The notes below the pieces were generated by a model. It worked only from the letters and a program-made list of their open reading frames with translations, was not told where the DNA came from and did not search any database. From positions 1-64,000 of the IMG/VR virus record IMGVR_UViG_3300023199_000127: 64,000 nt of DNA; one strand, 5' to 3'. Origin of the DNA: a virus. This document shows positions 1 through 64,000 of the stretch, one piece after another; within the stretch, counting starts at the first letter, position 1; each line of letters opens with the position of its first letter. The position numbers and the translations under genes were made by a program.

Positions 1-72
1 TATCCCACACCGGTGAGCACAGATGGAGTGTGGCCCCAAGCAGGACAAGGGGCAGGTAACGGACGTGCTTCA

Positions 73-73
<1 letters not shown>
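1..73 (-). CDS. Hypothetical protein, 5' part only (MKHVRYLPLVLLGATLHLCSPVWD..., runs off the window)
   Basis: ATG at 73-71 with AGGAG (86-82) 8 nt upstream; frame open to the window edge; hydrophobic N-terminus. Confidence 0.55.
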
Positions 74-156
<83 letters not shown>

Positions 157-164
157 GTGTGTGA

Positions 165-491
165 CTACGAGGCCGGGTAGTTGGCCCTCAGGAAGGTGAG
201 CAGTTCGTTGCCGGCACGGATGGTGAGCTGAGCATCGGCACGCAGCTCACGGACCGTGGTGTTCGTCGGACGAGGCAGACCCTGGTCCTCCCGCTTGACC
301 AGCTCCCTGTTGAGCTCCTCGAGGCCCTCGTGGAGAAGGTTAATGTCGTCCTCCATGCTCATGTCGTAGGCCAGCCGCACGTCTTCGCACGTGTCGGACC
401 ACGACTTCTCCTCCAGGCGCCGTTCCACAGTCTCGATATCGAAACTGAGGCTATGGATGAGGATGAAGAGGTTGCTGATGAGAGTGAACAT
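165..491 (-). CDS. Hypothetical protein, 108 aa (N-terminal hydrophobic segment, helical)
   Basis: ORF with AGGAG 7 nt upstream of the ATG. Confidence 0.8.
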   Translation of the reverse strand: MFTLISNLFILIHSLSFDIETVERRLEEKSWSDTCEDVRLAYDMSMEDDINLLHEGLEELNRELVKREDQGLPRPTNTTVRELRADAQLTIRAGNELLTFLRANYPAS

Positions 492-533
492 TGTAGATCT
501 CCTGAAATAGGACGTGTGTGCCCCTACTTAACG

Positions 534-564
534 GGGAGGGGCTTACCCGTTGTGCACTACGAGG
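534..564 (-). repeat. Intergenic repeat element, copy 2
   Basis: gggaggggcttacccgttgtgcactacgagg matches 139-172. Confidence 0.7.
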
Positions 565-913
565 TGTAGTGCACGTGGTTGTGGTGGTGGATGAAGGAGT
601 AGAGGTAGGGGTTGTTGATGAGGCACAGTGCAGCAAAGCGTGCCACCTCCTCATCCCTGGGGTTGATGGTGGTGGAGTGGAGGAGGACATCCTCCTCATG
701 GTAGGTGAGGGACATGGTGCCCCGCTGCCTACCCACGGTGTGCAGGGTGAAGGTGTAGTAGACGCCCCTATCAAGCGTCCACCTGTAGGTGGGGTCACCA
801 CCCTCAGGGGTGGGGACATGTGCACCACCACGAGAGTGTGTATGCCCACAGATGAGGGGCATGAGGATGTAAGTGAGGACGTGGTAGTAGTCCTCAAGAG
901 TAGCAACAGGCAT
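557..913 (-). CDS. Hypothetical protein, 118 aa (MPVATLEDYY..., His-rich C-terminus)
   Basis: Start moved from the ORF-track position 1018 to ATG 913-911, which has AAGGAG 5 nt upstream. Confidence 0.7.
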   Translation of the reverse strand: MPVATLEDYYHVLTYILMPLICGHTHSRGGAHVPTPEGGDPTYRWTLDRGVYYTFTLHTVGRQRGTMSLTYHEEDVLLHSTTINPRDEEVARFAALCLINNPYLYSFIHHHNHVHYTS

Positions 914-971
914 TAGTACTCCTTGTACTAGGGGTGAGAGAAGAGGGTAAGAGAACGTTATGTGTACAGCT

Positions 972-1046
972 CTATGTAGGGGAGCTGGCATACCCTTGTG
1001 CATGTGAGCATGGTACACATGCAGGAGGAGAGCGATTGTGGTACAT
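972..1046 (-). CDS. Small hypothetical peptide, 24 aa (MYHNRSPPACVPCSHAQGYASSPT)
   Basis: AAGGAGG overlapping the upstream stop codon precedes ATG 1046-1044. Confidence 0.35.
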   Translation of the reverse strand: MYHNRSPPACVPCSHAQGYASSPT

Positions 1047-1060
1047 GCTGATGTGCCTCC

Positions 1061-1162
1061 TTAGCTGACGAGAGCGTAGGCCGAGTTGAGGACGAAGTAG
1101 GCGAAGATGCCCAGACCGATGATGAGCGAGTTCCTGAGAATGAAGTTGATGACGTTGATCAT
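1061..1162 (-). CDS. Small single-TM membrane peptide, 33 aa (MINVINFILRNSLIIGLGIFAYFVLNSAYALVS)
   Basis: AGGAG 6 nt upstream of ATG 1162-1160; hydrophobic sequence. Confidence 0.6.
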   Translation of the reverse strand: MINVINFILRNSLIIGLGIFAYFVLNSAYALVS

Positions 1163-1352
1163 GACTGTCTCCTGAGCCAAAGAAATAAATGAAGACCCCG
1201 GGGGCTCGAAACCAAAAGCCTTCACAATACAGACAACAAACAATAGGTACCCGCCAGATTTTTTTGTTATGTCGTGCCCCTATAGGGCATTTTTTGTAAC
1301 CGACCCGGATTAATGCCCTGTGGCACTCCACCAGGGATTCACTCCTACAGTC

Positions 1353-1380
1353 CTGACCTCAGAATGAGGTCTGGTATACT
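1353..1380 (+). promoter_or_regulatory. Putative sigma70-type promoter with extended -10 and an overlapping inverted repeat
   Basis: CTGACC-16 nt-TATACT with TG at 1372-1373; GACCTCA-gaa-TGAGGTC at 1355-1371; lies upstream of the first plus-strand gene. Confidence 0.55.
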
Positions 1381-1413
1381 GCTGACAGAGCAACGAGTAC
1401 CAACCAAGGAGAC

Positions 1414-1617
1414 ATGCACATGCCGCTGAGCCTGATAAGCCTCATCCTGATCGCCACAGCACTTCTCCTCTTCGTCTCCGCATCACACAAACGTCAGATG
1501 AGTGCGCAGCGCTACACGATCATCTACAGCGGGGACTTCGACTCCTCCAAGCCGATCACAAAGCGCCAAGTCCTCGATGCTCTCTCGAAGACTGCTTCCT
1601 CGCAGCGCGCAGCGTAG
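1414..1617 (+). CDS. Hypothetical membrane-anchored protein, 67 aa
   Basis: AAGGAG upstream; N-terminal hydrophobic helix. Confidence 0.7.
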   Translation: MHMPLSLISLILIATALLLFVSASHKRQMSAQRYTIIYSGDFDSSKPITKRQVLDALSKTASSQRAA

Positions 1618-1668
1618 GCTGTAACCCAGGACGGGGCCTGCACAACTTTTTCCCTCCCGGAGCACATC

Positions 1669-2052
1669 ATGACGCCCGAGAACCATTCTGCCCTCACCCA
1701 GGTCGTAGGCCTGTTGAACGAGCTCACTGAGCTGGACCAGACTGCCATGACCGAACTGTTCCTGCAGGAGACCCATCTGAAGAACTATGGACTCGTGGGG
1801 CACCGCCTCGTAGAGGTGGGGACCCTTCCTGCCCCCGTGCCCTCCAAGAAGAGAAGCTTCCGCCGGCGCCACATCCTCAGGCCTCTCTCGATCGTGAATG
1901 CCATCCTGAGGACTGTGGTGCCTGGGTCCTACCGGATCATGATGAAGGTCTGTCTCAAGACCGAGGCTGTAGAGGGATTCGAGCTCATGACCGAGTCTCA
2001 GGCTGGTCAGTACAGTCAGATGCAGCAGGAGCTCTATGGAGCGTGCGCGTAG
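1669..2052 (+). CDS. Hypothetical protein, 127 aa
   Basis: ORF with GGAG upstream and phage-like codon usage. Confidence 0.75.
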   Translation: MTPENHSALTQVVGLLNELTELDQTAMTELFLQETHLKNYGLVGHRLVEVGTLPAPVPSKKRSFRRRHILRPLSIVNAILRTVVPGSYRIMMKVCLKTEAVEGFELMTESQAGQYSQMQQELYGACA

Positions 2053-2189
2053 TGGCCCAGGAGAAGAAAACTCCCTTTCTACCCTGGCTGGGGAGCCTTC
2101 TGGTCAAGATCGTCTTGTGGGGCCTCCTGGGCGCTCTAGCAGGGTTGCTGAAAATCGTGATCCAGACTGTCCTTAGCAGGATGTCTTAG
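2052..2189 (+). CDS. Small membrane protein, 45 aa (MAQEKKTPFLPWLGSLLVKIVLWGLLGALAGLLKIVIQTVLSRMS)
   Basis: GTG start overlaps the upstream TAG; long hydrophobic segment; below the ORF-track length cutoff. Confidence 0.6.
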   Translation: MAQEKKTPFLPWLGSLLVKIVLWGLLGALAGLLKIVIQTVLSRMS

Positions 2190-2193
2190 CAGG

Positions 2194-2221
2194 TTGTACT
2201 CAAGGGATAGTGTGCTATGCT
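2194..2221 (+). promoter_or_regulatory. Putative sigma70-type promoter with extended -10
   Basis: TTGTAC-16 nt-TATGCT with TG at 2213-2214, directly after a stop codon. Confidence 0.5.
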
Positions 2222-2230
2222 CTGCTGATC

Positions 2231-2383
2231 ATGGCGGAATGCGTAGCAGTGATCGGAACGGATCACACTCATGCTCATGTAGGGCAGATTCTGTGGGCTC
2301 GGACGCTCGCAATATTCTCTGGTCATCAAGCCCCACCTGGTGGGAACAGATCAGAACTATTCCAGATTTACACTGGTCCATGA
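2231..2383 (+). CDS. Possible 50-aa hypothetical protein with a very short leader
   Basis: ATG 9 nt after the -10 box; no SD; coding frame in 2194-2710 is ambiguous. Confidence 0.25.
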   Translation: MAECVAVIGTDHTHAHVGQILWARTLAIFSGHQAPPGGNRSELFQIYTGP

Positions 2384-2737
2384 TGCGCGCAGGCAGCCAT
2401 ATAGAACTCATGTGCGAACGTTTCCCACACATGGTCTGGCTCCTCTCAGCTGTATATCTGCACGGTACAGGGACAACCTCGCGCCCTTACTACCAGTGCC
2501 GCGCCATACATTCAACTCCCAGTGCCTGATACTGAAAGACCACCATGGCCCGTCGCCTTGCCACCCTCGATCCCCTCTTCGGCTTTCGTTCGATAGATGA
2601 AGAGATACCGCATAGGCTCATTCTGTAGGATCCATTTGCGCCATTTCTATATGAGCTCCTACTGTATGTGGGTGAGCTGGCACTGGTTTCGAAACAGACT
2701 CTCTCTTGAAGATGATGACGATCCGATAGTAGTGGGT

Positions 2738-2764
2738 GATCCGCCCGCTCAGGGCGGATCTTCC
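2738..2764 (+). terminator. Stem-loop, possible weak intrinsic terminator
   Basis: GATCCGCCC-gctca-GGGCGGATC perfect 9-bp stem; only a short T tract follows. Confidence 0.45.
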
Positions 2765-2893
2765 CTAAGGTGGTTGAATTCTGGATGGATACACGCGCTG
2801 AGGTACAAATCACATTAATCCAAGACGGGAAAAATGTTGTGGGGGTGGGACCCATTTGGTGTTTTGGGCGCGGGTCGCGTGTAGGATGGGGGC

Positions 2894-3100
2894 ATGGCGG
2901 AACGTGTGATGGATGTGAATCCCTATGACCTGAATCGCTCTGACGCGATTCAGGCAATGGCCCGTGCTCTTGATGATCAGGACCTGATCGATCATCACTG
3001 GAGCAAAGACAGGATGCTGGTGGGAAAGCTGACGTTGTCGGCATGGATCTTCTTTCTACACTCGCAATCCTGGAAGAAGACGCGGGAGCGTCATGAGTAG
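2894..3100 (+). CDS. Hypothetical protein, 68 aa
   Basis: ORF with AGGA upstream, tightly packed with the next gene. Confidence 0.65.
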   Translation: MAERVMDVNPYDLNRSDAIQAMARALDDQDLIDHHWSKDRMLVGKLTLSAWIFFLHSQSWKKTRERHE

Positions 3101-3105
3101 TAGGT

Positions 3106-3303
3106 ATGGCCCGGCGTGTTGAATCCCCCGAAAGAGATGAGCAGCGTCTCATTGCCGCAATTGCCCAAGCAATGCAAGCCCAAGGCATGAACAAGCTCAA
3201 CGGTCATTCACGAACCATGTCGCCGGCTACACTCTGGAAGAAGGCGTCTGAGTTCAAGGATCTGATGTTGGCTGCGTTCTTCAATCAGATGAGTGGAGAG
3301 TGA
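3106..3303 (+). CDS. Hypothetical protein, 65 aa
   Basis: ORF between neighbours, with GTGA overlap to the next gene. Confidence 0.65.
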   Translation: MARRVESPERDEQRLIAAIAQAMQAQGMNKLNGHSRTMSPATLWKKASEFKDLMLAAFFNQMSGE

Positions 3304-3503
3304 TGGCATTCCAGTATGAACCTTTTACAGCAAGCGGATCGCACACCTTTGATGGTAACAATTTCGAAGAGGACCATTTCATTGTGCCCGAAACGGTGAT
3401 TCAAGATGACTATCTATGGTGTGCCAGGTACACGCGGGACATGGATCCTTCGTTTAACTGCTGGAAGATGGATAGATGTACTCGATATCTCTTGCATGGA
3501 TGA
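3300..3503 (+). CDS. Hypothetical protein, 67 aa
   Basis: ORF overlapping the upstream stop; GGAG upstream. Confidence 0.6.
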   Translation: MMAFQYEPFTASGSHTFDGNNFEEDHFIVPETVIQDDYLWCARYTRDMDPSFNCWKMDRCTRYLLHG

Positions 3504-3522
3504 GGTAGTCTGAGCTCGGGGC

Positions 3523-3954
3523 TTGCCAGACACTCCTCACGACTCCCGCTTTCTCCCGCTTCACCTGCGCTCTCACTGGCAGCCCCCTTCTTCACATTGC
3601 TGGTATCATGGTGGTGTGAGGACCCAACGAAAGACCGCAGCCCCGAGGGCAGAGTCTGCGTCGAGCAGGCACCGCCATTCAAGAGGATTCGCTACCTCCT
3701 TGTCCCTCGGGGCACTTTTGCTCCTTATGGTGGGGTGTTCGGGATCCCGGCCATGGGTGGCCGGGGCCCCGAATCCGTACGGAATCGATGACTACACCAA
3801 GACTCCTCCCAAAGGAGGGACACTTGGAGTAGAATGGGAAGGCAGAGAGCGAACGTACCGTATGGGAGTCAGCAGCTGGTTCCGCCTGGATAATCACGGC
3901 GGGCTGCCCGACGACTGGGGTGCAGTCGGTTTCCGCTTCGAAATGGACTTTTAA
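3523..3954 (+). CDS. Putative lipoprotein (true start probably near TTG 3700)
   Basis: Hydrophobic stretch and lipobox-like LLLLMVG-C (Cys codon 3736-3738); C-terminus ends GFRFEMDF; 5' part of the ORF looks non-coding. Confidence 0.5.
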   Translation: MPDTPHDSRFLPLHLRSHWQPPSSHCWYHGGVRTQRKTAAPRAESASSRHRHSRGFATSLSLGALLLLMVGCSGSRPWVAGAPNPYGIDDYTKTPPKGGTLGVEWEGRERTYRMGVSSWFRLDNHGGLPDDWGAVGFRFEMDF

Positions 3955-3968
3955 CACGAGGAATCACC

Positions 3969-4514
3969 ATGAAGTTTCTACTCCGTTCAGAGTTCTTGAC
4001 GGCACTGGCTGCTTGGCTTGTGGCTGCCGCTACGCATCTTGGCTGGGACCTGCCGCCCGAGCTGATCTATGGTGGCGCCACCGTGATCTCGATTGCAGCC
4101 GGCGGTGTTGCTGTTCGTCGCAACAAGAATAACGGCAATGGCGCAGCAGCTCTCATGCTCCTGGTAACCCTCGGTCTGGCCCTCCCTGCCTGCTCTACGG
4201 TGCAGGCCGGTATTGCTGCTGGCCAGCAGGTGCTCTCCCGCTACATTGTGGTGGTGAAGGGTGAGTTCAACGGCAAGATCGTGTTCAATGCGCAGCACGT
4301 GGTCGTGGACGGTTCTGGAGATGGCCTGGTTTACCTGAAGGATGCCAAGACTGGTATCGTGGTGTTCAGCTACCCTGTCCAGGGTGAAGTGTGTCGCGCG
4401 TGGGCCATTGTCCCGGTGGATTCGAATCCCCCGATCGCGTTCCGTGACGCTGACGTTGATGCGACTCTCAAGAAGCTCAACGAAGCTCCTGATGCCGAAG
4501 TGGTGGAGCAGTAA
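3969..4514 (+). CDS. Membrane protein, 181 aa: holin-like two-TM N-terminus followed by an internal lipoprotein-type signal (LALPA-C)
   Basis: GAGG RBS; three hydrophobic segments; RRNK precedes the third, which ends in Cys. Confidence 0.8.
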   Translation: MKFLLRSEFLTALAAWLVAAATHLGWDLPPELIYGGATVISIAAGGVAVRRNKNNGNGAAALMLLVTLGLALPACSTVQAGIAAGQQVLSRYIVVVKGEFNGKIVFNAQHVVVDGSGDGLVYLKDAKTGIVVFSYPVQGEVCRAWAIVPVDSNPPIAFRDADVDATLKKLNEAPDAEVVEQ

Positions 4515-4873
4515 TGCTGCGCGGACTTCTTTTTGGGCTGGCGCTCCTGACAGGGTGCGCCAGCTCCTACGTCTCTGTAATCACGTGGGAATCCACTGAA
4601 CAGGATCGTGTTAGTCTTGCTGCGGCCACCGATGGCGCCAACTGGTACTTCTACGGAAATGGCATCATCCGCTACAAGCGCATTAGCAAGGAAACGCTAG
4701 AGACTGTCATCAACAAGGACTTCCAGGTGGAAGCCGCCGGCGGGTTCCGCCTCTCTGTTGGTATCTCAGGCGATGTCCATCTCACCAAGATCTCCAAGGC
4801 TGAGGCCAAACAGATGCTGAAGCTTTATCGCGTCATCCGCGGTGACGAGATTGAGATCGTAGAGCATCAGTAG
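4514..4873 (+). CDS. Putative lipoprotein, 119 aa
   Basis: MLRGLLFGLALLTG-C is a typical signal peptide II; TAATG overlap. Confidence 0.85.
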   Translation: MLRGLLFGLALLTGCASSYVSVITWESTEQDRVSLAAATDGANWYFYGNGIIRYKRISKETLETVINKDFQVEAAGGFRLSVGISGDVHLTKISKAEAKQMLKLYRVIRGDEIEIVEHQ

Positions 4874-5481
4874 TGCGCAGTCTTCTGCCGTGTGTCCTTT
4901 TCCTAGCTGCCTGCTCAACAACCAGGCACAAGGTCGAGGCCATCCTTGATAACACCAATCGTGCGCTAGTCAGCACTGAGCGCATGACTAATGAGGTGCG
5001 TGGCACCGTCAAGGAGCTAAAGGAGGAGACAGTCCCTGCACTGACTGAGACGATCAAGGAGGCCGAGCTGGCCATCCAAAACCTTGATCGCAACCTCCGA
5101 CTCATCCTTTCGGAACTACGACCGTTGGTATTGGAGGTCAGGGCTATGGTAGCTACTCTGCTATCCAAGCTCAATACTTCAGCCGACAAGCTGAATCTGC
5201 TTCTGGACGAGTTCCGGAAGACATCTGCACAAGCATCCGAAATCACCAGGAACGTAAACAACAGAAACCGTCAGATCGATATGCTCGTATATGGAGCTGC
5301 CGGGATTGGCTTGCTCGTGATTATCTTGCTGATTGTGATCATTCATCATAAGATCACTTCCAAGACTCGTCACAAGCGCGAGTTCGAGCACATCGTAAAG
5401 AATGGTGGCCGGCACGAGGTTGAGCGGCTCGTGCGGGAAACGCTAGAGAAGAGTGGTGATGGAAGATCAGTACCTAGATGA
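4873..5481 (+). CDS. Lipoprotein with coiled coil and C-terminal TM helix, 202 aa (unimolecular-spanin-like architecture)
   Basis: MRSLLPCVLFLAA-C lipobox; heptad-rich central region; TM segment LVYGAAGIGLLVIILLIVII followed by a basic tail. Confidence 0.8.
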   Translation: MRSLLPCVLFLAACSTTRHKVEAILDNTNRALVSTERMTNEVRGTVKELKEETVPALTETIKEAELAIQNLDRNLRLILSELRPLVLEVRAMVATLLSKLNTSADKLNLLLDEFRKTSAQASEITRNVNNRNRQIDMLVYGAAGIGLLVIILLIVIIHHKITSKTRHKREFEHIVKNGGRHEVERLVRETLEKSGDGRSVPR

Positions 5482-6205
5482 GGTTAGCAAGTACCCGCTC
5501 CTAACCAGTAAGGAGGAGCGAGAGCTTGCGCGCATGATGAAGCGCAAGAATAGTCGCTCCCCGCGAATACGTGCTCTGGCAGAGGAAGCTCGCCAGAAGA
5601 TGATTACATCTAACCTTAGACTTGTGATTTATTGCGTCAACAAGGTCAAAGTCCCTGAGCGTCATCGGTGTGAGCTCATCCAGGAAGGCAACATGGGCTT
5701 GATGATTGCTGTTGAGAGGTTTGATCCAGAACATGGCACCAAGTTCAGTACCTATGCCATTTGGTGGATCAAGCAGCGCATCCGGAAAGCCATGCCGACC
5801 CTCAACGAGGTCGGAAGGCTACCCCAGCACATCTGGGACAAGTTCTGGCGCAATCAACGTACTGGTGAAGCAACGGCCAAAGCCGAGGACCTTAAGAAGG
5901 CAGAGAGCTTCCTTACTGGGATCTTGGAGGTGGACGAGTCATCCTGCAAGGTGCAGTCAGACACATTCGACGAGGTCGCCCAGCAAGACCTGATTCGGCA
6001 TATCCTGGAAATCGTTGATTGCCTGTACTGCGATCGCACTCGAGAGATCATCCTAATGCGCTTCGGAGTGGATGTCGAAGCTCCTATGACTCTCGAGCAG
6101 ATCGGTCAGAGGCTAGGAATCACGAAGGAACGTGTCCGACAGATCGAGGCAGAGGGCCTGGAAGAAATTCGAACTGCACTAGAGTCTGACCTGTTCGAAG
6201 GGTAG
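5453..6205 (+). CDS. Phage-encoded RpoD-like sigma70-family sigma factor
   Basis: Region 1.2 YLDEVSKYPLLT; region 2 SNLRLV, ELIQEGNMGLMIAVERFDP, KFSTYAIWWIKQ; region 4 TLEQIGQRLGITKERVRQIE. Confidence 0.95.
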   Translation: MVMEDQYLDEVSKYPLLTSKEERELARMMKRKNSRSPRIRALAEEARQKMITSNLRLVIYCVNKVKVPERHRCELIQEGNMGLMIAVERFDPEHGTKFSTYAIWWIKQRIRKAMPTLNEVGRLPQHIWDKFWRNQRTGEATAKAEDLKKAESFLTGILEVDESSCKVQSDTFDEVAQQDLIRHILEIVDCLYCDRTREIILMRFGVDVEAPMTLEQIGQRLGITKERVRQIEAEGLEEIRTALESDLFEG

Positions 6206-6278
6206 ACTGGCTGATGGCTTCGCCTCTGCGGGAAAAAGCCCTCCTTTCGGCGGTCCAGCCGGCAGTGGATCGCCCCAC

Positions 6279-6310
6279 GACCCTCCCCGTTCTGGGGAGG
6301 GTCTCTTTTT
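6279..6310 (+). terminator. Intrinsic terminator downstream of the sigma gene
   Basis: GACCCTCCCC-gttct-GGGGAGGGTC perfect 10-bp stem followed by TCTTTTT. Confidence 0.85.
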
Positions 6311-6554
6311 GGCATCACTCCCAGTGTGCAAATTCTGCACACATGAGGTACTCTATTGGCGGATGGACCATCGCCATAGCAAGACCTCTATCACGACCTG
6401 CTCGGCATGTCGACACTTTCGCCCGACGGGAGACGGGAGGGGTCTGTGTGTAGCCTTTGTGAAGGCCGTGAGCGAAAACGAAGCGAAGTGCTCGGGCAGA
6501 TTCGAGCCCAAGGGCTCGAAGCGGTCCTCGAAACTGTTCGCCCGACAGGGGTAG
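6309..6554 (+). CDS. Possible small Cys-rich (Zn-binding) protein; start and frame uncertain
   Basis: CKFC, CSAC and further Cys residues; competes with overlapping frame 6407-6724 (CSLC); the TTG start lies in the terminator T tract. Confidence 0.35.
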   Translation: MASLPVCKFCTHEVLYWRMDHRHSKTSITTCSACRHFRPTGDGRGLCVAFVKAVSENEAKCSGRFEPKGSKRSSKLFARQG

Positions 6555-6614
6555 CTCCAGCTGCCTTTGAGCTCTGGGACTGGTACTGTAGAAAGTTCGG
6601 TCCTAAATGCCGCA

Positions 6615-6642
6615 TTGGAAGACGAGCTGCAGATGCTATCCT
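6615..6642 (+). promoter_or_regulatory. Putative extended -10 promoter for the packaging/structural operon
   Basis: TTGGAA-16 nt-TATCCT with TG at 6634-6635; AGGTGATC SD at 6648-6655 follows. Confidence 0.45.
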
Positions 6643-6656
6643 TAGGAAGGTGATCT

Positions 6657-7547
6657 ATGGCAATGGACCCGAATCAGAAAAAGCCCGCCTCGCCCTTCGG
6701 CAGTCGGGTAGCACAGCGCAATGAGAACTCCGATCCGATCGCAGACGAAGCTCCGCGACAGGACCCGGATCCTGTAGAGGTTTCCAAGGAGGAGGCACAG
6801 GAGCACGCCCTCGCTATCAAGAAGGAGTTCTCCATAGAGGTTCTGGAGGAGCCTAAGCCGGGCCCCAAGATCGCTGACTACCTGTCCAAAGCAACTATGG
6901 ATCAGCTCAGTCATGAGCAGATCAAGGCCATGAACACCAATGTTGGTGGCACCAACAACTGGGCTGAACCGGTCATGGTATGTCGTGACCATCTTTGCCC
7001 CTACCAGGACAAGTGTCCGTTGTTCAAGGCGAAGGTGCCTCGCCCGATTGGGCATGACTGCCCAGTCGAGCTCACCATGATCAGATACCTTAAGCTCAAT
7101 CTGATGAACAACCTGCCGCCTGAAGACCGCGGTGACCCGTTCATTGAACTGCAGATTGACAGCTTGGTCGTGTCTATCCTCGCCCAGTCTCGTGCTCGTA
7201 CCAAGTGGGCTATCGACGCCGGCGACATCGAGCAGGATGATGTGAAGGGTGTGGATCAGAAGGGTAATCAGATCGTGGGTAAGGTGCTGCATCGTGCACT
7301 ACACATCATGAAGGACTTCTCCAAACAAGAGAAGGAGCTCATGGCCAAGCTGCTTGCCACGCCCCAGGATCGTGCCAAGGTCGATCGTGAAGGTCTGCAT
7401 GACCGCTCCAAGCGGGCTGCAGAGCTTGGCGATCGTATTGCAGCCAAGATCGCTGAGAAGAAAAAGAAGATGCGTACCGGTGAGGTGTATATCATCGAGC
7501 GCACCGAGATTCAGGACGCGGAGTACAAAGTCCAGGACGAGGAGTAG
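6657..7547 (+). CDS. Putative terminase small subunit-like protein with a Cys cluster (start may be ATG 6663)
   Basis: First gene of the packaging block; CRDHLCPYQDKCP...CPVE cluster; helical C-terminus LLATPQDRAK; function inferred mainly from position. Confidence 0.55.
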   Translation: MAMDPNQKKPASPFGSRVAQRNENSDPIADEAPRQDPDPVEVSKEEAQEHALAIKKEFSIEVLEEPKPGPKIADYLSKATMDQLSHEQIKAMNTNVGGTNNWAEPVMVCRDHLCPYQDKCPLFKAKVPRPIGHDCPVELTMIRYLKLNLMNNLPPEDRGDPFIELQIDSLVVSILAQSRARTKWAIDAGDIEQDDVKGVDQKGNQIVGKVLHRALHIMKDFSKQEKELMAKLLATPQDRAKVDREGLHDRSKRAAELGDRIAAKIAEKKKKMRTGEVYIIERTEIQDAEYKVQDEE

Positions 7548-7550
7548 TCC

Positions 7551-10268
7551 ATGAAGGGCAACTTCTACAAGGCCCTGTTCGGCACCCTGGACAAGCCTGT
7601 CGGGCTCAAGAAAGACGGCAGCGCTCTCTACCAGATCATTCACGGCATCAGGCGCCCCAATCGCTGGGCGCCTGGTGCCTTCGAGGCCATGAAGCCTGAT
7701 CATCCTGGCTTCCCTGGTGGTCGTGCCCAGGAGTACTTCCTGGACCTTGAAACGCAGGGTTTGCGTACGTCTCGTTGGGACCGGTGGCTGGGCGTCCCTG
7801 CACGACGCGATATCGACGCTCTGGAGCTCTCTCAGGTGTCTTTCGCCCGGAAGACCACTAAGGGGCTTGAATTCATCCTGGGCGATGCAGAGGGCCAGCA
7901 GAAGGCCTTCACGGACATCATCAACCCCGAGCTACTGCAGCAGCACAAGATCGGCTCGGTTGATGACCTCGCCGGCAAGCACGCCAGTCCATTTCTCAAT
8001 GCTCTTTCCCAGCAGAATGTGAAGGGGTACTGGGACTCGGCTATCCACGTCGAAGGGAATACTCTGCGTGGTGTGCTCGAGAGGCATGTGCAGCATGTGG
8101 TGCAGGGCGGTGAGACCCAGAAGTCCATCGGCTATGTCGACCAGATGCTCAGCACTATGCTGAAGGACATCGACTCTGGTGAGAATGTGCATCTATCTGG
8201 TTGGAACGTGGGATTTGACTGGGGTCGTATTCGTGAGGTTGCGCAGGGCGATGAGAGGGTGATGCGCAAGGTGCGCCGTCTCATGACTGCTCAAGCCCAG
8301 GGCACGTTCAAGATTCAGGATAAGTCTCGACATTTCAAGTCCATGGTCTGGGACGCTATGGTCGCAGATCCCTCGGTTGTTCCCTCATTCACCGACTATG
8401 CCAAACTCGAGCAAGTTGTGAAGAAGGGTGGGGACCCGAAGCACGCACTTGTGGAACACAGTGCGATGCGGGACTTTATGGACGTGATGTCCGAATCAGA
8501 TGATGCCATGCGGCAAAGCCGACTGCACAGTCGGTTTACGGACGCGCTAGAGGCAGGGGCTGATCCTCACCTTGCCCAGGAGCTCACAGAACGTCTATCC
8601 GGTGTGCGTACGTATGCAGACTGGGAAGAGGCAGCCCATGGTCTAAAGCAGACTGACGACCACACCAGGGCTCTCAGGAACCTGTTTGAGAGGGGATTCA
8701 AGCCTCATGGTGGCAAGATGTCCACCAGGCATATGTCGCTCCTCGGCGCCGCCGGCCGCGGCGACGGGGTGCTAGACACGGGCTTCTCGTTCGTTCTCGG
8801 CTGGAAACAGGAGAACGTGGCAGAGGCCCTAGTAGATGTTCTCCCGGAGACTCAAGCGAATGAGCTTCGCGAGCTCATGAAGCGTGGTGTGCACGACTCT
8901 GATATCGATGTCCTTCTATCCGAGCAGGTTGGTCGTCATCTCGAAGATATCGCTGCAGCTGGGCCGAACGATACACGGTTCAAGGCCCTGATCGGGAACA
9001 CTATCCAGAATACGGATGCAATGGCCTCGGATGTCTCTGCCCGCATGCAGCTGATGCTGCAGCTGAAGAGAGAGGTGGCCAATGCACAGGCAAACCAGTC
9101 CATGGATGCTGCTCGTGCCATCAACAAGGTTGATGACATGAAGGGCAATAAGGGTATCTGGTTGGCCGGTATGATGGCGGCTTCCGGCTTGTACATGTTG
9201 CAGTCCTGGAATCAGAGTCCCGAAGAGATCGAGGTGCGTACACCCCGAGCGGTGCGGCAGCCTACGAGCTACTGGGATCAGATCAGTGGTATTGATCCCT
9301 CTCAGCTACATAAGGCTAATGTCTCCGATTTCGGATCTGGCCGTGACGTTTTCACTCAACTCCTTGGAGGTAGCTACTCCCCTAATATTGACTGGGTGCC
9401 TGCCTCCGCATTGGGCATGCGGGGCAAGCAGCTGGATAGTGCTTTGGGAGAGTACGAATCTGGTCACTACCAAAATACAGCTGGTCCTGGTACCCCCTCT
9501 AGGTTCCAGGAAACGGTCATGCTTGGTAACTACTACCACAGCGTGGCTACGCACATGTTCGGAGATGCTATTGAAAGTATCGAGTATCCTGTGCGAGATC
9601 CTTACCTGAAGGTGTCTGGCCGTGTTGATGCTGTTCTCAAGTCTGGTATTCCTCTGGAAATCAAGACTGTGGAGACCGCCGAGGATGTAATGCAGATGCG
9701 TGAGGGAAAGCCCACACACGTGTCACAGGCTAACTTCTACGCATATGCTCTCAATCAGCCGTACGCCTACCTGGGTTACTTTGCACGTGACAATCCCCAG
9801 GTTTTCCGATTCTTCCGAGTACCGGTCGATCACAATCGTTTGATGCAGGACTATGCCGCTTCCCAGACATCTCTTGGCGAACTGCGGGATAAGGGGATGA
9901 CCTCCAAGGTACGTAAGGACTTCCAGTCTATCCCTGACCGTATCTACCACGATTTCATGCCCTTTAGTGAAGAGGGTGTCCACTACGTAGACCACGATCA
10001 TATGGTCATGCCTGGCGTGGCACCTGGGGCCTTGAACCCCATCCCCGCCATGGACAGGCCCGGTGATTTTGCCCATCTGCTGCGTCAGAGGTTCCAGAAC
10101 ATGGGCTATGGTGGGTTTGTCCAAAATGCTGGTAGAATGAATAAGAGCAAGATTGCGGACAAGTTCCGCCGTTCTGCGGATGCGAATCCTGCTATGAGAC
10201 CGTTTGTTCGTACTACTACCCGTCGTACCGGGGTGCACGCATCTCGGGTGGAGGCCTGCGCATGCTAG
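7551..10268 (+). CDS. 905-aa protein with an N-terminal DEDDh (DnaQ-like) 3'-5' exonuclease domain and a C-terminal PD-(D/E)XK (RecB/Cas4-like) nuclease domain
   Basis: ExoI DLET (7743), ExoII NVGFD (8205-8219), ExoIII HDSDID (8892-8909); GRVDAV..LEIKT (9627-9665) plus QANFY. Confidence 0.75.
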   Translation: MKGNFYKALFGTLDKPVGLKKDGSALYQIIHGIRRPNRWAPGAFEAMKPDHPGFPGGRAQEYFLDLETQGLRTSRWDRWLGVPARRDIDALELSQVSFARKTTKGLEFILGDAEGQQKAFTDIINPELLQQHKIGSVDDLAGKHASPFLNALSQQNVKGYWDSAIHVEGNTLRGVLERHVQHVVQGGETQKSIGYVDQMLSTMLKDIDSGENVHLSGWNVGFDWGRIREVAQGDERVMRKVRRLMTAQAQGTFKIQDKSRHFKSMVWDAMVADPSVVPSFTDYAKLEQVVKKGGDPKHALVEHSAMRDFMDVMSESDDAMRQSRLHSRFTDALEAGADPHLAQELTERLSGVRTYADWEEAAHGLKQTDDHTRALRNLFERGFKPHGGKMSTRHMSLLGAAGRGDGVLDTGFSFVLGWKQENVAEALVDVLPETQANELRELMKRGVHDSDIDVLLSEQVGRHLEDIAAAGPNDTRFKALIGNTIQNTDAMASDVSARMQLMLQLKREVANAQANQSMDAARAINKVDDMKGNKGIWLAGMMAASGLYMLQSWNQSPEEIEVRTPRAVRQPTSYWDQISGIDPSQLHKANVSDFGSGRDVFTQLLGGSYSPNIDWVPASALGMRGKQLDSALGEYESGHYQNTAGPGTPSRFQETVMLGNYYHSVATHMFGDAIESIEYPVRDPYLKVSGRVDAVLKSGIPLEIKTVETAEDVMQMREGKPTHVSQANFYAYALNQPYAYLGYFARDNPQVFRFFRVPVDHNRLMQDYAASQTSLGELRDKGMTSKVRKDFQSIPDRIYHDFMPFSEEGVHYVDHDHMVMPGVAPGALNPIPAMDRPGDFAHLLRQRFQNMGYGGFVQNAGRMNKSKIADKFRRSADANPAMRPFVRTTTRRTGVHASRVEACAC

Positions 10269-10834
10269 GCAAGCTTTCTGGTTTCACCTCATACTTTGGC
10301 CGTCAGGGTCTGGGCAAGACCCTTTTGCGTGGTGCTGCATCCATGAACCCCATTGATATCGCTCGAGGTGTCGGCGCAAGAGGCGCTGGCAACCGAGAGA
10401 CATCGATGGGTACCCACTTCATGAAGCAGGTAGGCGCTACTATGCGCGGCGCCGGTACCACGTGGAAATCTGCTCGTCAGAAGGGCATGGGATTCACGGA
10501 TATGGCCAAGCACTACTGGAAGGGTCACAACCTCTCCGATGTGGCTGCTGACTTGGGCGTGGAAGGCATGCGCCGTACTCCCAAGGGTGATATCCGACGG
10601 AACATGTTTGTCAGGCGCACTGTGCTTGGCGCCATGGGCGCCAGCACAGCTGCCAGCTACATGATGGGTAGTGACAACGCTGTATCCAACACGGTTGGTT
10701 TTGCCCAGCAGGGATTGGTTCATGCTGGGGTGAGTGCAGGGCTTGGTGCGTACAAGCCCGGTCTTGGTGCCGCCTACGCCGGGTGGGCCGGACTCAACAT
10801 GATGCGTCGTGGCGATAACTTTGGACCTTTCTAA
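10262..10834 (+). CDS. Gly/Ala/Met/Arg-rich basic protein, probable internal virion (ejection) protein
   Basis: Composition, amphipathic/hydrophobic C-terminal segments, position next to the terminase. Confidence 0.7.
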   Translation: MLGKLSGFTSYFGRQGLGKTLLRGAASMNPIDIARGVGARGAGNRETSMGTHFMKQVGATMRGAGTTWKSARQKGMGFTDMAKHYWKGHNLSDVAADLGVEGMRRTPKGDIRRNMFVRRTVLGAMGASTAASYMMGSDNAVSNTVGFAQQGLVHAGVSAGLGAYKPGLGAAYAGWAGLNMMRRGDNFGPF

Positions 10835-11679
10835 TGCTTGGTAAGTTGCTTGGTAGTATCTCGCGCCAGAGAGGCGTGCAACGTGATCTAGCCAATATGG
10901 CTGCTTCGGGAAATCGTGGCCGTATTGGTCGCTTCCTTATGGGTAGTAAGGAGATTGCTAAGGGCACCTCTAAGTTTGTGCCTGGTGCTACTCGAGATAT
11001 CGGCAAGTCTGTTGGATGGTATGCCGGTGCTGGAGCTCTAGAGGAACTTGGTGAGCGCACTGAGAACGACAAGGTAGCCGGCCTGACTGGTGTGGCCTCA
11101 TGGTACATGCGCACACGCGGATTCCGTTCTGCACTGCGAGCCCCTCTGCAGGGTGTTAGAGCAGCCTCCAGTGGGCGCATTCGTGGTGCCAGTGACTGGA
11201 TGATCAAGAAGTACAACCAGGTAGCTTATTGGCCTGACCGAGCTATTGCTGGCGTGGCAAAGCGTACCCCTGGTGGTGCAAAGAACTTCATGCTTGGCTC
11301 CAGGACCAATCGTGTACCTGGCCCCTTCCGGCCGATCTACGGTGCCGCAGAGGTCATGAGCTCCGTGGTGGGTGGCTCAATGGACCGTTTGCGCTACGGT
11401 CTCCGTACTCCGACAAATCGAGGAGTGATGGGTCGGCTCATGCGCGCTAAGCATCCCTACTGGGGTGCTGTGGGTATGGGGGCTGCACTGGGTGCTACGC
11501 GCAGCGTTCAGCAGCGCGAGCACCTTTCTGGGACTAATAAGTGGTATGCAGCTCCCAAGGGTGGAATCAATCCTAGTAATTACAGATCCATCACGTTTGA
11601 AAACTCGCGTGGATATCGTCGCACCACAATGGGTAGCGACCGTATGTCCCAGCGCATGGCCAGTGGGGGGATGCGCTAA
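10834..11679 (+). CDS. Gly/Ala/Arg-rich basic protein, probable internal virion protein
   Basis: Same composition as its neighbours; TAATG coupling on both sides. Confidence 0.7.
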   Translation: MLGKLLGSISRQRGVQRDLANMAASGNRGRIGRFLMGSKEIAKGTSKFVPGATRDIGKSVGWYAGAGALEELGERTENDKVAGLTGVASWYMRTRGFRSALRAPLQGVRAASSGRIRGASDWMIKKYNQVAYWPDRAIAGVAKRTPGGAKNFMLGSRTNRVPGPFRPIYGAAEVMSSVVGGSMDRLRYGLRTPTNRGVMGRLMRAKHPYWGAVGMGAALGATRSVQQREHLSGTNKWYAAPKGGINPSNYRSITFENSRGYRRTTMGSDRMSQRMASGGMR

Positions 11680-12401
11680 TGCACGGTCCCTATCAGGGTC
11701 TCACCATAGACGATGGTGGTGCAGCCAATCAGGAGATGCATTTCCTGGATGACTTCGGTCTGGGCTGGGCTGGTATCCCGCTGTATATGGCCACAGAGAT
11801 GATGGTTGGTCGCATGACTGGCGGTAAGGGGATGGCCAAGATCCTCCGGAAGAGCCAGAAGGCTGCCTACCGTTCTCTCACTGGAGTGACAGGCTTTGGG
11901 CTCAAGGAGCCCGGTGCAGGATCTGTGCATAGGTTTAATGTCCATGCTAGTGCTGCACAGAGGAGTGGACAACTCCCCCAAGAAGCACGTCGCTATATGC
12001 GCCTTAAGAAGGACCTAAAGGGCTCAAGACTCTTGCGTGGTAAGGGTAATGTTGCCGAAGCTTTGATGCAGAAGGGTGGGTCATTGCGCAACATGTCCCA
12101 AAGCTATGGACGTGGTGCAGCAGCCAAGATCTATGGTGCAGCTACAGCTGGCCGACTGGTGAGAGGTGCCGCTGTAATTCCCTTGATGCATGCCTTTGTC
12201 GGCATGGGTAGGTCTATGGCAGAGTCCATTATGGATTGGGAACCTCAGCAAGCTGATGATCCCCGTGTGCAGTTCGGTGGCTACTACGCTGATACGCGTA
12301 CGGCGATGACACAGAGGCAGGCGTCTATCCAGGCTATTCACAACTCTGGAATTGCAGCAAGGAGTGCGCTTGCCAACGAGGCTGCTCACATCCATAGCTA
12401 A
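11679..12401 (+). CDS. Gly/Ala/Arg-rich basic protein, probable internal virion protein
   Basis: Composition; C-terminal TQRQASIQAIHNSGIAARSALANEAAHIHS; TAATG coupling. Confidence 0.7.
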   Translation: MHGPYQGLTIDDGGAANQEMHFLDDFGLGWAGIPLYMATEMMVGRMTGGKGMAKILRKSQKAAYRSLTGVTGFGLKEPGAGSVHRFNVHASAAQRSGQLPQEARRYMRLKKDLKGSRLLRGKGNVAEALMQKGGSLRNMSQSYGRGAAAKIYGAATAGRLVRGAAVIPLMHAFVGMGRSMAESIMDWEPQQADDPRVQFGGYYADTRTAMTQRQASIQAIHNSGIAARSALANEAAHIHS

Positions 12402-12940
12402 TGCCCCAGCTACACCCTAATACCATGGTGTACGACGGAGTGAGAGCTTGTCGTGCACGCGAGCTTGGTTCCCCCTATGACTCTTTCCATGCTGTGAAGG
12501 TCGAGACTCATTGGCTGCCGGAAATACGATGCGACGGACGTACGTCATTTACGACGTATGATGGCCAGGTAGCAGCAGAGGATCTAGTGCCGGGGCACTG
12601 GCTGAAGATGCCCCGGCACCAGTTTGATGGCCATACACCCCTGGTGGCTCCTGAGCATCGTGGCACTGTAGATACACATGAGGCTTTCTATACCTTGATG
12701 CGCATGTTCAGTGAGGGGCCGGCTAAGCTTCTGGACATGGATGACTCAGAAATACCTGAGTGGCGAACTAGCAAATGGCTCCCTCTTCCGGTAGATGAGA
12801 GCATGGTGAGATATCACACTGCAATGGTCCGCTGGGACGAAAACGCTTGGTGGTTCCGTGTTTATGCGGTACAAAATAGTGTGGAGCCCCTGGTGTCCGT
12901 GGGTGATTCATACACGATGGCATACGGGATTTTGCTATGA
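12401..12940 (+). CDS. Free-standing Hint/intein-like protein lacking catalytic residues, 179 aa
   Basis: QLHPNTMV resembles block A; VAAEDLVPGHWL resembles WIPASEVVPGDWV in the adjacent intein; WFRVYAVQ..SYTMAYGILL resembles blocks F/G; no Cys1, TxxH or terminal HN. Confidence 0.6.
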   Translation: MPQLHPNTMVYDGVRACRARELGSPYDSFHAVKVETHWLPEIRCDGRTSFTTYDGQVAAEDLVPGHWLKMPRHQFDGHTPLVAPEHRGTVDTHEAFYTLMRMFSEGPAKLLDMDDSEIPEWRTSKWLPLPVDESMVRYHTAMVRWDENAWWFRVYAVQNSVEPLVSVGDSYTMAYGILL

Positions 12941-15900
12941 GTGCAGGTAAGGATGATGTCTTTCTGGATCCCAATTACAACGACTTGGGACTTCCGTATA
13001 TCCCCGAGAGGGATTACCGAGGGAGAAGGTACGAACCCTTTGGCCCTCCGGACAAGGATAACAAGCGGCTCCACTTCTGCACGCAGTGCCAGCTTTACTA
13101 CAGGAAGCTGCACCAAAAAGGCATTACCACCAAGTTCTGTCAAACCGCCAACAATGGGCACTCCTTCCTACCGAATTGTGCCGGCGACGCTTCTCAGCTC
13201 GCCGACGATTTGACCATTGAAGACTTTGATGGGGACGTTGAGGAATACAACGCTGCGGTCATCAATGTGGATCCTGTGTCTTGGGCTGAAATCGAGTTTG
13301 GTTGGAAGGCTCGTTGGTACCAGAAGGAAATGCTGCGTTGTACTTCGCAGTTCAAGGCCACGCGTGCTGGCCGTCGTGTAGGCAAGACCGAGGCGATGGC
13401 AGTCAAAACTCTACACGCTGCCTGGACCAATAAGGGCTTTGAGGTCCTCATCATTGCACCCTACCAGCCGCAGGTGCAGAAGGTTTTCGAGATGATCCGA
13501 CGATTCCTGTCGGAATCCGTCTCCATGAAATCCTCTATTGATATTGATCGTGAATCACCCTTCCAGCAGATCACGCTCAACAACGGTTCTACCATCCGCG
13601 GATTCTCTTCGGGCGCCAGAACCGGTGCCAAGTCTGACAAGATTCGTGGTCAGACTGCCGACCTGATTATCCTGGACGAGGTGGATTACCTGGCGGACGA
13701 TGACATTGAGGTCATCGCCGCTATCCTGGCATCAGAGCCTGACACTAATATTATGGCATCCTCCACTCCAACTGGCATCCGCCAGAAGCTGTGGAGCTGG
13801 TGCTTTGAGGCTGGGACCCCTGTGATGACTTCGACGGGTGAGCGTCCGATTGAGTCCCTGCGGATCGGGGACGAAGTCTTAGGCTGTTCTGGTATCTCCG
13901 AGAAGGTCACGCAGGTTTTCGACCACCACTACCGTGGCCAGATGGTCGAACTGAGCTTTAAGAAGCTCAGTCGAACGCTCAAGAGCACCGCGGAACATCC
14001 TCATCTGGTCAAAAAGGGGCATTGCTCTCCGAAGTGGATCCCGGCATCTGAGGTGGTCCCTGGAGACTGGGTTGGCCTGACTCTTCCGCGCCAGACGCAC
14101 TGTAGGATTCCTCGTCCGGAATTCCAGACGGAAGAAATGGGGTTGAGCCGTTCGGAACGGCCCGACGCTATCTCGAAGATCTTGCGCGACGGTGGTCGCG
14201 GACTTGCCGACGATCGTCGTGGGCAGTCCTACGAGAAGGCCCTTCATGCTTTGGACTGGGTGGAACGGGATCGAGACAGGATCAAGCGGTTTCTTCGTAT
14301 TGTCGGCATCTTTGCCGGAGAGGGGTCCTATCTTGCCGATGGTCGCGGTCTTTCCTTGGTTTTCCGTCGTGATGAACAGATCGGGCAGGAGGTGCGACAG
14401 TTCTTCGATCTCATGTCTAATGCTGTTGGAGGTGGCAAGACGAAGATCGACACCCTGTCCAATGGCCGTGGTGAGTGGGATCAGATTACTGCCCCTGGTA
14501 GCTATCTTCCCCTGATTATGGACCATCTCGTGGGCAGGGGCTGCGCCACGAAGCGATTCCATGATTGCCTGATGACCCATGAGCTGCGCGGCTATCTTTT
14601 CGAGGGGTACATGGACGCAGATGGCCATGAGCGCAAGAATGGCTCGTTGGCACTGATTACGAAGTCTCCCGATCTTGCTGATCAGACTCTGCGTCACTAT
14701 GCCTCTTCGGATGCTGCGGTCTCCTGTAAGGAGCGGGAAGACTATTGGGAGGTCTATGTTTCTCTGAATCCCACCAACCAGGTGAAGTGGTTCGAGGGCA
14801 TGCCTTTCTACATGGTCGAGGACATCGTTTTCTCCGAGTTCGATGGCAGGGTCTATAACATCGAGACTGGATCCACGCATACGTACTCGGCCAATGGGTT
14901 TGCTACGCATAACTGTATCGACAAGACACAGCGGTTCAAGGAGTTCTGGTTCGTCTCCTCTGAGTCCCCGGCGTGGACTTCTGAGACCGAACATTTCTTC
15001 AAGTCGCAGTACTCCAGCTCTGGCTACATGCGAGAGTTCAATGCTGAGTTCGGCATGGAGGCTGTGGGTGTCTTCCGAACCGATGATATCCAGACGGCTA
15101 TCAAGAAGTTCCAGTACAAGGACTGCAAGTACCACGAAGAGTGTAAGTACGTTATGGGAGTGGACTGGAACCATCCTGTAACTGGTACTCATATCGTGGT
15201 TGTTGAAGCCCGTATGAGCGCCCAAGATGGTCTTAGGTATCGTTGTGTCCATAAGGAGATCGTTCGCAAGAATCAGTTCTCTCAGCACTTTGGTGTTGAG
15301 CGCATCATGAAGCTAATGAAGAAGTGGCATGTGGACTACTGTTATGTCGACGCCGGCTATGGTGAGGTACAGGTGGAGATGCTGCACAAGTACGACGTGG
15401 ACCACAAGTCAGAACGCACCCAGTTCCGCAAGAGGGTGAAGGCCGTGAATATGGCCCAGAACGTATTGATCAAGGACCCTGGTACGGGCATTGATATCAA
15501 GAAGCCTGCTAAGCAGTTCATGGTCTCTGTCTTCGCAAAGGACATGGAAGAGAATCGTGTGGAGCTTTCGTACGTCGAGGATACGCAGACCCGTATCCTG
15601 GAGGACGAGCTGGGTATGGCGGACATTGGTATTGTCCAGCAGATGCGCAACTTCAAGGTGGAGAAGATCAGTCCCACTGGCATCCCCAGGTATTCCGATG
15701 GATTTGAGCACACCCTAACTGCTCTCATGTTGGCACACATGGGCTTTGCGCTTGAGATGTCTGACATGCGTATGGTTCGTCGCACGTCTCGACCCGTAGC
15801 CCAGGCTGGTGGCCTGGGCGAAAAGGGTCCCTCAGACCAAGAGAGATCCCAGATTAAGCGTGATCGCATGTTTGATCGTGACAGATTGGCGCCGGCGGAT

Positions 15901-16122
15901 CGTGCTGAAAAGATGGGAGAGAACGTCCGCAGGCACGAAGATTACGAGAAGGAGAAGGAGCTCTGGGAAGCAAACAATATGGAGCCGGTAATCCATCCCG
16001 AGAGTGAAGAGGAAGAAGCTCGACAAAAGCCCAAACGTCGTCGTACCATGAAGGGCATGGGAGTCATCAAGCGCCATAAGCGTCGCCGCGGTACTAGAGG
16101 CGGTGGCAGGAGTACTTTTTAG
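12937..16122 (+). CDS. terL: Terminase large subunit interrupted by an intein (1061-aa precursor, 690 aa spliced)
   Basis: Walker A RAGRRVGKT, Walker B LIILDE, motif III SSTP; RNase H-like nuclease motifs GVDWN and YVDAGYG. Confidence 0.95.
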   Translation: MSAGKDDVFLDPNYNDLGLPYIPERDYRGRRYEPFGPPDKDNKRLHFCTQCQLYYRKLHQKGITTKFCQTANNGHSFLPNCAGDASQLADDLTIEDFDGDVEEYNAAVINVDPVSWAEIEFGWKARWYQKEMLRCTSQFKATRAGRRVGKTEAMAVKTLHAAWTNKGFEVLIIAPYQPQVQKVFEMIRRFLSESVSMKSSIDIDRESPFQQITLNNGSTIRGFSSGARTGAKSDKIRGQTADLIILDEVDYLADDDIEVIAAILASEPDTNIMASSTPTGIRQKLWSWCFEAGTPVMTSTGERPIESLRIGDEVLGCSGISEKVTQVFDHHYRGQMVELSFKKLSRTLKSTAEHPHLVKKGHCSPKWIPASEVVPGDWVGLTLPRQTHCRIPRPEFQTEEMGLSRSERPDAISKILRDGGRGLADDRRGQSYEKALHALDWVERDRDRIKRFLRIVGIFAGEGSYLADGRGLSLVFRRDEQIGQEVRQFFDLMSNAVGGGKTKIDTLSNGRGEWDQITAPGSYLPLIMDHLVGRGCATKRFHDCLMTHELRGYLFEGYMDADGHERKNGSLALITKSPDLADQTLRHYASSDAAVSCKEREDYWEVYVSLNPTNQVKWFEGMPFYMVEDIVFSEFDGRVYNIETGSTHTYSANGFATHNCIDKTQRFKEFWFVSSESPAWTSETEHFFKSQYSSSGYMREFNAEFGMEAVGVFRTDDIQTAIKKFQYKDCKYHEECKYVMGVDWNHPVTGTHIVVVEARMSAQDGLRYRCVHKEIVRKNQFSQHFGVERIMKLMKKWHVDYCYVDAGYGEVQVEMLHKYDVDHKSERTQFRKRVKAVNMAQNVLIKDPGTGIDIKKPAKQFMVSVFAKDMEENRVELSYVEDTQTRILEDELGMADIGIVQQMRNFKVEKISPTGIPRYSDGFEHTLTALMLAHMGFALEMSDMRMVRRTSRPVAQAGGLGEKGPSDQERSQIKRDRMFDRDRLAPADRAEKMGENVRRHEDYEKEKELWEANNMEPVIHPESEEEEARQKPKRRRTMKGMGVIKRHKRRRGTRGGGRSTF
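13801..14913 (+). mobile_element. Intein (371 aa) with a LAGLIDADG homing endonuclease in TerL
   Basis: Starts CFEAGTPV; block B STAEHP; IVGIFAGEGS and FEGYMDADG motifs; ends VYNIETGSTHTYSANGFATHN followed by Cys+1. Confidence 0.95.
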
Positions 16123-18002
16123 TGCCGGAACCCTTCTATCGCCCTGACCAGGAGCCGCCCAAGAGGCGGCGTATTAATGAGGTATCGAGGGCTCCGCTTC
16201 CTCCGGAGCGGACGGCTCCCCCTGAGGAGACGGACGCTGACCGAGTGTTCAACAAGTTTGCCCAGGTCGCCAATAAGGCGAAGGCACTGGCAGACCAAGT
16301 TGAGCGTGAGGCCAAGAAATTCACGGTACCGGTCGCCCCTACGGCTGTCGAAGTACGAGCTGCTGTTACTAGGAAGGATCAGTTCAACTCCCAGGGCAAC
16401 ATCATCACGTTCGATCTGTACAAGGATGCTCTAGCCGTCAATGAAGCGCGTCGCAACGCGCTGGGTCTGGAGTCTCTATTCGATATGACGGGTCACGCAC
16501 TGACGGACAGTAAGATCTTTCAGGACGCCGTCGCACAGGCAGATAATCCCGAACTCGATGGTCAGCAGCTGGCTATGTTCGGTAGTCAGGTATTGATTCT
16601 CTTTGCTCTCAATCAGATTCTGGGGCCCTACAAGGCTATGGATACCCAGGAGCTGACTGCAGCCAAGCTTCCGCCCGGTACTGATATTCCCGGTATGTTG
16701 CGCCAAACCATTGTTGGCTTGGTGATGCAGCTCGTCATTGCAGGGATCCAGGACACTGCTATCGAAGGCTTCCTGAAGCAGACTAACGCTTCTGCACTCA
16801 CCGGCTTGACCTCTGAGGACATCATGGATCGTGCGAGGTCTGGTACGCACAATCTGGATGAGACTCAGGAGTTGGTGGTCAAGAAGCTTGGTGAAAGCGA
16901 TTACGAGCTGATTCTGGACTACGTCTCCAACTACATTTCGAGAGCTGCAGACCCTGGCTATGAGCACTGGTTGGCATATGCTGACGCAAGACGTATTCGC
17001 CAGACTGCTATGAGCAGCTGGCGAGGTGGCCCCCAGTACTCCATGAAGCAGGCCATGGCTCGTGCCCAGTCCTCGGGCAGCGAGGATGGGTTTGATATCG
17101 CATCTGCGGTAGATAAGAGTCTGCGTGGCGCTGTGGAGAACTCAGTCCTCACAGTGGCCCCTGAATACATGTGCTCGCTCGAGGAACAGGCTGACGGCCT
17201 GGACGAGAGCCTGGACATGATCGGACAGGTGGTGGCCACAAGGTTCACCAGAGACGCTATCTGCTGTTTTGTGCGGTACGCCGGCTCCATAGACCCCAAG
17301 ACCATTAAGGCGCTCAGAGCGGCCCTAAGGGTCCTCCTGAGCATCCAGGGCAAAATTGCCAGTCTGAGCGTCTCTGAGCTGTTTGCGAATATCGGCGATT
17401 TCATCGAAGAGGAGCTGAAGATCCAGCTCCGAGATATGGCTAACCGCTTTCTGGACAAGGCTTTCGGTCCGGTAGAGGACTTTCTCTACTCACCCGATGA
17501 TGCCGAGTGGGAGCGCCTCTTCGCCTGTCCGCTGGTCCTGGATATGGTGAATCTGCTCATCAGACTGTCTGTGGAGCTCCGGCTTAACGTCAGGGATCTG
17601 GTCGACAATTTCGTATTCGATTTCCGTCAGGGTAAGCTAAATCTCCGCGATCGGTGGACAGTGATGTACACCGGAAAGAAGTTGCGGTTGATTCTTCTGG
17701 TGTTGGATCAGGTGCTGACAGCTATCCAGCAGGGCAATTTGTGTGACGAAAGTGACTGGGAAGATGACGTAGTTGCGGTTACAGATGGCCTTCCGGACGT
17801 TCCCGCGGTAGAATTCCCCAAGAGTATGGTGGACAAGTACTTCGGGAATTCTGAGCCCATTCCCATAACTTTCAAGCAGGGAGAAGTTGAGATTCAGGAT
17901 ACAATTCCTTCGCTGAAGAACCCGAAGATCGATCTGTCTGCAGAGGAATTTACGAGCGGTGCCTGTGCGGGTGGCTTCCAGTCTGTGCTCGAAGAGCTCT
18001 AA
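16122..18002 (+). CDS. Hypothetical alpha-helical protein, 626 aa, between TerL and portal
   Basis: Long ORF; GTG start overlaps the TerL stop; no recognisable motif. Confidence 0.85.
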   Translation: MPEPFYRPDQEPPKRRRINEVSRAPLPPERTAPPEETDADRVFNKFAQVANKAKALADQVEREAKKFTVPVAPTAVEVRAAVTRKDQFNSQGNIITFDLYKDALAVNEARRNALGLESLFDMTGHALTDSKIFQDAVAQADNPELDGQQLAMFGSQVLILFALNQILGPYKAMDTQELTAAKLPPGTDIPGMLRQTIVGLVMQLVIAGIQDTAIEGFLKQTNASALTGLTSEDIMDRARSGTHNLDETQELVVKKLGESDYELILDYVSNYISRAADPGYEHWLAYADARRIRQTAMSSWRGGPQYSMKQAMARAQSSGSEDGFDIASAVDKSLRGAVENSVLTVAPEYMCSLEEQADGLDESLDMIGQVVATRFTRDAICCFVRYAGSIDPKTIKALRAALRVLLSIQGKIASLSVSELFANIGDFIEEELKIQLRDMANRFLDKAFGPVEDFLYSPDDAEWERLFACPLVLDMVNLLIRLSVELRLNVRDLVDNFVFDFRQGKLNLRDRWTVMYTGKKLRLILLVLDQVLTAIQQGNLCDESDWEDDVVAVTDGLPDVPAVEFPKSMVDKYFGNSEPIPITFKQGEVEIQDTIPSLKNPKIDLSAEEFTSGACAGGFQSVLEEL

Positions 18003-20279
18003 ATGGCTTGGTACAACTTTTTCTCAAAGCGCAATAAGCGCACTGCTACGCGCCGGCGTCGCAGGGCGCCTCGTACTGTCTCCTTCTCGCAGGCACAGCA
18101 GCCTGCTGTACCTTCGGAGACTACCGAGCAAGATCTACGAGCCGCCACACAGGGTGGCGAGGCTATCCGCAAGAAGACTCAGGTAGTTGCTCAGGGACTC
18201 AAGCAGCTGCGTAGGCAGCAGCCTGCAGTCCTGAACTACGAGCGCTATCGTTCCGCTCGAGGTCTCTACAATGATGTTGTGGAGTGGGTTGGTCCGCAGT
18301 ACGATCTACAGGAAATTGCCAAGGCGCTAGACACTGAATCATATTTTGCTCGATCTGTTCAGCGTCATATCGAGCTCATCTTGAAGAATGGATTTAGGCT
18401 GAAGGGCAAAGATCCCGAGCGTGTGCGCTACCTAAAGCGCCGGCTTCATGAGATTGCACTGACCGTGGATCAGACTACGGATTCCATGATCGGCGAGATC
18501 GTCTTCAATGCAGTAGCATTCCACAACTCGTTTGTGATCATCAAGCGCGATCCTCTACGCTCTAGTGGTGCGCGTACCAAGTGGAAGGGCCGGACCATGG
18601 ATCCCATGTCCGGTTGGTACTTCCCCGACCCGACCACCATGTCTGTGAAGCAGACCAAGTCTGGTCTTCCAGTGCAGTGGCGCCAGAGAGCCCATAATTC
18701 GGGCCTTCTTGGGCATACCGTAAGTCGCACTGATACAGCTTTCGAGAAGAAATTCCCTACTCGTAATGTGATCCACATCGCGCTAGATAAGCGCTCTGGG
18801 TGGACGTTCGGTACTCCGTATGTGATCCCCGTGCTGGATGATATTAGGCTCCTGCGTCGCATGGAGGAGCTGATGGATATCATTGCCCACAAGCATGCAT
18901 TCCCGCTGTTTGTGGCTACGGTAGGGACAGAGACTCTGCCGGCTGAAGATGTTGAGATCAATGGCAACATGGTCTCAGAAGTCGATCTCTTCAAGGATCA
19001 GATCGAGGACATGGAATTCGAAGGCGGTCTCGTTGTGACTGAGCGTCACACTGTCGAGATGATCGGTGCTGAGGGTAAGGCTCTAGATCTTGGTCCTTAC
19101 CTGGAGCATATCGAGAAGCGTGTTATTGGTGGCCTACGTCTTAGTGAGCTTGACCTTGGCCGTGGCGATTCAGCTAACCGTAATACCGCTCAGTCCATCA
19201 CCCAGATTCTCATCGACTCGTGCACGCGCATTCAGCGCGTGATCGAGTCGGAGATTACCTGGAAGCTCATTTTCCCTCTGCTGATGGAGGGCGGCTTCAA
19301 TGTCCGTCTCGATCGCGCAGAGGAAGACATGGTGTATCTTGACTTCCCGCCCATCGATACCGAGGAGCGCAGGAACCAGGAGAACCATGAGATGGCGCTC
19401 TACCAGGGCAGCATGATCGACGAGGATGAGGCTCGGGGTCGTAGCGGTATGGATCCGATCGAGGAATCTAACCGCGAAAAGATGTACCTCGAGCGCCAGC
19501 AGATCCCGCTCATAGAGGCCAAGGCCGATGCGGAAGTTCGCGTGGTTAAGGCCAAGGCTGCAGCTGGGGGTACCGGTGGTGGATCGAGCGGGACGTCTTC
19601 TGGGAGCTCTTCTACGCGCTCTACGTCCAATAAGAACCGTCCCACGAATCAACACGGGACATCTCCCTCTAAGCCCAAGATTGCTAGGGACCGCCTTAAG
19701 GACTCCTTCGTGGAGTCCGCAGGCGGTCGCTGGGAGGAAATGATTGACGTGGTCGTGGACGGACTGGATCGATCTTCCAAGAAGGGTGACCTGGTCGAGT
19801 ATCACGATCGTAGAATCCGCTCTGAGATTGGTAAGGCAATTGGTTCTATTGTGGTCGATGCCGAAACCAATCTAGTGCCCGTTATGCTTGAAGCATTCCG
19901 GGTTGCAGCCGGCGACGAGCATGCAATGCCGGCTAAGTCTGTTCGCCGATTCTTGGACCATCATGCCAAGTCTAGCTTGAATGACCTCAAGGATCGTGGT
20001 ATTCAAAGGGTGGACCTTCCGTCTTGGTCTGATGAAATTCCGACGCGTTTGCGAGTCCGTAGCACGCTGGAAGCGCTTCATGCCGATCTGCATATGAGAT
20101 CGCAGAAGATCGCTCACCAGGCATGGGCTTACGCATTTGCGACGGGGGCAAAGATGGCCGGGGCGGCTGGTGTTGTGAACAAGAATGAGCAGCAGGCTTT
20201 CACTTTCCCTGTCCAGCCGGAGGATCTCGTCTCTCCGACTGCTGACTCGTATCCCGAGCTCGAGGTAATGGAGGACTAG
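18003..20279 (+). CDS. Portal protein with a Gly/Ser linker and C-terminal extension
   Basis: Position; WTFGTPYVIPVLDDIRLLRRMEE, FPLFVATVG and MIDEDEARGRSGMDPI are portal-like segments. Confidence 0.85.
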   Translation: MAWYNFFSKRNKRTATRRRRRAPRTVSFSQAQQPAVPSETTEQDLRAATQGGEAIRKKTQVVAQGLKQLRRQQPAVLNYERYRSARGLYNDVVEWVGPQYDLQEIAKALDTESYFARSVQRHIELILKNGFRLKGKDPERVRYLKRRLHEIALTVDQTTDSMIGEIVFNAVAFHNSFVIIKRDPLRSSGARTKWKGRTMDPMSGWYFPDPTTMSVKQTKSGLPVQWRQRAHNSGLLGHTVSRTDTAFEKKFPTRNVIHIALDKRSGWTFGTPYVIPVLDDIRLLRRMEELMDIIAHKHAFPLFVATVGTETLPAEDVEINGNMVSEVDLFKDQIEDMEFEGGLVVTERHTVEMIGAEGKALDLGPYLEHIEKRVIGGLRLSELDLGRGDSANRNTAQSITQILIDSCTRIQRVIESEITWKLIFPLLMEGGFNVRLDRAEEDMVYLDFPPIDTEERRNQENHEMALYQGSMIDEDEARGRSGMDPIEESNREKMYLERQQIPLIEAKADAEVRVVKAKAAAGGTGGGSSGTSSGSSSTRSTSNKNRPTNQHGTSPSKPKIARDRLKDSFVESAGGRWEEMIDVVVDGLDRSSKKGDLVEYHDRRIRSEIGKAIGSIVVDAETNLVPVMLEAFRVAAGDEHAMPAKSVRRFLDHHAKSSLNDLKDRGIQRVDLPSWSDEIPTRLRVRSTLEALHADLHMRSQKIAHQAWAYAFATGAKMAGAAGVVNKNEQQAFTFPVQPEDLVSPTADSYPELEVMED

Positions 20280-20280
20280 C

Positions 20281-22563
20281 GTGCTCTTTCGAGATTTCTT
20301 CCACCTAAAGGCCGATATCCATGAGGGTAAGGCCCTTCCGTTCCTGAAGAAGGACTGCCTCAACTTCATGGCTGACCAGAAGGACAGCACGAAGCTAAGG
20401 GTGAATATCAACGCTACTCAGTCTGGCTACCTTCTGAACCGCCGGGTCTATCCCGGGAGGTTCGTGAAGGATAAGTCGGTCTGGGGTACCTGGTGTGATG
20501 AGAAGCATGGCGGTTGTGCTCCGTACAACAAGCCCATTCTCACGCACCACAATCATCATGGTGAGCCTATTGGTCGCGTAGTGGCTGCCGAGTTCGTGCA
20601 GCACTGGGATGACCAGCGCCTCCAGAAGGATTATCAGAATCCTGCCACCGGTGATGACAATGGTTCTGGTACGGTGCAGGTGGTCGGGATGATCACCGAC
20701 TCCGAAGCTATCCAGAAGATCCTTGACGGTCGATACAACACCGTGTCCACTGGGCAGAATAGCAACCATGCATACTGCTCCATTTGTGGCCAGGATTGGA
20801 AGCAGGACGGTATCTGTGAACATCGTCCTGGTAAGCACTATGAGGAGGACAGTGATGAAGATGTTGGTCGTCTGTGCTACATCATCACGGGGCCCCTCAA
20901 CTATCGCGAGCTCTCCTACGTCAATATTCCCGCGAACGTCAACGCCGTCACCGTCGGCGCCGAGCTCTCCGACGAGCTTGGGGAGTTTGCGGCAGAGCTG
21001 GGCGATGCCGAGCTCGCCCAGCAAGAGGGTGGGTTGGCGTACTCCACTGTGGATATCGACTCGTATGCAGGCATCTCCTGCATTGACTCAGAGGGCAACG
21101 AAACCGATCTGATTCGTAGCGAAGATGGTGATGAGTCGCTGCCTCGTACACGTACTCAGATCGTGATGTCCAAATTGGATTTGGACGACATGAAGCCCCC
21201 CGAGGTCGTTTTCCCGGATAGCAATGATGAGGAGCTGGACGCCGAGACTTTCGCAATCGGCAATATTACGCGCTCTCTTGCTGACCAGGATTTGCTTGGT
21301 GACAGCCCGCTAGGCGGCATGGTCACGTGGTTCAAGGCCATCACTGGTAAAAGTGGTAAGCCGGCCCATCAGCACATCCTCTACCTCGAGCTCGACGTTG
21401 AGAAGCGCCGGCTCCAGGGTGGGACTGAGTTCACCGATAAGGGTGAGCGTCACTCGCATCCTGTTGATCTCGAGCTCGATAGTCTCGATATCGATCAGTT
21501 TGATGGTGCCACCCGTGGTGCCAATATGGGCCCGGATCATACCCACAATTTCAGCTTCTCCATGCGTGACGATGCTTTGCCGCAGGTGGGGCTGGCGGAC
21601 GCCCTTAGGGCGGCCCGCCTCGTTGATCAGTACCTGAGGTCCGGAAAACTTACCCAGGATCAGTTGCTTTGCTTGGATACCATCGATGGTGACGAGCAGT
21701 ACATCGATGCCAAGCTCAGTGCTGCCCAGCGCAAGAAGCTCAAAAAGAGCACTTTCTGCGGTCCTAACCGCAGTTTCCCCGTACCTGACTGCGCCCATGC
21801 AACAGCTGCTAGACGCCTAATTGGGCGCGCTAAGCTTTCTTCCGACGCCAAGGCACGTGTCCTGGCGTGTGTTTCTCGTAGGGCCAAGTCGCTCGATTGT
21901 AAGTCCAGCGATTCGGCAGACAGCGATTCATATCGTATGCTTCAGGGAGAGAATTCCACTATGAACGACAAGACCACCTCGCCCGCAGATGAGCCCAAGG
22001 TCGATAAGACCGAGGTTGATGCCAAGGATAGCCGGAAGGATCTTGAGGCGCTGAAGCCCGAGGCCCTCCTGGACAAGGCAGTTGAGCTCATGGAGCTTGT
22101 TGACAGCCGCGGCGACCAGATCGTCGATCTCAACGACAGCAAAAAGACGCTCAAGGACGCGAATGCTGCGCTCGAGGACACCAACAAGAAGGTGACCGAC
22201 GAGAACGCAGAGCTTCGCGAGCAGCTCCACAAGGGCAAGGCCCGTGAGCTGGTGACGATGCGTCTGGTGACTGGCGACCTCGCAGCCGACGCAGACGTCG
22301 ACGCCGAGGTCGAAAAGCTCGCTGAGCGTAGCACGGAGAGCCTCGAGGACGCCATCAGCGATGCGCGTCCGCTCTTTGAGAGGGCTCTCAAGGACACGCC
22401 CCGTGACCGCAGCTCCTTTCTCAAGGACACGGTCGATGGCAAGTCTCCCGTGAACGCCAATGGCGAGCCTGTGAACAGCAAAGACAAGAACGGGCTGAAG
22501 GACGCGGCGTCCGATAAGAAGCCTGTTGAGGACCGGAAGGCCCAGGCGAAGAATAGCCTGTAA
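20281..22563 (+). CDS. Prohead protease / scaffold fusion with inserted domains
   Basis: PILTHH..PIGRV, DGRYNTVSTG, CSICG..CEH and ELSYVNIPA protease motifs; C-terminal acidic coiled-coil scaffold. Confidence 0.85.
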   Translation: MLFRDFFHLKADIHEGKALPFLKKDCLNFMADQKDSTKLRVNINATQSGYLLNRRVYPGRFVKDKSVWGTWCDEKHGGCAPYNKPILTHHNHHGEPIGRVVAAEFVQHWDDQRLQKDYQNPATGDDNGSGTVQVVGMITDSEAIQKILDGRYNTVSTGQNSNHAYCSICGQDWKQDGICEHRPGKHYEEDSDEDVGRLCYIITGPLNYRELSYVNIPANVNAVTVGAELSDELGEFAAELGDAELAQQEGGLAYSTVDIDSYAGISCIDSEGNETDLIRSEDGDESLPRTRTQIVMSKLDLDDMKPPEVVFPDSNDEELDAETFAIGNITRSLADQDLLGDSPLGGMVTWFKAITGKSGKPAHQHILYLELDVEKRRLQGGTEFTDKGERHSHPVDLELDSLDIDQFDGATRGANMGPDHTHNFSFSMRDDALPQVGLADALRAARLVDQYLRSGKLTQDQLLCLDTIDGDEQYIDAKLSAAQRKKLKKSTFCGPNRSFPVPDCAHATAARRLIGRAKLSSDAKARVLACVSRRAKSLDCKSSDSADSDSYRMLQGENSTMNDKTTSPADEPKVDKTEVDAKDSRKDLEALKPEALLDKAVELMELVDSRGDQIVDLNDSKKTLKDANAALEDTNKKVTDENAELREQLHKGKARELVTMRLVTGDLAADADVDAEVEKLAERSTESLEDAISDARPLFERALKDTPRDRSSFLKDTVDGKSPVNANGEPVNSKDKNGLKDAASDKKPVEDRKAQAKNSL

Positions 22564-22627
22564 GGATTCTTCACTGGACTCAAGTCAACTCAGCGAATAG
22601 ATTTCCTGACGAAAGGACCACTGAAAC

Positions 22628-23611
22628 ATGACCGACCTTCGCATCCCCCGGGGTTACGGTGCTTTCCGCGTTCCCTACAACGAGTCGCAGGAAGGCCGTC
22701 GCCCGACGTTCCAGAACGTCAAGCCGGCGTTGTTCCTGCCCGTTGCCAAGGTGGACCAGCACAAGCACGACCCGATCGTGCTCCTGCCTGGTACGTTCGT
22801 TGGCCGACTGGCTGTAGACGCCTCCGGCATTCCGGACGCGTATCGCGCCAGCCAGCCGCTCGTTCCCGCCTGCCCCGCGGCATACACTGTCACCTACGGT
22901 GATAACGATGTCGACTCCGACAACTTCTGGGGTGGTGGCACTCCGGATCTCGATTCGGGTGACGGTACCGACAAGGTTTCCGCATCTGGTGCGAGCTCCG
23001 ACACCGTCCCGGCCACGAAGCCCCTCGGCGTCGTGTACCAGCCTGTCTACGCCAGCTTCCTGGCGGACCGCTTCACGAACTACGAGCGGCAGCAGCGCAC
23101 GACCTCGTGGCTGGCCTGGGGCCAGAACATCGAGATCCCGGCAATGACTGCCAACGAGCGCGCCATCAACATTGGCGACCTCGTCGTGGTCGACGGAGTC
23201 GCAGGCTCGCTGAGCTACGACCCGGACAACTTCGGCACCAACCGTATCGGCCGACTGGTTTCCCTTGAGGACGCAATCGCCACCCGTGTCTCGGGCGGCG
23301 ATGAGGCCGACATCGAGAGCGCTGTCAACTTCATGGACTTTGTTGTCGGCCGCTGTGTCGGCAAGCACAAGCTTGTGTCGCAGACCAGCGCATCCGCTGG
23401 CCAGCTGCTTTCGGCAGCTCGTACGGCTTCGAACGTCGATGTCTCGACGCTCAATAGCGACTACGAGTATGACAACCTCCGCAAGGTCCAGACTGTCCCG
23501 GGTCTGGGTCTGGCCGGCTCCGGCACGGAAGGCATCCCGGGTTACTTCGACTACGCAACGGCGGATGCGAACGGCGACTTCTGGGCCCTCGAGATCGAGG
23601 TGCGCGTCTAA
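22628..23611 (+). CDS. Capsid decoration / minor head protein, 327 aa
   Basis: Directly upstream of the MCP; strongly C/G-ending (high-expression) codons; AAAGGA RBS. Confidence 0.7.
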   Translation: MTDLRIPRGYGAFRVPYNESQEGRRPTFQNVKPALFLPVAKVDQHKHDPIVLLPGTFVGRLAVDASGIPDAYRASQPLVPACPAAYTVTYGDNDVDSDNFWGGGTPDLDSGDGTDKVSASGASSDTVPATKPLGVVYQPVYASFLADRFTNYERQQRTTSWLAWGQNIEIPAMTANERAINIGDLVVVDGVAGSLSYDPDNFGTNRIGRLVSLEDAIATRVSGGDEADIESAVNFMDFVVGRCVGKHKLVSQTSASAGQLLSAARTASNVDVSTLNSDYEYDNLRKVQTVPGLGLAGSGTEGIPGYFDYATADANGDFWALEIEVRV

Positions 23612-23647
23612 GGCGCCCGAACAGAGAACGAAAGGAACTCAACTCAG

Positions 23648-25105
23648 ATGAGCCTCCCCGAAATCACCAAGGACTCGCTCGAGAACGACGGCGTCAATCT
23701 TAGCGCCTTCTCCGATGAGCAGGTCGATGCCCTCCTGCACATTGTCAAGGCCCGCGACTCGCAGGTCGAGACGGAGATCGAGAAGCGCGTCGATGAGCGC
23801 CTCGAGCAGAGCAACCTGTCTGTCGACCAGGCAGAGGCCATGCGCATGAAGTACGGCATCAAGCGCCGTCATCTTCGCGACATGGACAAGCGGTACATCC
23901 GCAACCTCGAGATCTGGCGCAACAACGGCGTTGATCCGGATGACCCGGAGATTCGCTGGAACTACAAGGACCTGGCAGATGCCGATGCACGGCGTCTCGA
24001 GGACGCTCGGAGCGGCAAGCTCGAGCGTGCCGAGTACGTCGACACGCAGTTCTCCACGGACCAGCCGCTGCTCATCCCCAAGGTGATCAGCCAGGTCGTC
24101 CGTGAGGCTGTCGAGCCTCGGATCGTTCTGCAGGACCTCCTGCAGCGTCTCAGCTTCTCGGCAGGTACGCAGATCACCTTCCCCGCCGTCAGCGCCATGC
24201 GCGCCGGCGACGTGGACGAGGGTGCTGAGTACCCGACCGGTCGTCTCGAGATGGCCGGCCAGGTCACCGCAACCCTGGGCAAGTCCGGTATCGGCGTCCA
24301 GATGACCGAGGAGATGATTCGCTACTCCATGATGGACGTGATGACCATGCACCTCCGCGCTGCGGGCCGTGCACTCATCCGCCACAAGGAGCAGAAGGTC
24401 TCCGACCTGATCGCGGCACAGGGCTCCACCTTCCGTGACAACGTCACGGCAGGCGGCACCCGCACGAGTGGTCGCGCTTTCGACGGCACCCTGAATGGCA
24501 CGATGCACATCGATGACATATTCGATGCCTATGCAGACATGGCCGACCAGGGCTTCCAGGCGAACACGCTGATCATGCACCCCTTCGGGTGGCTGATCTT
24601 CGCCAAGGATGCAACGCTCCGTCACGTCGGGTTCATGAACAATGGCCCGATGTTCCAGAACTACCAGGGTGAGGTCGGCAACGCTCCCCAGTGGCGCATC
24701 GGTGGTCTCAACCAGACCTCCGTGGTCTCGGCTCCCGAGGCGATCGCTGGCACCTACACGAACGTGCCGAACACGCTCCCGACCGGCATGCGGATCATCG
24801 TGAGCCCGTATGTGCCGTTCAACAGCTCCACGAACACCACCGACATCTGGATGTGCGATGTCAACGAGCTCGGCATCCTGGTGGTCGACGAGGAGGTCAC
24901 GACGGACGAGTGGGTCGATTCGGCCCGTGATATCCGCCACGTCAAGCTGCGTGAGCGCTACGGCCTCGCGCTGCTGAACAATGGCACTGCCCTCCGGCAG
25001 TTCAAGGATGTCTACATCGGCAAGAACTTCCCGGTTGAGGACCGTGCGGTCTGGGAGGCCGGCACCGGCGCCCTGCCCACCGGCTTCAGCCTGGGTGGCT
25101 TCTAG
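23648..25105 (+). CDS. Major capsid protein (HK97-like, with probable N-terminal delta domain)
   Basis: PLLIPKVISQVVREAVEP, GKSGIGVQMTEEMIR, ANTLIMHP and VKLRERYGLA segments; strongest codon bias; followed by a terminator. Confidence 0.9.
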   Translation: MSLPEITKDSLENDGVNLSAFSDEQVDALLHIVKARDSQVETEIEKRVDERLEQSNLSVDQAEAMRMKYGIKRRHLRDMDKRYIRNLEIWRNNGVDPDDPEIRWNYKDLADADARRLEDARSGKLERAEYVDTQFSTDQPLLIPKVISQVVREAVEPRIVLQDLLQRLSFSAGTQITFPAVSAMRAGDVDEGAEYPTGRLEMAGQVTATLGKSGIGVQMTEEMIRYSMMDVMTMHLRAAGRALIRHKEQKVSDLIAAQGSTFRDNVTAGGTRTSGRAFDGTLNGTMHIDDIFDAYADMADQGFQANTLIMHPFGWLIFAKDATLRHVGFMNNGPMFQNYQGEVGNAPQWRIGGLNQTSVVSAPEAIAGTYTNVPNTLPTGMRIIVSPYVPFNSSTNTTDIWMCDVNELGILVVDEEVTTDEWVDSARDIRHVKLRERYGLALLNNGTALRQFKDVYIGKNFPVEDRAVWEAGTGALPTGFSLGGF

Positions 25106-25122
25106 TCTTCCTCTCCTTCTTC

Positions 25123-25131
25123 TGCTACAAT
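25123..25131 (+). promoter_or_regulatory. Extended -10 element TGCTACAAT directly upstream of the post-capsid terminator
   Basis: Close match to TGnTATAAT in the intergenic gap; poor -35. Confidence 0.45.
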
Positions 25132-25132
25132 C

Positions 25133-25170
25133 AACGGGGTCGGGGGCATCAGCCCCTGACCCCGTTTCTC
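25133..25170 (+). terminator. Stem-loop terminator after the MCP
   Basis: AACGGGGTCGGGGGC-atca-GCCCCTGACCCCGTT 15-bp stem with one G:U pair, then TCTC. Confidence 0.8.
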
Positions 25171-25205
25171 TATGATTTCTGCAGTATCCTGAGTGAGGAG
25201 AATCA

Positions 25206-25898
25206 ATGCCCGAAACCAAGACCAAAAAGAAGCCCCTTGGCCGCCAGATTGCTGGATCCACGGAAGCGCCCCCGAGCCCCTCAAAGCTTGCTGGCCGGCT
25301 TCTGTCCCTTGACCTGAACAAGCGTTCCTTCTTCGAGTTCCCGGATCGACGTGACTTCTCGCTGACGCGAGTGGTCCCGTCTGCGAAGCTCCCGGACAAC
25401 TTGACCCAGGGCGAGGTTCAGATGCTCACCGTGGCTATTGCCCGCGGCGAGGTAGTGCTCGGCAAGGCGCCGGCACTGAAGATCAAGAAGGATCTGAACA
25501 AGGTCCGACCTTACGTCCAGTTCATCGAGAACAAGCTCTCGTTCTCCGCTATCCAGAAGCGTGTGAACGAGATCGTGATGGCTGGGGCCAACATCAATGG
25601 CTCCGGGTACAACGCTCGTGAGGTGCTCGAGATGCTCATCGAGAAGGAGATGGTGGGCCAGAGCAGGAACGATGTCCTCAACTACCTTCACAACGCGCTA
25701 GAGCGCGTCCCTGGGCACGCCACGCCGGCTGACGAGCCTGGCACCCACGAGGTCCATGAGGTCGTTGCAGGGGGCGTCACGGACGTCCAGCCCGATCTTG
25801 ATCGAACCCACGGTGGCTCGGGTGCTGCTGGTGGGAGCTCTAGTGCAAAGCATGCAATCGGCAAGGAGCCGAGTGCATCAGACAAGGCGAAGCTCTAA
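25206..25898 (+). CDS. Hypothetical head-associated protein, 230 aa
   Basis: GAGGAG RBS; LEMLIEKEMVGQSRNDVLNYL resembles the small helical motif often seen in post-capsid genes. Confidence 0.75.
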   Translation: MPETKTKKKPLGRQIAGSTEAPPSPSKLAGRLLSLDLNKRSFFEFPDRRDFSLTRVVPSAKLPDNLTQGEVQMLTVAIARGEVVLGKAPALKIKKDLNKVRPYVQFIENKLSFSAIQKRVNEIVMAGANINGSGYNAREVLEMLIEKEMVGQSRNDVLNYLHNALERVPGHATPADEPGTHEVHEVVAGGVTDVQPDLDRTHGGSGAAGGSSSAKHAIGKEPSASDKAKL

Positions 25899-25901
25899 CC
25901 C

Positions 25902-27341
25902 ATGGGCGTCCCCACCCTTTCCAGCACGTCACCGATTCAGGGTGCGACCAATGTCGATCTGAACGCAGCCATCTCCGCGCTCTTCTCGGAGGCAATGGAT
26001 GAGGTTTACGTTATCGGCGCGTTGGTCCAGCTGAGAAATGTGGCTCTGGATGAGGTGGTGGACGCCTCCCTCTCCCTGTCTAGTGATGGGCTCACCATCA
26101 CTCTCACTCCGGCCCGCCTGCTCATTCCCAATAGCACCTACAAGCTCACGCTGGTAGGTGCTAATACGGCAGGCGCGCTGGGTGCTCTTCAGAGTACAAC
26201 CGGGGATGATCTAACTACTACGCAGATCATCACGTTCACGACCGGCGAGGAAATCTCCACGTCGGGTCTGGCTAAGACGGAAGAAGAGAGCGCCCAGGAG
26301 GGCGATCTCTCACTCCCGTCCAATGTAAAGGTCACCCCCGGTGGACTCTCTGTTTTGGAGACCACGCCCAAGAACCATTCTTTCGGAAATGATCTTGCGC
26401 TAGATGAGATCATGATCCGGTTCTCGGACTCCATCGACTCTTCTCTCGTAAACGAAGAGACGGTGGACGTTGATATCTTCCCCTTCTTCGAGGAAGACAA
26501 GCACTATGCCCTTGACGTGACACGCGCCGATGGAACGGTGTGTGGGCAATTTGAATTCGAGGGTACTGCAGATCCGACTGGTGGGCCTCTCGATTTCACC
26601 CCTCCGTCTGGTACGCTCAGCGTAACAGGCAACAAGATCTTGTGGACTCGAGACACCGGCGGGAACCCCTTCCCCTACAATGCCTGTGTCGAGATCACCT
26701 TGGACTCTACCCTGGCAGACACAGGTGGTAACACTCTGGGCAAGGACAAGCGGTTCACGTTCTGCTCCAAGCCCTTCCCGGACTGGGTGAAGATCCGCAA
26801 GATTCGCCACAAGATGTATCCGATCGACATCTCTAGATTCGCTGACGACTTCATTGGACTGACTCTATGGACAGCATCCATGGAGATCGGAAACTGGATC
26901 AGGTGGGCGCTCGAGGATCTATGCTTGCCCCCTCGTACGGTGAAACAGCTCCTGACCTGCAAGACGGTCGCGGAGATGTTCTATGTGATGCAGGCGGAGC
27001 ATCAGATGAAGCAGGGCCAGTACAAGAGGCTTGGAGACTTTGAGGTCGAGTTCAGGCATCCCACTTCACGTAGCGCAGATACGAAGCCTGCTGCTTTGCA
27101 GGAGGCTGAGTCCTGTATCGAAAAGCTCAAGCGTCGTCTTACTGCCTACTGGCACCGTCCGCGCGCTTTCGTCAAGGGAGTTGGCTCCACTTACGATCGT
27201 CCGGATTATCGCCGGCGTCTCTGGCGTCAGGCTCTTGCCTTCACGAACTCCGCGCACCCGATTGTCGAGGATCTTCCGGGAGCTAACTTGGGTACGGAAA
27301 GACATTCTGGAACGCCTGGTGCGTTCGATCCCTGGAGTTAG
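25902..27341 (+). CDS. Ig-like (SbsA/Big_5-type) domain protein fused to a probable head-tail adaptor
   Basis: Two Ig-like starts (TSPIQGATNVDLNAAISALFSEAMD; TTPKNHSFG..IMIRFSDSID); helical C-terminus with YKRLGDFEVEF. Confidence 0.65.
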   Translation: MGVPTLSSTSPIQGATNVDLNAAISALFSEAMDEVYVIGALVQLRNVALDEVVDASLSLSSDGLTITLTPARLLIPNSTYKLTLVGANTAGALGALQSTTGDDLTTTQIITFTTGEEISTSGLAKTEEESAQEGDLSLPSNVKVTPGGLSVLETTPKNHSFGNDLALDEIMIRFSDSIDSSLVNEETVDVDIFPFFEEDKHYALDVTRADGTVCGQFEFEGTADPTGGPLDFTPPSGTLSVTGNKILWTRDTGGNPFPYNACVEITLDSTLADTGGNTLGKDKRFTFCSKPFPDWVKIRKIRHKMYPIDISRFADDFIGLTLWTASMEIGNWIRWALEDLCLPPRTVKQLLTCKTVAEMFYVMQAEHQMKQGQYKRLGDFEVEFRHPTSRSADTKPAALQEAESCIEKLKRRLTAYWHRPRAFVKGVGSTYDRPDYRRRLWRQALAFTNSAHPIVEDLPGANLGTERHSGTPGAFDPWS

Positions 27342-27346
27342 GCGTT

Positions 27347-27676
27347 ATGGGTGACAGCAATAAGACCGATAAGGACCTTGAAGTGCGCCGAGACAATGCA
27401 AAAGGCTTCTACATTTCTGGCAACGTAAAGTGGATCACAGAGGTATTGGTGATCATCTTTGCAGTTGGTATGGGATGGGCTACGTTGGCCGCCCAACAGA
27501 ATACCAACAAAGCTGAACTCACCAGGCAGTACACGGTTATTCGAGAGCTGATTAATGATCGCCGCGATCATGAATCGCGGCTGGTAATTCTCGAACAGAA
27601 GGCCGAGAGTACGAAGGAAACCCTGGTGGAGATGAAAGACATGTTGAAGGAGATTATCAGAAAGGTAGATAAGTAA
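27347..27676 (+). CDS. Single-TM coiled-coil protein, 109 aa (holin- or XhlA-like architecture)
   Basis: TM VLVIIFAVGMGWATLAA followed by a coiled coil. Confidence 0.6.
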   Translation: MGDSNKTDKDLEVRRDNAKGFYISGNVKWITEVLVIIFAVGMGWATLAAQQNTNKAELTRQYTVIRELINDRRDHESRLVILEQKAESTKETLVEMKDMLKEIIRKVDK

Positions 27677-27963
27677 TGGCACATCCCGAAGATGTCATCA
27701 ATCCCAGCAACCTAGTTACTGGTAGTCAGGCCATCAGTGGTACTGCCGCTGAGATGCTTGAAGCTCAAGATGGAGCTCGAGGCGGTCTGGTCATCAATAA
27801 TCAGAGCGACGATGTGGCATACATTGCCATGGGTTCCGCTGCAGACAATGATGCGTTTCCCCTTGCGGCCAATGGGGGCGAACTTGCTCTCGGCGATTAC
27901 CGCGGTGCAGTCTGGATCAGGGGAGACGGCTCAGGCCGTGTACACTACGCTTACACCCTCTAG
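27676..27963 (+). CDS. Small beta-rich virion protein, 95 aa
   Basis: TAATG coupling; beta-sandwich-like pattern RGGLVINNQSDDVAYIAMG. Confidence 0.7.
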   Translation: MAHPEDVINPSNLVTGSQAISGTAAEMLEAQDGARGGLVINNQSDDVAYIAMGSAADNDAFPLAANGGELALGDYRGAVWIRGDGSGRVHYAYTL

Positions 27964-27971
27964 AAGGTATC

Positions 27972-28847
27972 GTGGGCATACGTCAACGTCGTAACCGATA
28001 TCTACACCGTGGTCGTCCTATGGGCGATTGGGCATACGGTGGCCTGGGCGGCCCTATGGGCCGGCCTGCGGCTATTGTTGGTGGTGGAGGTGGCGGTGGA
28101 TATCCCACAGCTCTCGTACTCCTGTCTCCCAATCTAGATGAGACAAACGATCCGTTAAATCAGGGCACCCTTGGTGGCCAGGCAGTGAACGGAAACGGTG
28201 TAGATCCGGATACCACTTGGGATGTGAATACCACGACTAGGGATGGAGTAAACGTGTGGGTGGCTTCTCATCCCTCCAGCTCTATTACACTGGACCTGAG
28301 CGCTCTGGGGTTTGACGATGACTATCTGCCTGTCAGTGGGACTGATAAATCATTGACTCTTGTCATTATGACCTATGTAGATGGTTCTTTGTCTGATCGT
28401 GCTGATTACGCTGGGCTCATTGGCTCTGGTGGTGCATCGACGGCCATTGTAGGTTTGCAAAATGAACTTGGTGGCTCTCAACCTGAGTGGGAGATTCATG
28501 CAGGTAATCAGGAAGACAATTTTGATAACGGCAATGGAAACAATGCATGGAATCTATGGGTTATTGATGTTGCGTATACCTGGGATGGGGGAGCAGGACG
28601 ACATGCACGAGTAGTTCATGCTTACAGGAACGATATGACCTCTGCTGTCTTGGATGATACAGGCGTAGCCAATATCTTTCCCAAGACAGCTGGTGGTACA
28701 GAGTTCTATATTGGGAGCAACAGTAAAGACATGGAACCATTTTCTGAGATTGCATACGCTTCACTGCATGCTGGTATCATGGATGAAGAGACGCGTGCTA
28801 ATCTCAAGTCACATCTCGAGACAACTCATGGAGTGACATTTGCATAA
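27972..28847 (+). CDS. Putative head/neck fibre protein with a lectin-like (LamG/concanavalin-type) domain
   Basis: Gly-rich linker followed by a beta-rich domain ending FSEIAYASLHAG..LKSHLETTHG. Confidence 0.55.
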   Translation: MGIRQRRNRYLHRGRPMGDWAYGGLGGPMGRPAAIVGGGGGGGYPTALVLLSPNLDETNDPLNQGTLGGQAVNGNGVDPDTTWDVNTTTRDGVNVWVASHPSSSITLDLSALGFDDDYLPVSGTDKSLTLVIMTYVDGSLSDRADYAGLIGSGGASTAIVGLQNELGGSQPEWEIHAGNQEDNFDNGNGNNAWNLWVIDVAYTWDGGAGRHARVVHAYRNDMTSAVLDDTGVANIFPKTAGGTEFYIGSNSKDMEPFSEIAYASLHAGIMDEETRANLKSHLETTHGVTFA

Positions 28848-29395
28848 TGGGTATTGTTGATGATGTCCCGGAGTGGGGTAACACCACCCCCGATGGGATC
28901 CCTGATCCTTTGCTAACGAACCCCTTTGATGGGGAAGTGAATACTCGTGTCGAGTTCGACAAGCTCATCAGGAGGTACGGCCACTTCGTCGTGCTTCGGC
29001 GTTTCTTGCGCCGAGCAGCACGACAGGACTCGTTTGATGAATTGTACGAGGAGGCCTCTAGAGATGCTCTGCGAAGGCTTACGGATGGACGCGCATACGT
29101 GGATCACCTGGTGCTTGCACGTAAGCGCACTGTGGTCCCTGGCTTTGAAAAACAGTCCGAGTTTGGTGAAGTGATCACCCCTGGACTGTTCTTCTACATG
29201 CAGCCGATTGCTGAGCCCACGGAAGAGGACTGGATTGTAGAGATTGCTCTGAACTCCACTGGAGCTCCGATTACTCCCTACAAAGCAGTGCGGTACTACA
29301 ACATCATGGACCCCCACGACCATCGTGACATCAAGGGTCAGCTCTCGCACTATCGTCTGAGAGTGGAACGGAGATCGGTCGATGGCCGGAAGTAA
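28847..29395 (+). CDS. Neck / head-closure protein, 182 aa
   Basis: Position; FDKLIRRYGHFVVLRR and RDIKGQLSHYRLRVE are stopper-like segments. Confidence 0.6.
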   Translation: MGIVDDVPEWGNTTPDGIPDPLLTNPFDGEVNTRVEFDKLIRRYGHFVVLRRFLRRAARQDSFDELYEEASRDALRRLTDGRAYVDHLVLARKRTVVPGFEKQSEFGEVITPGLFFYMQPIAEPTEEDWIVEIALNSTGAPITPYKAVRYYNIMDPHDHRDIKGQLSHYRLRVERRSVDGRK

Positions 29396-30572
29396 TGATC
29401 CCCGTGGGCGTCCCAACCTGGAGCGTGTAGATGAGATGCCCCCGGTGTATTACGATACACGCAAGCAGGGATGGCTCATCTCTCAGGGCATTCGTCCAGA
29501 AGGCCCTGATGATCCTCGTATCGGACAGCCTCCGCGGCAGAAGCGCCATCGCTCCGCTGATGAGGAAGAGTTCATTCGCCTTGTGGAGGAGGCAATGCGT
29601 CTCTACCAGATGACCTGGTACCCCTCTGGTAGGAACGCCAATCTCATCTACTTCCCCTTCATGTTCATTAAGCCCCAGACTACCTGGAAGCTGCGTAATG
29701 TTTCCACTGGTGAAAAGTATGCTGTTCAGCATGCTACGGTAGATGACACGGATCAGAACTTTACTGGTGCTGTTTTGCTGCGCCATGAGAGAGTGACCAG
29801 CCGTGGACCTATCCAGTCACCATTCTTTGCCCACGAAGGATCCAGGGACCGCGCCACGGACAGGTTGGTGTGGGAGGATGAGAAGGGCAAGATCATTGAG
29901 TTCCATCAGGCAGATCCTAACGTGCTCGCTTCAGAGCTCGTAGCTCTGTCTGATGAGGCAGATCAGGACGCCGGCACGCCGCCGTCCTTCCCGCCCACGA
30001 TCTCAGTGATGCTCGAGCGCCAGGAGCCTGGATCAATGGGCAAGGCTCCCTTCGGGGAGCCGAAGCAGCTCAAGCCCCATATCCGGGAGACTGTTGAGGA
30101 TCCTGGTGACCCCATCAACTATGCCTTGGAGATCCAGGGATGGTGGATGGACAACCTGTTTCAGTTTGATTGCTTCTCGCCCTCGGCCAAGGAAGCCAAC
30201 CGACTTGTGCGGTGGTTCAAGAACTTTATGGTCTGGTGCGAGGGGGTATTTATGCTGAACGGAGTCCAGCGCATCCTATATTGGGACCGTCGCTCGGATA
30301 GAGTCACGGAGAAATTCCGTGATCGTTTGGCCCAGAGACCCATCCGATACTACGCCCGCACGGAGGATTTTCACATCATCCGGCGCCGTAGAATCACCTC
30401 TCTCAAGCTCACAATACGCACCCAGGGCCGGCCTACAACGGCCCTTTTGACCGGTGAGGACACCGGAATTTCCGCCCCCGTCAATGGTTTCGATTTTTGG
30501 CATGATGAGACGGGAGGCTGGCTGGGTGGTAGTATTGGAATCGAGGAATCGATTCTCCCGTACGAGTTCTAG
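29382..30572 (+). CDS. Tail completion / terminator-like protein, 396 aa
   Basis: Directly upstream of the sheath; DNLFQFDCFSPSAKEANRLVRWF. Confidence 0.6.
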   Translation: MAGSNDPRGRPNLERVDEMPPVYYDTRKQGWLISQGIRPEGPDDPRIGQPPRQKRHRSADEEEFIRLVEEAMRLYQMTWYPSGRNANLIYFPFMFIKPQTTWKLRNVSTGEKYAVQHATVDDTDQNFTGAVLLRHERVTSRGPIQSPFFAHEGSRDRATDRLVWEDEKGKIIEFHQADPNVLASELVALSDEADQDAGTPPSFPPTISVMLERQEPGSMGKAPFGEPKQLKPHIRETVEDPGDPINYALEIQGWWMDNLFQFDCFSPSAKEANRLVRWFKNFMVWCEGVFMLNGVQRILYWDRRSDRVTEKFRDRLAQRPIRYYARTEDFHIIRRRRITSLKLTIRTQGRPTTALLTGEDTGISAPVNGFDFWHDETGGWLGGSIGIEESILPYEF

Positions 30573-30602
30573 AACTATAGGAACCACGAGGAAAAACAAG
30601 CC

Positions 30603-32024
30603 ATGGCAACGAAAACCCTCGACAAGGCTCTGCCGGGGACCCAAGTTACGGTCAACGACAAGGGCTTGGCGATCTCCCCCGAGGTGGCGGGCAAGAAGCT
30701 CACCATCATGGGTACCACTACAAATGACGTCCTGACGCTCCGTGAGCCGACCCGCATTCGCGATGCTAAGCGCATCGCGACTGCGCTGGATCATGGTGAC
30801 GGCCGCCCCTCCGAGCTCTCGCTCGCGGTGGAGGCTGCTCTCCGTGCCGGCGCCGAGAACATCGAGGTGATCAAGATTGCCGATGCTTCCGGTGAGGACA
30901 TCGACAACTACAGCCCCGAAGACCGATTCGATGCACTTGAGGAGGCTTATGACGTCCTCAAGGTCGTGCCGGTTGATGTCGTCGTCCCTGTTGGCGCCAA
31001 GTTTGATGTGCTGCCCACGGGTGTCAACTCGAATGGCACCACGCGCAAGGCGTTCTGGAAGCAGCTGGGCGACTTCTGCTACCAGTCCACCAAGGAGGCC
31101 AACTCGGTGATCGGTGTCATTGCGACCCGCACCCCGAGTGAGCATGCCTATAACCAGAGCCTGTCCGGTGCACCCACTGGCGAGGCCGGTTGGCTCTTCG
31201 ATACCCCCGCCATTGCTCACATTACGGATTGGTCAAACTACCTGCAGGCACTCGGTGGCTATTCCGCCGAGCACTTCACGGACTATCTGGCCGGTTCCAA
31301 TGAGACCAGCCCTGGCGTCCTGGATTCGAACTACGATGGCTGGGCCCGTGACACCGGTGGCACGATTGCTGTCGATGAGAAGGGCAACAACGTAGACGGT
31401 GGTGCTCGAATCTCCGTCGTGGCTGTTGCTGCACGCATTCGCCACGACCGTGTGCGGACGCTGGGCAACAAGCTCGGCCTCTCCGCCCAGACGGACATGA
31501 ACACGGATGGCGCTGTCGAGTATGGCGCGATCCTGACCCGCCTGCCTGCTGAGGTTGGCGCCACGAACAAGACGATCCCGGGCGTGTTCGCTGCTCGCCA
31601 GCTTTCCGCCTCCATGGCCAAGAACCTGATGAACTTCCGCTACGTGACGATGGTTGACCGTAACCTCGGCTACGTGGTCGTGAAGGACGTCACGGGTGCC
31701 CACTATGCGTCGAACGAGACGAAGTCGGACTTCGTCCTCACGCAGGTCGTCCGCATTGTGGATGAGGCGATCGATATTGTCCGCGAGGCCGGCGAGGAGT
31801 TCATCTCCAAGCCCCTCAACGCGGCAAACATTGGCGCCATGGACAACGCTCTCCGCGAGTCGCTCAAGGGTATGCAGCGTGCTGGTGCCCTCAAGCGCTT
31901 CGATCTCGGCATCCTTGCGGACGCCGATGCGCAGGCCCTCGGTGAGCTCAACATCGACCTTACGCTGGTGCCGGCTGTCGAGCTGATCCAGATCAACACG
32001 ACCCTCTCCCTCGCGAAGGAGTAA
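30603..32024 (+). CDS. Contractile tail sheath protein
   Basis: C-terminal VRIVDEAIDIVREAGEEFISKP..LTLVPAVELIQINTTL; strong codon bias. Confidence 0.92.
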   Translation: MATKTLDKALPGTQVTVNDKGLAISPEVAGKKLTIMGTTTNDVLTLREPTRIRDAKRIATALDHGDGRPSELSLAVEAALRAGAENIEVIKIADASGEDIDNYSPEDRFDALEEAYDVLKVVPVDVVVPVGAKFDVLPTGVNSNGTTRKAFWKQLGDFCYQSTKEANSVIGVIATRTPSEHAYNQSLSGAPTGEAGWLFDTPAIAHITDWSNYLQALGGYSAEHFTDYLAGSNETSPGVLDSNYDGWARDTGGTIAVDEKGNNVDGGARISVVAVAARIRHDRVRTLGNKLGLSAQTDMNTDGAVEYGAILTRLPAEVGATNKTIPGVFAARQLSASMAKNLMNFRYVTMVDRNLGYVVVKDVTGAHYASNETKSDFVLTQVVRIVDEAIDIVREAGEEFISKPLNAANIGAMDNALRESLKGMQRAGALKRFDLGILADADAQALGELNIDLTLVPAVELIQINTTLSLAKE

Positions 32025-32030
32025 TCCCAG

Positions 32031-32747
32031 ATGACCGTCCAGCGCTCTGAGTTCACTCGCACCTACAACTCGTTCTCGGGTGTCGACATGTTCGCCATGT
32101 TCGGCAGCATCCTGATTGGCGAGCTGCAGGGCATTTCATACACCATCACCCGTGAGAAGGCCCCGCTGTACACCATGGGTTCGGCCGATCCCCGGTCGTT
32201 CTCCCGTGGTAAGCGAGGCATCGCGGGTTCCCTTATATTCCTGGTCTTCGACCGTAACGCCCTCCTCTCGAGTATGATCGGCACCAAGTCCGGTCAGTTC
32301 CTTGCGAACGAGTACGAGACGGAGGAGAGCCGCCGTATCGAGGCTGCTCCCGACGTGAACAAGGAAGTCCAGGGTACTGGTTCTGTTGGTGCTGCAGCGG
32401 TCGATGATGTAGACCGCAGCCAGCTGATCAATCAGGGCATCAACACCCGGAAGGTCATCGCGTCTGCAAAGTACCATGACCAGATCCTTCCGTTCGACGT
32501 CGTTATCCTTGCCGGCAACGAGTATGGCCATTCGGCCAAGATGGTTATCCACAATGTGGAGATCATGAACTGTGGTTCCGGTATGTCGATCGATGACATC
32601 ACTACGGATGAGTCGTGCACGTGGGTCGCTACGCAGATCACGCCCTGGCACGCCCAGACGTGGATCGAGCCGCGTACCGGCAAGCAGATCGACGTTGAGC
32701 AGACTCCGCCCTGGATCACCAACGCTGCAGGCCGTTCGGCTCGCTAG
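32031..32747 (+). CDS. Major tail tube protein
   Basis: Follows the sheath; ELQGISYTITREKAPLYTMG..RGKRGIAGSLIF; strong codon bias; followed by a terminator. Confidence 0.85.
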   Translation: MTVQRSEFTRTYNSFSGVDMFAMFGSILIGELQGISYTITREKAPLYTMGSADPRSFSRGKRGIAGSLIFLVFDRNALLSSMIGTKSGQFLANEYETEESRRIEAAPDVNKEVQGTGSVGAAAVDDVDRSQLINQGINTRKVIASAKYHDQILPFDVVILAGNEYGHSAKMVIHNVEIMNCGSGMSIDDITTDESCTWVATQITPWHAQTWIEPRTGKQIDVEQTPPWITNAAGRSAR

Positions 32748-32759
32748 GTGATCTCTGTC

Positions 32760-32768
32760 TGATACAAT
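32760..32768 (+). promoter_or_regulatory. Extended -10 element TGATACAAT directly upstream of the post-tube terminator
   Basis: Same motif and geometry as 25123-25131. Confidence 0.45.
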
Positions 32769-32770
32769 AA

Positions 32771-32799
32771 GGGCTGGCCAGGACGGCTAGCCCTTTTTT
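32771..32799 (+). terminator. Intrinsic terminator after the tail tube gene
   Basis: GGGCTGGCC-aggac-GGCTAGCCC stem with one G:U pair, followed by T6. Confidence 0.88.
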
Positions 32800-32807
32800 G
32801 TTCTACC

Positions 32808-33656
32808 ATGGCACTTCGACACCCTAGCATCCCTCGAAATCTGCCCAGGCGCGCTCATCCTAAGGGCGTGCTACAGGCCAAGCCCGGTGAAGGGGCACCC
32901 GCAGCCGGCAACGCTCCTAGCGTATCCGGCGGCGGTATGTTCCGCCCCGTGCAATACAACTCGTACTCCGGTACGGACATGCTTGCAGTAATGCACATGC
33001 CTAAGACTAAGGATCGAGATCTGCTGGCAGCTGGTGCTACCGACGACGAGGTTCAGTCTTACCTCCAGAATCAGGCGACTCTAAGAACCTTCGCGGAGCT
33101 CGGTACCTTGTCCATCTCCTCGGCTAGGTCTGTACACCCTGTACGCCGGCTGGGGGAGTCTCATGTCTTTGCATACACACGTGGTGCCCGCACTGTGGCG
33201 GGAACGATGGTGTTCGCTATGTTGGACCGTGATGTGATGGCAGACTTCTACCGGGACAACCCGGATGAGATCCAGACCTCTGCCCCGTTCTTCGTGGATC
33301 AGATGCCTGAGTTCAATATCTACATTGCAGCCGCTAACGAGTACGGAGGTACTACCAGTGCAGGTCTGGTAGGTATCACTCTGACTAACTGGGGGCAGAC
33401 GCTCTCTGTGGATGACATCTATACAGAGGTCACGTATACGTTTGTGGCTAAGTTCTACCTTCCGTTCGTTCCTGACTATGCCTCCTTTAACAGGATGGTA
33501 CAGCTGCAGGACGCAGCCGAAGGCAGCATGCGTCCTGCATCTCGTATGCGCGACGTGGAGCGAGCCGGCGCCAATGGGCCCGAGGAGGATGAGCGGGCCA
33601 TCGATGAAGCTAACGACTATGCTCAGTCTCTCTTCGATAGGGCAGATGTGTTTTAA
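32808..33656 (+). CDS. Tail tube paralogue 2 (tube initiator-like)
   Basis: YNSYSGTDM, TRGARTVAGTMVF and DQMPEFNIYIAAANEYG align with the major tube. Confidence 0.8.
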   Translation: MALRHPSIPRNLPRRAHPKGVLQAKPGEGAPAAGNAPSVSGGGMFRPVQYNSYSGTDMLAVMHMPKTKDRDLLAAGATDDEVQSYLQNQATLRTFAELGTLSISSARSVHPVRRLGESHVFAYTRGARTVAGTMVFAMLDRDVMADFYRDNPDEIQTSAPFFVDQMPEFNIYIAAANEYGGTTSAGLVGITLTNWGQTLSVDDIYTEVTYTFVAKFYLPFVPDYASFNRMVQLQDAAEGSMRPASRMRDVERAGANGPEEDERAIDEANDYAQSLFDRADVF

Positions 33657-34417
33657 TGCGTGACGGCAGTTATCCCACTCCCGCACAGACGTCTATCTTT
33701 GTAGACGACATCTGGATTGACGATGCATACCAGGTGAACTACGAAGAGGAGAACGCACGTATCCCGATCTATGGATACAACAGATCTGACTTTGGCATGG
33801 TCGCTGACGGAAAGGTCATCATCACGGGCAACATCGTGATCAACTTCCGTTATCCCGACTATCTGGGCCGTGCCATCAGGAACGCTCTTCGGTTTCGTAG
33901 CAATCAGAAGGAGCGTGCACAACGTAACCAGAATTTGCAGGACCCCTATGCCCCGTCGCCCCTGGCCAAGCCCAGGCTCGACCGAGCACAGATGAGAAGG
34001 TTGCTGCAAGATATTCGCACCGCCAGTCCCACGGATCGCATCAAAAAGATGGGTGAGGCTCTAGCCAAGGGCACCTTCGGCCAGGTTGCTGGCCTGTCCC
34101 GGTCCCTCTTTGGCCAGAGTGAGTCCGAGCGTATCATCGGTTCCCTACTGGATGATGCCAACCCCGTGCGAATGTCCTCCAGGGAGGGCGGTTTCAATAT
34201 CCAGCTGGTTTACGGCCATGCCTCTGGGAGAAGCGTGGTCGAAAAAATCGAAGAGTGCTATATCACTGGCCGCAGCAAGGTTCTTACCGCAGCTGCTGGT
34301 AGTGGTGGAAATTCGAGCGGGAATGTGGTCTACGAGGTCTACCCTTTTATTGCTAAGCGTGTACAATCAGACATCGTAGACCTGAGCCAGAGGGCTCAGG
34401 ACCCCACTGAGGAGTAA
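33656..34417 (+). CDS. Tail tube paralogue 3 (tube initiator-like)
   Basis: IPIYGYNRSDFGMVADGKVIITGNIVINF matches the tube core pattern. Confidence 0.65.
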   Translation: MRDGSYPTPAQTSIFVDDIWIDDAYQVNYEEENARIPIYGYNRSDFGMVADGKVIITGNIVINFRYPDYLGRAIRNALRFRSNQKERAQRNQNLQDPYAPSPLAKPRLDRAQMRRLLQDIRTASPTDRIKKMGEALAKGTFGQVAGLSRSLFGQSESERIIGSLLDDANPVRMSSREGGFNIQLVYGHASGRSVVEKIEECYITGRSKVLTAAAGSGGNSSGNVVYEVYPFIAKRVQSDIVDLSQRAQDPTEE

Positions 34418-34419
34418 AC

Positions 34420-34917
34420 ATGAGCGACGAACAGCCCGTCAACACTGAACAGTCCCCTGTCGACCAGAGGAATCCCGAGGACAAGGTCCCGGGCCTCGAG
34501 CTGACCTGGGGCATGGTAGAAGCCATGGAGATGGATGAGGCCGAGGAGAAGAACTTCATTTCTGCAGCACAGCAGGCGAAGCAGTCCTTCCGTAGCCCTC
34601 AGTTCATCTTCCTCGCCGGCCGCCCGTACATCCATCGCACGGTGAACCGTCGCGAGATGTCCAAGCTGCGCACGGATGTGGCATTGCGTATCAACCAGCT
34701 TGCTGAGAACGCACCTGAGGGACTGGATCCCCAGCAGGCGCGCGCGCAGCTGATGAAGGACACCATGGAGGAAGCCCTGGTCGAGGCATGCAGCATCTAT
34801 CCGAAGTATGATCGAGTTTCGATCCGCGAAGAGGACGCTGGCATCATCACGAGCCTGCATGATTCCATCGTCGAAGCTTCGGGCTACAACCAGCCTGCAT
34901 CCCCCATTCGCCTGTAA
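34420..34917 (+). CDS. Tail assembly chaperone 1
   Basis: Small acidic helical protein between the tube genes and the TMP. Confidence 0.7.
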   Translation: MSDEQPVNTEQSPVDQRNPEDKVPGLELTWGMVEAMEMDEAEEKNFISAAQQAKQSFRSPQFIFLAGRPYIHRTVNRREMSKLRTDVALRINQLAENAPEGLDPQQARAQLMKDTMEEALVEACSIYPKYDRVSIREEDAGIITSLHDSIVEASGYNQPASPIRL

Positions 34918-34928
34918 GGGGGAGATCG

Positions 34929-35705
34929 GTGATCCGATCTCCTTGGGACCTCCCCCGTGAAGTGAGGGAGCTGGTACCGCGACTCAAAAAGGACCATGAT
35001 GTCCTATACGTGGTGGAGCTCCAGAATGACACAGGGGAGGTCTATGCGATCTTCCGCCCAATGCGGAAGGAGGAGGTGCGTTACCTCGAAGAGAACGCAC
35101 CGTACCACGATGAGTGGTGGATGGAGGGATGGATTATCGGCCACACTTTGGTGTGGCCTGATCCACATGTTCTCGATGAATGGCTTGCTGGGACCGTTGA
35201 GTCGCTTGGTGACTCGATCATCGAGGCTTCCGGATGGTCTTCGGTCGAGGCAACCGTTGAGGGTATTCACCTCGCTAGGCAAGAGGCGACGTCACTGGAC
35301 TCTGCCATTCTCGCGTTTATCTGCAAGGCATTCCCGTCCATCCATCCGCGGGACCTCCAGAAAATGACCTTGCTCGAGACTCAGATCATGCTGGCCCGTG
35401 CAGAGATGATCCTGGGCCAGCCACTCGATCTGCAGATGTTCCTGGATCCGGAGGGGTACCAGAAGAGGCTGAAGCGCCAGCAGCGCTTCCAGCCGCCTGC
35501 CATGCTCCCGGATGATCCGGGTGCATTCGACACTCCGCCGGAGGCCATGCAGCGGCCTCGCCGGCCAACCCGCCCGCATCACAGCTATCTGCCCGATACT
35601 CCGATGGACGAGAAAGAAATGCTTTCTCCGGACGCAGCCACTAAACTTAGGAGTGGAGATTCCCTCCGAGATGAAATGGCTGCCCATCAGGACTTCCTTG
35701 GCTAA
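34929..35705 (+). CDS. Tail assembly chaperone 2 (paralogue of chaperone 1)
   Basis: Own GGGGAG RBS; AGTVESLGDSIIEASGW aligns with AGIITSLHDSIVEASGY. Confidence 0.7.
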   Translation: MIRSPWDLPREVRELVPRLKKDHDVLYVVELQNDTGEVYAIFRPMRKEEVRYLEENAPYHDEWWMEGWIIGHTLVWPDPHVLDEWLAGTVESLGDSIIEASGWSSVEATVEGIHLARQEATSLDSAILAFICKAFPSIHPRDLQKMTLLETQIMLARAEMILGQPLDLQMFLDPEGYQKRLKRQQRFQPPAMLPDDPGAFDTPPEAMQRPRRPTRPHHSYLPDTPMDEKEMLSPDAATKLRSGDSLRDEMAAHQDFLG

Positions 35706-38700
35706 TGGCGATTGAACGAGAGAACCTCCAGAACGAGCGCGGGTACAACCCGTATCGTGACCAGATCCTGGGCCAGCGAGGGACAGATGAGCGCCATCCC
35801 GCCGAGACTCTGCGGGAAAATGAGGCTCAGACCAAGGCTCTGGAGATCCAGAAGGCCCAGAATCCGCTACTCCAGCGGGTGGCCCAAGTCGCCTTCATCA
35901 CCTCTGGCGTCTATATGCTGGGCCGTACGAGGGCCAGAGATGCCCTCAGGAGCGCCTTGGATGCTCTGGGGTACGCTGGGAGGTCTGGGCTCCGTGTCGC
36001 CCGTGAGGGCGCCAGGAGCGCCGTCAGAGGGGCTGTAGGATCCTTCCCGGAGACCAGGAGCCTAGAGAGAGCCTTCCATGGGGTCGATGACCCGGAGATT
36101 CGCAACCTCGAGCTGATCGATACGCTGGAGGGAATACTTAACTTTAGGCGAACAGCTCTAGATGAGAATGGGTTCGCAAGAGGGCTCAGGGCTTCTCGGG
36201 CTGGTGGGCCTGCTGGATCAACCTTTGACCAGATCGCCACTGAGCATGTGGCAGCGCGGTACAACCTCGACTCTCTCGAGGATCTGCGCCATGTGACTGT
36301 CGGTGACGTCATGGAGAACGCCAATCTGCAGAGGCAGATCGGCGAACGTCAGTTCCGCACGCTCAGTGAAGCCTCGGAGCTCGGTCTCATCAATGAGCGC
36401 ACGGTCCTGCACCGTAACCGCAACGTCCGAGGGCTGTACACGACGCCTGAGGGTTTCATTCAGGACACTCGATGGGCTACCGCCGGCAACGCACTCCGGG
36501 GCCTGTACACAGCCACCAGGAACTTCTCTGTTGCTGGCTTCCGGCCCGTTGAGTTGTTCGCTGGTATGGGCAAGGCTTTCACTCAGGGTGAATTCTTCGG
36601 TGAGCTGGGCGTTGGTACTGTCATCGGTCGTGGGCGTAAGATCACGGCACAGGACGGTATTAGCTTTGCCATGGGTGGCAACATCTATCGTCAGCAGCGT
36701 GGTGGGTTCCAGCATGCCGGTAGTGGCTTCAAGCTCTTCAGCAGTAAGGAAGGTCAGTCTGCTGGTCTGATGGAGTCATTCCAGGCCATCATGGGCATGC
36801 ACCCGTTGCAGTCTCATCGTGTGGCTCAGATTAGCCAAGCGGAAGCAGACGCTCATCCGGTAAGAGATTTCTGGCAACAGCTTCAGGACCTGGTGGGTGT
36901 TGGTCCTGGGTTCAAGACCAGACCACATGTTGCTGAGACGTTCGTAGTTTATCCAATGCGCCGGCGCCAAGCCGGGCGCATGGGCGGCGGATATGTGCCT
37001 TACTCCGAAGCTGGTGGTGCGCTAGCAGGTCGACAGGGTGTCGGGTTCGGCTACGTGTCCAGACGTGATCAGAGGCGTGGCTTCTTCGAGAAGGTAGTAA
37101 ACCAGCTACAGGGTCTCAATGAGAGTGATGCTGTTGCTGCGCGTGCAGATGAATCTCGCGGATTCATGGATCGTGTTGCACGAACCATGGGCGTGGATTC
37201 TGGCGATGAGCTCTCCGCTCTTTACGGTAACCAGCAACGTGGGGCTTTCCTGAGCCCTGCAGGCATGGCCGAGTTCCGACGCAGCGGTACTATCCGCGGT
37301 CAGTCCTTGGTCGTCCAGCGTCCTACTACTGCAGCATCCTATGGAACAAGGCCCGCACGCTTCCATACTGGAGAGGTAGGCGAAGCCTCATATGGCCGCG
37401 CCACCGGTCGCACCACAGTAAGGAACTACGTTGTCCACGATGGCGGTGTGCTGGGTAATGTCAACTTGGTTGGTACCTACATGACGACGCGTCTCAACAA
37501 CCTGTTGAGCGCGACTCTGAACTACGGTATCCGTCCCGGCTCCGGCTCGTACGGCTGGGTTGGGAACATAGCCAAGATCTATGGTGGCTATCAGGCCATC
37601 AACATGGGCTTGGACTACCTGTCGTACGCCGACTATCTCATGGAGGAGTACACGGGTGTCAGTCCCAAGAAGTGGGGACTTAAGGGTTACATTGGTCTCC
37701 GCACTGGTCTCCAGAAGGCCCGCGAGGTGACAGGTGTGACCTCTGCGGCTGACTGGATTGAAGACACGATGCCGGGTTCCGTCGACAGCCCGTTGTCTCA
37801 GGCGTTGAGATTTGCTGGTCCCATGGCAGCTACGTTCCTTAGAGGACGTGGTCCAGGCCTGTCAGGGCTTGCTGCCGGTACCTTCCTTGGCTACGGTGAC
37901 ATCCAGAAGAGTTCTGAGGATGTCTATGATGAGCTGATTGGTGACAAGGATGTAGCGTATCGCCGTGGCAGGTGGTGGATGCTGGGCCGGCAGCCGTTCG
38001 GTGGAGGCCCGGTCGAATTCTATGGCAAGTCCTGGATTGCACGACAGCTGTCCGACTACCAGTACACGGACTCTCTGTATGGATCAAAGCAGGAGTATTG
38101 GCGTCATGTGAACAAGACTCCGACTCCCTCAAACCTCTTCAACTTGTTTGAGAGTCCTGAGGAATACCTGAGCCAGAAACACTACTATACGCGCCCCTAT
38201 CCGGTTGATGCAGACGGAAGTCCTGCACGTATGTCAGAAGCAATCTTCAATGAGCTCCCTGAGGAACGCGATGTGATCCCGGATGCTGGTGCGCGACTGG
38301 GCCTACAAGATGGTGGTACTCACCACGATAGACGTGCCATCGTTGGTCCGTACGGCGCTGGTGGGAAGCTTGGCTACTACGCTGATAAGATCTCTGAGCT
38401 GAGCGGCATCTACAAGTTTGCTCTGTGGGATCTGCCTGGCTTCTCCAACAACACCGATAATCGCCGGCTGGCATCGCCCGAGGCGATGGCCAGCAGGTCT
38501 CGAGAGTTCTACGACAACTCGATGGGTGGCATGCTTGGTCTCTCTGAGGCCTATCGCCGATTCCTGCCCGATGAGAAGTTCAATAAGGACTATAACCCGA
38601 TCCCCAACCAGATGCCGGATTGGCTACCTGGTATTCGGAGCTCCTTTGAGAAGGACCGGCGCTACTACATGGACTTCACTCTGGGTGATCCGTACACCAA

Positions 38701-40192
38701 GGTGAAGCAAGGTGAGGCTCGTCTACCTGGTGAAGGCTATGAGCGCATGCATCGCCTCCATTCGGGTGCCCACGGTACCTACGATGCCATGGATCGCTTT
38801 CTGATCCTTGCTGACGTCGCACCGTACTCGCAGTCGTATCAGCACTACAAGGCCATTGTGAGCTCGTGGGCTAAGGCCGGTGTGCTTGATTCCTATTGGT
38901 CAGAGAAGTTTGACACTGCTCAGAAGCAGGTCAAGGACAAGCTACAGCAGCACGATTTTACACACCGCCGTTTTACTGGACTGGTTACCGCACCCGAAGA
39001 GGAAATGGAGCGGGTAGAGCAGTGGAATCCCCTCCGACGTAGTGTTGCTGCAGCTTGGGAAGTTGCAACTCACGATGTAGTTTCGCGAGCTGCTGTGGCT
39101 GTTCCGTTTGCTGGTGGCATCCTTGGTAATAAGCTTGCTCCTACCAGATCTCCCATCGAGGCATATCAGAAGTGGGAGTTGTACGGTGAAGACTTCGCTG
39201 ATTGGCGCACACCGTACAAGAGTTTCATTCGTCCGATGGCCCATGAACTCACTGCATCAGATCCTGCCACTGCCACATTTGGTGGTGCTATGCTTGGTGT
39301 CTTTGGCGCCAACCCTCTTTCTCGTCTCGTGTTCTCTGGCGTAGGTGCAGCTCTGGCAGGGACCGCCAGCACGGCACGTGCTGTCGGTACCGGGGAGATG
39401 ACGGGTGGCTATATTCCCAGCCATCGCGAAGAGGAGCGTGAAGCCAAGGAGTATCTGGATAAGCTGAAGTACGTGAAGTATCGCCGTCTCCAGCAGATTG
39501 CTGACGCACAGGGCGACCGTACTCTGGCCTACCAGTACAAGAAGATGGCCGGCCGCACTTTGACTGGCATGGACTACTCTTTGCCTCAGGCACACTTCCA
39601 GGCTGCTGCTCGAGCAGCCATGGGTAAGCGTGAGCGTGGCTACTTTGATGCGTTCACCGAGGTGACGGATCCGGAATCCCGGAAGCGCATTCTAGAGATG
39701 GTGCCTGAGTATATGAAGCAGGTGTATGTAGCCGCGTGGTCCAAGCAGGGCGATCCCAGGATGAGGGCTGCCATGCGAGAGATGCAGCAGAGCGGAGATG
39801 CACGTGCCGCAGAATACTTCCGCAATGTGCGTAAGCCCGACAGCACGTGGGCTGGCTGGCACCCCTCGGTATCCCAGTCTGATATCGCCATCAGACTAGC
39901 AAATCAGGAGGCTTTGGATATTCATCGATTCAACCTCTGGGAGGAACAGGTCAGCGAGAGCGAAGCCAGATTCCCTGATCTGCACGTTCCGGTCGATCTG
40001 TCCGATATCCAGAGAACGCCCAGTATGCTGCGCCATGCCGCCCTGGACACCAGTAGGAAACAGTATCGGGCTGCTAGTTTCACTGGAGGCGGGTTTACTG
40101 CTGCAGGTTTGCACCCTGAGGGTATAGAATTGGATGTGATCCCTGACACTGTCACTGAAGCGTTGAGATACGCTGGGAGTCTATTGCAGTAA
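35705..40192 (+). CDS. Tape measure protein, 1495 aa
   Basis: Large Gly/Ala-rich helical protein after the chaperones, with hydrophobic segments. Confidence 0.8.
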   Translation: MAIERENLQNERGYNPYRDQILGQRGTDERHPAETLRENEAQTKALEIQKAQNPLLQRVAQVAFITSGVYMLGRTRARDALRSALDALGYAGRSGLRVAREGARSAVRGAVGSFPETRSLERAFHGVDDPEIRNLELIDTLEGILNFRRTALDENGFARGLRASRAGGPAGSTFDQIATEHVAARYNLDSLEDLRHVTVGDVMENANLQRQIGERQFRTLSEASELGLINERTVLHRNRNVRGLYTTPEGFIQDTRWATAGNALRGLYTATRNFSVAGFRPVELFAGMGKAFTQGEFFGELGVGTVIGRGRKITAQDGISFAMGGNIYRQQRGGFQHAGSGFKLFSSKEGQSAGLMESFQAIMGMHPLQSHRVAQISQAEADAHPVRDFWQQLQDLVGVGPGFKTRPHVAETFVVYPMRRRQAGRMGGGYVPYSEAGGALAGRQGVGFGYVSRRDQRRGFFEKVVNQLQGLNESDAVAARADESRGFMDRVARTMGVDSGDELSALYGNQQRGAFLSPAGMAEFRRSGTIRGQSLVVQRPTTAASYGTRPARFHTGEVGEASYGRATGRTTVRNYVVHDGGVLGNVNLVGTYMTTRLNNLLSATLNYGIRPGSGSYGWVGNIAKIYGGYQAINMGLDYLSYADYLMEEYTGVSPKKWGLKGYIGLRTGLQKAREVTGVTSAADWIEDTMPGSVDSPLSQALRFAGPMAATFLRGRGPGLSGLAAGTFLGYGDIQKSSEDVYDELIGDKDVAYRRGRWWMLGRQPFGGGPVEFYGKSWIARQLSDYQYTDSLYGSKQEYWRHVNKTPTPSNLFNLFESPEEYLSQKHYYTRPYPVDADGSPARMSEAIFNELPEERDVIPDAGARLGLQDGGTHHDRRAIVGPYGAGGKLGYYADKISELSGIYKFALWDLPGFSNNTDNRRLASPEAMASRSREFYDNSMGGMLGLSEAYRRFLPDEKFNKDYNPIPNQMPDWLPGIRSSFEKDRRYYMDFTLGDPYTKVKQGEARLPGEGYERMHRLHSGAHGTYDAMDRFLILADVAPYSQSYQHYKAIVSSWAKAGVLDSYWSEKFDTAQKQVKDKLQQHDFTHRRFTGLVTAPEEEMERVEQWNPLRRSVAAAWEVATHDVVSRAAVAVPFAGGILGNKLAPTRSPIEAYQKWELYGEDFADWRTPYKSFIRPMAHELTASDPATATFGGAMLGVFGANPLSRLVFSGVGAALAGTASTARAVGTGEMTGGYIPSHREEEREAKEYLDKLKYVKYRRLQQIADAQGDRTLAYQYKKMAGRTLTGMDYSLPQAHFQAAARAAMGKRERGYFDAFTEVTDPESRKRILEMVPEYMKQVYVAAWSKQGDPRMRAAMREMQQSGDARAAEYFRNVRKPDSTWAGWHPSVSQSDIAIRLANQEALDIHRFNLWEEQVSESEARFPDLHVPVDLSDIQRTPSMLRHAALDTSRKQYRAASFTGGGFTAAGLHPEGIELDVIPDTVTEALRYAGSLLQ

Positions 40193-43100
40193 TGAGAGAC
40201 GCCGGCTACGGCTACTATTCCTCCAACCTTGCCAACTATCCCGGCCTCGTTGGTCTCCAGGAAGCAGTTCATTCCACCAACTATGCCCCTGTGCGTAGCA
40301 AGGGCGGTTTGAACATGCTGATTAAGAGACATCGTGAGCTCGGCATGGGCATGGGCGCAACCAAGAACGTTGTGCGTATTGTGAGGGCTCTCGAAGATGC
40401 TGGTGTCCACGATATTGGTATCTCCGTACATGCCAAGGGTGGTGTTAGCCTACGTCTACGACAGGGCCAGATTGCCATCCCGGTCTGGGATAAGGCTCGT
40501 GGTGTTGTGCATATGGGCGCAGATACCATGGCTGGCGCCATGCATCTGGTGCCCACAGGGTCCCGACTCAAGAAGATGGACGTGGCTGATGCATTCGTCC
40601 ATCGTTTCCTGAGCCGTATGCCTAGCACTAGCAAGAAGTATGGCGGTGGTGGATCCGTCAAGCTAGGTAGTGGTAACATGATACGCATTAAGGCGATGGA
40701 TCCTGTGCGTAGCGTAGACGCTCAGGTGAAGGTCCTACAGGACCTGAGCCGTACCGCAAAGACAGAATGGATGCAGACTCTGGCCACACAGAATGGTGAG
40801 AGCCAGCTATCCAAGGCCTACTATCTGCAGAACCGCATCCAGATGGATCTTACAGATATGCCCGAGCTGCAACAGCAGGCAGAGCGTATCGGTGATATGG
40901 TCGCGGCTTATCAGAAGGGTGGCGATCCCACAAAGAAGATTCTCCTGAACGACGAACTCGAGCGAAAGATCCATACGGAAATTCTCGCGTTCAAGAATCG
41001 TCTTCAGGAGGTAGCACCGGATGCGCAGCTGACTGGTATCAAGCCTGAGGCTTTCTTGCCCTTCCTGCGTGAGAATAAGACTGCCAACCGAGTGACCATG
41101 TCTACTCTGGGTCCGCAGATGATGGCCTCCATGTACGAGGAGGATGAGGTTCGTAAGAGCCTGCATCAGATGGTCCTGGCTCGAGTGATGCACCAGGACG
41201 ACATCATGCACGATCCGCAGGTGGCCATGGGCCGAGCAGTGGCTCGTGAATCACTGGGGCGCCGGCGCATCGTTCCTATCGTCACCGAGCATGGGTACAT
41301 GGATCAGATGCGCCAGATGGCAGAACTGCGTGCATTGCGTCAGGGACGCGCTGTGCGTCCTGGCGATATGTACCAGCTGACTACACGTATGCCCTTGACG
41401 GTTGGTCTGATGGATCCTGGCCAGTCGCAGATGGCATACAAGTTCCTTCGGGACCATATCGACGATTCTGGAGTTCTGCTTGGTTCTGAGACTGCACGTA
41501 CCGTGGCAGGCATGGAGTATCGGCACCAGAGCAAGGTGGGCAACGTTCAGACGTTTAAGGCCATTGGGCCTATGGCGGCCCACATCAACGCTTTGAGTGA
41601 AGACTCTCATCATCATATTGGCCTGATCGGATCGGACCTGGCTGCCGAAGGCATGCCGGTCCTCGGAACAGATGCCAGTAGGTTCGTGGGTACCCAGGGT
41701 GCGAAGTCTCTGCGTATGCGTGATCGTATCCTTTTGGGCATTGACCAGGAGACGGGTCGCCAGATCACTATGGGAGCTGGTGACCGTCTAGAGTCCATCA
41801 CTCGTAAGGGTGACCAGTACCACTTCAACATCAAGCGTGCACGTGGTGGCAGTGGTATGGGCGCCGGCTTGCTGGTGGACACACGTCGTGTAGGCGTTAC
41901 TGGCTTTATCAGTCCCGAGGTTGGGGTAGACATTGCGGGTGCTGCTGGAGACTTCGGGATGAAGTTTGGTAGCAATCGGGCCCACACATACCGTCAGTAT
42001 GTAGGTCACGTCTTCACCAGACTGGAGCGATCCGCTCTGGACCAGAAGATGCAGCGCAACGTGATGCGCCAAGTTGGCAAGGCTCTGGGAGCCGATGTCA
42101 ATTTCAAGCAGATCGGTAGCCGCGGCAGGGCATTCGTTACGCTTGCAGCCGGTATGCCTTCTATTGACCGGCTGGTCGAAGCAGCCATGTCCAATGACAG
42201 TAGTACTCTACTGAAGGACAAGGTTGTCATGGCAGCTCTGGCCGACAAGAGCATGACTGAGGCTCAGCGCCAGTCTGTAATCAATGCCTTCCGTGTCGAG
42301 AGTACGCCGATGTCCAAGGTCATGAGATCTATGGGCCATGCCGTGAGTGAGCAACAGGCTGCCGAACTAGAGCGTGCCGGTGCTCGCATGTACAAGTTTG
42401 AGGGCACCCCGGTCCAGTCTCGTCATGTGGATATGCCTTCGAAACAGATGGGCCGCTATGGCATGAACTATACGCTGGCTGATCTCAAACTGTTTGAGAC
42501 TCAGATGGCTGGCACTCAGGGTCATGTCGGTAGAGCGTATCGCACGCTCCATGACTTCCTGCGTCCTGATATCAAGACCTCCGGTGTGGGCTCAGATGCT
42601 TACCGCTTCCTCGGTCAGTTCTATGAGGGTATCGATGGTGCCCATGCAGGACTAATGAAGGCCGATACCTACTCACTGCAGCAGATCGCACAGATGAAGA
42701 ATGTGCCGATCCAGTCCACCGCACAGTATCCGGGTGGTGTGATCAAGGAGAGTGAGGTTGCCGGTTCGCTAATTAGCGGCACCGGCAACAACCTGCGTAA
42801 GGGTGGCTTCTATGTGAAGCTCAAGAAGGGCGATCATATGTCTATCGCTCTCATGGACAGGTTTGGAGCCGGCAAGGGTGGTGTGGCTGCAGTGCGGACT
42901 GATACCGTGTTCATTCCGGGCATGGAGTTCTTCCGCGGGTCAGCTGGACTTGAAGGTTTCAATGAGCTCATCATGCAGGGTGGTTCCAGGTTGGATGGCT
43001 CTGGTGGTATCGAGCGCAAGCTTTTCGGCGACTACATGAATGTAGTTAAGACACTGGAGGATTATGCATCTGGCTCTGCAGATGTGACTGCGCTACAGGA

Positions 43101-45087
43101 AAAGCTGAACCGCTTGTACCTCGGCATGTCCGAAGCTATGGTGGGCAAGGACTCTGTAATCAAGCGTTACTTTCAGCCTGACGATATGATCGGGATGACT
43201 GGGCGAACTGTCACCTCTCCCTTCTTCAACCAGAAGGCAGAGGTGGCTACGGTTGGTATCTATCGCGGCGCACTAAAGCGCGCTGCCAAGAACGGAGATC
43301 CCCGTGCTGTTCAGCTGTTGAAGCGAGCCAAGACCGGCAAGGATATCTACGGTACTGTGTTGGCTTATCCCGGTACCGATGCTGCGCACCACGCTGTGGT
43401 GCGTGTGAAGCTGATGGACAAGCAGCACATCGTTGGGAGTGACTTGGCCAAGCAGGTCGGCAATGAAGGTCTTGAGAACCTGATCTTTACCTCGCCCACG
43501 TTGCGTGCTGCCACCGAGCGAGACCTCGACTTCGACTGGAACTACTTCCGGTTCATCACAGGTGATGAAGCTTCACAGGCTGCATCAGTCGTGCATGGTG
43601 AAACAGTACGTCGACTGGACCCGCTACACGCCTTCATTAACGCTGCTCCTGGGGGTGCTACCCTACGTCAACAGGTCTCCGGCATGACACAGGCCCTCGA
43701 GGAACAGATCGGAAAGGATATCTCCGGCTTCAGTCTCGGTGAACTAGCACAGCGTGAGCAATCCCTCATTGAGGGCTCCGCTGTTCTACGCCAGAAGCTT
43801 AGCTCTCCGCTGACATACTCGTCGTTTGTCAGACAGCAGACTCTGGCTGCGTATATCGGCGAAGACCGTGGTGCCGACCTGGTGATGCGTGCACTGGGCG
43901 CAGCGGACAATAGTCCGACCGCCCAGGCTGTGACAGGCGTGAAGGAGATGCTTGCTGATCCCAAGTTCAGGGATACGTTCTCCAATGCCTGGACTGCCAC
44001 ATACTATGCCGCCCTGAAGAAGGGTGCCGCTGATGAGTCCATCGCCACTATGGTGGGTGATGTACGCAGGCTCACACAGGTTGCCTCCGAGGGCGGACGT
44101 GCTGGGCAGCGAGCACAGGGCCAGCTTGCTGAGAAGATGTTTGGGATCTTCCAGAGATCGACGCCTGGCGAGAATATCCTGATGCGTGTGCTCAATCAGT
44201 CCGGACTCACGGAGGGGGAGCACTACCACGTCGGAGCTGCCGGTGAGGCAGCCCAAGGCGCCATTGAACAGATTGGCGGCAAGGTGTATGTGACACAGCC
44301 TGGTCGTGATCTGCTGATGGAGAGATACTTCAACCCCATGGCAGAAATGCTGGGGAACCTGCAGCACATCGAAGATGCGACTAAGGAGACTGCTCTGTGG
44401 CACGCTCTTCGTCCTCTTGCTGGCCAGACTGCACCTGATTATTCACGCGCCCAGGAAACCATGGGTGTCCTCGACCTGTTGGGTCGAGGCATGAAGGATG
44501 GTGCTTCCGCGGAGCATGTTGGTGATGCCGCGCGTGATATGCAGGCCATGATGGATGCGCTTCAGGACACTGATCCCTTGCTGCACAGGGAAATGATGGA
44601 GACTGCAGCAGAGGCTGGTGGCTACCAGGCTATGGCGGATGGTGCCAGAGCAGCAGCCGGCCGCGGGAAGGATATTTTCAATCGCATCTGGAGCAGCAGG
44701 TGGGGCAAGATCGGGACGATCGGTGCCAGCGCTGTTCTGGGCCTTGAACTCTTCGGTGGCCTGGTGGGCGATGATACTCCCCCGCCTGTGATGGCCGGCA
44801 ATGGGGCTCCTATGCCTCCCACGCCTGCTCTACAGGGCGTTGCCCAGAAGCAGCATCCGCAGCCGTATATCCCTCCCAGGCCGGCACGCATCCAGCGTCC
44901 GGCCTCTATGAGGACCCATGTTTCTGCCACCATGAGGGACACAGCCCCCTCATATGGGCAGACCCGTGGGCACAATAGTTCCTTTCCCTCTCACGGACAA
45001 ATCGATTATCCTGAGAGGGACAGGGGCGAGGTTAACCCCTGGGTGATGCGGAATTATATGAGTCAGCGCATGGTGTCGAGCTACTAG
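40192..45087 (+). CDS. 1631-aa protein with two-barrel RNA-polymerase-like motifs (candidate virion RNA polymerase)
   Basis: beta-like LTVGLM..DDSGVLLGSE (41461), GAGLLVDTRRVGVT..VDI; beta'-like TGRTVT (43198), VGIY, VLAYPG (43357), ATERDLDFDWN (triad 43522-43536). Confidence 0.65.
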   Translation: MRDAGYGYYSSNLANYPGLVGLQEAVHSTNYAPVRSKGGLNMLIKRHRELGMGMGATKNVVRIVRALEDAGVHDIGISVHAKGGVSLRLRQGQIAIPVWDKARGVVHMGADTMAGAMHLVPTGSRLKKMDVADAFVHRFLSRMPSTSKKYGGGGSVKLGSGNMIRIKAMDPVRSVDAQVKVLQDLSRTAKTEWMQTLATQNGESQLSKAYYLQNRIQMDLTDMPELQQQAERIGDMVAAYQKGGDPTKKILLNDELERKIHTEILAFKNRLQEVAPDAQLTGIKPEAFLPFLRENKTANRVTMSTLGPQMMASMYEEDEVRKSLHQMVLARVMHQDDIMHDPQVAMGRAVARESLGRRRIVPIVTEHGYMDQMRQMAELRALRQGRAVRPGDMYQLTTRMPLTVGLMDPGQSQMAYKFLRDHIDDSGVLLGSETARTVAGMEYRHQSKVGNVQTFKAIGPMAAHINALSEDSHHHIGLIGSDLAAEGMPVLGTDASRFVGTQGAKSLRMRDRILLGIDQETGRQITMGAGDRLESITRKGDQYHFNIKRARGGSGMGAGLLVDTRRVGVTGFISPEVGVDIAGAAGDFGMKFGSNRAHTYRQYVGHVFTRLERSALDQKMQRNVMRQVGKALGADVNFKQIGSRGRAFVTLAAGMPSIDRLVEAAMSNDSSTLLKDKVVMAALADKSMTEAQRQSVINAFRVESTPMSKVMRSMGHAVSEQQAAELERAGARMYKFEGTPVQSRHVDMPSKQMGRYGMNYTLADLKLFETQMAGTQGHVGRAYRTLHDFLRPDIKTSGVGSDAYRFLGQFYEGIDGAHAGLMKADTYSLQQIAQMKNVPIQSTAQYPGGVIKESEVAGSLISGTGNNLRKGGFYVKLKKGDHMSIALMDRFGAGKGGVAAVRTDTVFIPGMEFFRGSAGLEGFNELIMQGGSRLDGSGGIERKLFGDYMNVVKTLEDYASGSADVTALQEKLNRLYLGMSEAMVGKDSVIKRYFQPDDMIGMTGRTVTSPFFNQKAEVATVGIYRGALKRAAKNGDPRAVQLLKRAKTGKDIYGTVLAYPGTDAAHHAVVRVKLMDKQHIVGSDLAKQVGNEGLENLIFTSPTLRAATERDLDFDWNYFRFITGDEASQAASVVHGETVRRLDPLHAFINAAPGGATLRQQVSGMTQALEEQIGKDISGFSLGELAQREQSLIEGSAVLRQKLSSPLTYSSFVRQQTLAAYIGEDRGADLVMRALGAADNSPTAQAVTGVKEMLADPKFRDTFSNAWTATYYAALKKGAADESIATMVGDVRRLTQVASEGGRAGQRAQGQLAEKMFGIFQRSTPGENILMRVLNQSGLTEGEHYHVGAAGEAAQGAIEQIGGKVYVTQPGRDLLMERYFNPMAEMLGNLQHIEDATKETALWHALRPLAGQTAPDYSRAQETMGVLDLLGRGMKDGASAEHVGDAARDMQAMMDALQDTDPLLHREMMETAAEAGGYQAMADGARAAAGRGKDIFNRIWSSRWGKIGTIGASAVLGLELFGGLVGDDTPPPVMAGNGAPMPPTPALQGVAQKQHPQPYIPPRPARIQRPASMRTHVSATMRDTAPSYGQTRGHNSSFPSHGQIDYPERDRGEVNPWVMRNYMSQRMVSSY

Positions 45088-48000
45088 ATGGCTAAGACGA
45101 TTAACGAGCGTCTAGGGTCCTTGTCTATCTTGGACCCGGAGACCGGGAATAGCATCCCGGTTAGCCTGGACCTGATCCAGCGGTATCTTCTGGATGAGGA
45201 CAACCTCATGGTCATCATTGGCAGAGCTAGAGCAGCAGCAGCTGCCAAGGAGCTCGCTGATATTGAGGCTGGCGTGGATCCCACGGCGGCTGCCAATGAG
45301 CTCAGAGCCAACCTGGACGCCCTGGATTCTGTGTCCGAAACTCTGTTCAACCGCAATCGCTCCATCAAGAATGATGAGACGCGCCGGCGTACAATCTCCG
45401 ACGCTGCCCGATCCTTTGAGGATCGTACCTATTCTTATGCCAAGCCTGCAGTCATGAGGATTGGCATGATTCCCCTTGAGGATGGTCTGGTCAAGAATGG
45501 CGCCCAGGCTATCGAAGTGGAAGACGATTACGATATTCGTCGAGTGGGATCGCTGCGCTCTGACACTGATGCAGTGGTTCGCGGCAAGTCCCAACACACG
45601 GAGATTCGGATCAGCCTGACCTTCCCTGATTTGGATTCTGTCAACACTGTGTTCCGTCCTCTACTGGCCCAGTGTCGTGCCGCGCCGGTTATCAGTATTG
45701 AGTCTGATCTCCTTGTTGATGTGCTCATTAACAAGTTCGCTACACCAGAGCTGCTGAATGCACTCCTACAGGTGGGTGCCGCCAAGACCAAGACGGATGA
45801 AGATGATCCGCTGGAGAAGCTTACCGAAGAGAGCCGTGAGAGCCTGGACAAGCTCAAGGATCTGCTCTCCTCTGGTGATTCCGCGACCATGTATGCTGTG
45901 GCACGTGCTCGACAGAAGGCCACACAGGAAGCCAGTAAGCCGAATGCTAATCCCACTGTGGAACAGGCACGTCCTTTCGACGTGCCGGATTATGGGATCG
46001 CCATTCCTGTGGCTCTCCGTGAGGTCCATGTGTCAACGAAGAAAAGCGGCACCCATGCCCTGGATGCCACCTTTATCTTTGTGCGCATCAACGAGTCTGC
46101 CTTTATGCAGTCTGGTCTTCGCTGGCGTGACTCCAACGGTTGGCCCACCTATGACGTGACCAAGTGCGATACTCTGTATCGGTACTTCCATAAGACCTAC
46201 CTGACCCCGTCAGACCAGAAGGATTCTCAAACCTATATGGCTCCCATCCCCAAGTCGGATGCGGAAGTCCAGGCCCCCATGATCCTGCGATGGGAGAACT
46301 ACCATACGGGGGAAGAGAAGAGTATTGATCTAAGCGACTTTGAGTGCGTGATCCATCAAATGAATGTTGGGTGGTCGAACAAGCTTTGCATGATGCCTCT
46401 CATCGGCCAGCACAATCCAGCTGTGCAGTATCTCGGTACTTCCAACGGAGTGGCCAAGGTACAGATCATTACCAAGGATAGACAGCTGGTGCGCACCCTG
46501 CACCAGCTGAAGGATGAACAAGACGAGATCTCTCGCCGGCACAGTGCACTGGATCGTGATGATCGGATTATCATCGAGAATGGTGTCCTAAACATGACTG
46601 GCATGCGTGAGTTTGTTATCCAGTCCTTGACCACAACGACTGATCCGCGCAGTCCTGAGCTTATCTACTTGAACATCACATTTGTGGAGTCCAAGTACAC
46701 CCTTCGTGAGCGTGAACAGGTTACGCTCTTCCAGGATCACTACGACAAGGATCATCTGAAGGCGTTGTGGAGGTTCATGTTCAAGACCATGAACGAGGCG
46801 ATGGACAAGACACTACGACGTCAGGAATGGAGCCAGACCGAGCGAGAGGTCATGTCCACTCTCTTTGGTAGCTCATTCCTTTACAGGAATGTGACTGGCG
46901 CAGCGGTGGACTTCTCCGCTGTGCGTGCCGACATTGAAAAGGGCACTGGATTTTTCGGCACAAGGCTGGAGAGCGGTAGGACCCCTGGTGAAGCCTACAG
47001 GCTCCAGGACTCCTTCCGGAAGGCAACAGCTCCCGATAACGGAATGCCTGGTATTCTTAACAACTCTGTGATGGCTGCAGCTATCTCCCACTTCATCACC
47101 TCTGGTGGAACCGACTCCAGTCGGATCCGCTGGTTGAAGAATAGAGAAAGAGAAGCAGAGAAGTCGGTCGAGGATCCTGCCAGTTGGTTGAGCTGGGTGA
47201 ATTTCACCAGGAACAACCAGGTCACTCGTGTGAAGAACGAGCTCCAGGAACAGGATCTGACCGTCATCAAATACATCTTTGACTGGCCGACCCAGGCAGA
47301 TCTTAATGGAGCTCGCGCCACCATGCTGGCCTGGCTTGACGAGCTGCAGACCCACGAGGTGGGTCCGGAGGTGGACAAGGGCTCCAGCATGCTGTTCCGC
47401 GTGTTCATGCTGGCCCGAGATCATCTACGGCTTGATGCCCCCGCATTCAAGCAGCAGTTCTGGGACTCTGTTCTAGAGGTGCTCTCCAACCGTCAGTCTG
47501 ATGCTGCTGTGCAGGGTAAGAAGTGGCTCTCTGAGGATCTCGCCCAGGCCCAGTCTCTTCTTATTGGTGTGCTTGCCAGTGGAGTGGCTGATAGGTGGGA
47601 GGGCTTTGACCAGAGCCGATTCTTGAGCCAGAAGAAGTTCAAGGCACTGGACGCCAACGGGCCGGACGAGCCGTCTGACAACTACCCGGACATGTATCTT
47701 CCGACCTATGCAGATCTGTTCAGTAACCCGCCCCTCGGGTTGGTACTTGGTCTGCCTATCCCGGTTGTACAACAGGTAGATGCCAGTCAGGCAAAGTATG
47801 CCCCGCTGCGGGGACAGAGTCGCAAGGGTGATCCGCAGGCTCTCTGGATCAACTTTGCTCCGCGATACAAGGATCTTGGTAAGCGCCCTCCGTTCGAGGT
47901 TCGGGCTGCCTTTGGAAAGCCGGAAGAGGCCAGCAATGCTATTGCTCGTACGATTAATGATCGCGTCGAGCCTGGGTTCTTCTACTGGAAGGGTTCCTGG

Positions 48001-51000
48001 AAGGATGAGCTGGGAGCGGTAGAGAAGTACCGCAATCAGATGGAGCAGATCCGCGATGAGGCCAAGAGCCACATCATCCAACTCGATCACAGTATCAGTG
48101 CCGACGGTGCTTTGCTCGAAGGATCGCTTCGTAACATGATCGACTACCTGATGGGAGAGGAGTACCCGAGTGCCAACTCGGGTACTGTGCAAGTCCTGAG
48201 TAACCGACAGCAGGCCAAGGATCTGATCCGTAAGCTGGATCGAGTCAATGCTGAGGTACCGGTTATCAACCTGATTGACTCGGAGGGTCGATTGGTTGCA
48301 TATCTGCGCCATGCTCCCCAGTCGAATGATCGTGGCAGGACGCGTCACTTCGAGCTTGTCTCCTTTAAGGGTGGTCCTCTGAAAATCCGCAACCCCTTCA
48401 ATAACTCTGTGTTGGACCACGATGAGATGTTGAAGCCGGGTCAGATCCAGGAAGTGGTTAACCAGATCAAGGATGACCACTTCTCCATGCAGCGTGCGTA
48501 CCCCACGTATCGCGTATACGCTATTGAGGAGGATCGGGAACAGCTCATCTACTCCGATGACTTCTATGGTGTGAATTGTGTTTCCAGCATTGAAATCCAC
48601 CACTCCAAGCGCAATGCATCTTTGGCAATCCTGAGGATTACGAACACCAGCGGTCAGTTTGAGAACGATCAATTCCTACCGTTCGCAGAAGAGGGTAACT
48701 ACGAGGTCAATGCTGACGACGAAGGCGAACGCTTCTTTAGGCGTTTCCGGTTCCGCTCTGGGACGCTGATCCAGATCCGCATGGGCTATACCGGCAAGCC
48801 CACCGAACTGGACATTGTCTTCTCTGGTCGTGTGGTCGAGGTACAGCATGGTCCTGTAATTCAACTGATCTGTCAGGGTCACCGTACCGATCTCCTCCAG
48901 GAGATCGAGTACGCCAATACCAATAAGGATCCCTACCGCATCCTGGAGGATTGTTTCAAGAAGATTGGCAATGCTCCCAGCCTGGGTCGTACGGTGAAGA
49001 TGGGCCATATTAACCGCACGATGATCAGAGACTTCCTTGGCGAAAGAGCGGCTAAGCAAGTGACCTGGTGGGGTAAATTGTGGCGTCACGAGGTCAACTC
49101 CCACTTGAGGAATGTCTATGTGCACTCCAACTCTCAGGTGGTTGGTGGCTGGTTTGATTTCATTGATCGTGGGATTACCGACCAGTATCTCGAGGGTATT
49201 GGGCAGAAGGTGGTGCGCTTCTTCAATGATGTTCCGGGTGTGGAGCTGTTGATCCCGGATGCTGCCTTCCCTGCATGGGTGGTACCGCTGCAGCCGTTCT
49301 GGGACATGATTCAGGAAATGGTTCGCCATCGTCCTGGCAATATCGCGTACGTGGTGCCGTGGGAGCAGGATGGGACTCTTTTCTTTGGGAAGCCCACAAC
49401 TCCTTATCTTGCAGAGAACCCTCCGACTGCAGAACGACGTGCATACAACCGCCTGGATCGGGTTGTGCGCAAACTGTCTCTGCAGGACATCTCTGCCATT
49501 ATCCTTGAGAGATTTCTCACCTCACGCTTCTATAAGAACCGTCCTCTGTTGATGGATGCACTCAGCAATCGTACGAAGCTTCGTGAGAAGAATGCCAGTG
49601 TCAATAGCTTGGCAGAGCTGGATCGTCTTACGTTCAGCTGCTATGGGCATATGACTTCGTTCTCGTCCCCGGGGCTCCGGGATGAGTCACTGCGTGGGAA
49701 TAATAGACTGCACTCTCTCGACTTCACCTCTGAGTGGGACTATCTCCTTAAGTGGAATCCCGGTCTGGTGAAGCTGGCCACCTCCTTCTTCTTCGGCATG
49801 GAGTGGCAGCCGGTCTGGCCCAATGGGTTTGAGGGGGACTGGAAGCTTTGTTTCCGTGGGCTCATGCCGCCCTTGCAGGCCGGCGGTAGCAAGGAGCTCT
49901 CTCGTTCTGCAGAAGACTGGAAGAGCCAGTGGGTAGACTCGGATAACTCCTCACTGAATGCGATGCGTGTACCGACCTCATTCCTCGATACGAAGGCTCA
50001 AGCTAACGCCATGATTCGAGTATTGGAGAAGCAGCAGATTGAGCTACAGGCTGCCCGAGACTCAATTAATGAGATGCGTAGTCAGGGTCGTATCCCTGCA
50101 AGGATCCTGGACCAGCTTGAAGAGCAGGTCCAGGAGCGCAGAGAGGTATTCGAGCAGTTTGGTGTGCTGACTGCTGAACAGCGTGCCGCACAGATCGCCC
50201 GAGTTAGAGATGCTTTGGGTGGCTTCTCGCTACCTGGTGCATCTGGTCGCCCTGACCACTATGAGGAGCTGGGGACGATCGTGGAGTTCCGTGCTAACCA
50301 TTATCGGATGTTCATCCATGCCCTGGCTAACTTCGTCAGGGACCAGATTGGCGGAGAGACTACTCTGGGCAGACAGATCCGCAAGGAGGCTGTTACTAAG
50401 GCCATGGATGATCATCGCAGCTACATGCTGCCGCCGGGGTGGAAGCAGTTCCGCGACTATCACGTTCTCACTTCTGAGAACGATATCATCGAGAACTCCA
50501 TTACTGCCTCCATGCAGCAGATGCACAACGTTGTGCTCATCCGCCATCCGGAGGCTGGCGTCGAGCTGGTTTCTGGAGATGAGCTACAGGAGGACTCGGA
50601 GGTCGAGGATCTAAATAACACCGATGGCCAGCTGGCTCGTAAGCGTGTCATGTTCCAGGAAGACACCACTTGGAATAGCTTCCCAAAGGATGGGGGACTT
50701 CCCTTCCGTCCTGCTCTCGGCAAGGAGCACCGCAAGCTTCTGGTGAAGGTGGAGAACAACGCCTTTGATCAGGAGTCGGCTTTCCGTTGCCTGATCTCTA
50801 ATATGCAGCAGGCGCTGCAGCCCATGTACCGTGGCTACATCACCTTCATTGGCCGCCACATGAAGCCGCACGATGTCATCCATATCAAGGATGACATCTC
50901 CGATATGATTGGTCCGGTGGAAGTGGATGAGATTACACACCACTTCACTCCTGAAGGTGGCTGGGTATCCTCAGTGGTGCCGCATGCTCTGGTCCATGCA

Positions 51001-51702
51001 AACGATATTGTTTCTCGTGTACAGCACAATGCTATCGTTAGCTGGTTTGGAGATGCAGCTTCCTGGTACGAAAAGAACTGGTGGTGGATTGAGCTCGGCA
51101 TGCTAGTGGCTGCACCGCTCACTGGCGGTGCTAGCGTGGTTGGTGGTGCTGCCCTGCGTGGCCTGGCAAAGGTTGGTATCAAGACCGGTCTGCGAAAGGG
51201 GCTACGTGGCACTGTCGCACGCATTGGAAACAGGACCCTGCGTCAGGCAATGATCAAGGCCATTACCCGTAAGGCCGTCAGGTCCAAGACTACGGTCGCC
51301 GGCGCCCTCAATGTTATGGCTCGTAACCCCCATACCCTATTCGGTACTATCGGAAGAACGATGGGTATGGGAGTGCGCACCGTGAACCGACTCAGTATCC
51401 CCGCCTATCTGGGAGCCGTCGGCTACAACACCTTCGTCAGTACGCCCCATATCAAGGCTAAGTTTGGTGATGTCGAAGTGCCGGTTGAGATTCAGCCGCT
51501 CATGCTCAAGGGGCGGCCGTACACCGCCGGCCTGGAGTATGGCTATGAAGATGTGTATTCCTTCTGGGAAAAGGGGCGTGGCTGGATCAAGGATGTCTGG
51601 TCTGATACCAAGGAGGTTGCCGAAAACCTCTTCAGATTCCGTGGGTATGAGCCTCGGAGTCTTGGTGAGTCTCTGTATAATCAGAGTCTAAAGAGTGACT
51701 AA
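45088..51702 (+). CDS. Giant baseplate hub / tail-tip protein, 2204 aa
   Basis: GTLIQIRMGY..VFSGRVVEV..LICQG and HDVIHIKD..VEVDEITHHFTPEGGWVS resemble T4 gp27/P2 gpD-type hub segments. Confidence 0.75.
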   Translation: MAKTINERLGSLSILDPETGNSIPVSLDLIQRYLLDEDNLMVIIGRARAAAAAKELADIEAGVDPTAAANELRANLDALDSVSETLFNRNRSIKNDETRRRTISDAARSFEDRTYSYAKPAVMRIGMIPLEDGLVKNGAQAIEVEDDYDIRRVGSLRSDTDAVVRGKSQHTEIRISLTFPDLDSVNTVFRPLLAQCRAAPVISIESDLLVDVLINKFATPELLNALLQVGAAKTKTDEDDPLEKLTEESRESLDKLKDLLSSGDSATMYAVARARQKATQEASKPNANPTVEQARPFDVPDYGIAIPVALREVHVSTKKSGTHALDATFIFVRINESAFMQSGLRWRDSNGWPTYDVTKCDTLYRYFHKTYLTPSDQKDSQTYMAPIPKSDAEVQAPMILRWENYHTGEEKSIDLSDFECVIHQMNVGWSNKLCMMPLIGQHNPAVQYLGTSNGVAKVQIITKDRQLVRTLHQLKDEQDEISRRHSALDRDDRIIIENGVLNMTGMREFVIQSLTTTTDPRSPELIYLNITFVESKYTLREREQVTLFQDHYDKDHLKALWRFMFKTMNEAMDKTLRRQEWSQTEREVMSTLFGSSFLYRNVTGAAVDFSAVRADIEKGTGFFGTRLESGRTPGEAYRLQDSFRKATAPDNGMPGILNNSVMAAAISHFITSGGTDSSRIRWLKNREREAEKSVEDPASWLSWVNFTRNNQVTRVKNELQEQDLTVIKYIFDWPTQADLNGARATMLAWLDELQTHEVGPEVDKGSSMLFRVFMLARDHLRLDAPAFKQQFWDSVLEVLSNRQSDAAVQGKKWLSEDLAQAQSLLIGVLASGVADRWEGFDQSRFLSQKKFKALDANGPDEPSDNYPDMYLPTYADLFSNPPLGLVLGLPIPVVQQVDASQAKYAPLRGQSRKGDPQALWINFAPRYKDLGKRPPFEVRAAFGKPEEASNAIARTINDRVEPGFFYWKGSWKDELGAVEKYRNQMEQIRDEAKSHIIQLDHSISADGALLEGSLRNMIDYLMGEEYPSANSGTVQVLSNRQQAKDLIRKLDRVNAEVPVINLIDSEGRLVAYLRHAPQSNDRGRTRHFELVSFKGGPLKIRNPFNNSVLDHDEMLKPGQIQEVVNQIKDDHFSMQRAYPTYRVYAIEEDREQLIYSDDFYGVNCVSSIEIHHSKRNASLAILRITNTSGQFENDQFLPFAEEGNYEVNADDEGERFFRRFRFRSGTLIQIRMGYTGKPTELDIVFSGRVVEVQHGPVIQLICQGHRTDLLQEIEYANTNKDPYRILEDCFKKIGNAPSLGRTVKMGHINRTMIRDFLGERAAKQVTWWGKLWRHEVNSHLRNVYVHSNSQVVGGWFDFIDRGITDQYLEGIGQKVVRFFNDVPGVELLIPDAAFPAWVVPLQPFWDMIQEMVRHRPGNIAYVVPWEQDGTLFFGKPTTPYLAENPPTAERRAYNRLDRVVRKLSLQDISAIILERFLTSRFYKNRPLLMDALSNRTKLREKNASVNSLAELDRLTFSCYGHMTSFSSPGLRDESLRGNNRLHSLDFTSEWDYLLKWNPGLVKLATSFFFGMEWQPVWPNGFEGDWKLCFRGLMPPLQAGGSKELSRSAEDWKSQWVDSDNSSLNAMRVPTSFLDTKAQANAMIRVLEKQQIELQAARDSINEMRSQGRIPARILDQLEEQVQERREVFEQFGVLTAEQRAAQIARVRDALGGFSLPGASGRPDHYEELGTIVEFRANHYRMFIHALANFVRDQIGGETTLGRQIRKEAVTKAMDDHRSYMLPPGWKQFRDYHVLTSENDIIENSITASMQQMHNVVLIRHPEAGVELVSGDELQEDSEVEDLNNTDGQLARKRVMFQEDTTWNSFPKDGGLPFRPALGKEHRKLLVKVENNAFDQESAFRCLISNMQQALQPMYRGYITFIGRHMKPHDVIHIKDDISDMIGPVEVDEITHHFTPEGGWVSSVVPHALVHANDIVSRVQHNAIVSWFGDAASWYEKNWWWIELGMLVAAPLTGGASVVGGAALRGLAKVGIKTGLRKGLRGTVARIGNRTLRQAMIKAITRKAVRSKTTVAGALNVMARNPHTLFGTIGRTMGMGVRTVNRLSIPAYLGAVGYNTFVSTPHIKAKFGDVEVPVEIQPLMLKGRPYTAGLEYGYEDVYSFWEKGRGWIKDVWSDTKEVAENLFRFRGYEPRSLGESLYNQSLKSD

Positions 51703-52571
51703 TGGATCCTATTAAGCGCACTGCCCATGATGAGGCCTCTAAAAGAGCATCGCGTCTGACGCGGTGTCGGGTGCTAAGCTTCAACCCCAATGGTGATGGA
51801 GGACCTGTGGCTTTTGTAGTGCCGTACACCAAGTGGGACAACTGGCGCCGGGAGTATGATGATCTCGAGGCTATGCTCTCTGAGCATGGCCTCAATATCA
51901 TTGTGCGGTTCCCCGAAGGTATCAAGTTCTACGTCGACCCAGACAAGTATGATGTGGTGCTATTTCAGGAGCCCATGTTTGCTACCGAGGGGTTTCCGAA
52001 ACCTCGTGCATCTGTCAGAGCTGCTGATGCTAGAGTAGCTCGTGGTTGGACCGAGGATGATGTGAACCTGATGACTCCTCAGCTGGACGCCCCTGATAAG
52101 CATCAGGTGCGCTGGAGAGCTCAGGCCGCTGTACGCGGCCATCGCATGTTCACACAATGCGAGGATACACCCCAGTTCACCCAGCCTGGAGACTTCTGGT
52201 TTGGTCCTCTGCGGATCTCTTCAGACGGCGCCCGGTTTGAGTTCTGGGGTCAGGGACACGACCAGATCATGGCCATGTCCCGGGCAGCCATGAATTTCAC
52301 CTCGGAGGCCCTGCGATTCCCTAAGACCCGGGGATTCAACGTATCCTGGCGTGGGAGGATTGAGAACCCCATGCAGGACCTGACAGGGTCTACTGCAGTC
52401 ACTCCCTACAAGCGCTTCATTTACACTCTCTTCGACCCTGGTATCATTGTAGGGGCCGTCCAGGCCATCCGGACGTTCTTCAAGGAGCTGGAGGGCGATT
52501 CAGGGTTCAAATTTGAGCGGATCGACCGCCATGAGGTGGTCGACTATGAGGTTGAGGTACCGATCTTCTAA
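51702..52571 (+). CDS. Putative baseplate spike / puncturing-device protein
   Basis: Position after the hub; N-terminal RCRVLSFNP is OB-fold-like. Confidence 0.45.
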   Translation: MDPIKRTAHDEASKRASRLTRCRVLSFNPNGDGGPVAFVVPYTKWDNWRREYDDLEAMLSEHGLNIIVRFPEGIKFYVDPDKYDVVLFQEPMFATEGFPKPRASVRAADARVARGWTEDDVNLMTPQLDAPDKHQVRWRAQAAVRGHRMFTQCEDTPQFTQPGDFWFGPLRISSDGARFEFWGQGHDQIMAMSRAAMNFTSEALRFPKTRGFNVSWRGRIENPMQDLTGSTAVTPYKRFIYTLFDPGIIVGAVQAIRTFFKELEGDSGFKFERIDRHEVVDYEVEVPIF

Positions 52572-53005
52572 TGTCTGTCTTTCTTCTCCAGGATATCGAG
52601 ACTGATGACGCCGGCGATGTGCAGGTCCAGAACGGGGACCTGAAGCTGGCGACTCCTCGTCGTACAGCCATCCAGATGCTGGATTGGCTGTTGAAGACTG
52701 ATTTGGCTGGGTACGATGGAGCTCCCCTGGTTGCAGCCAACTTCGGTGAGTTCCTTGGAGCACCCAACATCTCTCGCACCCACAATCTCATGAAGAAGAA
52801 CGCCTACGAGGGATTGAAGCAGCAGGGTGTGTTCCCGCCTGGTGATGTGGTCATTCACATCGAGCCCGTTGATGTAGACACTGCGGCTGTGTTCGCCCAG
52901 TGCTACAGCCAGTTTGCTTTCGAGGGTGAGCCCATCACCCTTGCGTATGAGTTCCCCTACCCGGATGGTACTATCACGGCTGTGGATCTCTCGGGGGTTA
53001 GCTAA
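52571..53005 (+). CDS. Baseplate wedge protein, gp25-like
   Basis: Size, position before the J-like gene, DIETDDAGDVQVQNGDLKLA. Confidence 0.7.
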   Translation: MSVFLLQDIETDDAGDVQVQNGDLKLATPRRTAIQMLDWLLKTDLAGYDGAPLVAANFGEFLGAPNISRTHNLMKKNAYEGLKQQGVFPPGDVVIHIEPVDVDTAAVFAQCYSQFAFEGEPITLAYEFPYPDGTITAVDLSGVS

Positions 53006-54153
53006 TGGTTGTCAAGACGAAGACTGTTCATGAGCTGAACGAAGTCGCCTTCCAGCGACTCGTTCAGGATACGGATATCACAGCAATCAATCCCGGCTCC
53101 ATTGCCCGGGCTCTGGTTGAGTCTGTCAACCTAGGTATCCAGGATCTGTTCGAGGGTATTGAGCTGGCAGTCAGCCAGACGTTCATCAGTCAGGCCCAAG
53201 GCTTCTACTTGGACCTCATTGGTGAGCTCTTTAACGTGAGCCGGCGCACTGACGTGCGGGCGGCTACGTTCTCGGATGATCAGCAGATCCGCTTCTACGT
53301 TCGAGATGGTGCTCTAGGCGATAGGCTGGTCCACCCCACAGATGCCACCAAGGGTAGGATCCCGAACGGTACCCAGATCCAGAACTCCGACGGTTCTATC
53401 GTCTGGACCGTCAACGGCAACCACGACTTTGATCGAACTGCCAACCAGGTATATGTGGGTGCCCAGGCCAGCACTGCTGGTGTCCAGGGCAATGTGGGCG
53501 CCAAGACGCTGACGAGCCACAATCTGGGAGTGGACGGCGTTCTGGTCGAGAATGTCGAGGGGATCCAGACGGGCGTGGATGTGGAGCCTGACGAGCTCTT
53601 CCGGGTCAGGATTCAGAACTTCGCTCAGAGCTCACAGGGCTCCAATGAGACGGCTGTTCGCCTCGCGGTGCTCCAGGCACCGGGAGTGGCCAACGTGCTC
53701 CTCACGCCCAACGTGGCCGGCTCTGGTAGCTTCCAGGTCCTGGTCATCCCTGAGGGCAATCGTGTGTCCACCAATACGCTGCTCGAGGTCTCCTCCGCTA
53801 TGAGGGCTGCAGCTGCTTACGGTATCACCGTACTGGTGACGGAGCCGGAGTATCTACCCTTCTCCATCACCATCAAGCTGTCCTATCAAGGCACAGACGC
53901 GGGCTTCGCGTCTGTGCAGGAGTTGGTTGAGGCTGAGGTACGGGACTATTTTGCCAACCTCAACCCTGGAGACCCGCTGATTATCAACCGTTTGCGCCAG
54001 CTAGTGCTGGGTGCAGACCAGAGCATCGAGGACCTCAAGATCCTCGAGCTGTGCATCGATGGCCGTCCCCAGCTGGTGCAGAACTACCAGCTGGCCAACG
54101 ATGAGCTGTTCATTCCCGACGCAAATCTAGCCGACCCCATCAGGATTGTGTAA
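53005..54153 (+). CDS. Baseplate J-like (T4 gp6-type) wedge protein
   Basis: PGSIARALVE, YLDLIGELFNVSRR, GVQGNVGAKTL and EPDELFRVRI motifs. Confidence 0.92.
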   Translation: MVVKTKTVHELNEVAFQRLVQDTDITAINPGSIARALVESVNLGIQDLFEGIELAVSQTFISQAQGFYLDLIGELFNVSRRTDVRAATFSDDQQIRFYVRDGALGDRLVHPTDATKGRIPNGTQIQNSDGSIVWTVNGNHDFDRTANQVYVGAQASTAGVQGNVGAKTLTSHNLGVDGVLVENVEGIQTGVDVEPDELFRVRIQNFAQSSQGSNETAVRLAVLQAPGVANVLLTPNVAGSGSFQVLVIPEGNRVSTNTLLEVSSAMRAAAAYGITVLVTEPEYLPFSITIKLSYQGTDAGFASVQELVEAEVRDYFANLNPGDPLIINRLRQLVLGADQSIEDLKILELCIDGRPQLVQNYQLANDELFIPDANLADPIRIV

Positions 54154-54647
54154 TGCTTGAAGGCGCTTTCTTTCAGGCCAGTAACTGGCCCACGGACACC
54201 GGGGAGACGAATGGCGGATCTATTAGCGCCACCGAGCTCACTGGTGGACTCAACAATATCTTTGATCTGGCCGAATCGGACTTTGCTGGTGGTAATGCAT
54301 GGCACCGATTCCGCAAGGTGTTCTGGAAGAACACCGGGGCGTCCGACGTTACCAGCGTCCGGGTCTTCCAGCAGAACGTCAAGTATCCCGGTTACATCCG
54401 GTTTGCCGTGGAGAAGAACACGGGCGACACGTCGGAGGGAATCGAGAGCATGCCGGATGGGTACAGTACCGGTGACTTTGCTGAGGCAGCCAGTATTGGT
54501 GACGCTCTAACCAAAGTGGCAGGTGGTGCCGATGTTGCATCCGGCGAGGACTTTGGGTTCTGGATCTGGCAGCAAGTTCCGGCCGGCCTTGAGGATGCTG
54601 AACCTAATGCACCCCTCCACATTCGTATCGCAGGCGTGACTAGCTAA
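54153..54647 (+). CDS. Small tail/baseplate protein, 164 aa
   Basis: TAATG coupled; NNIFDLAESDFAGG..FRKVFWKNTG. Confidence 0.7.
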   Translation: MLEGAFFQASNWPTDTGETNGGSISATELTGGLNNIFDLAESDFAGGNAWHRFRKVFWKNTGASDVTSVRVFQQNVKYPGYIRFAVEKNTGDTSEGIESMPDGYSTGDFAEAASIGDALTKVAGGADVASGEDFGFWIWQQVPAGLEDAEPNAPLHIRIAGVTS

Positions 54648-56398
54648 TGCTCGACTACCAGGGGCTGGATACCGGATACTCCATCGCGATCTCCGCGATT
54701 GACGAGCTGGATGCGAACTACTCGTGGTCTCCGATTAACGGATCCACTGTGCCCCTGGATGGGTCGTATGCCTACTATCGAAAGAAGGGTGTACGGTGTG
54801 AAGCCCAGGTTGGGTGGTGGTCCCACTGGACCCAGGCGATCGCCAATGGGCTCCCCCTTTGGCATGCAGGGCGCAACAATGAGTTCTGCCGTACTCAGCG
54901 CCTGATCAACATCTTTGCTCAGGAGATCGAGGAGGCAGATCGTCTTTTGCAAGAAGAGCGCAGGAACCGATTCATTGGTACTGTCGATATCTTCCAGCCG
55001 GACAAGTCCTATCGTATTCCCATCACCGTCCCCTTGCGTGATCAGCCGCAGTATTCTGAGTCCAAGAACCTGGTGGCAAATTCCGACTTCTCGATCCCTG
55101 GCCTAGCTCGTTACAACGTTCCCTGGGGATGGACAGATCGGATGACGGCTACTACCGGTCTCGTTGAGCACTACACCGCCAATGCGCTCACGGGCACTGG
55201 CTGTGTACGTATGAAGGCCGATGCTGGCGAGGTGTGTTACCTCAGGCAGCTGGTGCATAGCACCCTGGGTGCTGAGGACTGTGTCACTGCAAGCGCATGG
55301 GTCAACGTACCCGTACCGGTCGATGCGCCTCGATCGACCGACTCCGCCAAGTATGCGCTTGTGCTGACAGTCCTGTATGCGGACGGTACGACTACCACCT
55401 CGCGAGTAGCCATCCCGGCGGCTACCGCCGGCGGGTGGCGCCGTATCGAGACCACTGTCAGTTGCGACCGTCGAGTATTCCGAGCGGACGTGATGTTCGT
55501 TGTGGACAATGAAGACGGAGACAGTACCTGGGAAGTGTTTGTGGATGGCGTGCAGCTCGAGGGAGCACCTGGTGCTACTAGTTACGAGCGACCGCTCACA
55601 GAGCTTCCGCACTGGCTGGAGAACCGGAACCGTTCTCTGTTCTATCTGCAGGCTGTTGGTGCTGCGACTGAGAGAACGGTGGAGCATGAATCTGGGTACC
55701 CCCTGACCTATAGCGAGTACCAGCACACCAAGGTGTGGATCACCCAGGACAAGTTCGACTGGTGGCTACAGGCCGTACCCACTCGCACAGGTTCAATCAC
55801 CGCAACCTCCGGCTTGTCTGGTACAACCCGTACCCGCTGGGGTTTCGAGGCAGAGAGCGAGACGAAGGTTCGCAGAAATGCCGCCTTCCAGATCGGTGAC
55901 AATCAGATCCAGTATGTGGTAGAGGATACACCTGCCGATATCCTCTTCTCCCACGACATCGCCGACCATTTCATGGACGGCGCGGATACTCTTCGAGACG
56001 AGTATGGCATCTACGCAGACGATGATGAGAGCTTTTCTGTCACCATAGAGGCACTGACTGTCCATAGAAATATGCTGTGGGTGGTGGTGAAAGAGACCTT
56101 CGAGGGATCCACAATTCGTGTGCTCAAGGTGCTCAGGCCGGCCCAGAGGCCGGATGTTCTGGCGGACGACGATCAGGACAATTTCCTGGAAACCATCCAG
56201 GATTTCAGACTGGATGATGCCGATGGTACTGTGACCTCCGTGGCCTTCGTAGAGGGCAACGACGCCAAGCTGGTGATGCAGAAGGGTGACGACCAGTACT
56301 CTCTTGATCTCTACTTTGACTACGCCTTTTGGACCACAGACCTGGTCACGGCGGCTCTGTTGCGGCATAATTACTCCGCGGAATTGGTGGTCAGCTAG
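54647..56398 (+). CDS. Baseplate/tail protein with a carbohydrate-binding-like jelly-roll domain, 583 aa
   Basis: NLVANSDFS...VFVDGVQLEG..ATSY delimit a CBM-like module. Confidence 0.7.
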   Translation: MLDYQGLDTGYSIAISAIDELDANYSWSPINGSTVPLDGSYAYYRKKGVRCEAQVGWWSHWTQAIANGLPLWHAGRNNEFCRTQRLINIFAQEIEEADRLLQEERRNRFIGTVDIFQPDKSYRIPITVPLRDQPQYSESKNLVANSDFSIPGLARYNVPWGWTDRMTATTGLVEHYTANALTGTGCVRMKADAGEVCYLRQLVHSTLGAEDCVTASAWVNVPVPVDAPRSTDSAKYALVLTVLYADGTTTTSRVAIPAATAGGWRRIETTVSCDRRVFRADVMFVVDNEDGDSTWEVFVDGVQLEGAPGATSYERPLTELPHWLENRNRSLFYLQAVGAATERTVEHESGYPLTYSEYQHTKVWITQDKFDWWLQAVPTRTGSITATSGLSGTTRTRWGFEAESETKVRRNAAFQIGDNQIQYVVEDTPADILFSHDIADHFMDGADTLRDEYGIYADDDESFSVTIEALTVHRNMLWVVVKETFEGSTIRVLKVLRPAQRPDVLADDDQDNFLETIQDFRLDDADGTVTSVAFVEGNDAKLVMQKGDDQYSLDLYFDYAFWTTDLVTAALLRHNYSAELVVS

Positions 56399-58459
56399 AT
56401 GTCCTACGAAACACTCACCTCCAGATCTCCCTCCTTCAAGGGGGATATCACGACCTCCCTGATCGACAGGGTAGAGAACAATCCGTTCCACCCCCTGGCC
56501 GAAACGACCAGATGGCCCCTGAAGTATGACGAGTTCGTCCGCAAGACGAACGAGGCTATGGGGGCGGTCATGGTCTCAGATGAGACGGGCTCTACCGCCG
56601 ACATCCTGACTGGACAGCTCAACGCCTATCACCTACAGCACATCCCGCAGTACGGTGGGACTGTTCAGGTGTCTGACGGTACTCTGGACACGAGCCTCAC
56701 CAACTACCAGCGGGGCATCGTGTACTTCGACACGCTGCCCTCCAGTGACACCTTTGTGTTCACCTATATGGCAGAGCCTGACCGTTACTTCGGTGAGTAT
56801 CTGACGGTTCTACAGGACTCTATACACCAGCTCCAGACATTCCTTGGTGCAGGCACTGAGCAGGGCGAGGGTGTGATGAACGCCAAGCTGGTGATGGGTA
56901 CGCGCAGCGCCGGCATTGCCAGCCGACTGCCGCACTCCATGCCCCTGGATGCTCTTGACGAGGGTCTGCTGGTCCAGTCCGATCCCGGTGGTGCAGGTAA
57001 GACGCACCGCTTTGGCGGTGCTCAGGACTCTCTCGAGCTCCGAGGTCAGCGCCTGGACGTCAAGGGCGACTCCAATGACATCGACATGTTCTTTGGCGCC
57101 AACAGCGGTGATGATGCGTTCTTCGCTGGCCAGGTGGTTATCACCGGCGACGTCACCATTCTTGGTGATCTGAATGTCACTGGAGCACGGGTGATCCAGG
57201 ACGGCACCACTACGGTCAATACCGAAGTGGCTCAGCTGAAGCTTATTGCTGAGTATGAGGCAATCCTCGGTGTCTCCTCCAGCGCCATGACCTACGTGGG
57301 TGGTGGCATGGATGTCACTGGTCGGTTCCGACACATTGGTGCTGGTAACCTGGATGCTCACTTCGATCGCGATATCCAGCTGCGTGACGGCGCTATCCGC
57401 GGTGTCACGCATGAGAGCAAGATCGATGGGATGAACCCGTCGACTGTAGAGAAGTTGCGGCCGTACTATGTGAACTACGATTGGAAGGCAGCTTCCCTCA
57501 ATGCTGGGCCTCGTCAGGGTATTCTGACTGGAGTTGCCACAAACACTGGTCTGGATTTCTTGGATATCACCGGAGGCATTACCGCACTCCGCTCTGCTGA
57601 TCCCCATGATTTCGGCAACAAGTACCAGGCCGGTGATTACTTTGTGACCTTTACCAGCTTCCCCAACTCGGATGCCGAGGTTGGAAAGAGCGTCCCTGTT
57701 ACCGACATGCTCACGGGTAGTGAGCGCATTGAGCTGTCGCGCGCACTGCGCGCTTCCCCCGAGGGTGCTAGCTTCGTGGTCCATCACCGCTACGCTCTGC
57801 CCAACATCATCAGCGATGGTGGTGGGCTGAGTGTGACGATCAATGCATCAACTGCACAAAAGATCGTTGGCAACAGACAGGGTCGCATGAAGGTGCGCGA
57901 GAGCTCCACTTCAGTGCTGAGTCTACCGGATGACAGCACGGCTTACATCTTCATGAAGGTCTCTGATGGTGTTGGAGACATTGAAGAGGATGAGCCCACG
58001 TTCTTCTATCGAGAGGGTAGTCCTCTGACGGGATCGAATCCCGAGGCCTGGGTTGAGTCTGATGAAGACGTACTCATCGGCAAGGTGGTTACTGCTGGTG
58101 GTGCCATCTCCTCCATCACCCACTTCCGGTACAACTATCGGTTCGACTCCGAGTGGCTGAAGGTTGGTGGTGGTTCGCCCATCTCTGATGGCGCACAGTT
58201 CCAGATCGACCATCTGTTTGGCAATGCACTGCGCATGCAGGACGTCTGGCCGTTTTCTGTCTCTGTGACTGACTCTACCGGCGACCTCCCCAATCTCTCT
58301 ACTATCCGTGTGGGGCATCTGACTGTGTCAGCTGCCGCAGCAGCTGTGGGTGAGTTCCAGCTCATCGACATCACTCCGGAACAAGCAACCGTTGATCTGC
58401 CTACTGCTGCCAATATAGGCCTTAGCACCCCGTTCTGGGTGCGCGTGAAGATGGGCTAA
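56399..58459 (+). CDS. Tail fibre-like protein, 686 aa
   Basis: VVITGDVTILGDLNVTG shaft-like repeats; beta-rich C-terminus. Confidence 0.65.
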   Translation: MSYETLTSRSPSFKGDITTSLIDRVENNPFHPLAETTRWPLKYDEFVRKTNEAMGAVMVSDETGSTADILTGQLNAYHLQHIPQYGGTVQVSDGTLDTSLTNYQRGIVYFDTLPSSDTFVFTYMAEPDRYFGEYLTVLQDSIHQLQTFLGAGTEQGEGVMNAKLVMGTRSAGIASRLPHSMPLDALDEGLLVQSDPGGAGKTHRFGGAQDSLELRGQRLDVKGDSNDIDMFFGANSGDDAFFAGQVVITGDVTILGDLNVTGARVIQDGTTTVNTEVAQLKLIAEYEAILGVSSSAMTYVGGGMDVTGRFRHIGAGNLDAHFDRDIQLRDGAIRGVTHESKIDGMNPSTVEKLRPYYVNYDWKAASLNAGPRQGILTGVATNTGLDFLDITGGITALRSADPHDFGNKYQAGDYFVTFTSFPNSDAEVGKSVPVTDMLTGSERIELSRALRASPEGASFVVHHRYALPNIISDGGGLSVTINASTAQKIVGNRQGRMKVRESSTSVLSLPDDSTAYIFMKVSDGVGDIEEDEPTFFYREGSPLTGSNPEAWVESDEDVLIGKVVTAGGAISSITHFRYNYRFDSEWLKVGGGSPISDGAQFQIDHLFGNALRMQDVWPFSVSVTDSTGDLPNLSTIRVGHLTVSAAAAAVGEFQLIDITPEQATVDLPTAANIGLSTPFWVRVKMG

Positions 58460-59388
58460 TGATTCCCTACGGTAAAGGATCCCGGACTGACCAGGGCAAC
58501 CTGGGCAATCTGTTGCTGTCGGAGTTCCGTCCGATGTACAACACCTCTTCATCGATTGTCTATGCGTTGAACGAGCCAATGACTAGTCGTGGGGTCAAGA
58601 GTGCCTGGTACGAAGGACCGACAACCCAGTTTGACTGGCATGGGATCTACCTGGCAAATTGCCACAGCGTTGCACCCTTTACGTCAGATAGAAAGATTTC
58701 CGTGGACGTTGGCATTGGGGATGTGGGCTCAGAGACAATGATCCTGGAGTCCATTACGTTTGATTACCCCAGCCACACTCGATGCGGGATTCATATGTAC
58801 ATTCCCCTCTTTGTCCCGAAGGGGGAAACTATTCATTTCCGCATGTGTTACTACGCGGACACTACGTCTGGTGATTGCCATTTCCGTCCCATTGCTAACC
58901 ATGGTTTTATGCGCGGGATTGATGGCCAAAGAATCTTCCGTCGCAGTGAAACGATCGGTATCGACACAGTGGCAGCACCTGTGGAGGGCAATTTGTATGG
59001 AGTCCTCCTCAATCCCTCAACAGCTAATACCTGGACATCTTGGGCAGAGATCGGTACCACTACGTTTGATTGGCATGCTTTCTATCCAATGTGGGGTAGG
59101 GGATTTGATGGTCTGGATCCTAGCTCCAACCCTAGTGCAGGACCGTACAATTTCCTGTATCAGATCGGAATCGGTGGATCTCAGGATGTAATTATTGATA
59201 GTGGGTTTATCGAGATGCCCGACACTGGCACTGGTAGGTCCGACTGGATTAATGGCGACCACAAACAAAACGAGCCTCTGGAGATGTACATTCCCTCTGG
59301 CACTACCTTCTATGCAAGAATGCGTAGTAGTGTGGTTGCTGATGTTGCCTCTAGATCCAAGGATCTCAAGATCGTGGGGTTTGGTTAA
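58459..59388 (+). CDS. Two-repeat beta-sandwich protein A, 309 aa
   Basis: Internal duplication FDWHGIY..VGIGD..FVPKG and FDWHAFY..IGIGG..YIPSG. Confidence 0.8.
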   Translation: MIPYGKGSRTDQGNLGNLLLSEFRPMYNTSSSIVYALNEPMTSRGVKSAWYEGPTTQFDWHGIYLANCHSVAPFTSDRKISVDVGIGDVGSETMILESITFDYPSHTRCGIHMYIPLFVPKGETIHFRMCYYADTTSGDCHFRPIANHGFMRGIDGQRIFRRSETIGIDTVAAPVEGNLYGVLLNPSTANTWTSWAEIGTTTFDWHAFYPMWGRGFDGLDPSSNPSAGPYNFLYQIGIGGSQDVIIDSGFIEMPDTGTGRSDWINGDHKQNEPLEMYIPSGTTFYARMRSSVVADVASRSKDLKIVGFG

Positions 59389-60314
59389 TGCCTGACTGGA
59401 CTCTATTCGAGCAGCGACACTACGATGCTCTATGTGGCAGTTCCCTAGCAGACTCGCGACCGAGTCTGCTAATGAATAACAATGCCGGTAATTGGGTGGA
59501 AGTCACAGCGGCGGCAAGTCGAGACTACCAGGGCATATGGATCCAGAACCCGGCAGGTAGAGACGCCGGCGGGGGTGCATTCTGGCAGGGTAATTTCTTC
59601 CTTTACCTTGCAGTGGGTGCTGCAGGTTCTGAACAAATCATTATGGACGGGATACCGTTCCATGCGACTGATAACCGTCATGGCGATGGTGGACTGCATT
59701 GGCCATGCTACATTCCTAAGGGCAGCCGCATCGCTGTTAGCTGGATGAGTGCTTCTGGCAATCCTCCGGGCGATACATACATGCAGATATATGGCTACTA
59801 TGGGGGATGGCATGCAGATAAGCCTTGGACACGTCATTTGCGCCTAGGCACTGATTGGAACGATGACCATTTCGGGAATGGAGACCCTACAAGCTACGAC
59901 CACCAACTTGGATCTCTCATTGAGCTCCCGGCTGGGGGGTCTACGGATATTGTTACTGCTGAATGGCAAGAGCTGAATATCTACGCGCCCTTCGATATTA
60001 AGCACATCATCCCTGTTGGTATGCCCTCTCGCAGCACTGTGAATGAGATTGGTGATGGATTGGGTGCGGCGAACAGTGCTAATTTCTACTACTTCGAGAT
60101 TGGGCACGGCGCCGTTGGTTCTGAAGTTGGTGTTACGAGCCAGCTACACAAAACGGTCCACATTGCTAGCTCCTGGAATACAGAAGCTCCCTTTGTGCAT
60201 CCGGGCATGCCGTGCTATATTCCTAGGGGTAGTAGGATTGTGGCCCGGGGCGTGACAAACAACTCCGATGGGTCAGACAATGGAATGAGCGTATTCATGT
60301 ACGCTTTTGGTTAG
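59388..60314 (+). CDS. Two-repeat beta-sandwich protein B, 308 aa (paralogue of A)
   Basis: AVGAAGSEQ..PCYIPKGSRIAVS and IGHGAVGSEV..PCYIPRGSRIVAR. Confidence 0.8.
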   Translation: MPDWTLFEQRHYDALCGSSLADSRPSLLMNNNAGNWVEVTAAASRDYQGIWIQNPAGRDAGGGAFWQGNFFLYLAVGAAGSEQIIMDGIPFHATDNRHGDGGLHWPCYIPKGSRIAVSWMSASGNPPGDTYMQIYGYYGGWHADKPWTRHLRLGTDWNDDHFGNGDPTSYDHQLGSLIELPAGGSTDIVTAEWQELNIYAPFDIKHIIPVGMPSRSTVNEIGDGLGAANSANFYYFEIGHGAVGSEVGVTSQLHKTVHIASSWNTEAPFVHPGMPCYIPRGSRIVARGVTNNSDGSDNGMSVFMYAFG

Positions 60315-60323
60315 GAGCAACTG

Positions 60324-60680
60324 ATGGCTACCGAGCATGCACAGGCAACCCTTTCTGCCGACGGCACCGAGCAGAATATTGGAGCTGCCATCTCTACAGC
60401 AGGAACCTTCCTGCTGTACGTGAATCTGGACAACCTTGCCAATGGTGACATCATCGAGCTCCGTGCCAAGGTTAAGCTCACCAGTGGCGGGGACTACATT
60501 ACGTTGTTCAGCCGCAGCTATGCCAATAACCATGGTGACCCGGATGACTCCGAGGTACTCCAAGTCTCTGTGCCCATTACCCATATCCATGGCATGAAGT
60601 TCACGCTTCACCAGGTGGCTGGGTCGAACAGGGATTTCCCCTACCAGATCATCCAGATCGACGCAGCTACGGAGTCGTAA
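60324..60680 (+). CDS. Small beta-rich virion protein, 118 aa
   Basis: AGGAG RBS; beta-sandwich pattern. Confidence 0.8.
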   Translation: MATEHAQATLSADGTEQNIGAAISTAGTFLLYVNLDNLANGDIIELRAKVKLTSGGDYITLFSRSYANNHGDPDDSEVLQVSVPITHIHGMKFTLHQVAGSNRDFPYQIIQIDAATES

Positions 60681-62780
60681 TTGTCCTACTATCGCTGGTA
60701 TGCCGCATGGGGCCCTAGCCTTCCTCCGCCCACGGAGGAAGTGGTCAGCAGTGAACCCCAGCTAACCACCTTTGACGGTGCTTACGAGCTCACAGAGCCG
60801 TATGGTGCTATCACTGTGAGTGGTGGCTGGGTTCTGCCTGCGCCCAAGATCCCCTCGGTATATGAGTCTGTTAACAAATTCGTTCGCAGTGAAAGCGATA
60901 GGACTTTCCGGTGGCAGGCTGTAGTAAGGCCGGCCAATATCCCGGTGGGTCTGGACTTCCGTGCAGCCTCTAGATATCAGCTGCAGATCACTCCTGATCT
61001 GGGCTACCAGAATCCGGATGAGCTGTTCCAGCCTTATGACATTGGAGCGCGCACTGGTAACTCCCGCCTGTTGATCATTGATGATCTTCAGCCGGGTGTG
61101 GATGTGGTTCAGACTCCGGACCACTTGACCTACACCATCAGTGAGTCGGTTTGGTCCAAGCTGATCAACCCCAGATTCCACCGCTATCTCTGGCGTGTGG
61201 TAGGCCTATCTGATGATGGTGTACCTGGGTTCCCTAGCGACTTCTTTACCTTCGAGGTTCTGACCGGCGTACCCAATGCCTACTGGGCTATTGACGATGT
61301 GCAACCCGCCAACGGCATCACACAGGTGATCACCGGTACGAAGAACTCTCGCGTGTCCTCGATTCAGGTACTGGGTCAGTCGCCGGCTGTTTCGTATCCG
61401 ACCCCCACAACCTGGCGCCTAGAGCTTCCGCTCTCCGGCGCCAAGCAGACCTTCTTCTTGCGCGCTGTGGACGAGGCCGATAATACCTCGGCATACCGTG
61501 CAATCACCATTGAACGTGAGACCGCAACGGCTCGTGACTGGAAGCTGTGGAACTCGCTGGACGAGCTCGGCCAGCTGGTTGCTACTCCTCGTCTCGATGG
61601 TGAATCGAACTCTGATTACCGAACTCGTCTTCTAGACGTTTACAAACACAGGGGCTCCCCGCGGTACCAGGGCCTGCGCAATGCTTTGACGCGCGACCTC
61701 GAACTACTTAGTCTCCAGGCCGATAGGGCTCTAACCATCACCCGCAACCTCCCGCTAGGCCAGGATCAAACCCCGACCCAGGTCGTTCGCATGATGATTG
61801 GACCTATTAAGGTTCATATCTGGGGCGACCAGCTTCGGAAGAAGCTGGAACGCCACATCGTGGATGGCCATACCTGGTCCATTACCCCGCAGTTCCCTAT
61901 AGAGGATGCTGAGCCCATCCTCGAGTGTCCGTTGGGGAGCCCTGTTTCTCCTACCCTGTTCAGTGTGAATAAGGGTCTCAACTCTATCCAGTTCAGAGAC
62001 TCCTCTCTAGCCGGCAAGGAGGTGTATGTCTCCTATCGGTATCGCAAGGAGATCCCCTACCTGGGTATGACTGTGCAGCAGCTGGCAGATGCCATGGAAG
62101 CTATTACGATTGATGGCGTCCAGGTCTTGAATGTGTCCGTGAATGCGGACGCAGCAGCTTCTGCAGCCGCTGGGCTGGACCAGATCCAACCCACGGCAGT
62201 ACTCAATGCTGAGCTTCCCGATGTCACTGGTACTCTGGTGGAGGGAGTGACGGTTCGCTGGTCCCCCATTCGTCTCTATTCCCTGACCGATCAGGAATAC
62301 GAGGAGAACTTCCTTAATGAGTGGGGACATCTGTTCAGCACCAACTACGATGGGTGGGCTGACCAGCTGCGTTCCTTGACCAAGCAGGACTGGGGGCACC
62401 TGGTTGCAGACAAGGCCTTCTTCCAGGACACCGATATCATCAAGGGTGGAGTGGGACTGCGTACCACCATGGATATCGCATATGGGTTCTACAAGAGCTC
62501 CTGTAACTCCACTAAATATGACATCGACCAGTTCATTGCCCTGGGTGGCATTTGTCCCCTGGATGGCTCCAGCTTGATCCTAGTCGGCGTCCCTGATACT
62601 CTTTTGAAGTCTGGCGTCGGGAGCCATGACGACTTGATTGTGCGTATCAAGAGTGTAAGCGGGACCCTTTCTGAGACGCCCGAGGTTCAGACCTCGGTCG
62701 TGCAGCTCCGTAGCGCGGAGCTGACCGACCTTGCTGAATCGCCGGAGGCTGGTCAGGATCTCGCCGTGGAGAACTACTAG
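60681..62780 (+). CDS. Baseplate wedge / tail protein, 699 aa (TTG start)
   Basis: Ig/FN3-like N-terminal part; SLDELGQLVATPRLDGESNSDYRTRL is the LD..G....R..GE.D..YR.RL wedge motif. Confidence 0.75.
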   Translation: MSYYRWYAAWGPSLPPPTEEVVSSEPQLTTFDGAYELTEPYGAITVSGGWVLPAPKIPSVYESVNKFVRSESDRTFRWQAVVRPANIPVGLDFRAASRYQLQITPDLGYQNPDELFQPYDIGARTGNSRLLIIDDLQPGVDVVQTPDHLTYTISESVWSKLINPRFHRYLWRVVGLSDDGVPGFPSDFFTFEVLTGVPNAYWAIDDVQPANGITQVITGTKNSRVSSIQVLGQSPAVSYPTPTTWRLELPLSGAKQTFFLRAVDEADNTSAYRAITIERETATARDWKLWNSLDELGQLVATPRLDGESNSDYRTRLLDVYKHRGSPRYQGLRNALTRDLELLSLQADRALTITRNLPLGQDQTPTQVVRMMIGPIKVHIWGDQLRKKLERHIVDGHTWSITPQFPIEDAEPILECPLGSPVSPTLFSVNKGLNSIQFRDSSLAGKEVYVSYRYRKEIPYLGMTVQQLADAMEAITIDGVQVLNVSVNADAAASAAAGLDQIQPTAVLNAELPDVTGTLVEGVTVRWSPIRLYSLTDQEYEENFLNEWGHLFSTNYDGWADQLRSLTKQDWGHLVADKAFFQDTDIIKGGVGLRTTMDIAYGFYKSSCNSTKYDIDQFIALGGICPLDGSSLILVGVPDTLLKSGVGSHDDLIVRIKSVSGTLSETPEVQTSVVQLRSAELTDLAESPEAGQDLAVENY

Positions 62781-64000
62781 TGGCGGGTCGTGGCCTTTAT
62801 CAAGTCGGACCGAGTCAGGAGTTTACCTCCCTCGGGGCAGCCGTATCCAAGCTCGTTGAAGAGCAGGGACATGGCGCCTTTACCGAAGCCCAGACTATCC
62901 GCGTGGTCGAGTCTGGAATCTATGAGCCTGTTCAGGTTCCGCCTGGCAGCCTGAATCCGATCGCACAGAAGCGCCTGGTGTTTGATACGGCCTCGGGGGT
63001 GGATGCGATCATTTCTGGTCGTGCAGCTCCTGAGCGTTCACACTACGGCTTCAGCCTCTCCAACATTCCCTACGTCAAGATTGATGGGTTTGAGATCCAG
63101 GATGTCCGTAAGGGCATTGTAATGAATAGCTGCTTCCAGGCGCAGGTATACCAGAATCGTATCCAGCGGTGTCTGAACGCTGGTATCTGGATCAACAACT
63201 CTCAGCAGACAATGGTGCTGAACAATGCGCTTGTAGACAACTGGATCGGTCTAAGCTTCACCAGGTCGATCAATGCAGCAGCGTTCTTCAACACGATCTA
63301 CCAGCGACAGGGTCGTACGGTTGGCTGCTTCTTCGATGTCACTTCGGAGCACATAGACTTCTACTCAAACATCGTGCATACAGTGGGTCATCCCTGTGTG
63401 CAGATCTACCGTAAGAATCTGGACAGGCTCCGCAGCAACTACAATGTGCTCTGGGCACCGGGTTCTGATATTGGCCAGATCATCGAGAAGATCGGTGACT
63501 CGGATGTGCTATACGAGCGGCTCCAGGACTACGAGCGCTGGTACAGCACGTTCCAACAGGACTATGCGTCTGTATCCACTGATCCTCAGTTTGTGAACCC
63601 GCAGCCGACGCGTACAGCACCTGCTATCGACGTACGTCTCAGGAAGTTGTCAGTTGCACTGTCTGCAGGTCTCCACCTGGATGCTGCCAACGTCCAGCCC
63701 TGGCCCTCGTGGTCGGAGGATGCTAAGAGTGTTGCCGACACCGATATCGATGGTGTTACTCGTCCTCTGATCACTGAGAAGCGTACTCAGATCGCTGATC
63801 GAGTTGCGATCATCGATCTGATTAACCCTGTGACTGTCGCCGGCGCCTATGCTACTGCAGTGGATGAATCCACGTTCATGGGTGATCCCGTGTTCGTGGG
63901 TGATCGGCCTCCGGCCACTACTAACCTGACCTCCACGCGCCCTGGTGTAATCGAGAGGGCTGCTGACTCCTATGCCAAGCACGTCGAGTGTTGGCATCCT
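62780..64000 (+). CDS. Right-handed parallel beta-helix (pectin-lyase-like) tail protein, 3'-truncated, at least 407 aa
   Basis: GTG overlaps the upstream TAG; frame open to the window end (absent from the ORF track); YVKIDGFEI, QNRIQRCLNAGIWINNS, NNALVDNWIG and FFNTIY repeats; TDIDGVTRP. Confidence 0.85.
   Translation, partial: MAGRGLYQVGPSQEFTSLGAAVSKLVEEQGHGAFTEAQTIRVVESGIYEPVQVPPGSLNPIAQKRLVFDTASGVDAIISGRAAPERSHYGFSLSNIPYVKIDGFEIQDVRKGIVMNSCFQAQVYQNRIQRCLNAGIWINNSQQTMVLNNALVDNWIGLSFTRSINAAAFFNTIYQRQGRTVGCFFDVTSEHIDFYSNIVHTVGHPCVQIYRKNLDRLRSNYNVLWAPGSDIGQIIEKIGDSDVLYERLQDYERWYSTFQQDYASVSTDPQFVNPQPTRTAPAIDVRLRKLSVALSAGLHLDAANVQPWPSWSEDAKSVADTDIDGVTRPLITEKRTQIADRVAIIDLINPVTVAGAYATAVDESTFMGDPVFVGDRPPATTNLTSTRPGVIERAADSYAKHVECWHP

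What the first reader, a model, noticed from the sequence alone, without database searches (positions are those of the whole stretch)
7551..10268. DEDDh exonuclease and RecB/Cas4-like nuclease fused in one protein inside the packaging operon
All DEDDh residues appear present (D65/E67, D223, H448/D453), spread over long helical insertions. A hydrophobic segment (GIWLAGMMAASGLYML) separates them from a PD-(D/E)XK domain (D693, E703-x-K705, QANFY). The gene lies between the putative TerS and the ejection-like proteins rather than in a replication module, so it could act on genome ends during packaging or after injection (end resection, circularisation, host DNA attack, counter-defence). No Cys4 Fe-S motif is visible, so it is not a canonical Cas4.
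Basis: partly seen in the sequence, partly recalled or inferred. Interest (0 to 1): 0.75.

Follow-up and report, generated by a model that had tools for sequence, protein, structure and literature searches.

The report
Two-nuclease protein in phage packaging operon
A 181-kb uncultured phage encodes, among its late head and packaging genes, one protein that joins a greatly expanded 3'-5' exonuclease, a greasy helix and a RecB/Cas4-type nuclease; this is a previously undescribed architecture, and it is probably a weapon carried by the virus particle rather than a replication or packaging enzyme.

Summary

- **N-terminal nuclease.** D65, E67, D223, H448 and D453 are five of only eight columns invariant across 27 relatives at about 20% identity. 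An AlphaFold model (pLDDT above 90) aligns residues 57-475 with RNase T, Pol III epsilon and TREX1 (Z 11-12). Two helical insertions account for the extra length.
- **C-terminal nuclease.** Residues 610-790 align with lambda-exonuclease-like enzymes and Cas4 (Z 12-12.6). There are no Fe-S cysteines, so it is not a canonical Cas4.
- **Modular family.** The fusion is conserved: a 3'-5' exonuclease (compact in some relatives, where it passes Pfam RNase_T), a Gly/Ala-rich hydrophobic helix, a linker, a cassette and a basic tail. The cassette is PD-(D/E)XK or, in about nine relatives, staphylococcal nuclease.
- **Fixed position.** The gene always lies between the TerS-like gene and basic Gly-rich proteins, upstream of TerL and portal.
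- **Accessory gene.** It is absent from 0305phi8-36 and most other relatives. In 0305phi8-36 the same PD-(D/E)XK cassette is cleanly inserted into gp145, a virion protein confirmed by mass spectrometry. The window's gp145 ortholog lacks the cassette.

Best reading (about 45%): a virion-delivered nuclease effector. No family member occurs in cultured phages. This is a new variant of known kinds, of moderate interest.

The parts
7551..10268 (+). Gene for the 905-aa two-nuclease protein (P0001)
   Evidence: The ORF is open, has a ribosome-binding site and is translationally coupled to both neighbours. The exhaustive search found 123 relatives.
7683..7730 (+). Short linear motif FEAMKPDHPGFPGGRAQ (aa 45-60) in the disordered N-terminal leader
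   Evidence: The same motif recurs at domain borders in more than 15 relatives, either N-terminal of the exonuclease or C-terminal of the PD-(D/E)XK domain. It occurs only once in this genome. pLDDT is below 50. Its function is unknown.
7719..8975 (+). Expanded DEDDh (DnaQ-like) 3'-5' exonuclease domain, aa 57-475. ExoI D65/E67 is at 7743-7751, ExoII N219-D223 at 8205-8219, ExoIII H448-D453 at 8892-8909. Two helical insertions lie at about aa 126-210 and 283-445.
   Evidence: The catalytic residues are invariant in 27 relatives. The three motifs match TREX1-like Plex9.1 colinearly. The model has pLDDT above 90. VIA-align gives Z 12.4 to RNase T, and Z 11.4 with rmsd 3.0 over 172 of 176 residues to Pol III epsilon.
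9153..9209 (+). Gly/Ala-rich hydrophobic helix (aa 535-553), a possible membrane segment
   Evidence: A hydrophobic 17-mer (Kyte-Doolittle mean mostly 1.1-2.2) lies 45-65 residues upstream of the FGSG motif in nearly all relatives that have that motif. It is usually preceded by net positive charge and is also present in the ~600-aa compact forms. Model confidence is low. A membrane role is an inference.
9222..9350 (+). Conserved but disordered linker containing the FGSGR motif (aa 558-600)
   Evidence: F594 and G597 are invariant in 27 relatives. pLDDT is below 50. The motif is repeated 2-5 times at about 280-aa spacing in proteins with tandem nuclease modules.
9378..9905 (+). RecB/Cas4/lambda-exonuclease-like PD-(D/E)XK nuclease domain (aa 610-785) with E678, D693, E703, K705, Q726 and Y730
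   Evidence: phrog_1706 E 7.6e-12. Foldseek matches lambda exonuclease, LHK-Exo, Cas4 and MGME1 with E down to 1e-4. VIA-align gives Z 12.6 to LHK-Exo and Z 12.4 to Cas4 SSO0001. The catalytic residues are kept in about half of the 27 relatives.
9906..10265 (+). Basic, disordered, conserved C-terminal tail (aa 786-905; GGxVQ, SKIxD, SRxE motifs)
   Evidence: The tail is conserved across relatives whichever nuclease cassette they carry. pLDDT is below 50. pI is 9.8.
6657..7547 (+). Upstream gene: TerS-like protein with an invariant Cys4 motif, homolog of 0305phi8-36 gp112
   Evidence: phrog_83 E 0.0037. 31% identical to gp112. Cys4 motif is invariant. A relative carries an intein inside that motif. 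Atlas leads point to Terminase_4. The TerS identity is not proven.
6279..6303 (+). Strong intrinsic terminator that closes the sigma-factor gene; the late operon starts downstream of it
   Evidence: 11-bp stem with 8 GC pairs followed by a T-run. No comparable terminator was found up to 23000.
10262..12401 (+). Three basic Gly/Ala-rich proteins (190, 281 and 240 aa), conserved downstream partners
   Evidence: Synteny holds in seven or more loci. pI is 10.2-11.6 with 13-18% Gly, similar to the virion proteins gp113-115 of 0305phi8-36. The only sequence link is the o240 C-terminus to the gp115 C-terminus (hhalign 78%).
12937..16122 (+). Large terminase containing an intein (aa ~289-660)
   Evidence: Terminase_6N plus Hint and intein hits. 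Relatives align as residues 10-290 plus 660-1007 with no insert.
35705..40192 (+). Ortholog of 0305phi8-36 virion protein gp145 that lacks the PD-(D/E)XK cassette which gp145 carries
   Evidence: blastp shows collinear blocks that skip gp145 aa ~1050-1285 and P0071 aa ~2088-2280. The insertion site lies between the invariant motifs GEARLPGEGYE and DRFxILADVAPYSQ.

Best explanation
Shown:
- The gene encodes one polypeptide with two intact nuclease active sites. The first is an N-terminal DnaQ-like DEDDh 3'-5' exonuclease enlarged by about 250 residues of helical insertions. The second is a C-terminal RecB/Cas4/lambda-exonuclease-type PD-(D/E)XK nuclease without an Fe-S cluster.
- The two domains are joined by a Gly/Ala-rich hydrophobic helix and a conserved disordered linker, and are followed by a basic disordered tail.
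- The protein belongs to a modular family that always occupies the same slot in the late morphogenesis operon of 0305phi8-36-like large myophages: TerS-like, then this gene, then basic Gly-rich proteins, then TerL, then portal.
- It is an accessory gene, not a core one.

Inferred:
- The protein is made late, is incorporated into the particle together with the neighbouring basic Gly-rich proteins, and is delivered with the genome at the next infection.
- The hydrophobic helix and the conserved linker and tail serve incorporation or membrane insertion.
- In the new host, the two domains attack DNA with free ends from both polarities: 3'-5' by the DEDDh domain, and 5'-3' or single-strand endonucleolytic by the PD-(D/E)XK domain. 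Likely targets are host DNA, plasmids, or competing or defence-related DNA. Acting mainly from ends would spare the phage's own packaged genome, whose ends are sequestered.
For: Active sites and folds:
- The five DEDDh residues are invariant in 27 relatives.
- Folds match at Z 11-12.6 with near-complete coverage of the solved domains. Foldseek and PHROG support the C-terminal domain.
- Compact relatives in the same slot pass Pfam RNase_T (P0022, 24.4 bits against a cut-off of 24).

Selection for nuclease function:
- The C-terminal cassette is replaced by an SNase domain in about nine relatives, at the same place or at the N-terminus.
- N-terminal extensions include DUF4406 and an extra ~850 residues.
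- All of about 45 examined members keep the layout exonuclease, hydrophobic helix, nuclease, tail.

Late structural context:
- The gene is translationally coupled within an operon containing TerL, portal and protease, with no internal terminator.
- Synteny is conserved in eight independent loci.

Virion link:
- The same PD-(D/E)XK subfamily is inserted cleanly into 0305phi8-36 gp145, which is annotated as a virion protein by mass spectrometry and sits next to the tape measure. It is also inserted into gp145-like giants in four IMG/VR genomes.
- Genomes carry the cassette either in gp145 or in this protein, never both: 4 versus 2, with 0 having both.
- The downstream basic Gly/Ala-rich proteins resemble virion proteins gp113-115 in position, size and composition.

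Not replication:
- A separate canonical RNase_T exonuclease ORF lies at about 162 kb.

Not core packaging:
- The gene is absent from 0305phi8-36, ME3 and WH1, and no match was found in 16 further relatives, five of them at least 97% complete.
Against: - There are no proteomic or expression data. No family member exists in 50,697 cultured phage records, so virion incorporation is pure inference.
- The mutual exclusivity with the gp145 cassette rests on 6 genomes. It is not statistically significant, since about 0.4 genomes with both would be expected by chance.
- Homology of the small neighbours to gp113-116 is not demonstrable by sequence.
- The hydrophobic helix with positive charges on its N-side fits an ordinary N-in membrane anchor equally well, which would favour the rival reading in which the protein stays in the producing cell.
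- A nuclease packed next to the genome needs an explanation for self-sparing, which here is only argued.
- Catalysis and polarity are inferred from family knowledge and were not measured.
Confidence: 0.45

Rival explanations
1. The protein is a late, membrane-anchored nuclease that stays in the producing cell. The hydrophobic helix acts as an N-in signal-anchor. This places the DEDDh domain at the cytoplasmic face and the C-terminal nuclease (PD-(D/E)XK or SNase) on the periplasmic side. There it would destroy host or unpackaged DNA at lysis, or the DNA of superinfecting phages and parasites.
For: - The hydrophobic segment is conserved, with net positive charge before it and often acidic residues after it.
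- In the short L010 form, a strongly basic N-terminus precedes a Gly-zipper helix and the nuclease.
- SNase, which replaces the cassette in relatives, is typically an extracytoplasmic, Ca-dependent enzyme, and surface-anchored thermonucleases have this layout (established knowledge).
- Expression is late.
Against: - In three relatives the SNase domain lies N-terminal of the DEDDh domain, on the supposed cytoplasmic side.
- In P0001 the helix is only moderately hydrophobic (KD 1.14 over 17 residues).
- The gene is embedded in the head and packaging operon, not with lysis or exclusion genes.
- The same cassette occurs inside the virion protein gp145.
Confidence: 0.25
2. The protein is a packaging or maturation accessory nuclease that works with the terminase. 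It would trim or polish concatemer or genome ends (for example when terminal repeats are formed), or clear unpackaged DNA from the motor.
For: - The gene lies immediately after, and is translationally coupled to, the TerS-like gene, in an operon with TerL.
- Relatives have other nucleases inserted in the same block: Endonuclease_7 in L001 and HNH before TerL in the P0079 contig.
- One relative (G001) has direct terminal repeats.
- Accessory HNH nucleases are required for cos cleavage in HK97-like phages (established knowledge).
Against: - 0305phi8-36 (6.5-kb terminal repeats), ME3 and WH1 share the TerS-like, TerL and portal genes but lack this gene. No match was found in 16 further relatives either.
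- The cassette can be swapped for the non-specific SNase and can relocate to a tail protein. That fits a destructive effector better than a precise end-processing enzyme.
- A hydrophobic helix has no obvious role in packaging.
Confidence: 0.15
3. The protein is a replication or recombination enzyme (proofreading, or recombination-end resection for circularisation through terminal repeats) that merely happens to be encoded in the late operon.
For: - DEDDh and lambda-exonuclease-like domains are the classical proofreading and recombination exonucleases.
- PHROG hits include RecE-like exonuclease families.
Against: - The genome has its own compact RNase_T-type ORF and another weak PD-(D/E)XK ORF outside the late region.
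- The gene's position is fixed in the structural operon in all eight loci.
- No annealase or polymerase partner lies nearby.
- The hydrophobic helix and the exchangeable SNase cassette are atypical for such enzymes.
Confidence: 0.07

Closest known systems
DnaQ-like DEDDh 3'-5' exonucleases (RNase T, Pol III epsilon, TREX1/2, Exo I; Pfam RNase_T PF00929)
   Same: It has the RNase H-like fold with ExoI (DxE), ExoII (NxxxD) and ExoIII (Hx4D) on the canonical secondary-structure elements. Z is 11-12.4, covering 165-190 residues of solved domains that are 170-210 residues long. A compact relative in the same genomic slot passes the Pfam threshold.
   Different: The roughly 175-residue core is spread over 420 residues by two helical insertions. 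P0001 itself hits no Pfam or PHROG model in this region. It is fused, through a hydrophobic helix, to a second nuclease and is encoded in a late structural operon.
RecB/Cas4/lambda-exonuclease-type PD-(D/E)XK nucleases (lambda Exo, LHK-Exo, Cas4 SSO0001, MGME1, Dna2 nuclease domain; phrog_1706)
   Same: It has the core fold and the catalytic E...D...ExK plus QxxxY motifs. Z is 12-12.6, Foldseek E is 1e-4, and phrog_1706 E is 7.6e-12.
   Different: It has no Fe-S cysteines, so it is not Cas4 sensu stricto. It reaches no Pfam threshold. It carries a conserved N-terminal AS-LG-RG / FGSGR extension and a basic tail. It behaves as a mobile cassette that also inserts into tail protein gp145.
Polyvalent or virion-packaged effector proteins of phages (Iyer, Burroughs and Aravind 2017, PMC5512222; P1 DarB/DdrB, MuF fusions, T4 Alt)
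   Same: It is a multi-domain enzyme encoded among virion genes of a portal-terminase phage. Its domain content varies between homologs (PD-(D/E)XK or SNase, DUF4406, long N-extensions). Delivery with the DNA is predicted.
   Different: That survey, as searched here, describes neither this architecture nor a 3'-5' exonuclease component. There is no MuF, portal or peptidase module. Packaging has not been demonstrated.
0305phi8-36 gp145 and virion proteins with exchangeable enzymatic domains in that lineage (Hardies et al. 2007, PMC2147016)
   Same: gp145 carries the same PD-(D/E)XK subfamily (profile E 9e-9; hhalign 87%; motifs GGFFD, VDIKT, QQLNFY). The lineage is known for structural proteins with swappable domains, including an SNase domain on the BtI1 hub protein.
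   Different: gp145 is a 1930-aa tail-module protein in which the cassette is an internal insertion. Here the cassette sits at the C-terminal half of a separate protein, fused to an exonuclease, in the head and packaging block.

Membership tests
DEDDh (DnaQ-like) 3'-5' exonuclease | ExoI motif D-x-E on the first beta strand | tested here: met
   D65 and E67 lie on strand 59-68. They are invariant in 27 relatives and align to the DLETTG motif of Plex9.1.
DEDDh (DnaQ-like) 3'-5' exonuclease | ExoII Asp (N-x3-D) after the fourth strand | tested here: met
   N219 and D223 in WNVGFDW follow strand 212-217. D223 is invariant.
DEDDh (DnaQ-like) 3'-5' exonuclease | ExoIII motif H-x4-D (the 'h' subtype) | tested here: met
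   H448 and D453 lie at the start of helix 450-470. Both are invariant.
DEDDh (DnaQ-like) 3'-5' exonuclease | RNase H-like fold superposable on solved members | tested here: met
   VIA-align gives Z 12.4 to RNase T, Z 11.4 (rmsd 3.0, 172 of 176 residues) to epsilon, and Z 10.5-10.8 to TREX1/2.
DEDDh (DnaQ-like) 3'-5' exonuclease | Curated profile match (Pfam RNase_T at gathering score) | tested here: not met
   P0001 has no Pfam hit, and RNase_T searched over the whole genome finds a different ORF. The compact relative P0022 does pass (24.4 bits against a cut-off of 24). This is a failure of profile sensitivity caused by the insertions, not of the catalytic features.
DEDDh (DnaQ-like) 3'-5' exonuclease | Metal-dependent 3'-5' exonuclease activity | not testable with these tools
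   This needs a biochemical assay.
PD-(D/E)XK nuclease, RecB/Cas4-like clade | Core alpha-beta-beta-beta-alpha-beta fold | tested here: met
   Z 12.6 to LHK-Exo, Z 12.4 to Cas4 SSO0001, and Foldseek E 1e-4 to lambda exonuclease.
PD-(D/E)XK nuclease, RecB/Cas4-like clade | Catalytic D ... (D/E)-x-K plus the QxxxY motif | tested here: met
   D693, E703, K705, Q726 and Y730 are present, and are kept in every relative that retains this cassette.
Cas4 sensu stricto | Four cysteines coordinating an Fe-S cluster | tested here: not met
   The protein has only two cysteines, C903 and C905, both in the tail.
Cas4 sensu stricto | Association with cas1/cas2 or a CRISPR array | tested here: not met
   The neighbours are TerS-like, TerL, portal and structural genes.
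Polyvalent / virion-packaged effector proteins | Two or more effector domains in one chain, with architecture varying among homologs | tested here: met
   DEDDh plus PD-(D/E)XK; the cassette is swapped for SNase; DUF4406 and long N-extensions occur; some relatives have tandem nuclease modules.
Polyvalent / virion-packaged effector proteins | Encoded among virion genes of a portal-terminase phage | tested here: met
   The slot between TerS-like and TerL/portal is conserved in eight loci.
Polyvalent / virion-packaged effector proteins | Physical presence in the particle and delivery into the host | not testable with these tools
   The only indirect evidence is that the same cassette occurs in gp145, a virion protein by mass spectrometry.
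Small terminase (applies to the upstream gene 6657-7547) | Significant profile or fold match to a TerS family | tested here: inconclusive
   phrog_83 E 0.0037; no Pfam hit; no PDB hit; Atlas leads to Terminase_4 at 0.78-0.81 and TM 0.32-0.52.

The most novel reading that the evidence does not exclude
A lineage of large contractile-tailed phages carries, in a fixed slot between its TerS-like gene and its internal virion proteins, a modular two-headed nuclease: a 3'-5' exonuclease, a membrane-type helix, and a swappable PD-(D/E)XK or SNase cassette. The protein would be packed into the particle and injected with the genome. A pair of opposite-polarity nucleases would then attack host, plasmid, competitor or defence DNA before any phage gene is expressed. 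The same cassette can alternatively ride in the tape-measure-adjacent protein gp145. This would be a new class of pre-formed, virion-borne DNA-degrading effectors.
Probability: 0.35. Interest if true: 0.75.

Novelty: new variant of a known kind. Interest (0 to 1): 0.55.

Why it matters
If the protein is virion-borne, it would be a natural example of a phage that ships ready-made nucleases with its DNA. That bears on how large phages survive the first minutes of infection, on host DNA shut-off, and on conflicts with plasmids, satellites and other phages.

Independently of function, three things are useful:
- It defines an undescribed family. No Pfam or PHROG model covers the expanded exonuclease domain, and no cultured phage carries a member.
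- It shows a DEDDh core that tolerates about 250 residues of insertions while keeping all five catalytic residues.
- It documents a PD-(D/E)XK cassette that moves between a head-operon protein and a tail protein at a precisely defined insertion site. This is a clean case for studying domain shuffling in virion proteins.

Tried and rejected
**Searches that gave little or nothing**
- Pfam on P0001 gave nothing above noise.
- phmmer against PDB gave nothing relevant. The A2 profile against PDB gave only a marginal E of 0.065, although all three Exo motifs matched colinearly.
- tblastn of P0001, P0013 and P0054 against 50,697 cultured phage records found no match.
- No PHROG covers the N-terminal domain. 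phrog_8809 and phrog_18798 hit only the SNase part of one relative.
- The ESM Atlas gave no usable lead for residues 50-530.
- Earlier notes from this scan hold no look-alike sequence.
- Literature searches for a DEDDh plus Cas4 fusion in phages, and for virion nucleases, found no description of this architecture. The paper that reports the 0305phi8-36 virion proteomics (PMC2171028) is not held, so gp145's virion status rests on the GenBank annotation.
- A phmmer check of the upstream ORF 3969-4514, run to see whether lysis genes lie nearby, was uninformative.

**Neighbours**
- Homology of the four small downstream ORFs to 0305phi8-36 gp113-116 could not be shown by hhalign. The only signal was the o240 tail against the gp115 tail at 78%.
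- The TerS-like alignment against PDB found nothing.

**Readings considered and rejected**
- Canonical Cas4: rejected, because there are no Fe-S cysteines and no cas genes nearby.
- Replicative proofreader: rejected, because a separate RNase_T ORF exists and the gene sits in the late operon.
- The hydrophobic helix as part of the mobile cassette: rejected, because the gp145 insertions lack it.

**Not done**
- The second structure-prediction job was not used, because no remaining question depended on it.


Full report
**1.
ORF 7551-10268 on the plus strand is open for 905 codons. It has a GAGGAG ribosome-binding site 8 nt before its ATG, which lies 4 nt after the stop of the upstream gene. Its own stop overlaps the ATG of the next gene.
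- D65/E67 in LDLETQG
- N219/D223 in WNVGFDW
- H448/D453 in HDSDID
- D693, E703-I-K705 and Q726..Y730
- the hydrophobic stretch 535-553

The protein has only two cysteines, both among its last three residues, so there is no Cas4-type Fe-S site.

**2. Both nuclease assignments survive testing.**
- *Sequence.* Sequence profiles alone are weak. Pfam finds nothing in P0001. PHROGs recognises only the C-terminal domain (phrog_1706, a Cas4-like family, E 7.6e-12).
- *Conservation.* An exhaustive HMMER search of 1.84 billion representatives found 123 relatives. In an alignment of 27 full-length ones (17-41% identical to P0001, most about 20%) only eight columns are invariant. Five of them are D65, E67, D223, H448 and D453.
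- *Profile against PDB.* A profile of this alignment matches the three Exo motifs of the TREX1-like exonuclease Plex9.1 colinearly, although at a marginal overall E of 0.065.
- *Model.* An AlphaFold2 model built on the alignment is confident (pLDDT mostly above 90) for residues 57-510 and 615-785. It is disordered for 1-56, 548-613 and 785-905.
- *N-domain fold.* VIA-align superposes residues 57-475 on RNase T (Z 12.4), on Pol III epsilon (Z 11.4, rmsd 3.0, 172 of 176 residues), and on TREX1/2 and Exo I.
- *C-domain fold.* Residues 610-790 superpose on LHK-Exo and lambda exonuclease (Z 12.6 and 11.3) and on Cas4 (Z 12.4). Foldseek agrees for the C-domain (E 1e-4).
- *Motif placement.* The motifs lie on the canonical secondary-structure elements.
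- *Insertions.* The roughly 175-residue DEDDh core is spread over 420 residues by two helical insertions, at about 126-210 and 283-445.

I could not measure active-site distances directly.

**3. The fusion is conserved and the family is modular.**
- *Shared layout.* All examined members have a 3'-5' exonuclease, a Gly/Ala-rich hydrophobic helix usually preceded by positive charge, a conserved disordered linker (FGSGR), a nuclease cassette and a basic tail.
- *Exonuclease module.* It can be compact. P0022 (609 aa), from a complete 193-kb genome with terminal repeats, passes Pfam RNase_T across the whole model. Other ~600-aa forms score with DNA_pol_B_exo1 or RNase_H_2, which belong to the same superfamily.
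- *Cassette.* It is PD-(D/E)XK in about half of the 27. In about nine relatives it is a staphylococcal-nuclease domain instead, either at the same position or at the N-terminus.
- *Extensions.* Some members add DUF4406 or about 850 extra N-terminal residues. Some have only helix, cassette and tail. Some have two to five tandem modules.
- *Recurrent motif.* A short motif, FEAMKPHxxxFPGGRxQ, recurs at domain borders.

Replacing one nuclease by an unrelated one while the scaffold stays fixed argues that nuclease activity as such is what is selected.

**4. Context.**
- *This window.* The window is the first 64 kb of a 180.8-kb IMG/VR virus record. Its ends overlap by about 145 bp, so it is a circular assembly. 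The portal, TerL, protease and capsid genes are distant relatives of Bacillus phage 0305phi8-36. A strong terminator at 6279-6303 closes the sigma-factor gene, and no comparable one follows up to 23 kb.
- *Gene order.* The order is TerS-like (Cys4 motif, homolog of 0305phi8-36 gp112), this gene, three basic Gly/Ala-rich proteins, a 179-aa protein, TerL (here with an intein), a 626-aa protein, portal, protease. The same order recurs in eight independent metagenomic loci, including those with compact or short forms.
- *TerS label.* The TerS label is only weakly supported.
- *Small neighbours.* They have no detectable sequence homology to 0305phi8-36 gp113-116, except one C-terminal stretch. They do share position, size, high pI, Gly/Ala content and a G-x-P-F end with gp113-115. 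gp113 and gp114 are annotated as virion proteins by mass spectrometry.
- *Other nucleases.* The genome has a separate compact RNase_T-type ORF near 162 kb and a weak PDDEXK_1 ORF near 109 kb.

**5. The gene is accessory and its cassette also travels in a virion protein.**
- *Absent from relatives.* 0305phi8-36, Acinetobacter phage ME3 and Bacillus phage WH1 lack the gene in this slot.
- *Match inside gp145.* The family profile hits 0305phi8-36 only inside gp145. This is a 1930-aa protein annotated as a virion component by mass spectrometry, lying between the tail chaperonins and the tape measure.
- *The window's ortholog.* The window's 1495-aa protein (35705-40192) is the gp145 ortholog but lacks exactly this segment. 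In gp145 and in P0071 the cassette is inserted between the invariant motifs GEARLPGEGYE and DRFxILADVAPYSQ. In the window these motifs are only about a dozen residues apart.
- *Census.* Of 20 IMG/VR genomes with gp145 orthologs, four carry the cassette inside the giant ORF and have no separate protein of this family. Sixteen have neither. The window's genome and G001 have the separate protein and no second copy. The pattern is suggestive, but it is too small to be statistically significant.

**6. Mechanism.**
- *Shown.* There are two intact nuclease active sites in one late-expressed, accessory, modular protein in a structural operon.
- *From family knowledge.* DEDDh enzymes remove nucleotides from 3' ends by two-metal catalysis, with the His as general base. 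RecB/Cas4/lambda-exonuclease-type domains degrade from 5' ends or cut single strands.
- *Favoured reading (about 45%).* The protein is a particle-borne effector delivered with the genome, which then attacks end-bearing DNA from both polarities. The hydrophobic helix and the disordered conserved segments would serve incorporation or membrane insertion. The phage's own DNA would be spared because its ends are sequestered.
- *Rival 1 (about 25%).* An ordinary N-in membrane anchor keeps the protein in the producing cell, with the second nuclease facing the periplasm. This fits the charge pattern and the SNase swap. It does not fit the relatives that carry SNase at the N-terminus.
- *Rival 2 (about 15%).* A terminase-associated end-processing role fits the position and the other nucleases inserted in this block. 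It does not fit the gene's absence from relatives that share the packaging genes.
- *Rival 3 (about 7%).* A replication or recombination role is unlikely.

**7. Comparison with what is known, and verdict.**
The domains belong to well-known superfamilies, but the protein is not a Cas4. The closest concept is the polyvalent, virion-packaged effector proteins of Iyer et al. 2017 (PMC5512222). As searched here, that survey does not describe this architecture or a 3'-5' exonuclease component. Hardies et al. 2007 (PMC2147016) documented exchangeable enzymatic domains on virion proteins in this lineage, including an SNase domain on a hub protein. I found no description of this fusion or of the gp145 cassette.

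This is a new variant of known kinds. The function remains inferential. Interest is moderate (0.55).

Noticed in passing
window 1-143 and genome 180642-180792: The two ends of the 180.8-kb record overlap by about 145 bp, so the assembly is circular and probably the complete genome, although IMG/VR classes it as linear. The (GT)n run has 16 units at 95-126 but 20 units in the copy at 180736-180775. This points to length polymorphism in the sampled population or to an assembly slip.
   Followed up: partly
window 12937-16122: The large terminase (1061 aa) carries an intein of about 370 aa at residues ~289-660, with Hint and intein-splicing hits. Relatives' TerL proteins align as residues 10-290 plus 660-1007 without it.
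   Followed up: partly
window 6657-7547; L007:7105-8880: The TerS-like (gp112) family has an invariant four-cysteine motif (C109, C114, C120, C135). In one relative an intein of about 300 aa sits inside this motif, which suggests the motif is functionally critical. No solved structure matches the family.
   Followed up: partly
window 35705-40192 (also 34420-34917 and 34929-35705): The 1495-aa protein is the ortholog of 0305phi8-36 virion protein gp145. The two preceding small genes weakly match the split tail chaperonins gp143 and gp144. In gp145 and in several metagenomic orthologs, a PD-(D/E)XK nuclease domain is inserted at one precise site between two invariant motifs. As far as I could find, this has not been described for gp145.
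   Followed up: yes
window 10262-12401: Three consecutive proteins (190, 281 and 240 aa) are very basic (pI 10.2-11.6) and rich in Gly and Ala, with glycine-zipper-like stretches. Two of them start with MLGKL, and the first ends in FGPF. They resemble 0305phi8-36 virion proteins gp113-115 in position and composition, but not detectably in sequence.
   Followed up: partly
L001:14159-14692; contig of P0079 (gene at 7068-7406): Relatives have extra small nuclease genes inserted in the same TerS-to-TerL block: an Endonuclease_7 gene in one, and an HNH gene directly before TerL in another. They may be homing endonucleases or packaging helpers.
   Followed up: no
genome 161908-162486 (minus strand) and about 109146-109259 (minus strand), outside the window: A separate 260-aa ORF passes Pfam RNase_T, and a 294-aa ORF weakly matches PDDEXK_1. 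These are likely the phage's ordinary replication or recombination exonucleases.
   Followed up: no
P0093, P0089, P0095, P0100, P0105 (relatives found): Some relatives contain two to five FGSG motifs spaced about 280 residues apart, which implies tandem arrays of the linker-plus-nuclease module in a single protein.
   Followed up: no

Follow-up and report, generated by a model that had tools for sequence, protein, structure and literature searches.

The question raised by this locus is whether a phage gene in the position of a tail tape measure encodes a polymerase that enters the host cell together with the DNA. The window, a stretch of 64,000 nucleotides (positions 1 to 64,000 of IMG/VR record IMGVR_UViG_3300023199_000127), belongs to an uncultured phage known only from a metagenome, whose 181-kb genome is complete (its ends overlap). 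One of its giant open reading frames, here designated P0001, was put forward in an initial annotation, made from the letters alone, as a virion-delivered, single-chain RNA polymerase (RNAP) with both double-psi beta-barrels of the cellular enzymes. To our knowledge, experimental evidence for virion-delivered two-barrel RNAPs is confined to crAss-like podoviruses and the siphovirus group of Thermus phage P23-45.

Locus layout and the slot of P0001

The ORF was present as annotated, as was its coupling to the upstream ORF: the start of P0001 overlaps the end of the 1495-aa P0002 ORF as TAATG, and its TAG stop immediately precedes the ATG of the 2204-aa P0003 ORF (Table 1). P0002 is related to ORF145 of Bacillus phage 0305phi8-36 (phmmer, 4e-76) and to CDS0026 of Moorella phage MTATph1 (1e-66), and its tblastn matches are virion structural proteins of WH1, ME3 and KLEB27-3. 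P0003 matches phrog_20474 at 1.4e-34 and the ORF147 hub of 0305phi8-36 (phmmer, 5e-16), while its tblastn matches are baseplate hub or baseplate proteins. These two proteins link the uncultured phage to the cultured phages WH1, ME3 and 0305phi8-36.

As the flanking genes are homologous to gp145 and the hub gene gp147 of 0305phi8-36, P0001 falls by synteny in the slot that gp146, thought of as the candidate tape measure, has in that phage. The gp146 protein was described as a 'hypothetical tape measure protein' and was found in virions by mass spectrometry (PMC2147016), and gp145 is likewise a virion protein by mass spectrometry. The initial annotation had placed P0001 directly behind the tape measure gene, and here it has to be corrected: the upstream giant is the homologue of gp145, which is a virion protein other than the tape measure, and the tape-measure slot is that of P0001 itself. 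Two small ORFs further upstream match ORF143/144 of 0305phi8-36 and ME3_33/34 in position, and their synteny suggests a tail chaperonin pair. The gene order around P0001 is kept at every locus of its family. The phage is a large contractile-tailed one of the 0305phi8-36 type. The only other polymerase in the genome is a beta/beta' pair of compact size, which lies in the replication arm at 150.9-154.7 kb and whose beta' has 561 aa.

Table 1 Features of the P0001 locus. Coordinates are those of the window; residue numbers are those of P0001.
Feature	Coordinates	Strand	Size or basis
Pair of short ORFs (165 and 258 aa) where a two-gene tail chaperonin would lie	34420..35705	+	synteny
P0002, upstream giant	35705..40192	+	1495 aa; homologue of a virion protein verified by mass spectrometry
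P0001 ORF, candidate virion polymerase	40192..45087	+	1631 aa; ORF call and translation
Beta-like segments of the initial annotation, residues 398-585	41383..41946	+	partly conserved
Conserved beta-rich segment, residues 860-930 (R869-[KR]-G-G-F ... P909-G-M-E)	42769..42981	+	conservation, ESMFold2
Predicted RNA-polymerase-type double-psi beta-barrel (DPBB-A), residues ~1000-1122	43189..43557	+	AF2 model
Y1059-P1060...H1066 loop, barrel strands 3-4; counterpart of N-R-x-P-x-x-H without the Arg	43366..43389	+	conservation
Invariant R-D-L-D-F-D (R1110, D1111, D1113, D1115), putative metal-binding catalytic loop	43519..43536	+	translation, conservation, model
Gly/Ala-rich hydrophobic segment, residues ~1500-1527	44689..44772	+	Kyte-Doolittle, conservation
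P0003, giant baseplate hub with lysin-like region	45088..51702	+	2204 aa

Sequence family, predicted barrel and the rest of the protein

An exhaustive profile search of 1.84 billion representatives yielded a P0001 family of six clusters only, all metagenomic. Pattern scans of IMG/VR and JGI metagenomes added no further relatives, tblastn of P0001 against 50,697 phage records gave no match, and the ESM Atlas held no usable match for residues 860-1215 of P0001 nor for P0008. The peptides quoted in the initial annotation were all found, at residues ~400-433, 512-518, 555-582, 991-1028, 1055-1062 and 1099-1117, and its DxDxD triad at 1111-1115 is the DLDFD of the translation. R1110 and the three aspartates are invariant in all six clusters, down to ~25% identity, and so are G985, S988, G1004, G1022, Y1059, P1060, H1066 and V1070. 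In this set of sequences the conservation of R-D-x-D-x-D exceeds chance. Also conserved are the blocks R1200-Q1201, W1267 and K1276-K1277 downstream of the barrel and two dibasic motifs at 565-566 and 869-870.

There is no sequence-level link between P0001 and any polymerase in the searches made. Pfam (E<=1), PHROG and NCBIfam gave no match, and at E<=10 PF00623 (RNA_pol_Rpb1_2) was found only in the phage's own beta'. Family profiles compared by hhalign with gp96, gp64, gp66, RpoB, RpoC, the phage's own beta and beta', WH1 gp095 and ME3_36 all stayed below a probability of 2%; the values for gp96 and gp64 were 0.1-1.8% (below 1% for gp96) with no alignment on the motif, and the sole match on gp66, which was non-significant, coincides with its DFDID motif. 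A PDB phmmer match of residues 552-613 to CsrA (E 0.008) is a chance one, the PDB profile search giving 0 matches, and a family HMM match of 2.8 bits to 0305phi8-36 ORF146 at 'IDHDPASFRIF' lies in a helical context and was likewise judged to be chance.

The AF2 model of residues 930-1215, built on six sequences, had pLDDT 68.1 and pTM 0.64, with 76-91 in the barrel and a double-psi topology, and the five models of the run were concordant (pLDDT 62.6-68.1). DLDFD is placed in the loop leading from the second barrel helix to the last strand (strand 6), as is NADFDGD in beta', so that helix 173-179 and strand 187-192, in the numbering of the model, flank D1111, D1113 and D1115. The loop itself has pLDDT <50, and the fold is that of one AF2 model built on six sequences, in which AF2 may lean on remembered RNAP structures. 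An earlier run on residues 340-1210 (871 residues, three sequences) gave a poor model, with pLDDT 39.8, for which Foldseek ranked beta' chains on top at non-significant E values (0.3-0.9). Both runs have the same order of strands and helices around DLDFD.

Foldseek comparison of the 930-1215 model with the PDB gave 199 matches at E<=1e-3, the top 50 of which are all RNAP largest subunits, and in BFVD the fold matches were viral RNAPs, crAss-like proteins and a siphovirus 'minor tail protein'. In two independent fold searches RNAP largest subunits ranked above all generic barrels; the structures of gp96 (8H2M/8H2N) and gp66 (6VR4) were absent among the fold matches listed. The best superposition was obtained with multisubunit beta' (E. 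coli RpoC, the non-virion RNAPs of AR9 and phiKZ, and the phage's own beta'), which has in common with the P0001 barrel the element order strand, strand, helix, strand, strand, strand, helix, DxDxD loop, strand. The beta' proteins are separate subunits recognisable by Pfam, whereas P0001 is not recognised and has neither R425 (NRAPTLH) nor the small residue before D460. The models support the prediction that residues ~1000-1122 form an RNAP beta'-type double-psi barrel with DxDxD in the right loop, and they support a location of the R-D-x-D-x-D loop where RNAPs bind the catalytic Mg2+. Of the beta' half of the initial annotation, the barrel has stood as a prediction, with DLDFD conserved and within a barrel loop, but not the drawn alignment to E. 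coli beta', which is no better than shuffled sequence (Smith-Waterman of residues 980-1135 against beta' 325-490: 26 vs 27.3 +/- 3.8, z = -0.34).

Neither a second barrel nor a bridge helix was detected by hhalign or in the 340-1210 AF2 model, which is unusable at its pLDDT. The beta-like segments of the initial annotation are partly conserved in five sequences (P401, G410, S412, D425, R565, R566, G571), the AF2 model spanning them has pLDDT <50, and hhalign of this region against the DPBB-B regions of gp96, gp64, gp66 and beta gave probabilities <1%. Another candidate for a portion of the second barrel is the conserved beta-rich segment 860-930, which is predicted to pack on the barrel module and in which R869, G871, G872, F873, L877, P909 and G910 are invariant. 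ESMFold2 paired residues 380-929 with 930-1215 at an ipSAE of 0.71 (best control 0.00; runs sharing at least 34% of contacts; partner pLDDT 60), a value to be expected for the most part when a single chain is split at 930, and one from which no second barrel follows. Confident contacts to the barrel module came only from residues 760-929 and none from 398-585.

Towards the C-terminus, the hydrophobic segment reaches a Kyte-Doolittle peak of 1.68 at residues 1507-1525 and is conserved in all six sequences; it appears to resemble the membrane segments of tape-measure or ejection proteins. Beyond it lie a linker rich in Pro and, at the C-terminus, a conserved tail (W..M..Y...R...SS[FY]).

Active-site deviations and known systems

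In cellular enzymes the RxP arginine contacts the RNA 3' end. In the reference polymerases (gp96, gp64, gp66, RpoC and the phage's own beta'), R-x-P precedes DxDxD by 38-44 residues, whereas the equivalent loop of the P0001 family reads [AHGT]-Y-P, with no Arg or Lys at RxP, unlike every two-barrel polymerase checked; WH1 gp095 has N-R-Y-P-T in the corresponding position. The initial annotation had regarded this arginine as substituted, and the comparison with the references bears it out. Three further positions deviate: the family has an Arg before the first Asp where the references have a small residue, a bulky residue between the second and third Asp where they have Gly or Ile, and no Pro after strand 6. 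When the filter of PMC10770324 (Supplementary Data 4) was applied, [RK]-x-P 20-100 residues upstream of DxDxD was absent in five of the six family members, and the sole match, in P0007, lies elsewhere.

Both precedents named in the initial annotation, gp96 of P23-45 and gp66 of phi14:2, are real virion-packaged two-barrel RNAPs. The former, also present in P74-26, G20c and TSP4, is a virion RNAP fused to the tail tape measure protein and was discovered through the DxDxD motif in that protein (PMC10770324). Like P0001, gp96 is a giant in tape-measure position with a DxDxD barrel hundreds of residues in and a hydrophobic segment beyond, both proteins are without recognisable sequence similarity to cellular RNAPs apart from the motif, and each phage also encodes a second, non-virion polymerase. 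The differences are that gp96 is a siphovirus protein of 5002 residues with R-N-P...G-V-DFDGD and a long ruler part, whereas P0001, assigned to a myovirus, has 1631 residues, no Arg, and Q/E-R-DxDxD with bulky residues; moreover, the second polymerase of its phage is a multisubunit beta/beta' pair and not a paralogue. The gp66 protein of Cellulophaga phage phi14:2 (PDB 6VR4), a crAss-like virion polymerase with two barrels in a single chain, comes from a podovirus. It is the middle one of three consecutive giants, g067/g066/g065 (1797, 2180 and 1421 aa), as P0001 is in its trio of 1495, 1631 and 2204 aa, but its motif is R-I-P...G-S-DFDID, the gp66 cargo proteins are not tail-slot genes, and homology to P0001 is not demonstrable.

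The P0001 slot, between homologues of P0002 and P0003, is shared by gp095 of Bacillus phage vB_BceM_WH1 (2515 aa, NRYPT...KADHDGD, with a sub-threshold PF00623 match there at E 0.09) and by gp36 of Acinetobacter phage ME3 (ME3_36, 1603 aa, SREP...GGDHDQD). In these, RxP stands 38-43 residues before DHDxD, and the canonical Arg and small residues are kept, unlike in P0001; the two proteins are unalignable with P0001 or with each other. They are annotated only as virion structural or hypothetical, and no published statement calling them polymerases was found in the literature. As they carry the canonical RxP...DHDxD in cultured phages, the idea of a polymerase in this slot is directly testable at the bench. 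The gp146 of 0305phi8-36 has 2537 aa, no DxDxD and no similarity to P0001 although its flanks are homologous, and the polymerase of that phage is a separate QDE-1-like gene, orf99. The slot protein of MTATph1 is also devoid of DxDxD, and a polymerase is therefore not obligatory in the slot.

Interpretation of P0001

The explanation we prefer, giving it slightly better than even chances, is that P0001 is a virion-delivered, single-chain two-barrel polymerase, the myovirus counterpart of P23-45 gp96; infection would then probably begin with the injection of this very diverged enzyme, which the phage encodes itself. At the centre of P0001 would lie a polymerase core akin to the cellular 'two-barrel' enzymes but strongly diverged, with residues 760-929 predicted to pack onto the DPBB-A module. 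The protein would become part of the tail or virion, along with P0002 and the P0003 hub, would be ejected with the DNA and anchored through its C-terminal hydrophobic segment, and, like gp96, would transcribe the first genes of the phage. Among these could be the miniature beta/beta' genes, whose products would then take over. A search for a shared early-promoter motif (11-mers, intergenic regions) returned only a microsatellite and one tandem repeat. If P0001 is such an enzyme, a tape-measure-slot polymerase in contractile-tailed jumbo phages would extend the virion-RNAP strategy to a third tail type, a whole class of 'tape measure' genes would be re-annotated, and an injected single-chain enzyme would be paired with a multisubunit-type second enzyme, a pairing of which no description was found in the literature consulted. 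The unusual active-site variant would also test which residues a two-barrel polymerase really needs.

The atypical active site can be read in another way, which we consider rather unlikely: P0001 may descend from a two-barrel polymerase but no longer make RNA, being a tape-measure or ejection protein that keeps the barrel and the triad for a structural role, for clamping of metal or DNA, or for other nucleotidyl transfer. The loss of the RxP arginine found in every reference would fit, as would the motif context (R before D1, aromatic between D2 and D3), the lack of a detectable second barrel or bridge helix, the related phages whose slot proteins are without DxDxD, and the separate beta/beta' polymerase of the phage. 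However, invariance of R, D, D and D at ~25% identity is typical of a working active site, nearby barrel positions (Y-P, H, G1004, G1022) are invariant too, and gp96 shows that very odd polymerases in such a setting are active.

It seems improbable that P0001 represents a new catalytic variant, an injected polymerase of the two-barrel kind whose chemistry has changed, and not simply one more virion RNAP. On this reading, in view of the lost RxP arginine, the invariant Arg gained beside the first catalytic Asp and the bulky residues within the triad, the enzyme may differ in its substrate, its template or what it makes; the product might be a primer, DNA like that of PolD, or a nucleotide that is made without a template or serves as a signal. 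The enzyme might also act only together with the miniature beta/beta' enzyme.

There is only a slim chance that P0001 is no more than a rapidly evolving tape measure or a protein of the tail lumen, with DxDxD a non-catalytic lineage motif and the barrel over-interpreted from a shallow-alignment AlphaFold model. The same element order in two AF2 runs and the concordance of five models argue against it, as do the mixed strands and helices of modelled P0001, which are unlike the long helical rod of a ruler, the invariance of R-D-x-D-x-D across six clusters, and the weak Pfam RNAP match of WH1 gp095, in the same slot, at its own motif. On its side are the assignment of the slot to the tape measure in 0305phi8-36, the absence of sequence similarity to polymerases, the poor first AF2 run, and our own estimate that DxDxD with an upstream [RK]xP occurs by chance in about 1/10 proteins of 2000 residues.

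Least likely of all is that the barrel helps the tail to cross the cell wall, either as a double-psi barrel of a general or lytic sort (MltA, RlpA or expansin type) or as a p97 N-domain-like adaptor, with the aspartates used for glycan cleavage or calcium binding, since no Pfam DPBB, 3D or lysin family matches P0001, RNAP largest subunits rank higher and align over more residues of the model than generic barrels (108-135 vs 78-111), DxDxD occupies the RNAP-specific loop, and the hub P0003 next to it already has lysin-like functions.

Tail gene order and the position of P0001

P0001, the candidate virion polymerase, is an uninterrupted open reading frame of 1631 codons whose start shares TAATG with the stop of the upstream 1495-codon frame P0002, a coupling already described in the initial annotation; a GGGAG stands 12 nt upstream. 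At the other end of P0001, its stop codon TAG directly abuts the ATG of the 2204-codon frame P0003. P0002 is homologous to gp145 of Bacillus phage 0305phi8-36 (4e-76), with homologues also in MTATph1, WH1, ME3 and KLEB27-3, and P0003 to the 0305phi8-36 hub gp147. As these are homologues of the genes flanking gp146, P0001 is in the tape-measure slot and not behind the tape measure gene, where the initial annotation had wrongly placed it. In 0305phi8-36, mass spectrometry identified gp146 in virions, and it was taken for the tape measure since its length matches that of the tail (PMC2147016); the chaperonin genes are one gene removed from it, exactly as two small ORFs are from P0001.

The gene order is terminase with an intein, capsid, sheath, tube proteins, two small ORFs, P0002, P0001, P0003 and baseplate wedge, and it is kept at all P0001 family loci. 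In the closest relatives, P0002 homologues are near-constant in length (1494, 1494 and 1516 aa) and P0001 homologues span 1578–1758 aa. The hub homologue beside P0004, a P0001 homologue, carries a staphylococcal-nuclease (SNase) domain not seen by Pfam in P0003; giant hubs swap enzymatic domains.

The 180,792 bp virus record has ends overlapping by at least 126 nt, and therefore the 'linear' record is complete, a circular or terminally redundant assembly. The first bases, at least 126 (window 1–150), recur at 180,642–180,792 with a different (GT)n microsatellite length. The only other polymerase of the phage is a compact beta/beta' pair. Outside the window, a 687-bp non-coding gap holds four tandem copies of the 22-bp unit CTCTATGGACAGCTACCTAGTG, suggestive of iterons or an array of binding sites.

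Locations of the genes and other features discussed
Feature	Location	Strand	Remarks
Large terminase, intein-interrupted	window 12937-16122	+	1061 aa; Hint and intein-splicing domain matches
P0002	window 35705-40192	+	1495 aa
P0001	window 40192-45087	+	1631 aa
P0003, hub	window 45088-51702	+	2204 aa
Beta and beta' genes	record 150.9-154.7 kb	other strand	590 aa and 561 aa
22-bp tandem array	G000:C1:175,228-175,315
Hub homologue beside P0004	L001:14761-21762	+	2333 aa
Moorella phage MTATph1 CDS0027	L022:10513-14442	+	1309 aa, same slot as P0001
Acinetobacter phage ME3 gp36 (ME3_36)	L024:5173-9984	+	tape-measure-slot giant; cultured jumbo myovirus
Bacillus phage vB_BceM_WH1 gp095	L025:8593-16140	-	tape-measure-slot giant; cultured jumbo myovirus

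Sequence conservation and motif deviations

All peptide segments named in the initial annotation were found in the P0001 translation, including DLDFD at residues 1111–1115; the accompanying by-eye alignment to E. coli beta' was no better than shuffles (z = -0.34). P0001 had no match in Pfam, PHROGs or NCBIfam, nor among 50,697 phage genomes, and among PDB sequences nothing but a chance CsrA match; PF00623 did not match it even at E<=10. An exhaustive search of 1.84 billion representatives with a profile of residues 340–1210 gave a family of six clusters in total, all metagenomic. A profile search of the PDB found nothing, and hhalign gave nothing against gp96 (virion RNAP of Thermus phage P23-45), gp64, gp66 (that of crAss-like phi14:2), RpoB/C or the phage's own beta/beta'. 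Thus, the polymerase claim is not carried by sequence similarity, and motif invariance carries some of it. The other members are 25–39% identical to P0001, and in the six-sequence alignment R1110 and the proposed DxDxD triad (D1111, D1113, D1115) are invariant (6/6), as are G985, S988, G1004, G1022, Y1059, P1060, H1066 and V1070, and R869, G871, G872, F873, P909, G910, G946 and D947. The homologue P0008 (726 aa; JGI 3300010430, 3.8-kb contig) begins shortly ahead of the R-[KR]-GGF block, at about P0001 residue 859. Either this start is an artefact of assembly or a frameshift, or the gene is really split in two there, in which case modules would meet at this point much as in beta|beta'.

In gp96, gp64, gp66, RpoC and the phage's own beta', R-x-P lies 38–44 residues before [GAS]-D-x-D-[GI]-D, and R-x-P upstream of DxDxD was the filter applied by the P23-45 authors (PMC10770324). 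In contrast, the P0001 family has [AHGT]-Y-P, 51 residues upstream, in agreement with the substituted NRxP arginine noted initially; Arg immediately precedes its first Asp, its second and third Asp are separated by Phe, Trp or Leu, and Pro is missing after the last strand. This motif is the most deviant among those compared. As the superfamily is currently filtered, R-x-P is one of its defining features, and it is absent here; P0001 probably works like, or descends from, a two-barrel polymerase but does not qualify as an ordinary member. Set beside the invariant triad, these deviations leave some room for a relic or repurposed enzyme that derives from an RNAP yet does not transcribe, a possible but unlikely reading.

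Predicted barrel and proposed role

An AlphaFold2 model of residues 340–1210 (three sequences) was unusable (pLDDT 39.8), and that of 930–1215 (six sequences) reached pLDDT 68.1 and pTM 0.64, with 76–91 in the barrel. Strands 1001–1008 and 1020–1024, helices, strands 1052–1058, 1067–1075 and 1097–1100, helix 1102–1108, the DLDFD loop and strand 1116–1121 follow one another in what is modelled as double-psi barrel order, DLDFD being placed where beta' has NADFDGD, consistent with the beta'-type barrel expected initially. The barrel is a single model from a shallow alignment, with loop pLDDT below 50, by a program trained on many RNAPs; an unremarkable tape measure whose barrel is a modelling artefact is nevertheless very improbable, the triad being invariant. 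Foldseek against the PDB gave 199 matches at E<=1e-3, headed by the AR9 non-virion RNAP (4e-5) and then bacterial beta'; the best 50 are all RNAP largest subunits, and a non-polymerase barrel is very improbable. Matches in a viral structure library were giant-virus, pox and baculovirus-type RNAPs and jumbo-phage beta', along with crAss-like proteins and a siphovirus 'minor tail protein'.

ESMFold2 complexes of residues 380–929 with 930–1215 had ipSAE of 0.71, 0.78 and 0.70 (best control 0.00), as expected for halves of one chain; the runs share at least 34% of contacts, with partner pLDDT 60. Confident contacts come from 760–929, which includes the invariant R869-[KR]-GGF...PGME block, and not from 398–585, where the initial annotation had its beta-like segments; conserved dibasic motifs occur in both regions, either of which may form the putative second barrel, DPBB-B.

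P0001 combines a predicted beta'-type barrel bearing the invariant acidic triad with a conserved module predicted to pack onto it; its C-terminus has a Gly-rich hydrophobic segment, together with a linker rich in Pro and a tail that is conserved in the family. From its tail slot between two virion-protein homologues, it may be built into the tail, exit with the DNA and settle at or in the membrane. Like gp96 (PMC10770324), it would be responsible for transcribing the first genes, with the beta/beta' genes possibly among them. Such a tail-delivered polymerase seems somewhat probable. Published virion-delivered cases are crAss-like gp66 and the P23-45 group; no paper was found that places a polymerase in a myovirus tape-measure slot, and the 0305phi8-36 paper has a ruler in that slot and assigns orf99 as the polymerase (PMC2147016).

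Slot proteins of other phages

Tape-measure-slot proteins of different phages were not alignable with one another. WH1 gp095 reads FTNRYPTINK and then KADHDGD, with a sub-threshold PF00623 match at the motif (E 0.09, residues 1941–2013), and ME3 gp36 reads SREP and then GGDHDQD. Both motif pairs are canonical polymerase signatures; the proteins are annotated merely as virion structural or hypothetical. No DxDxD was found in 0305phi8-36 gp146 or in MTATph1 CDS0027, and in the latter PF00929 matches residues 962–1065 (5.4e-5) as an RNase T-like exonuclease domain. A transposase gene is inserted immediately after CDS0027.
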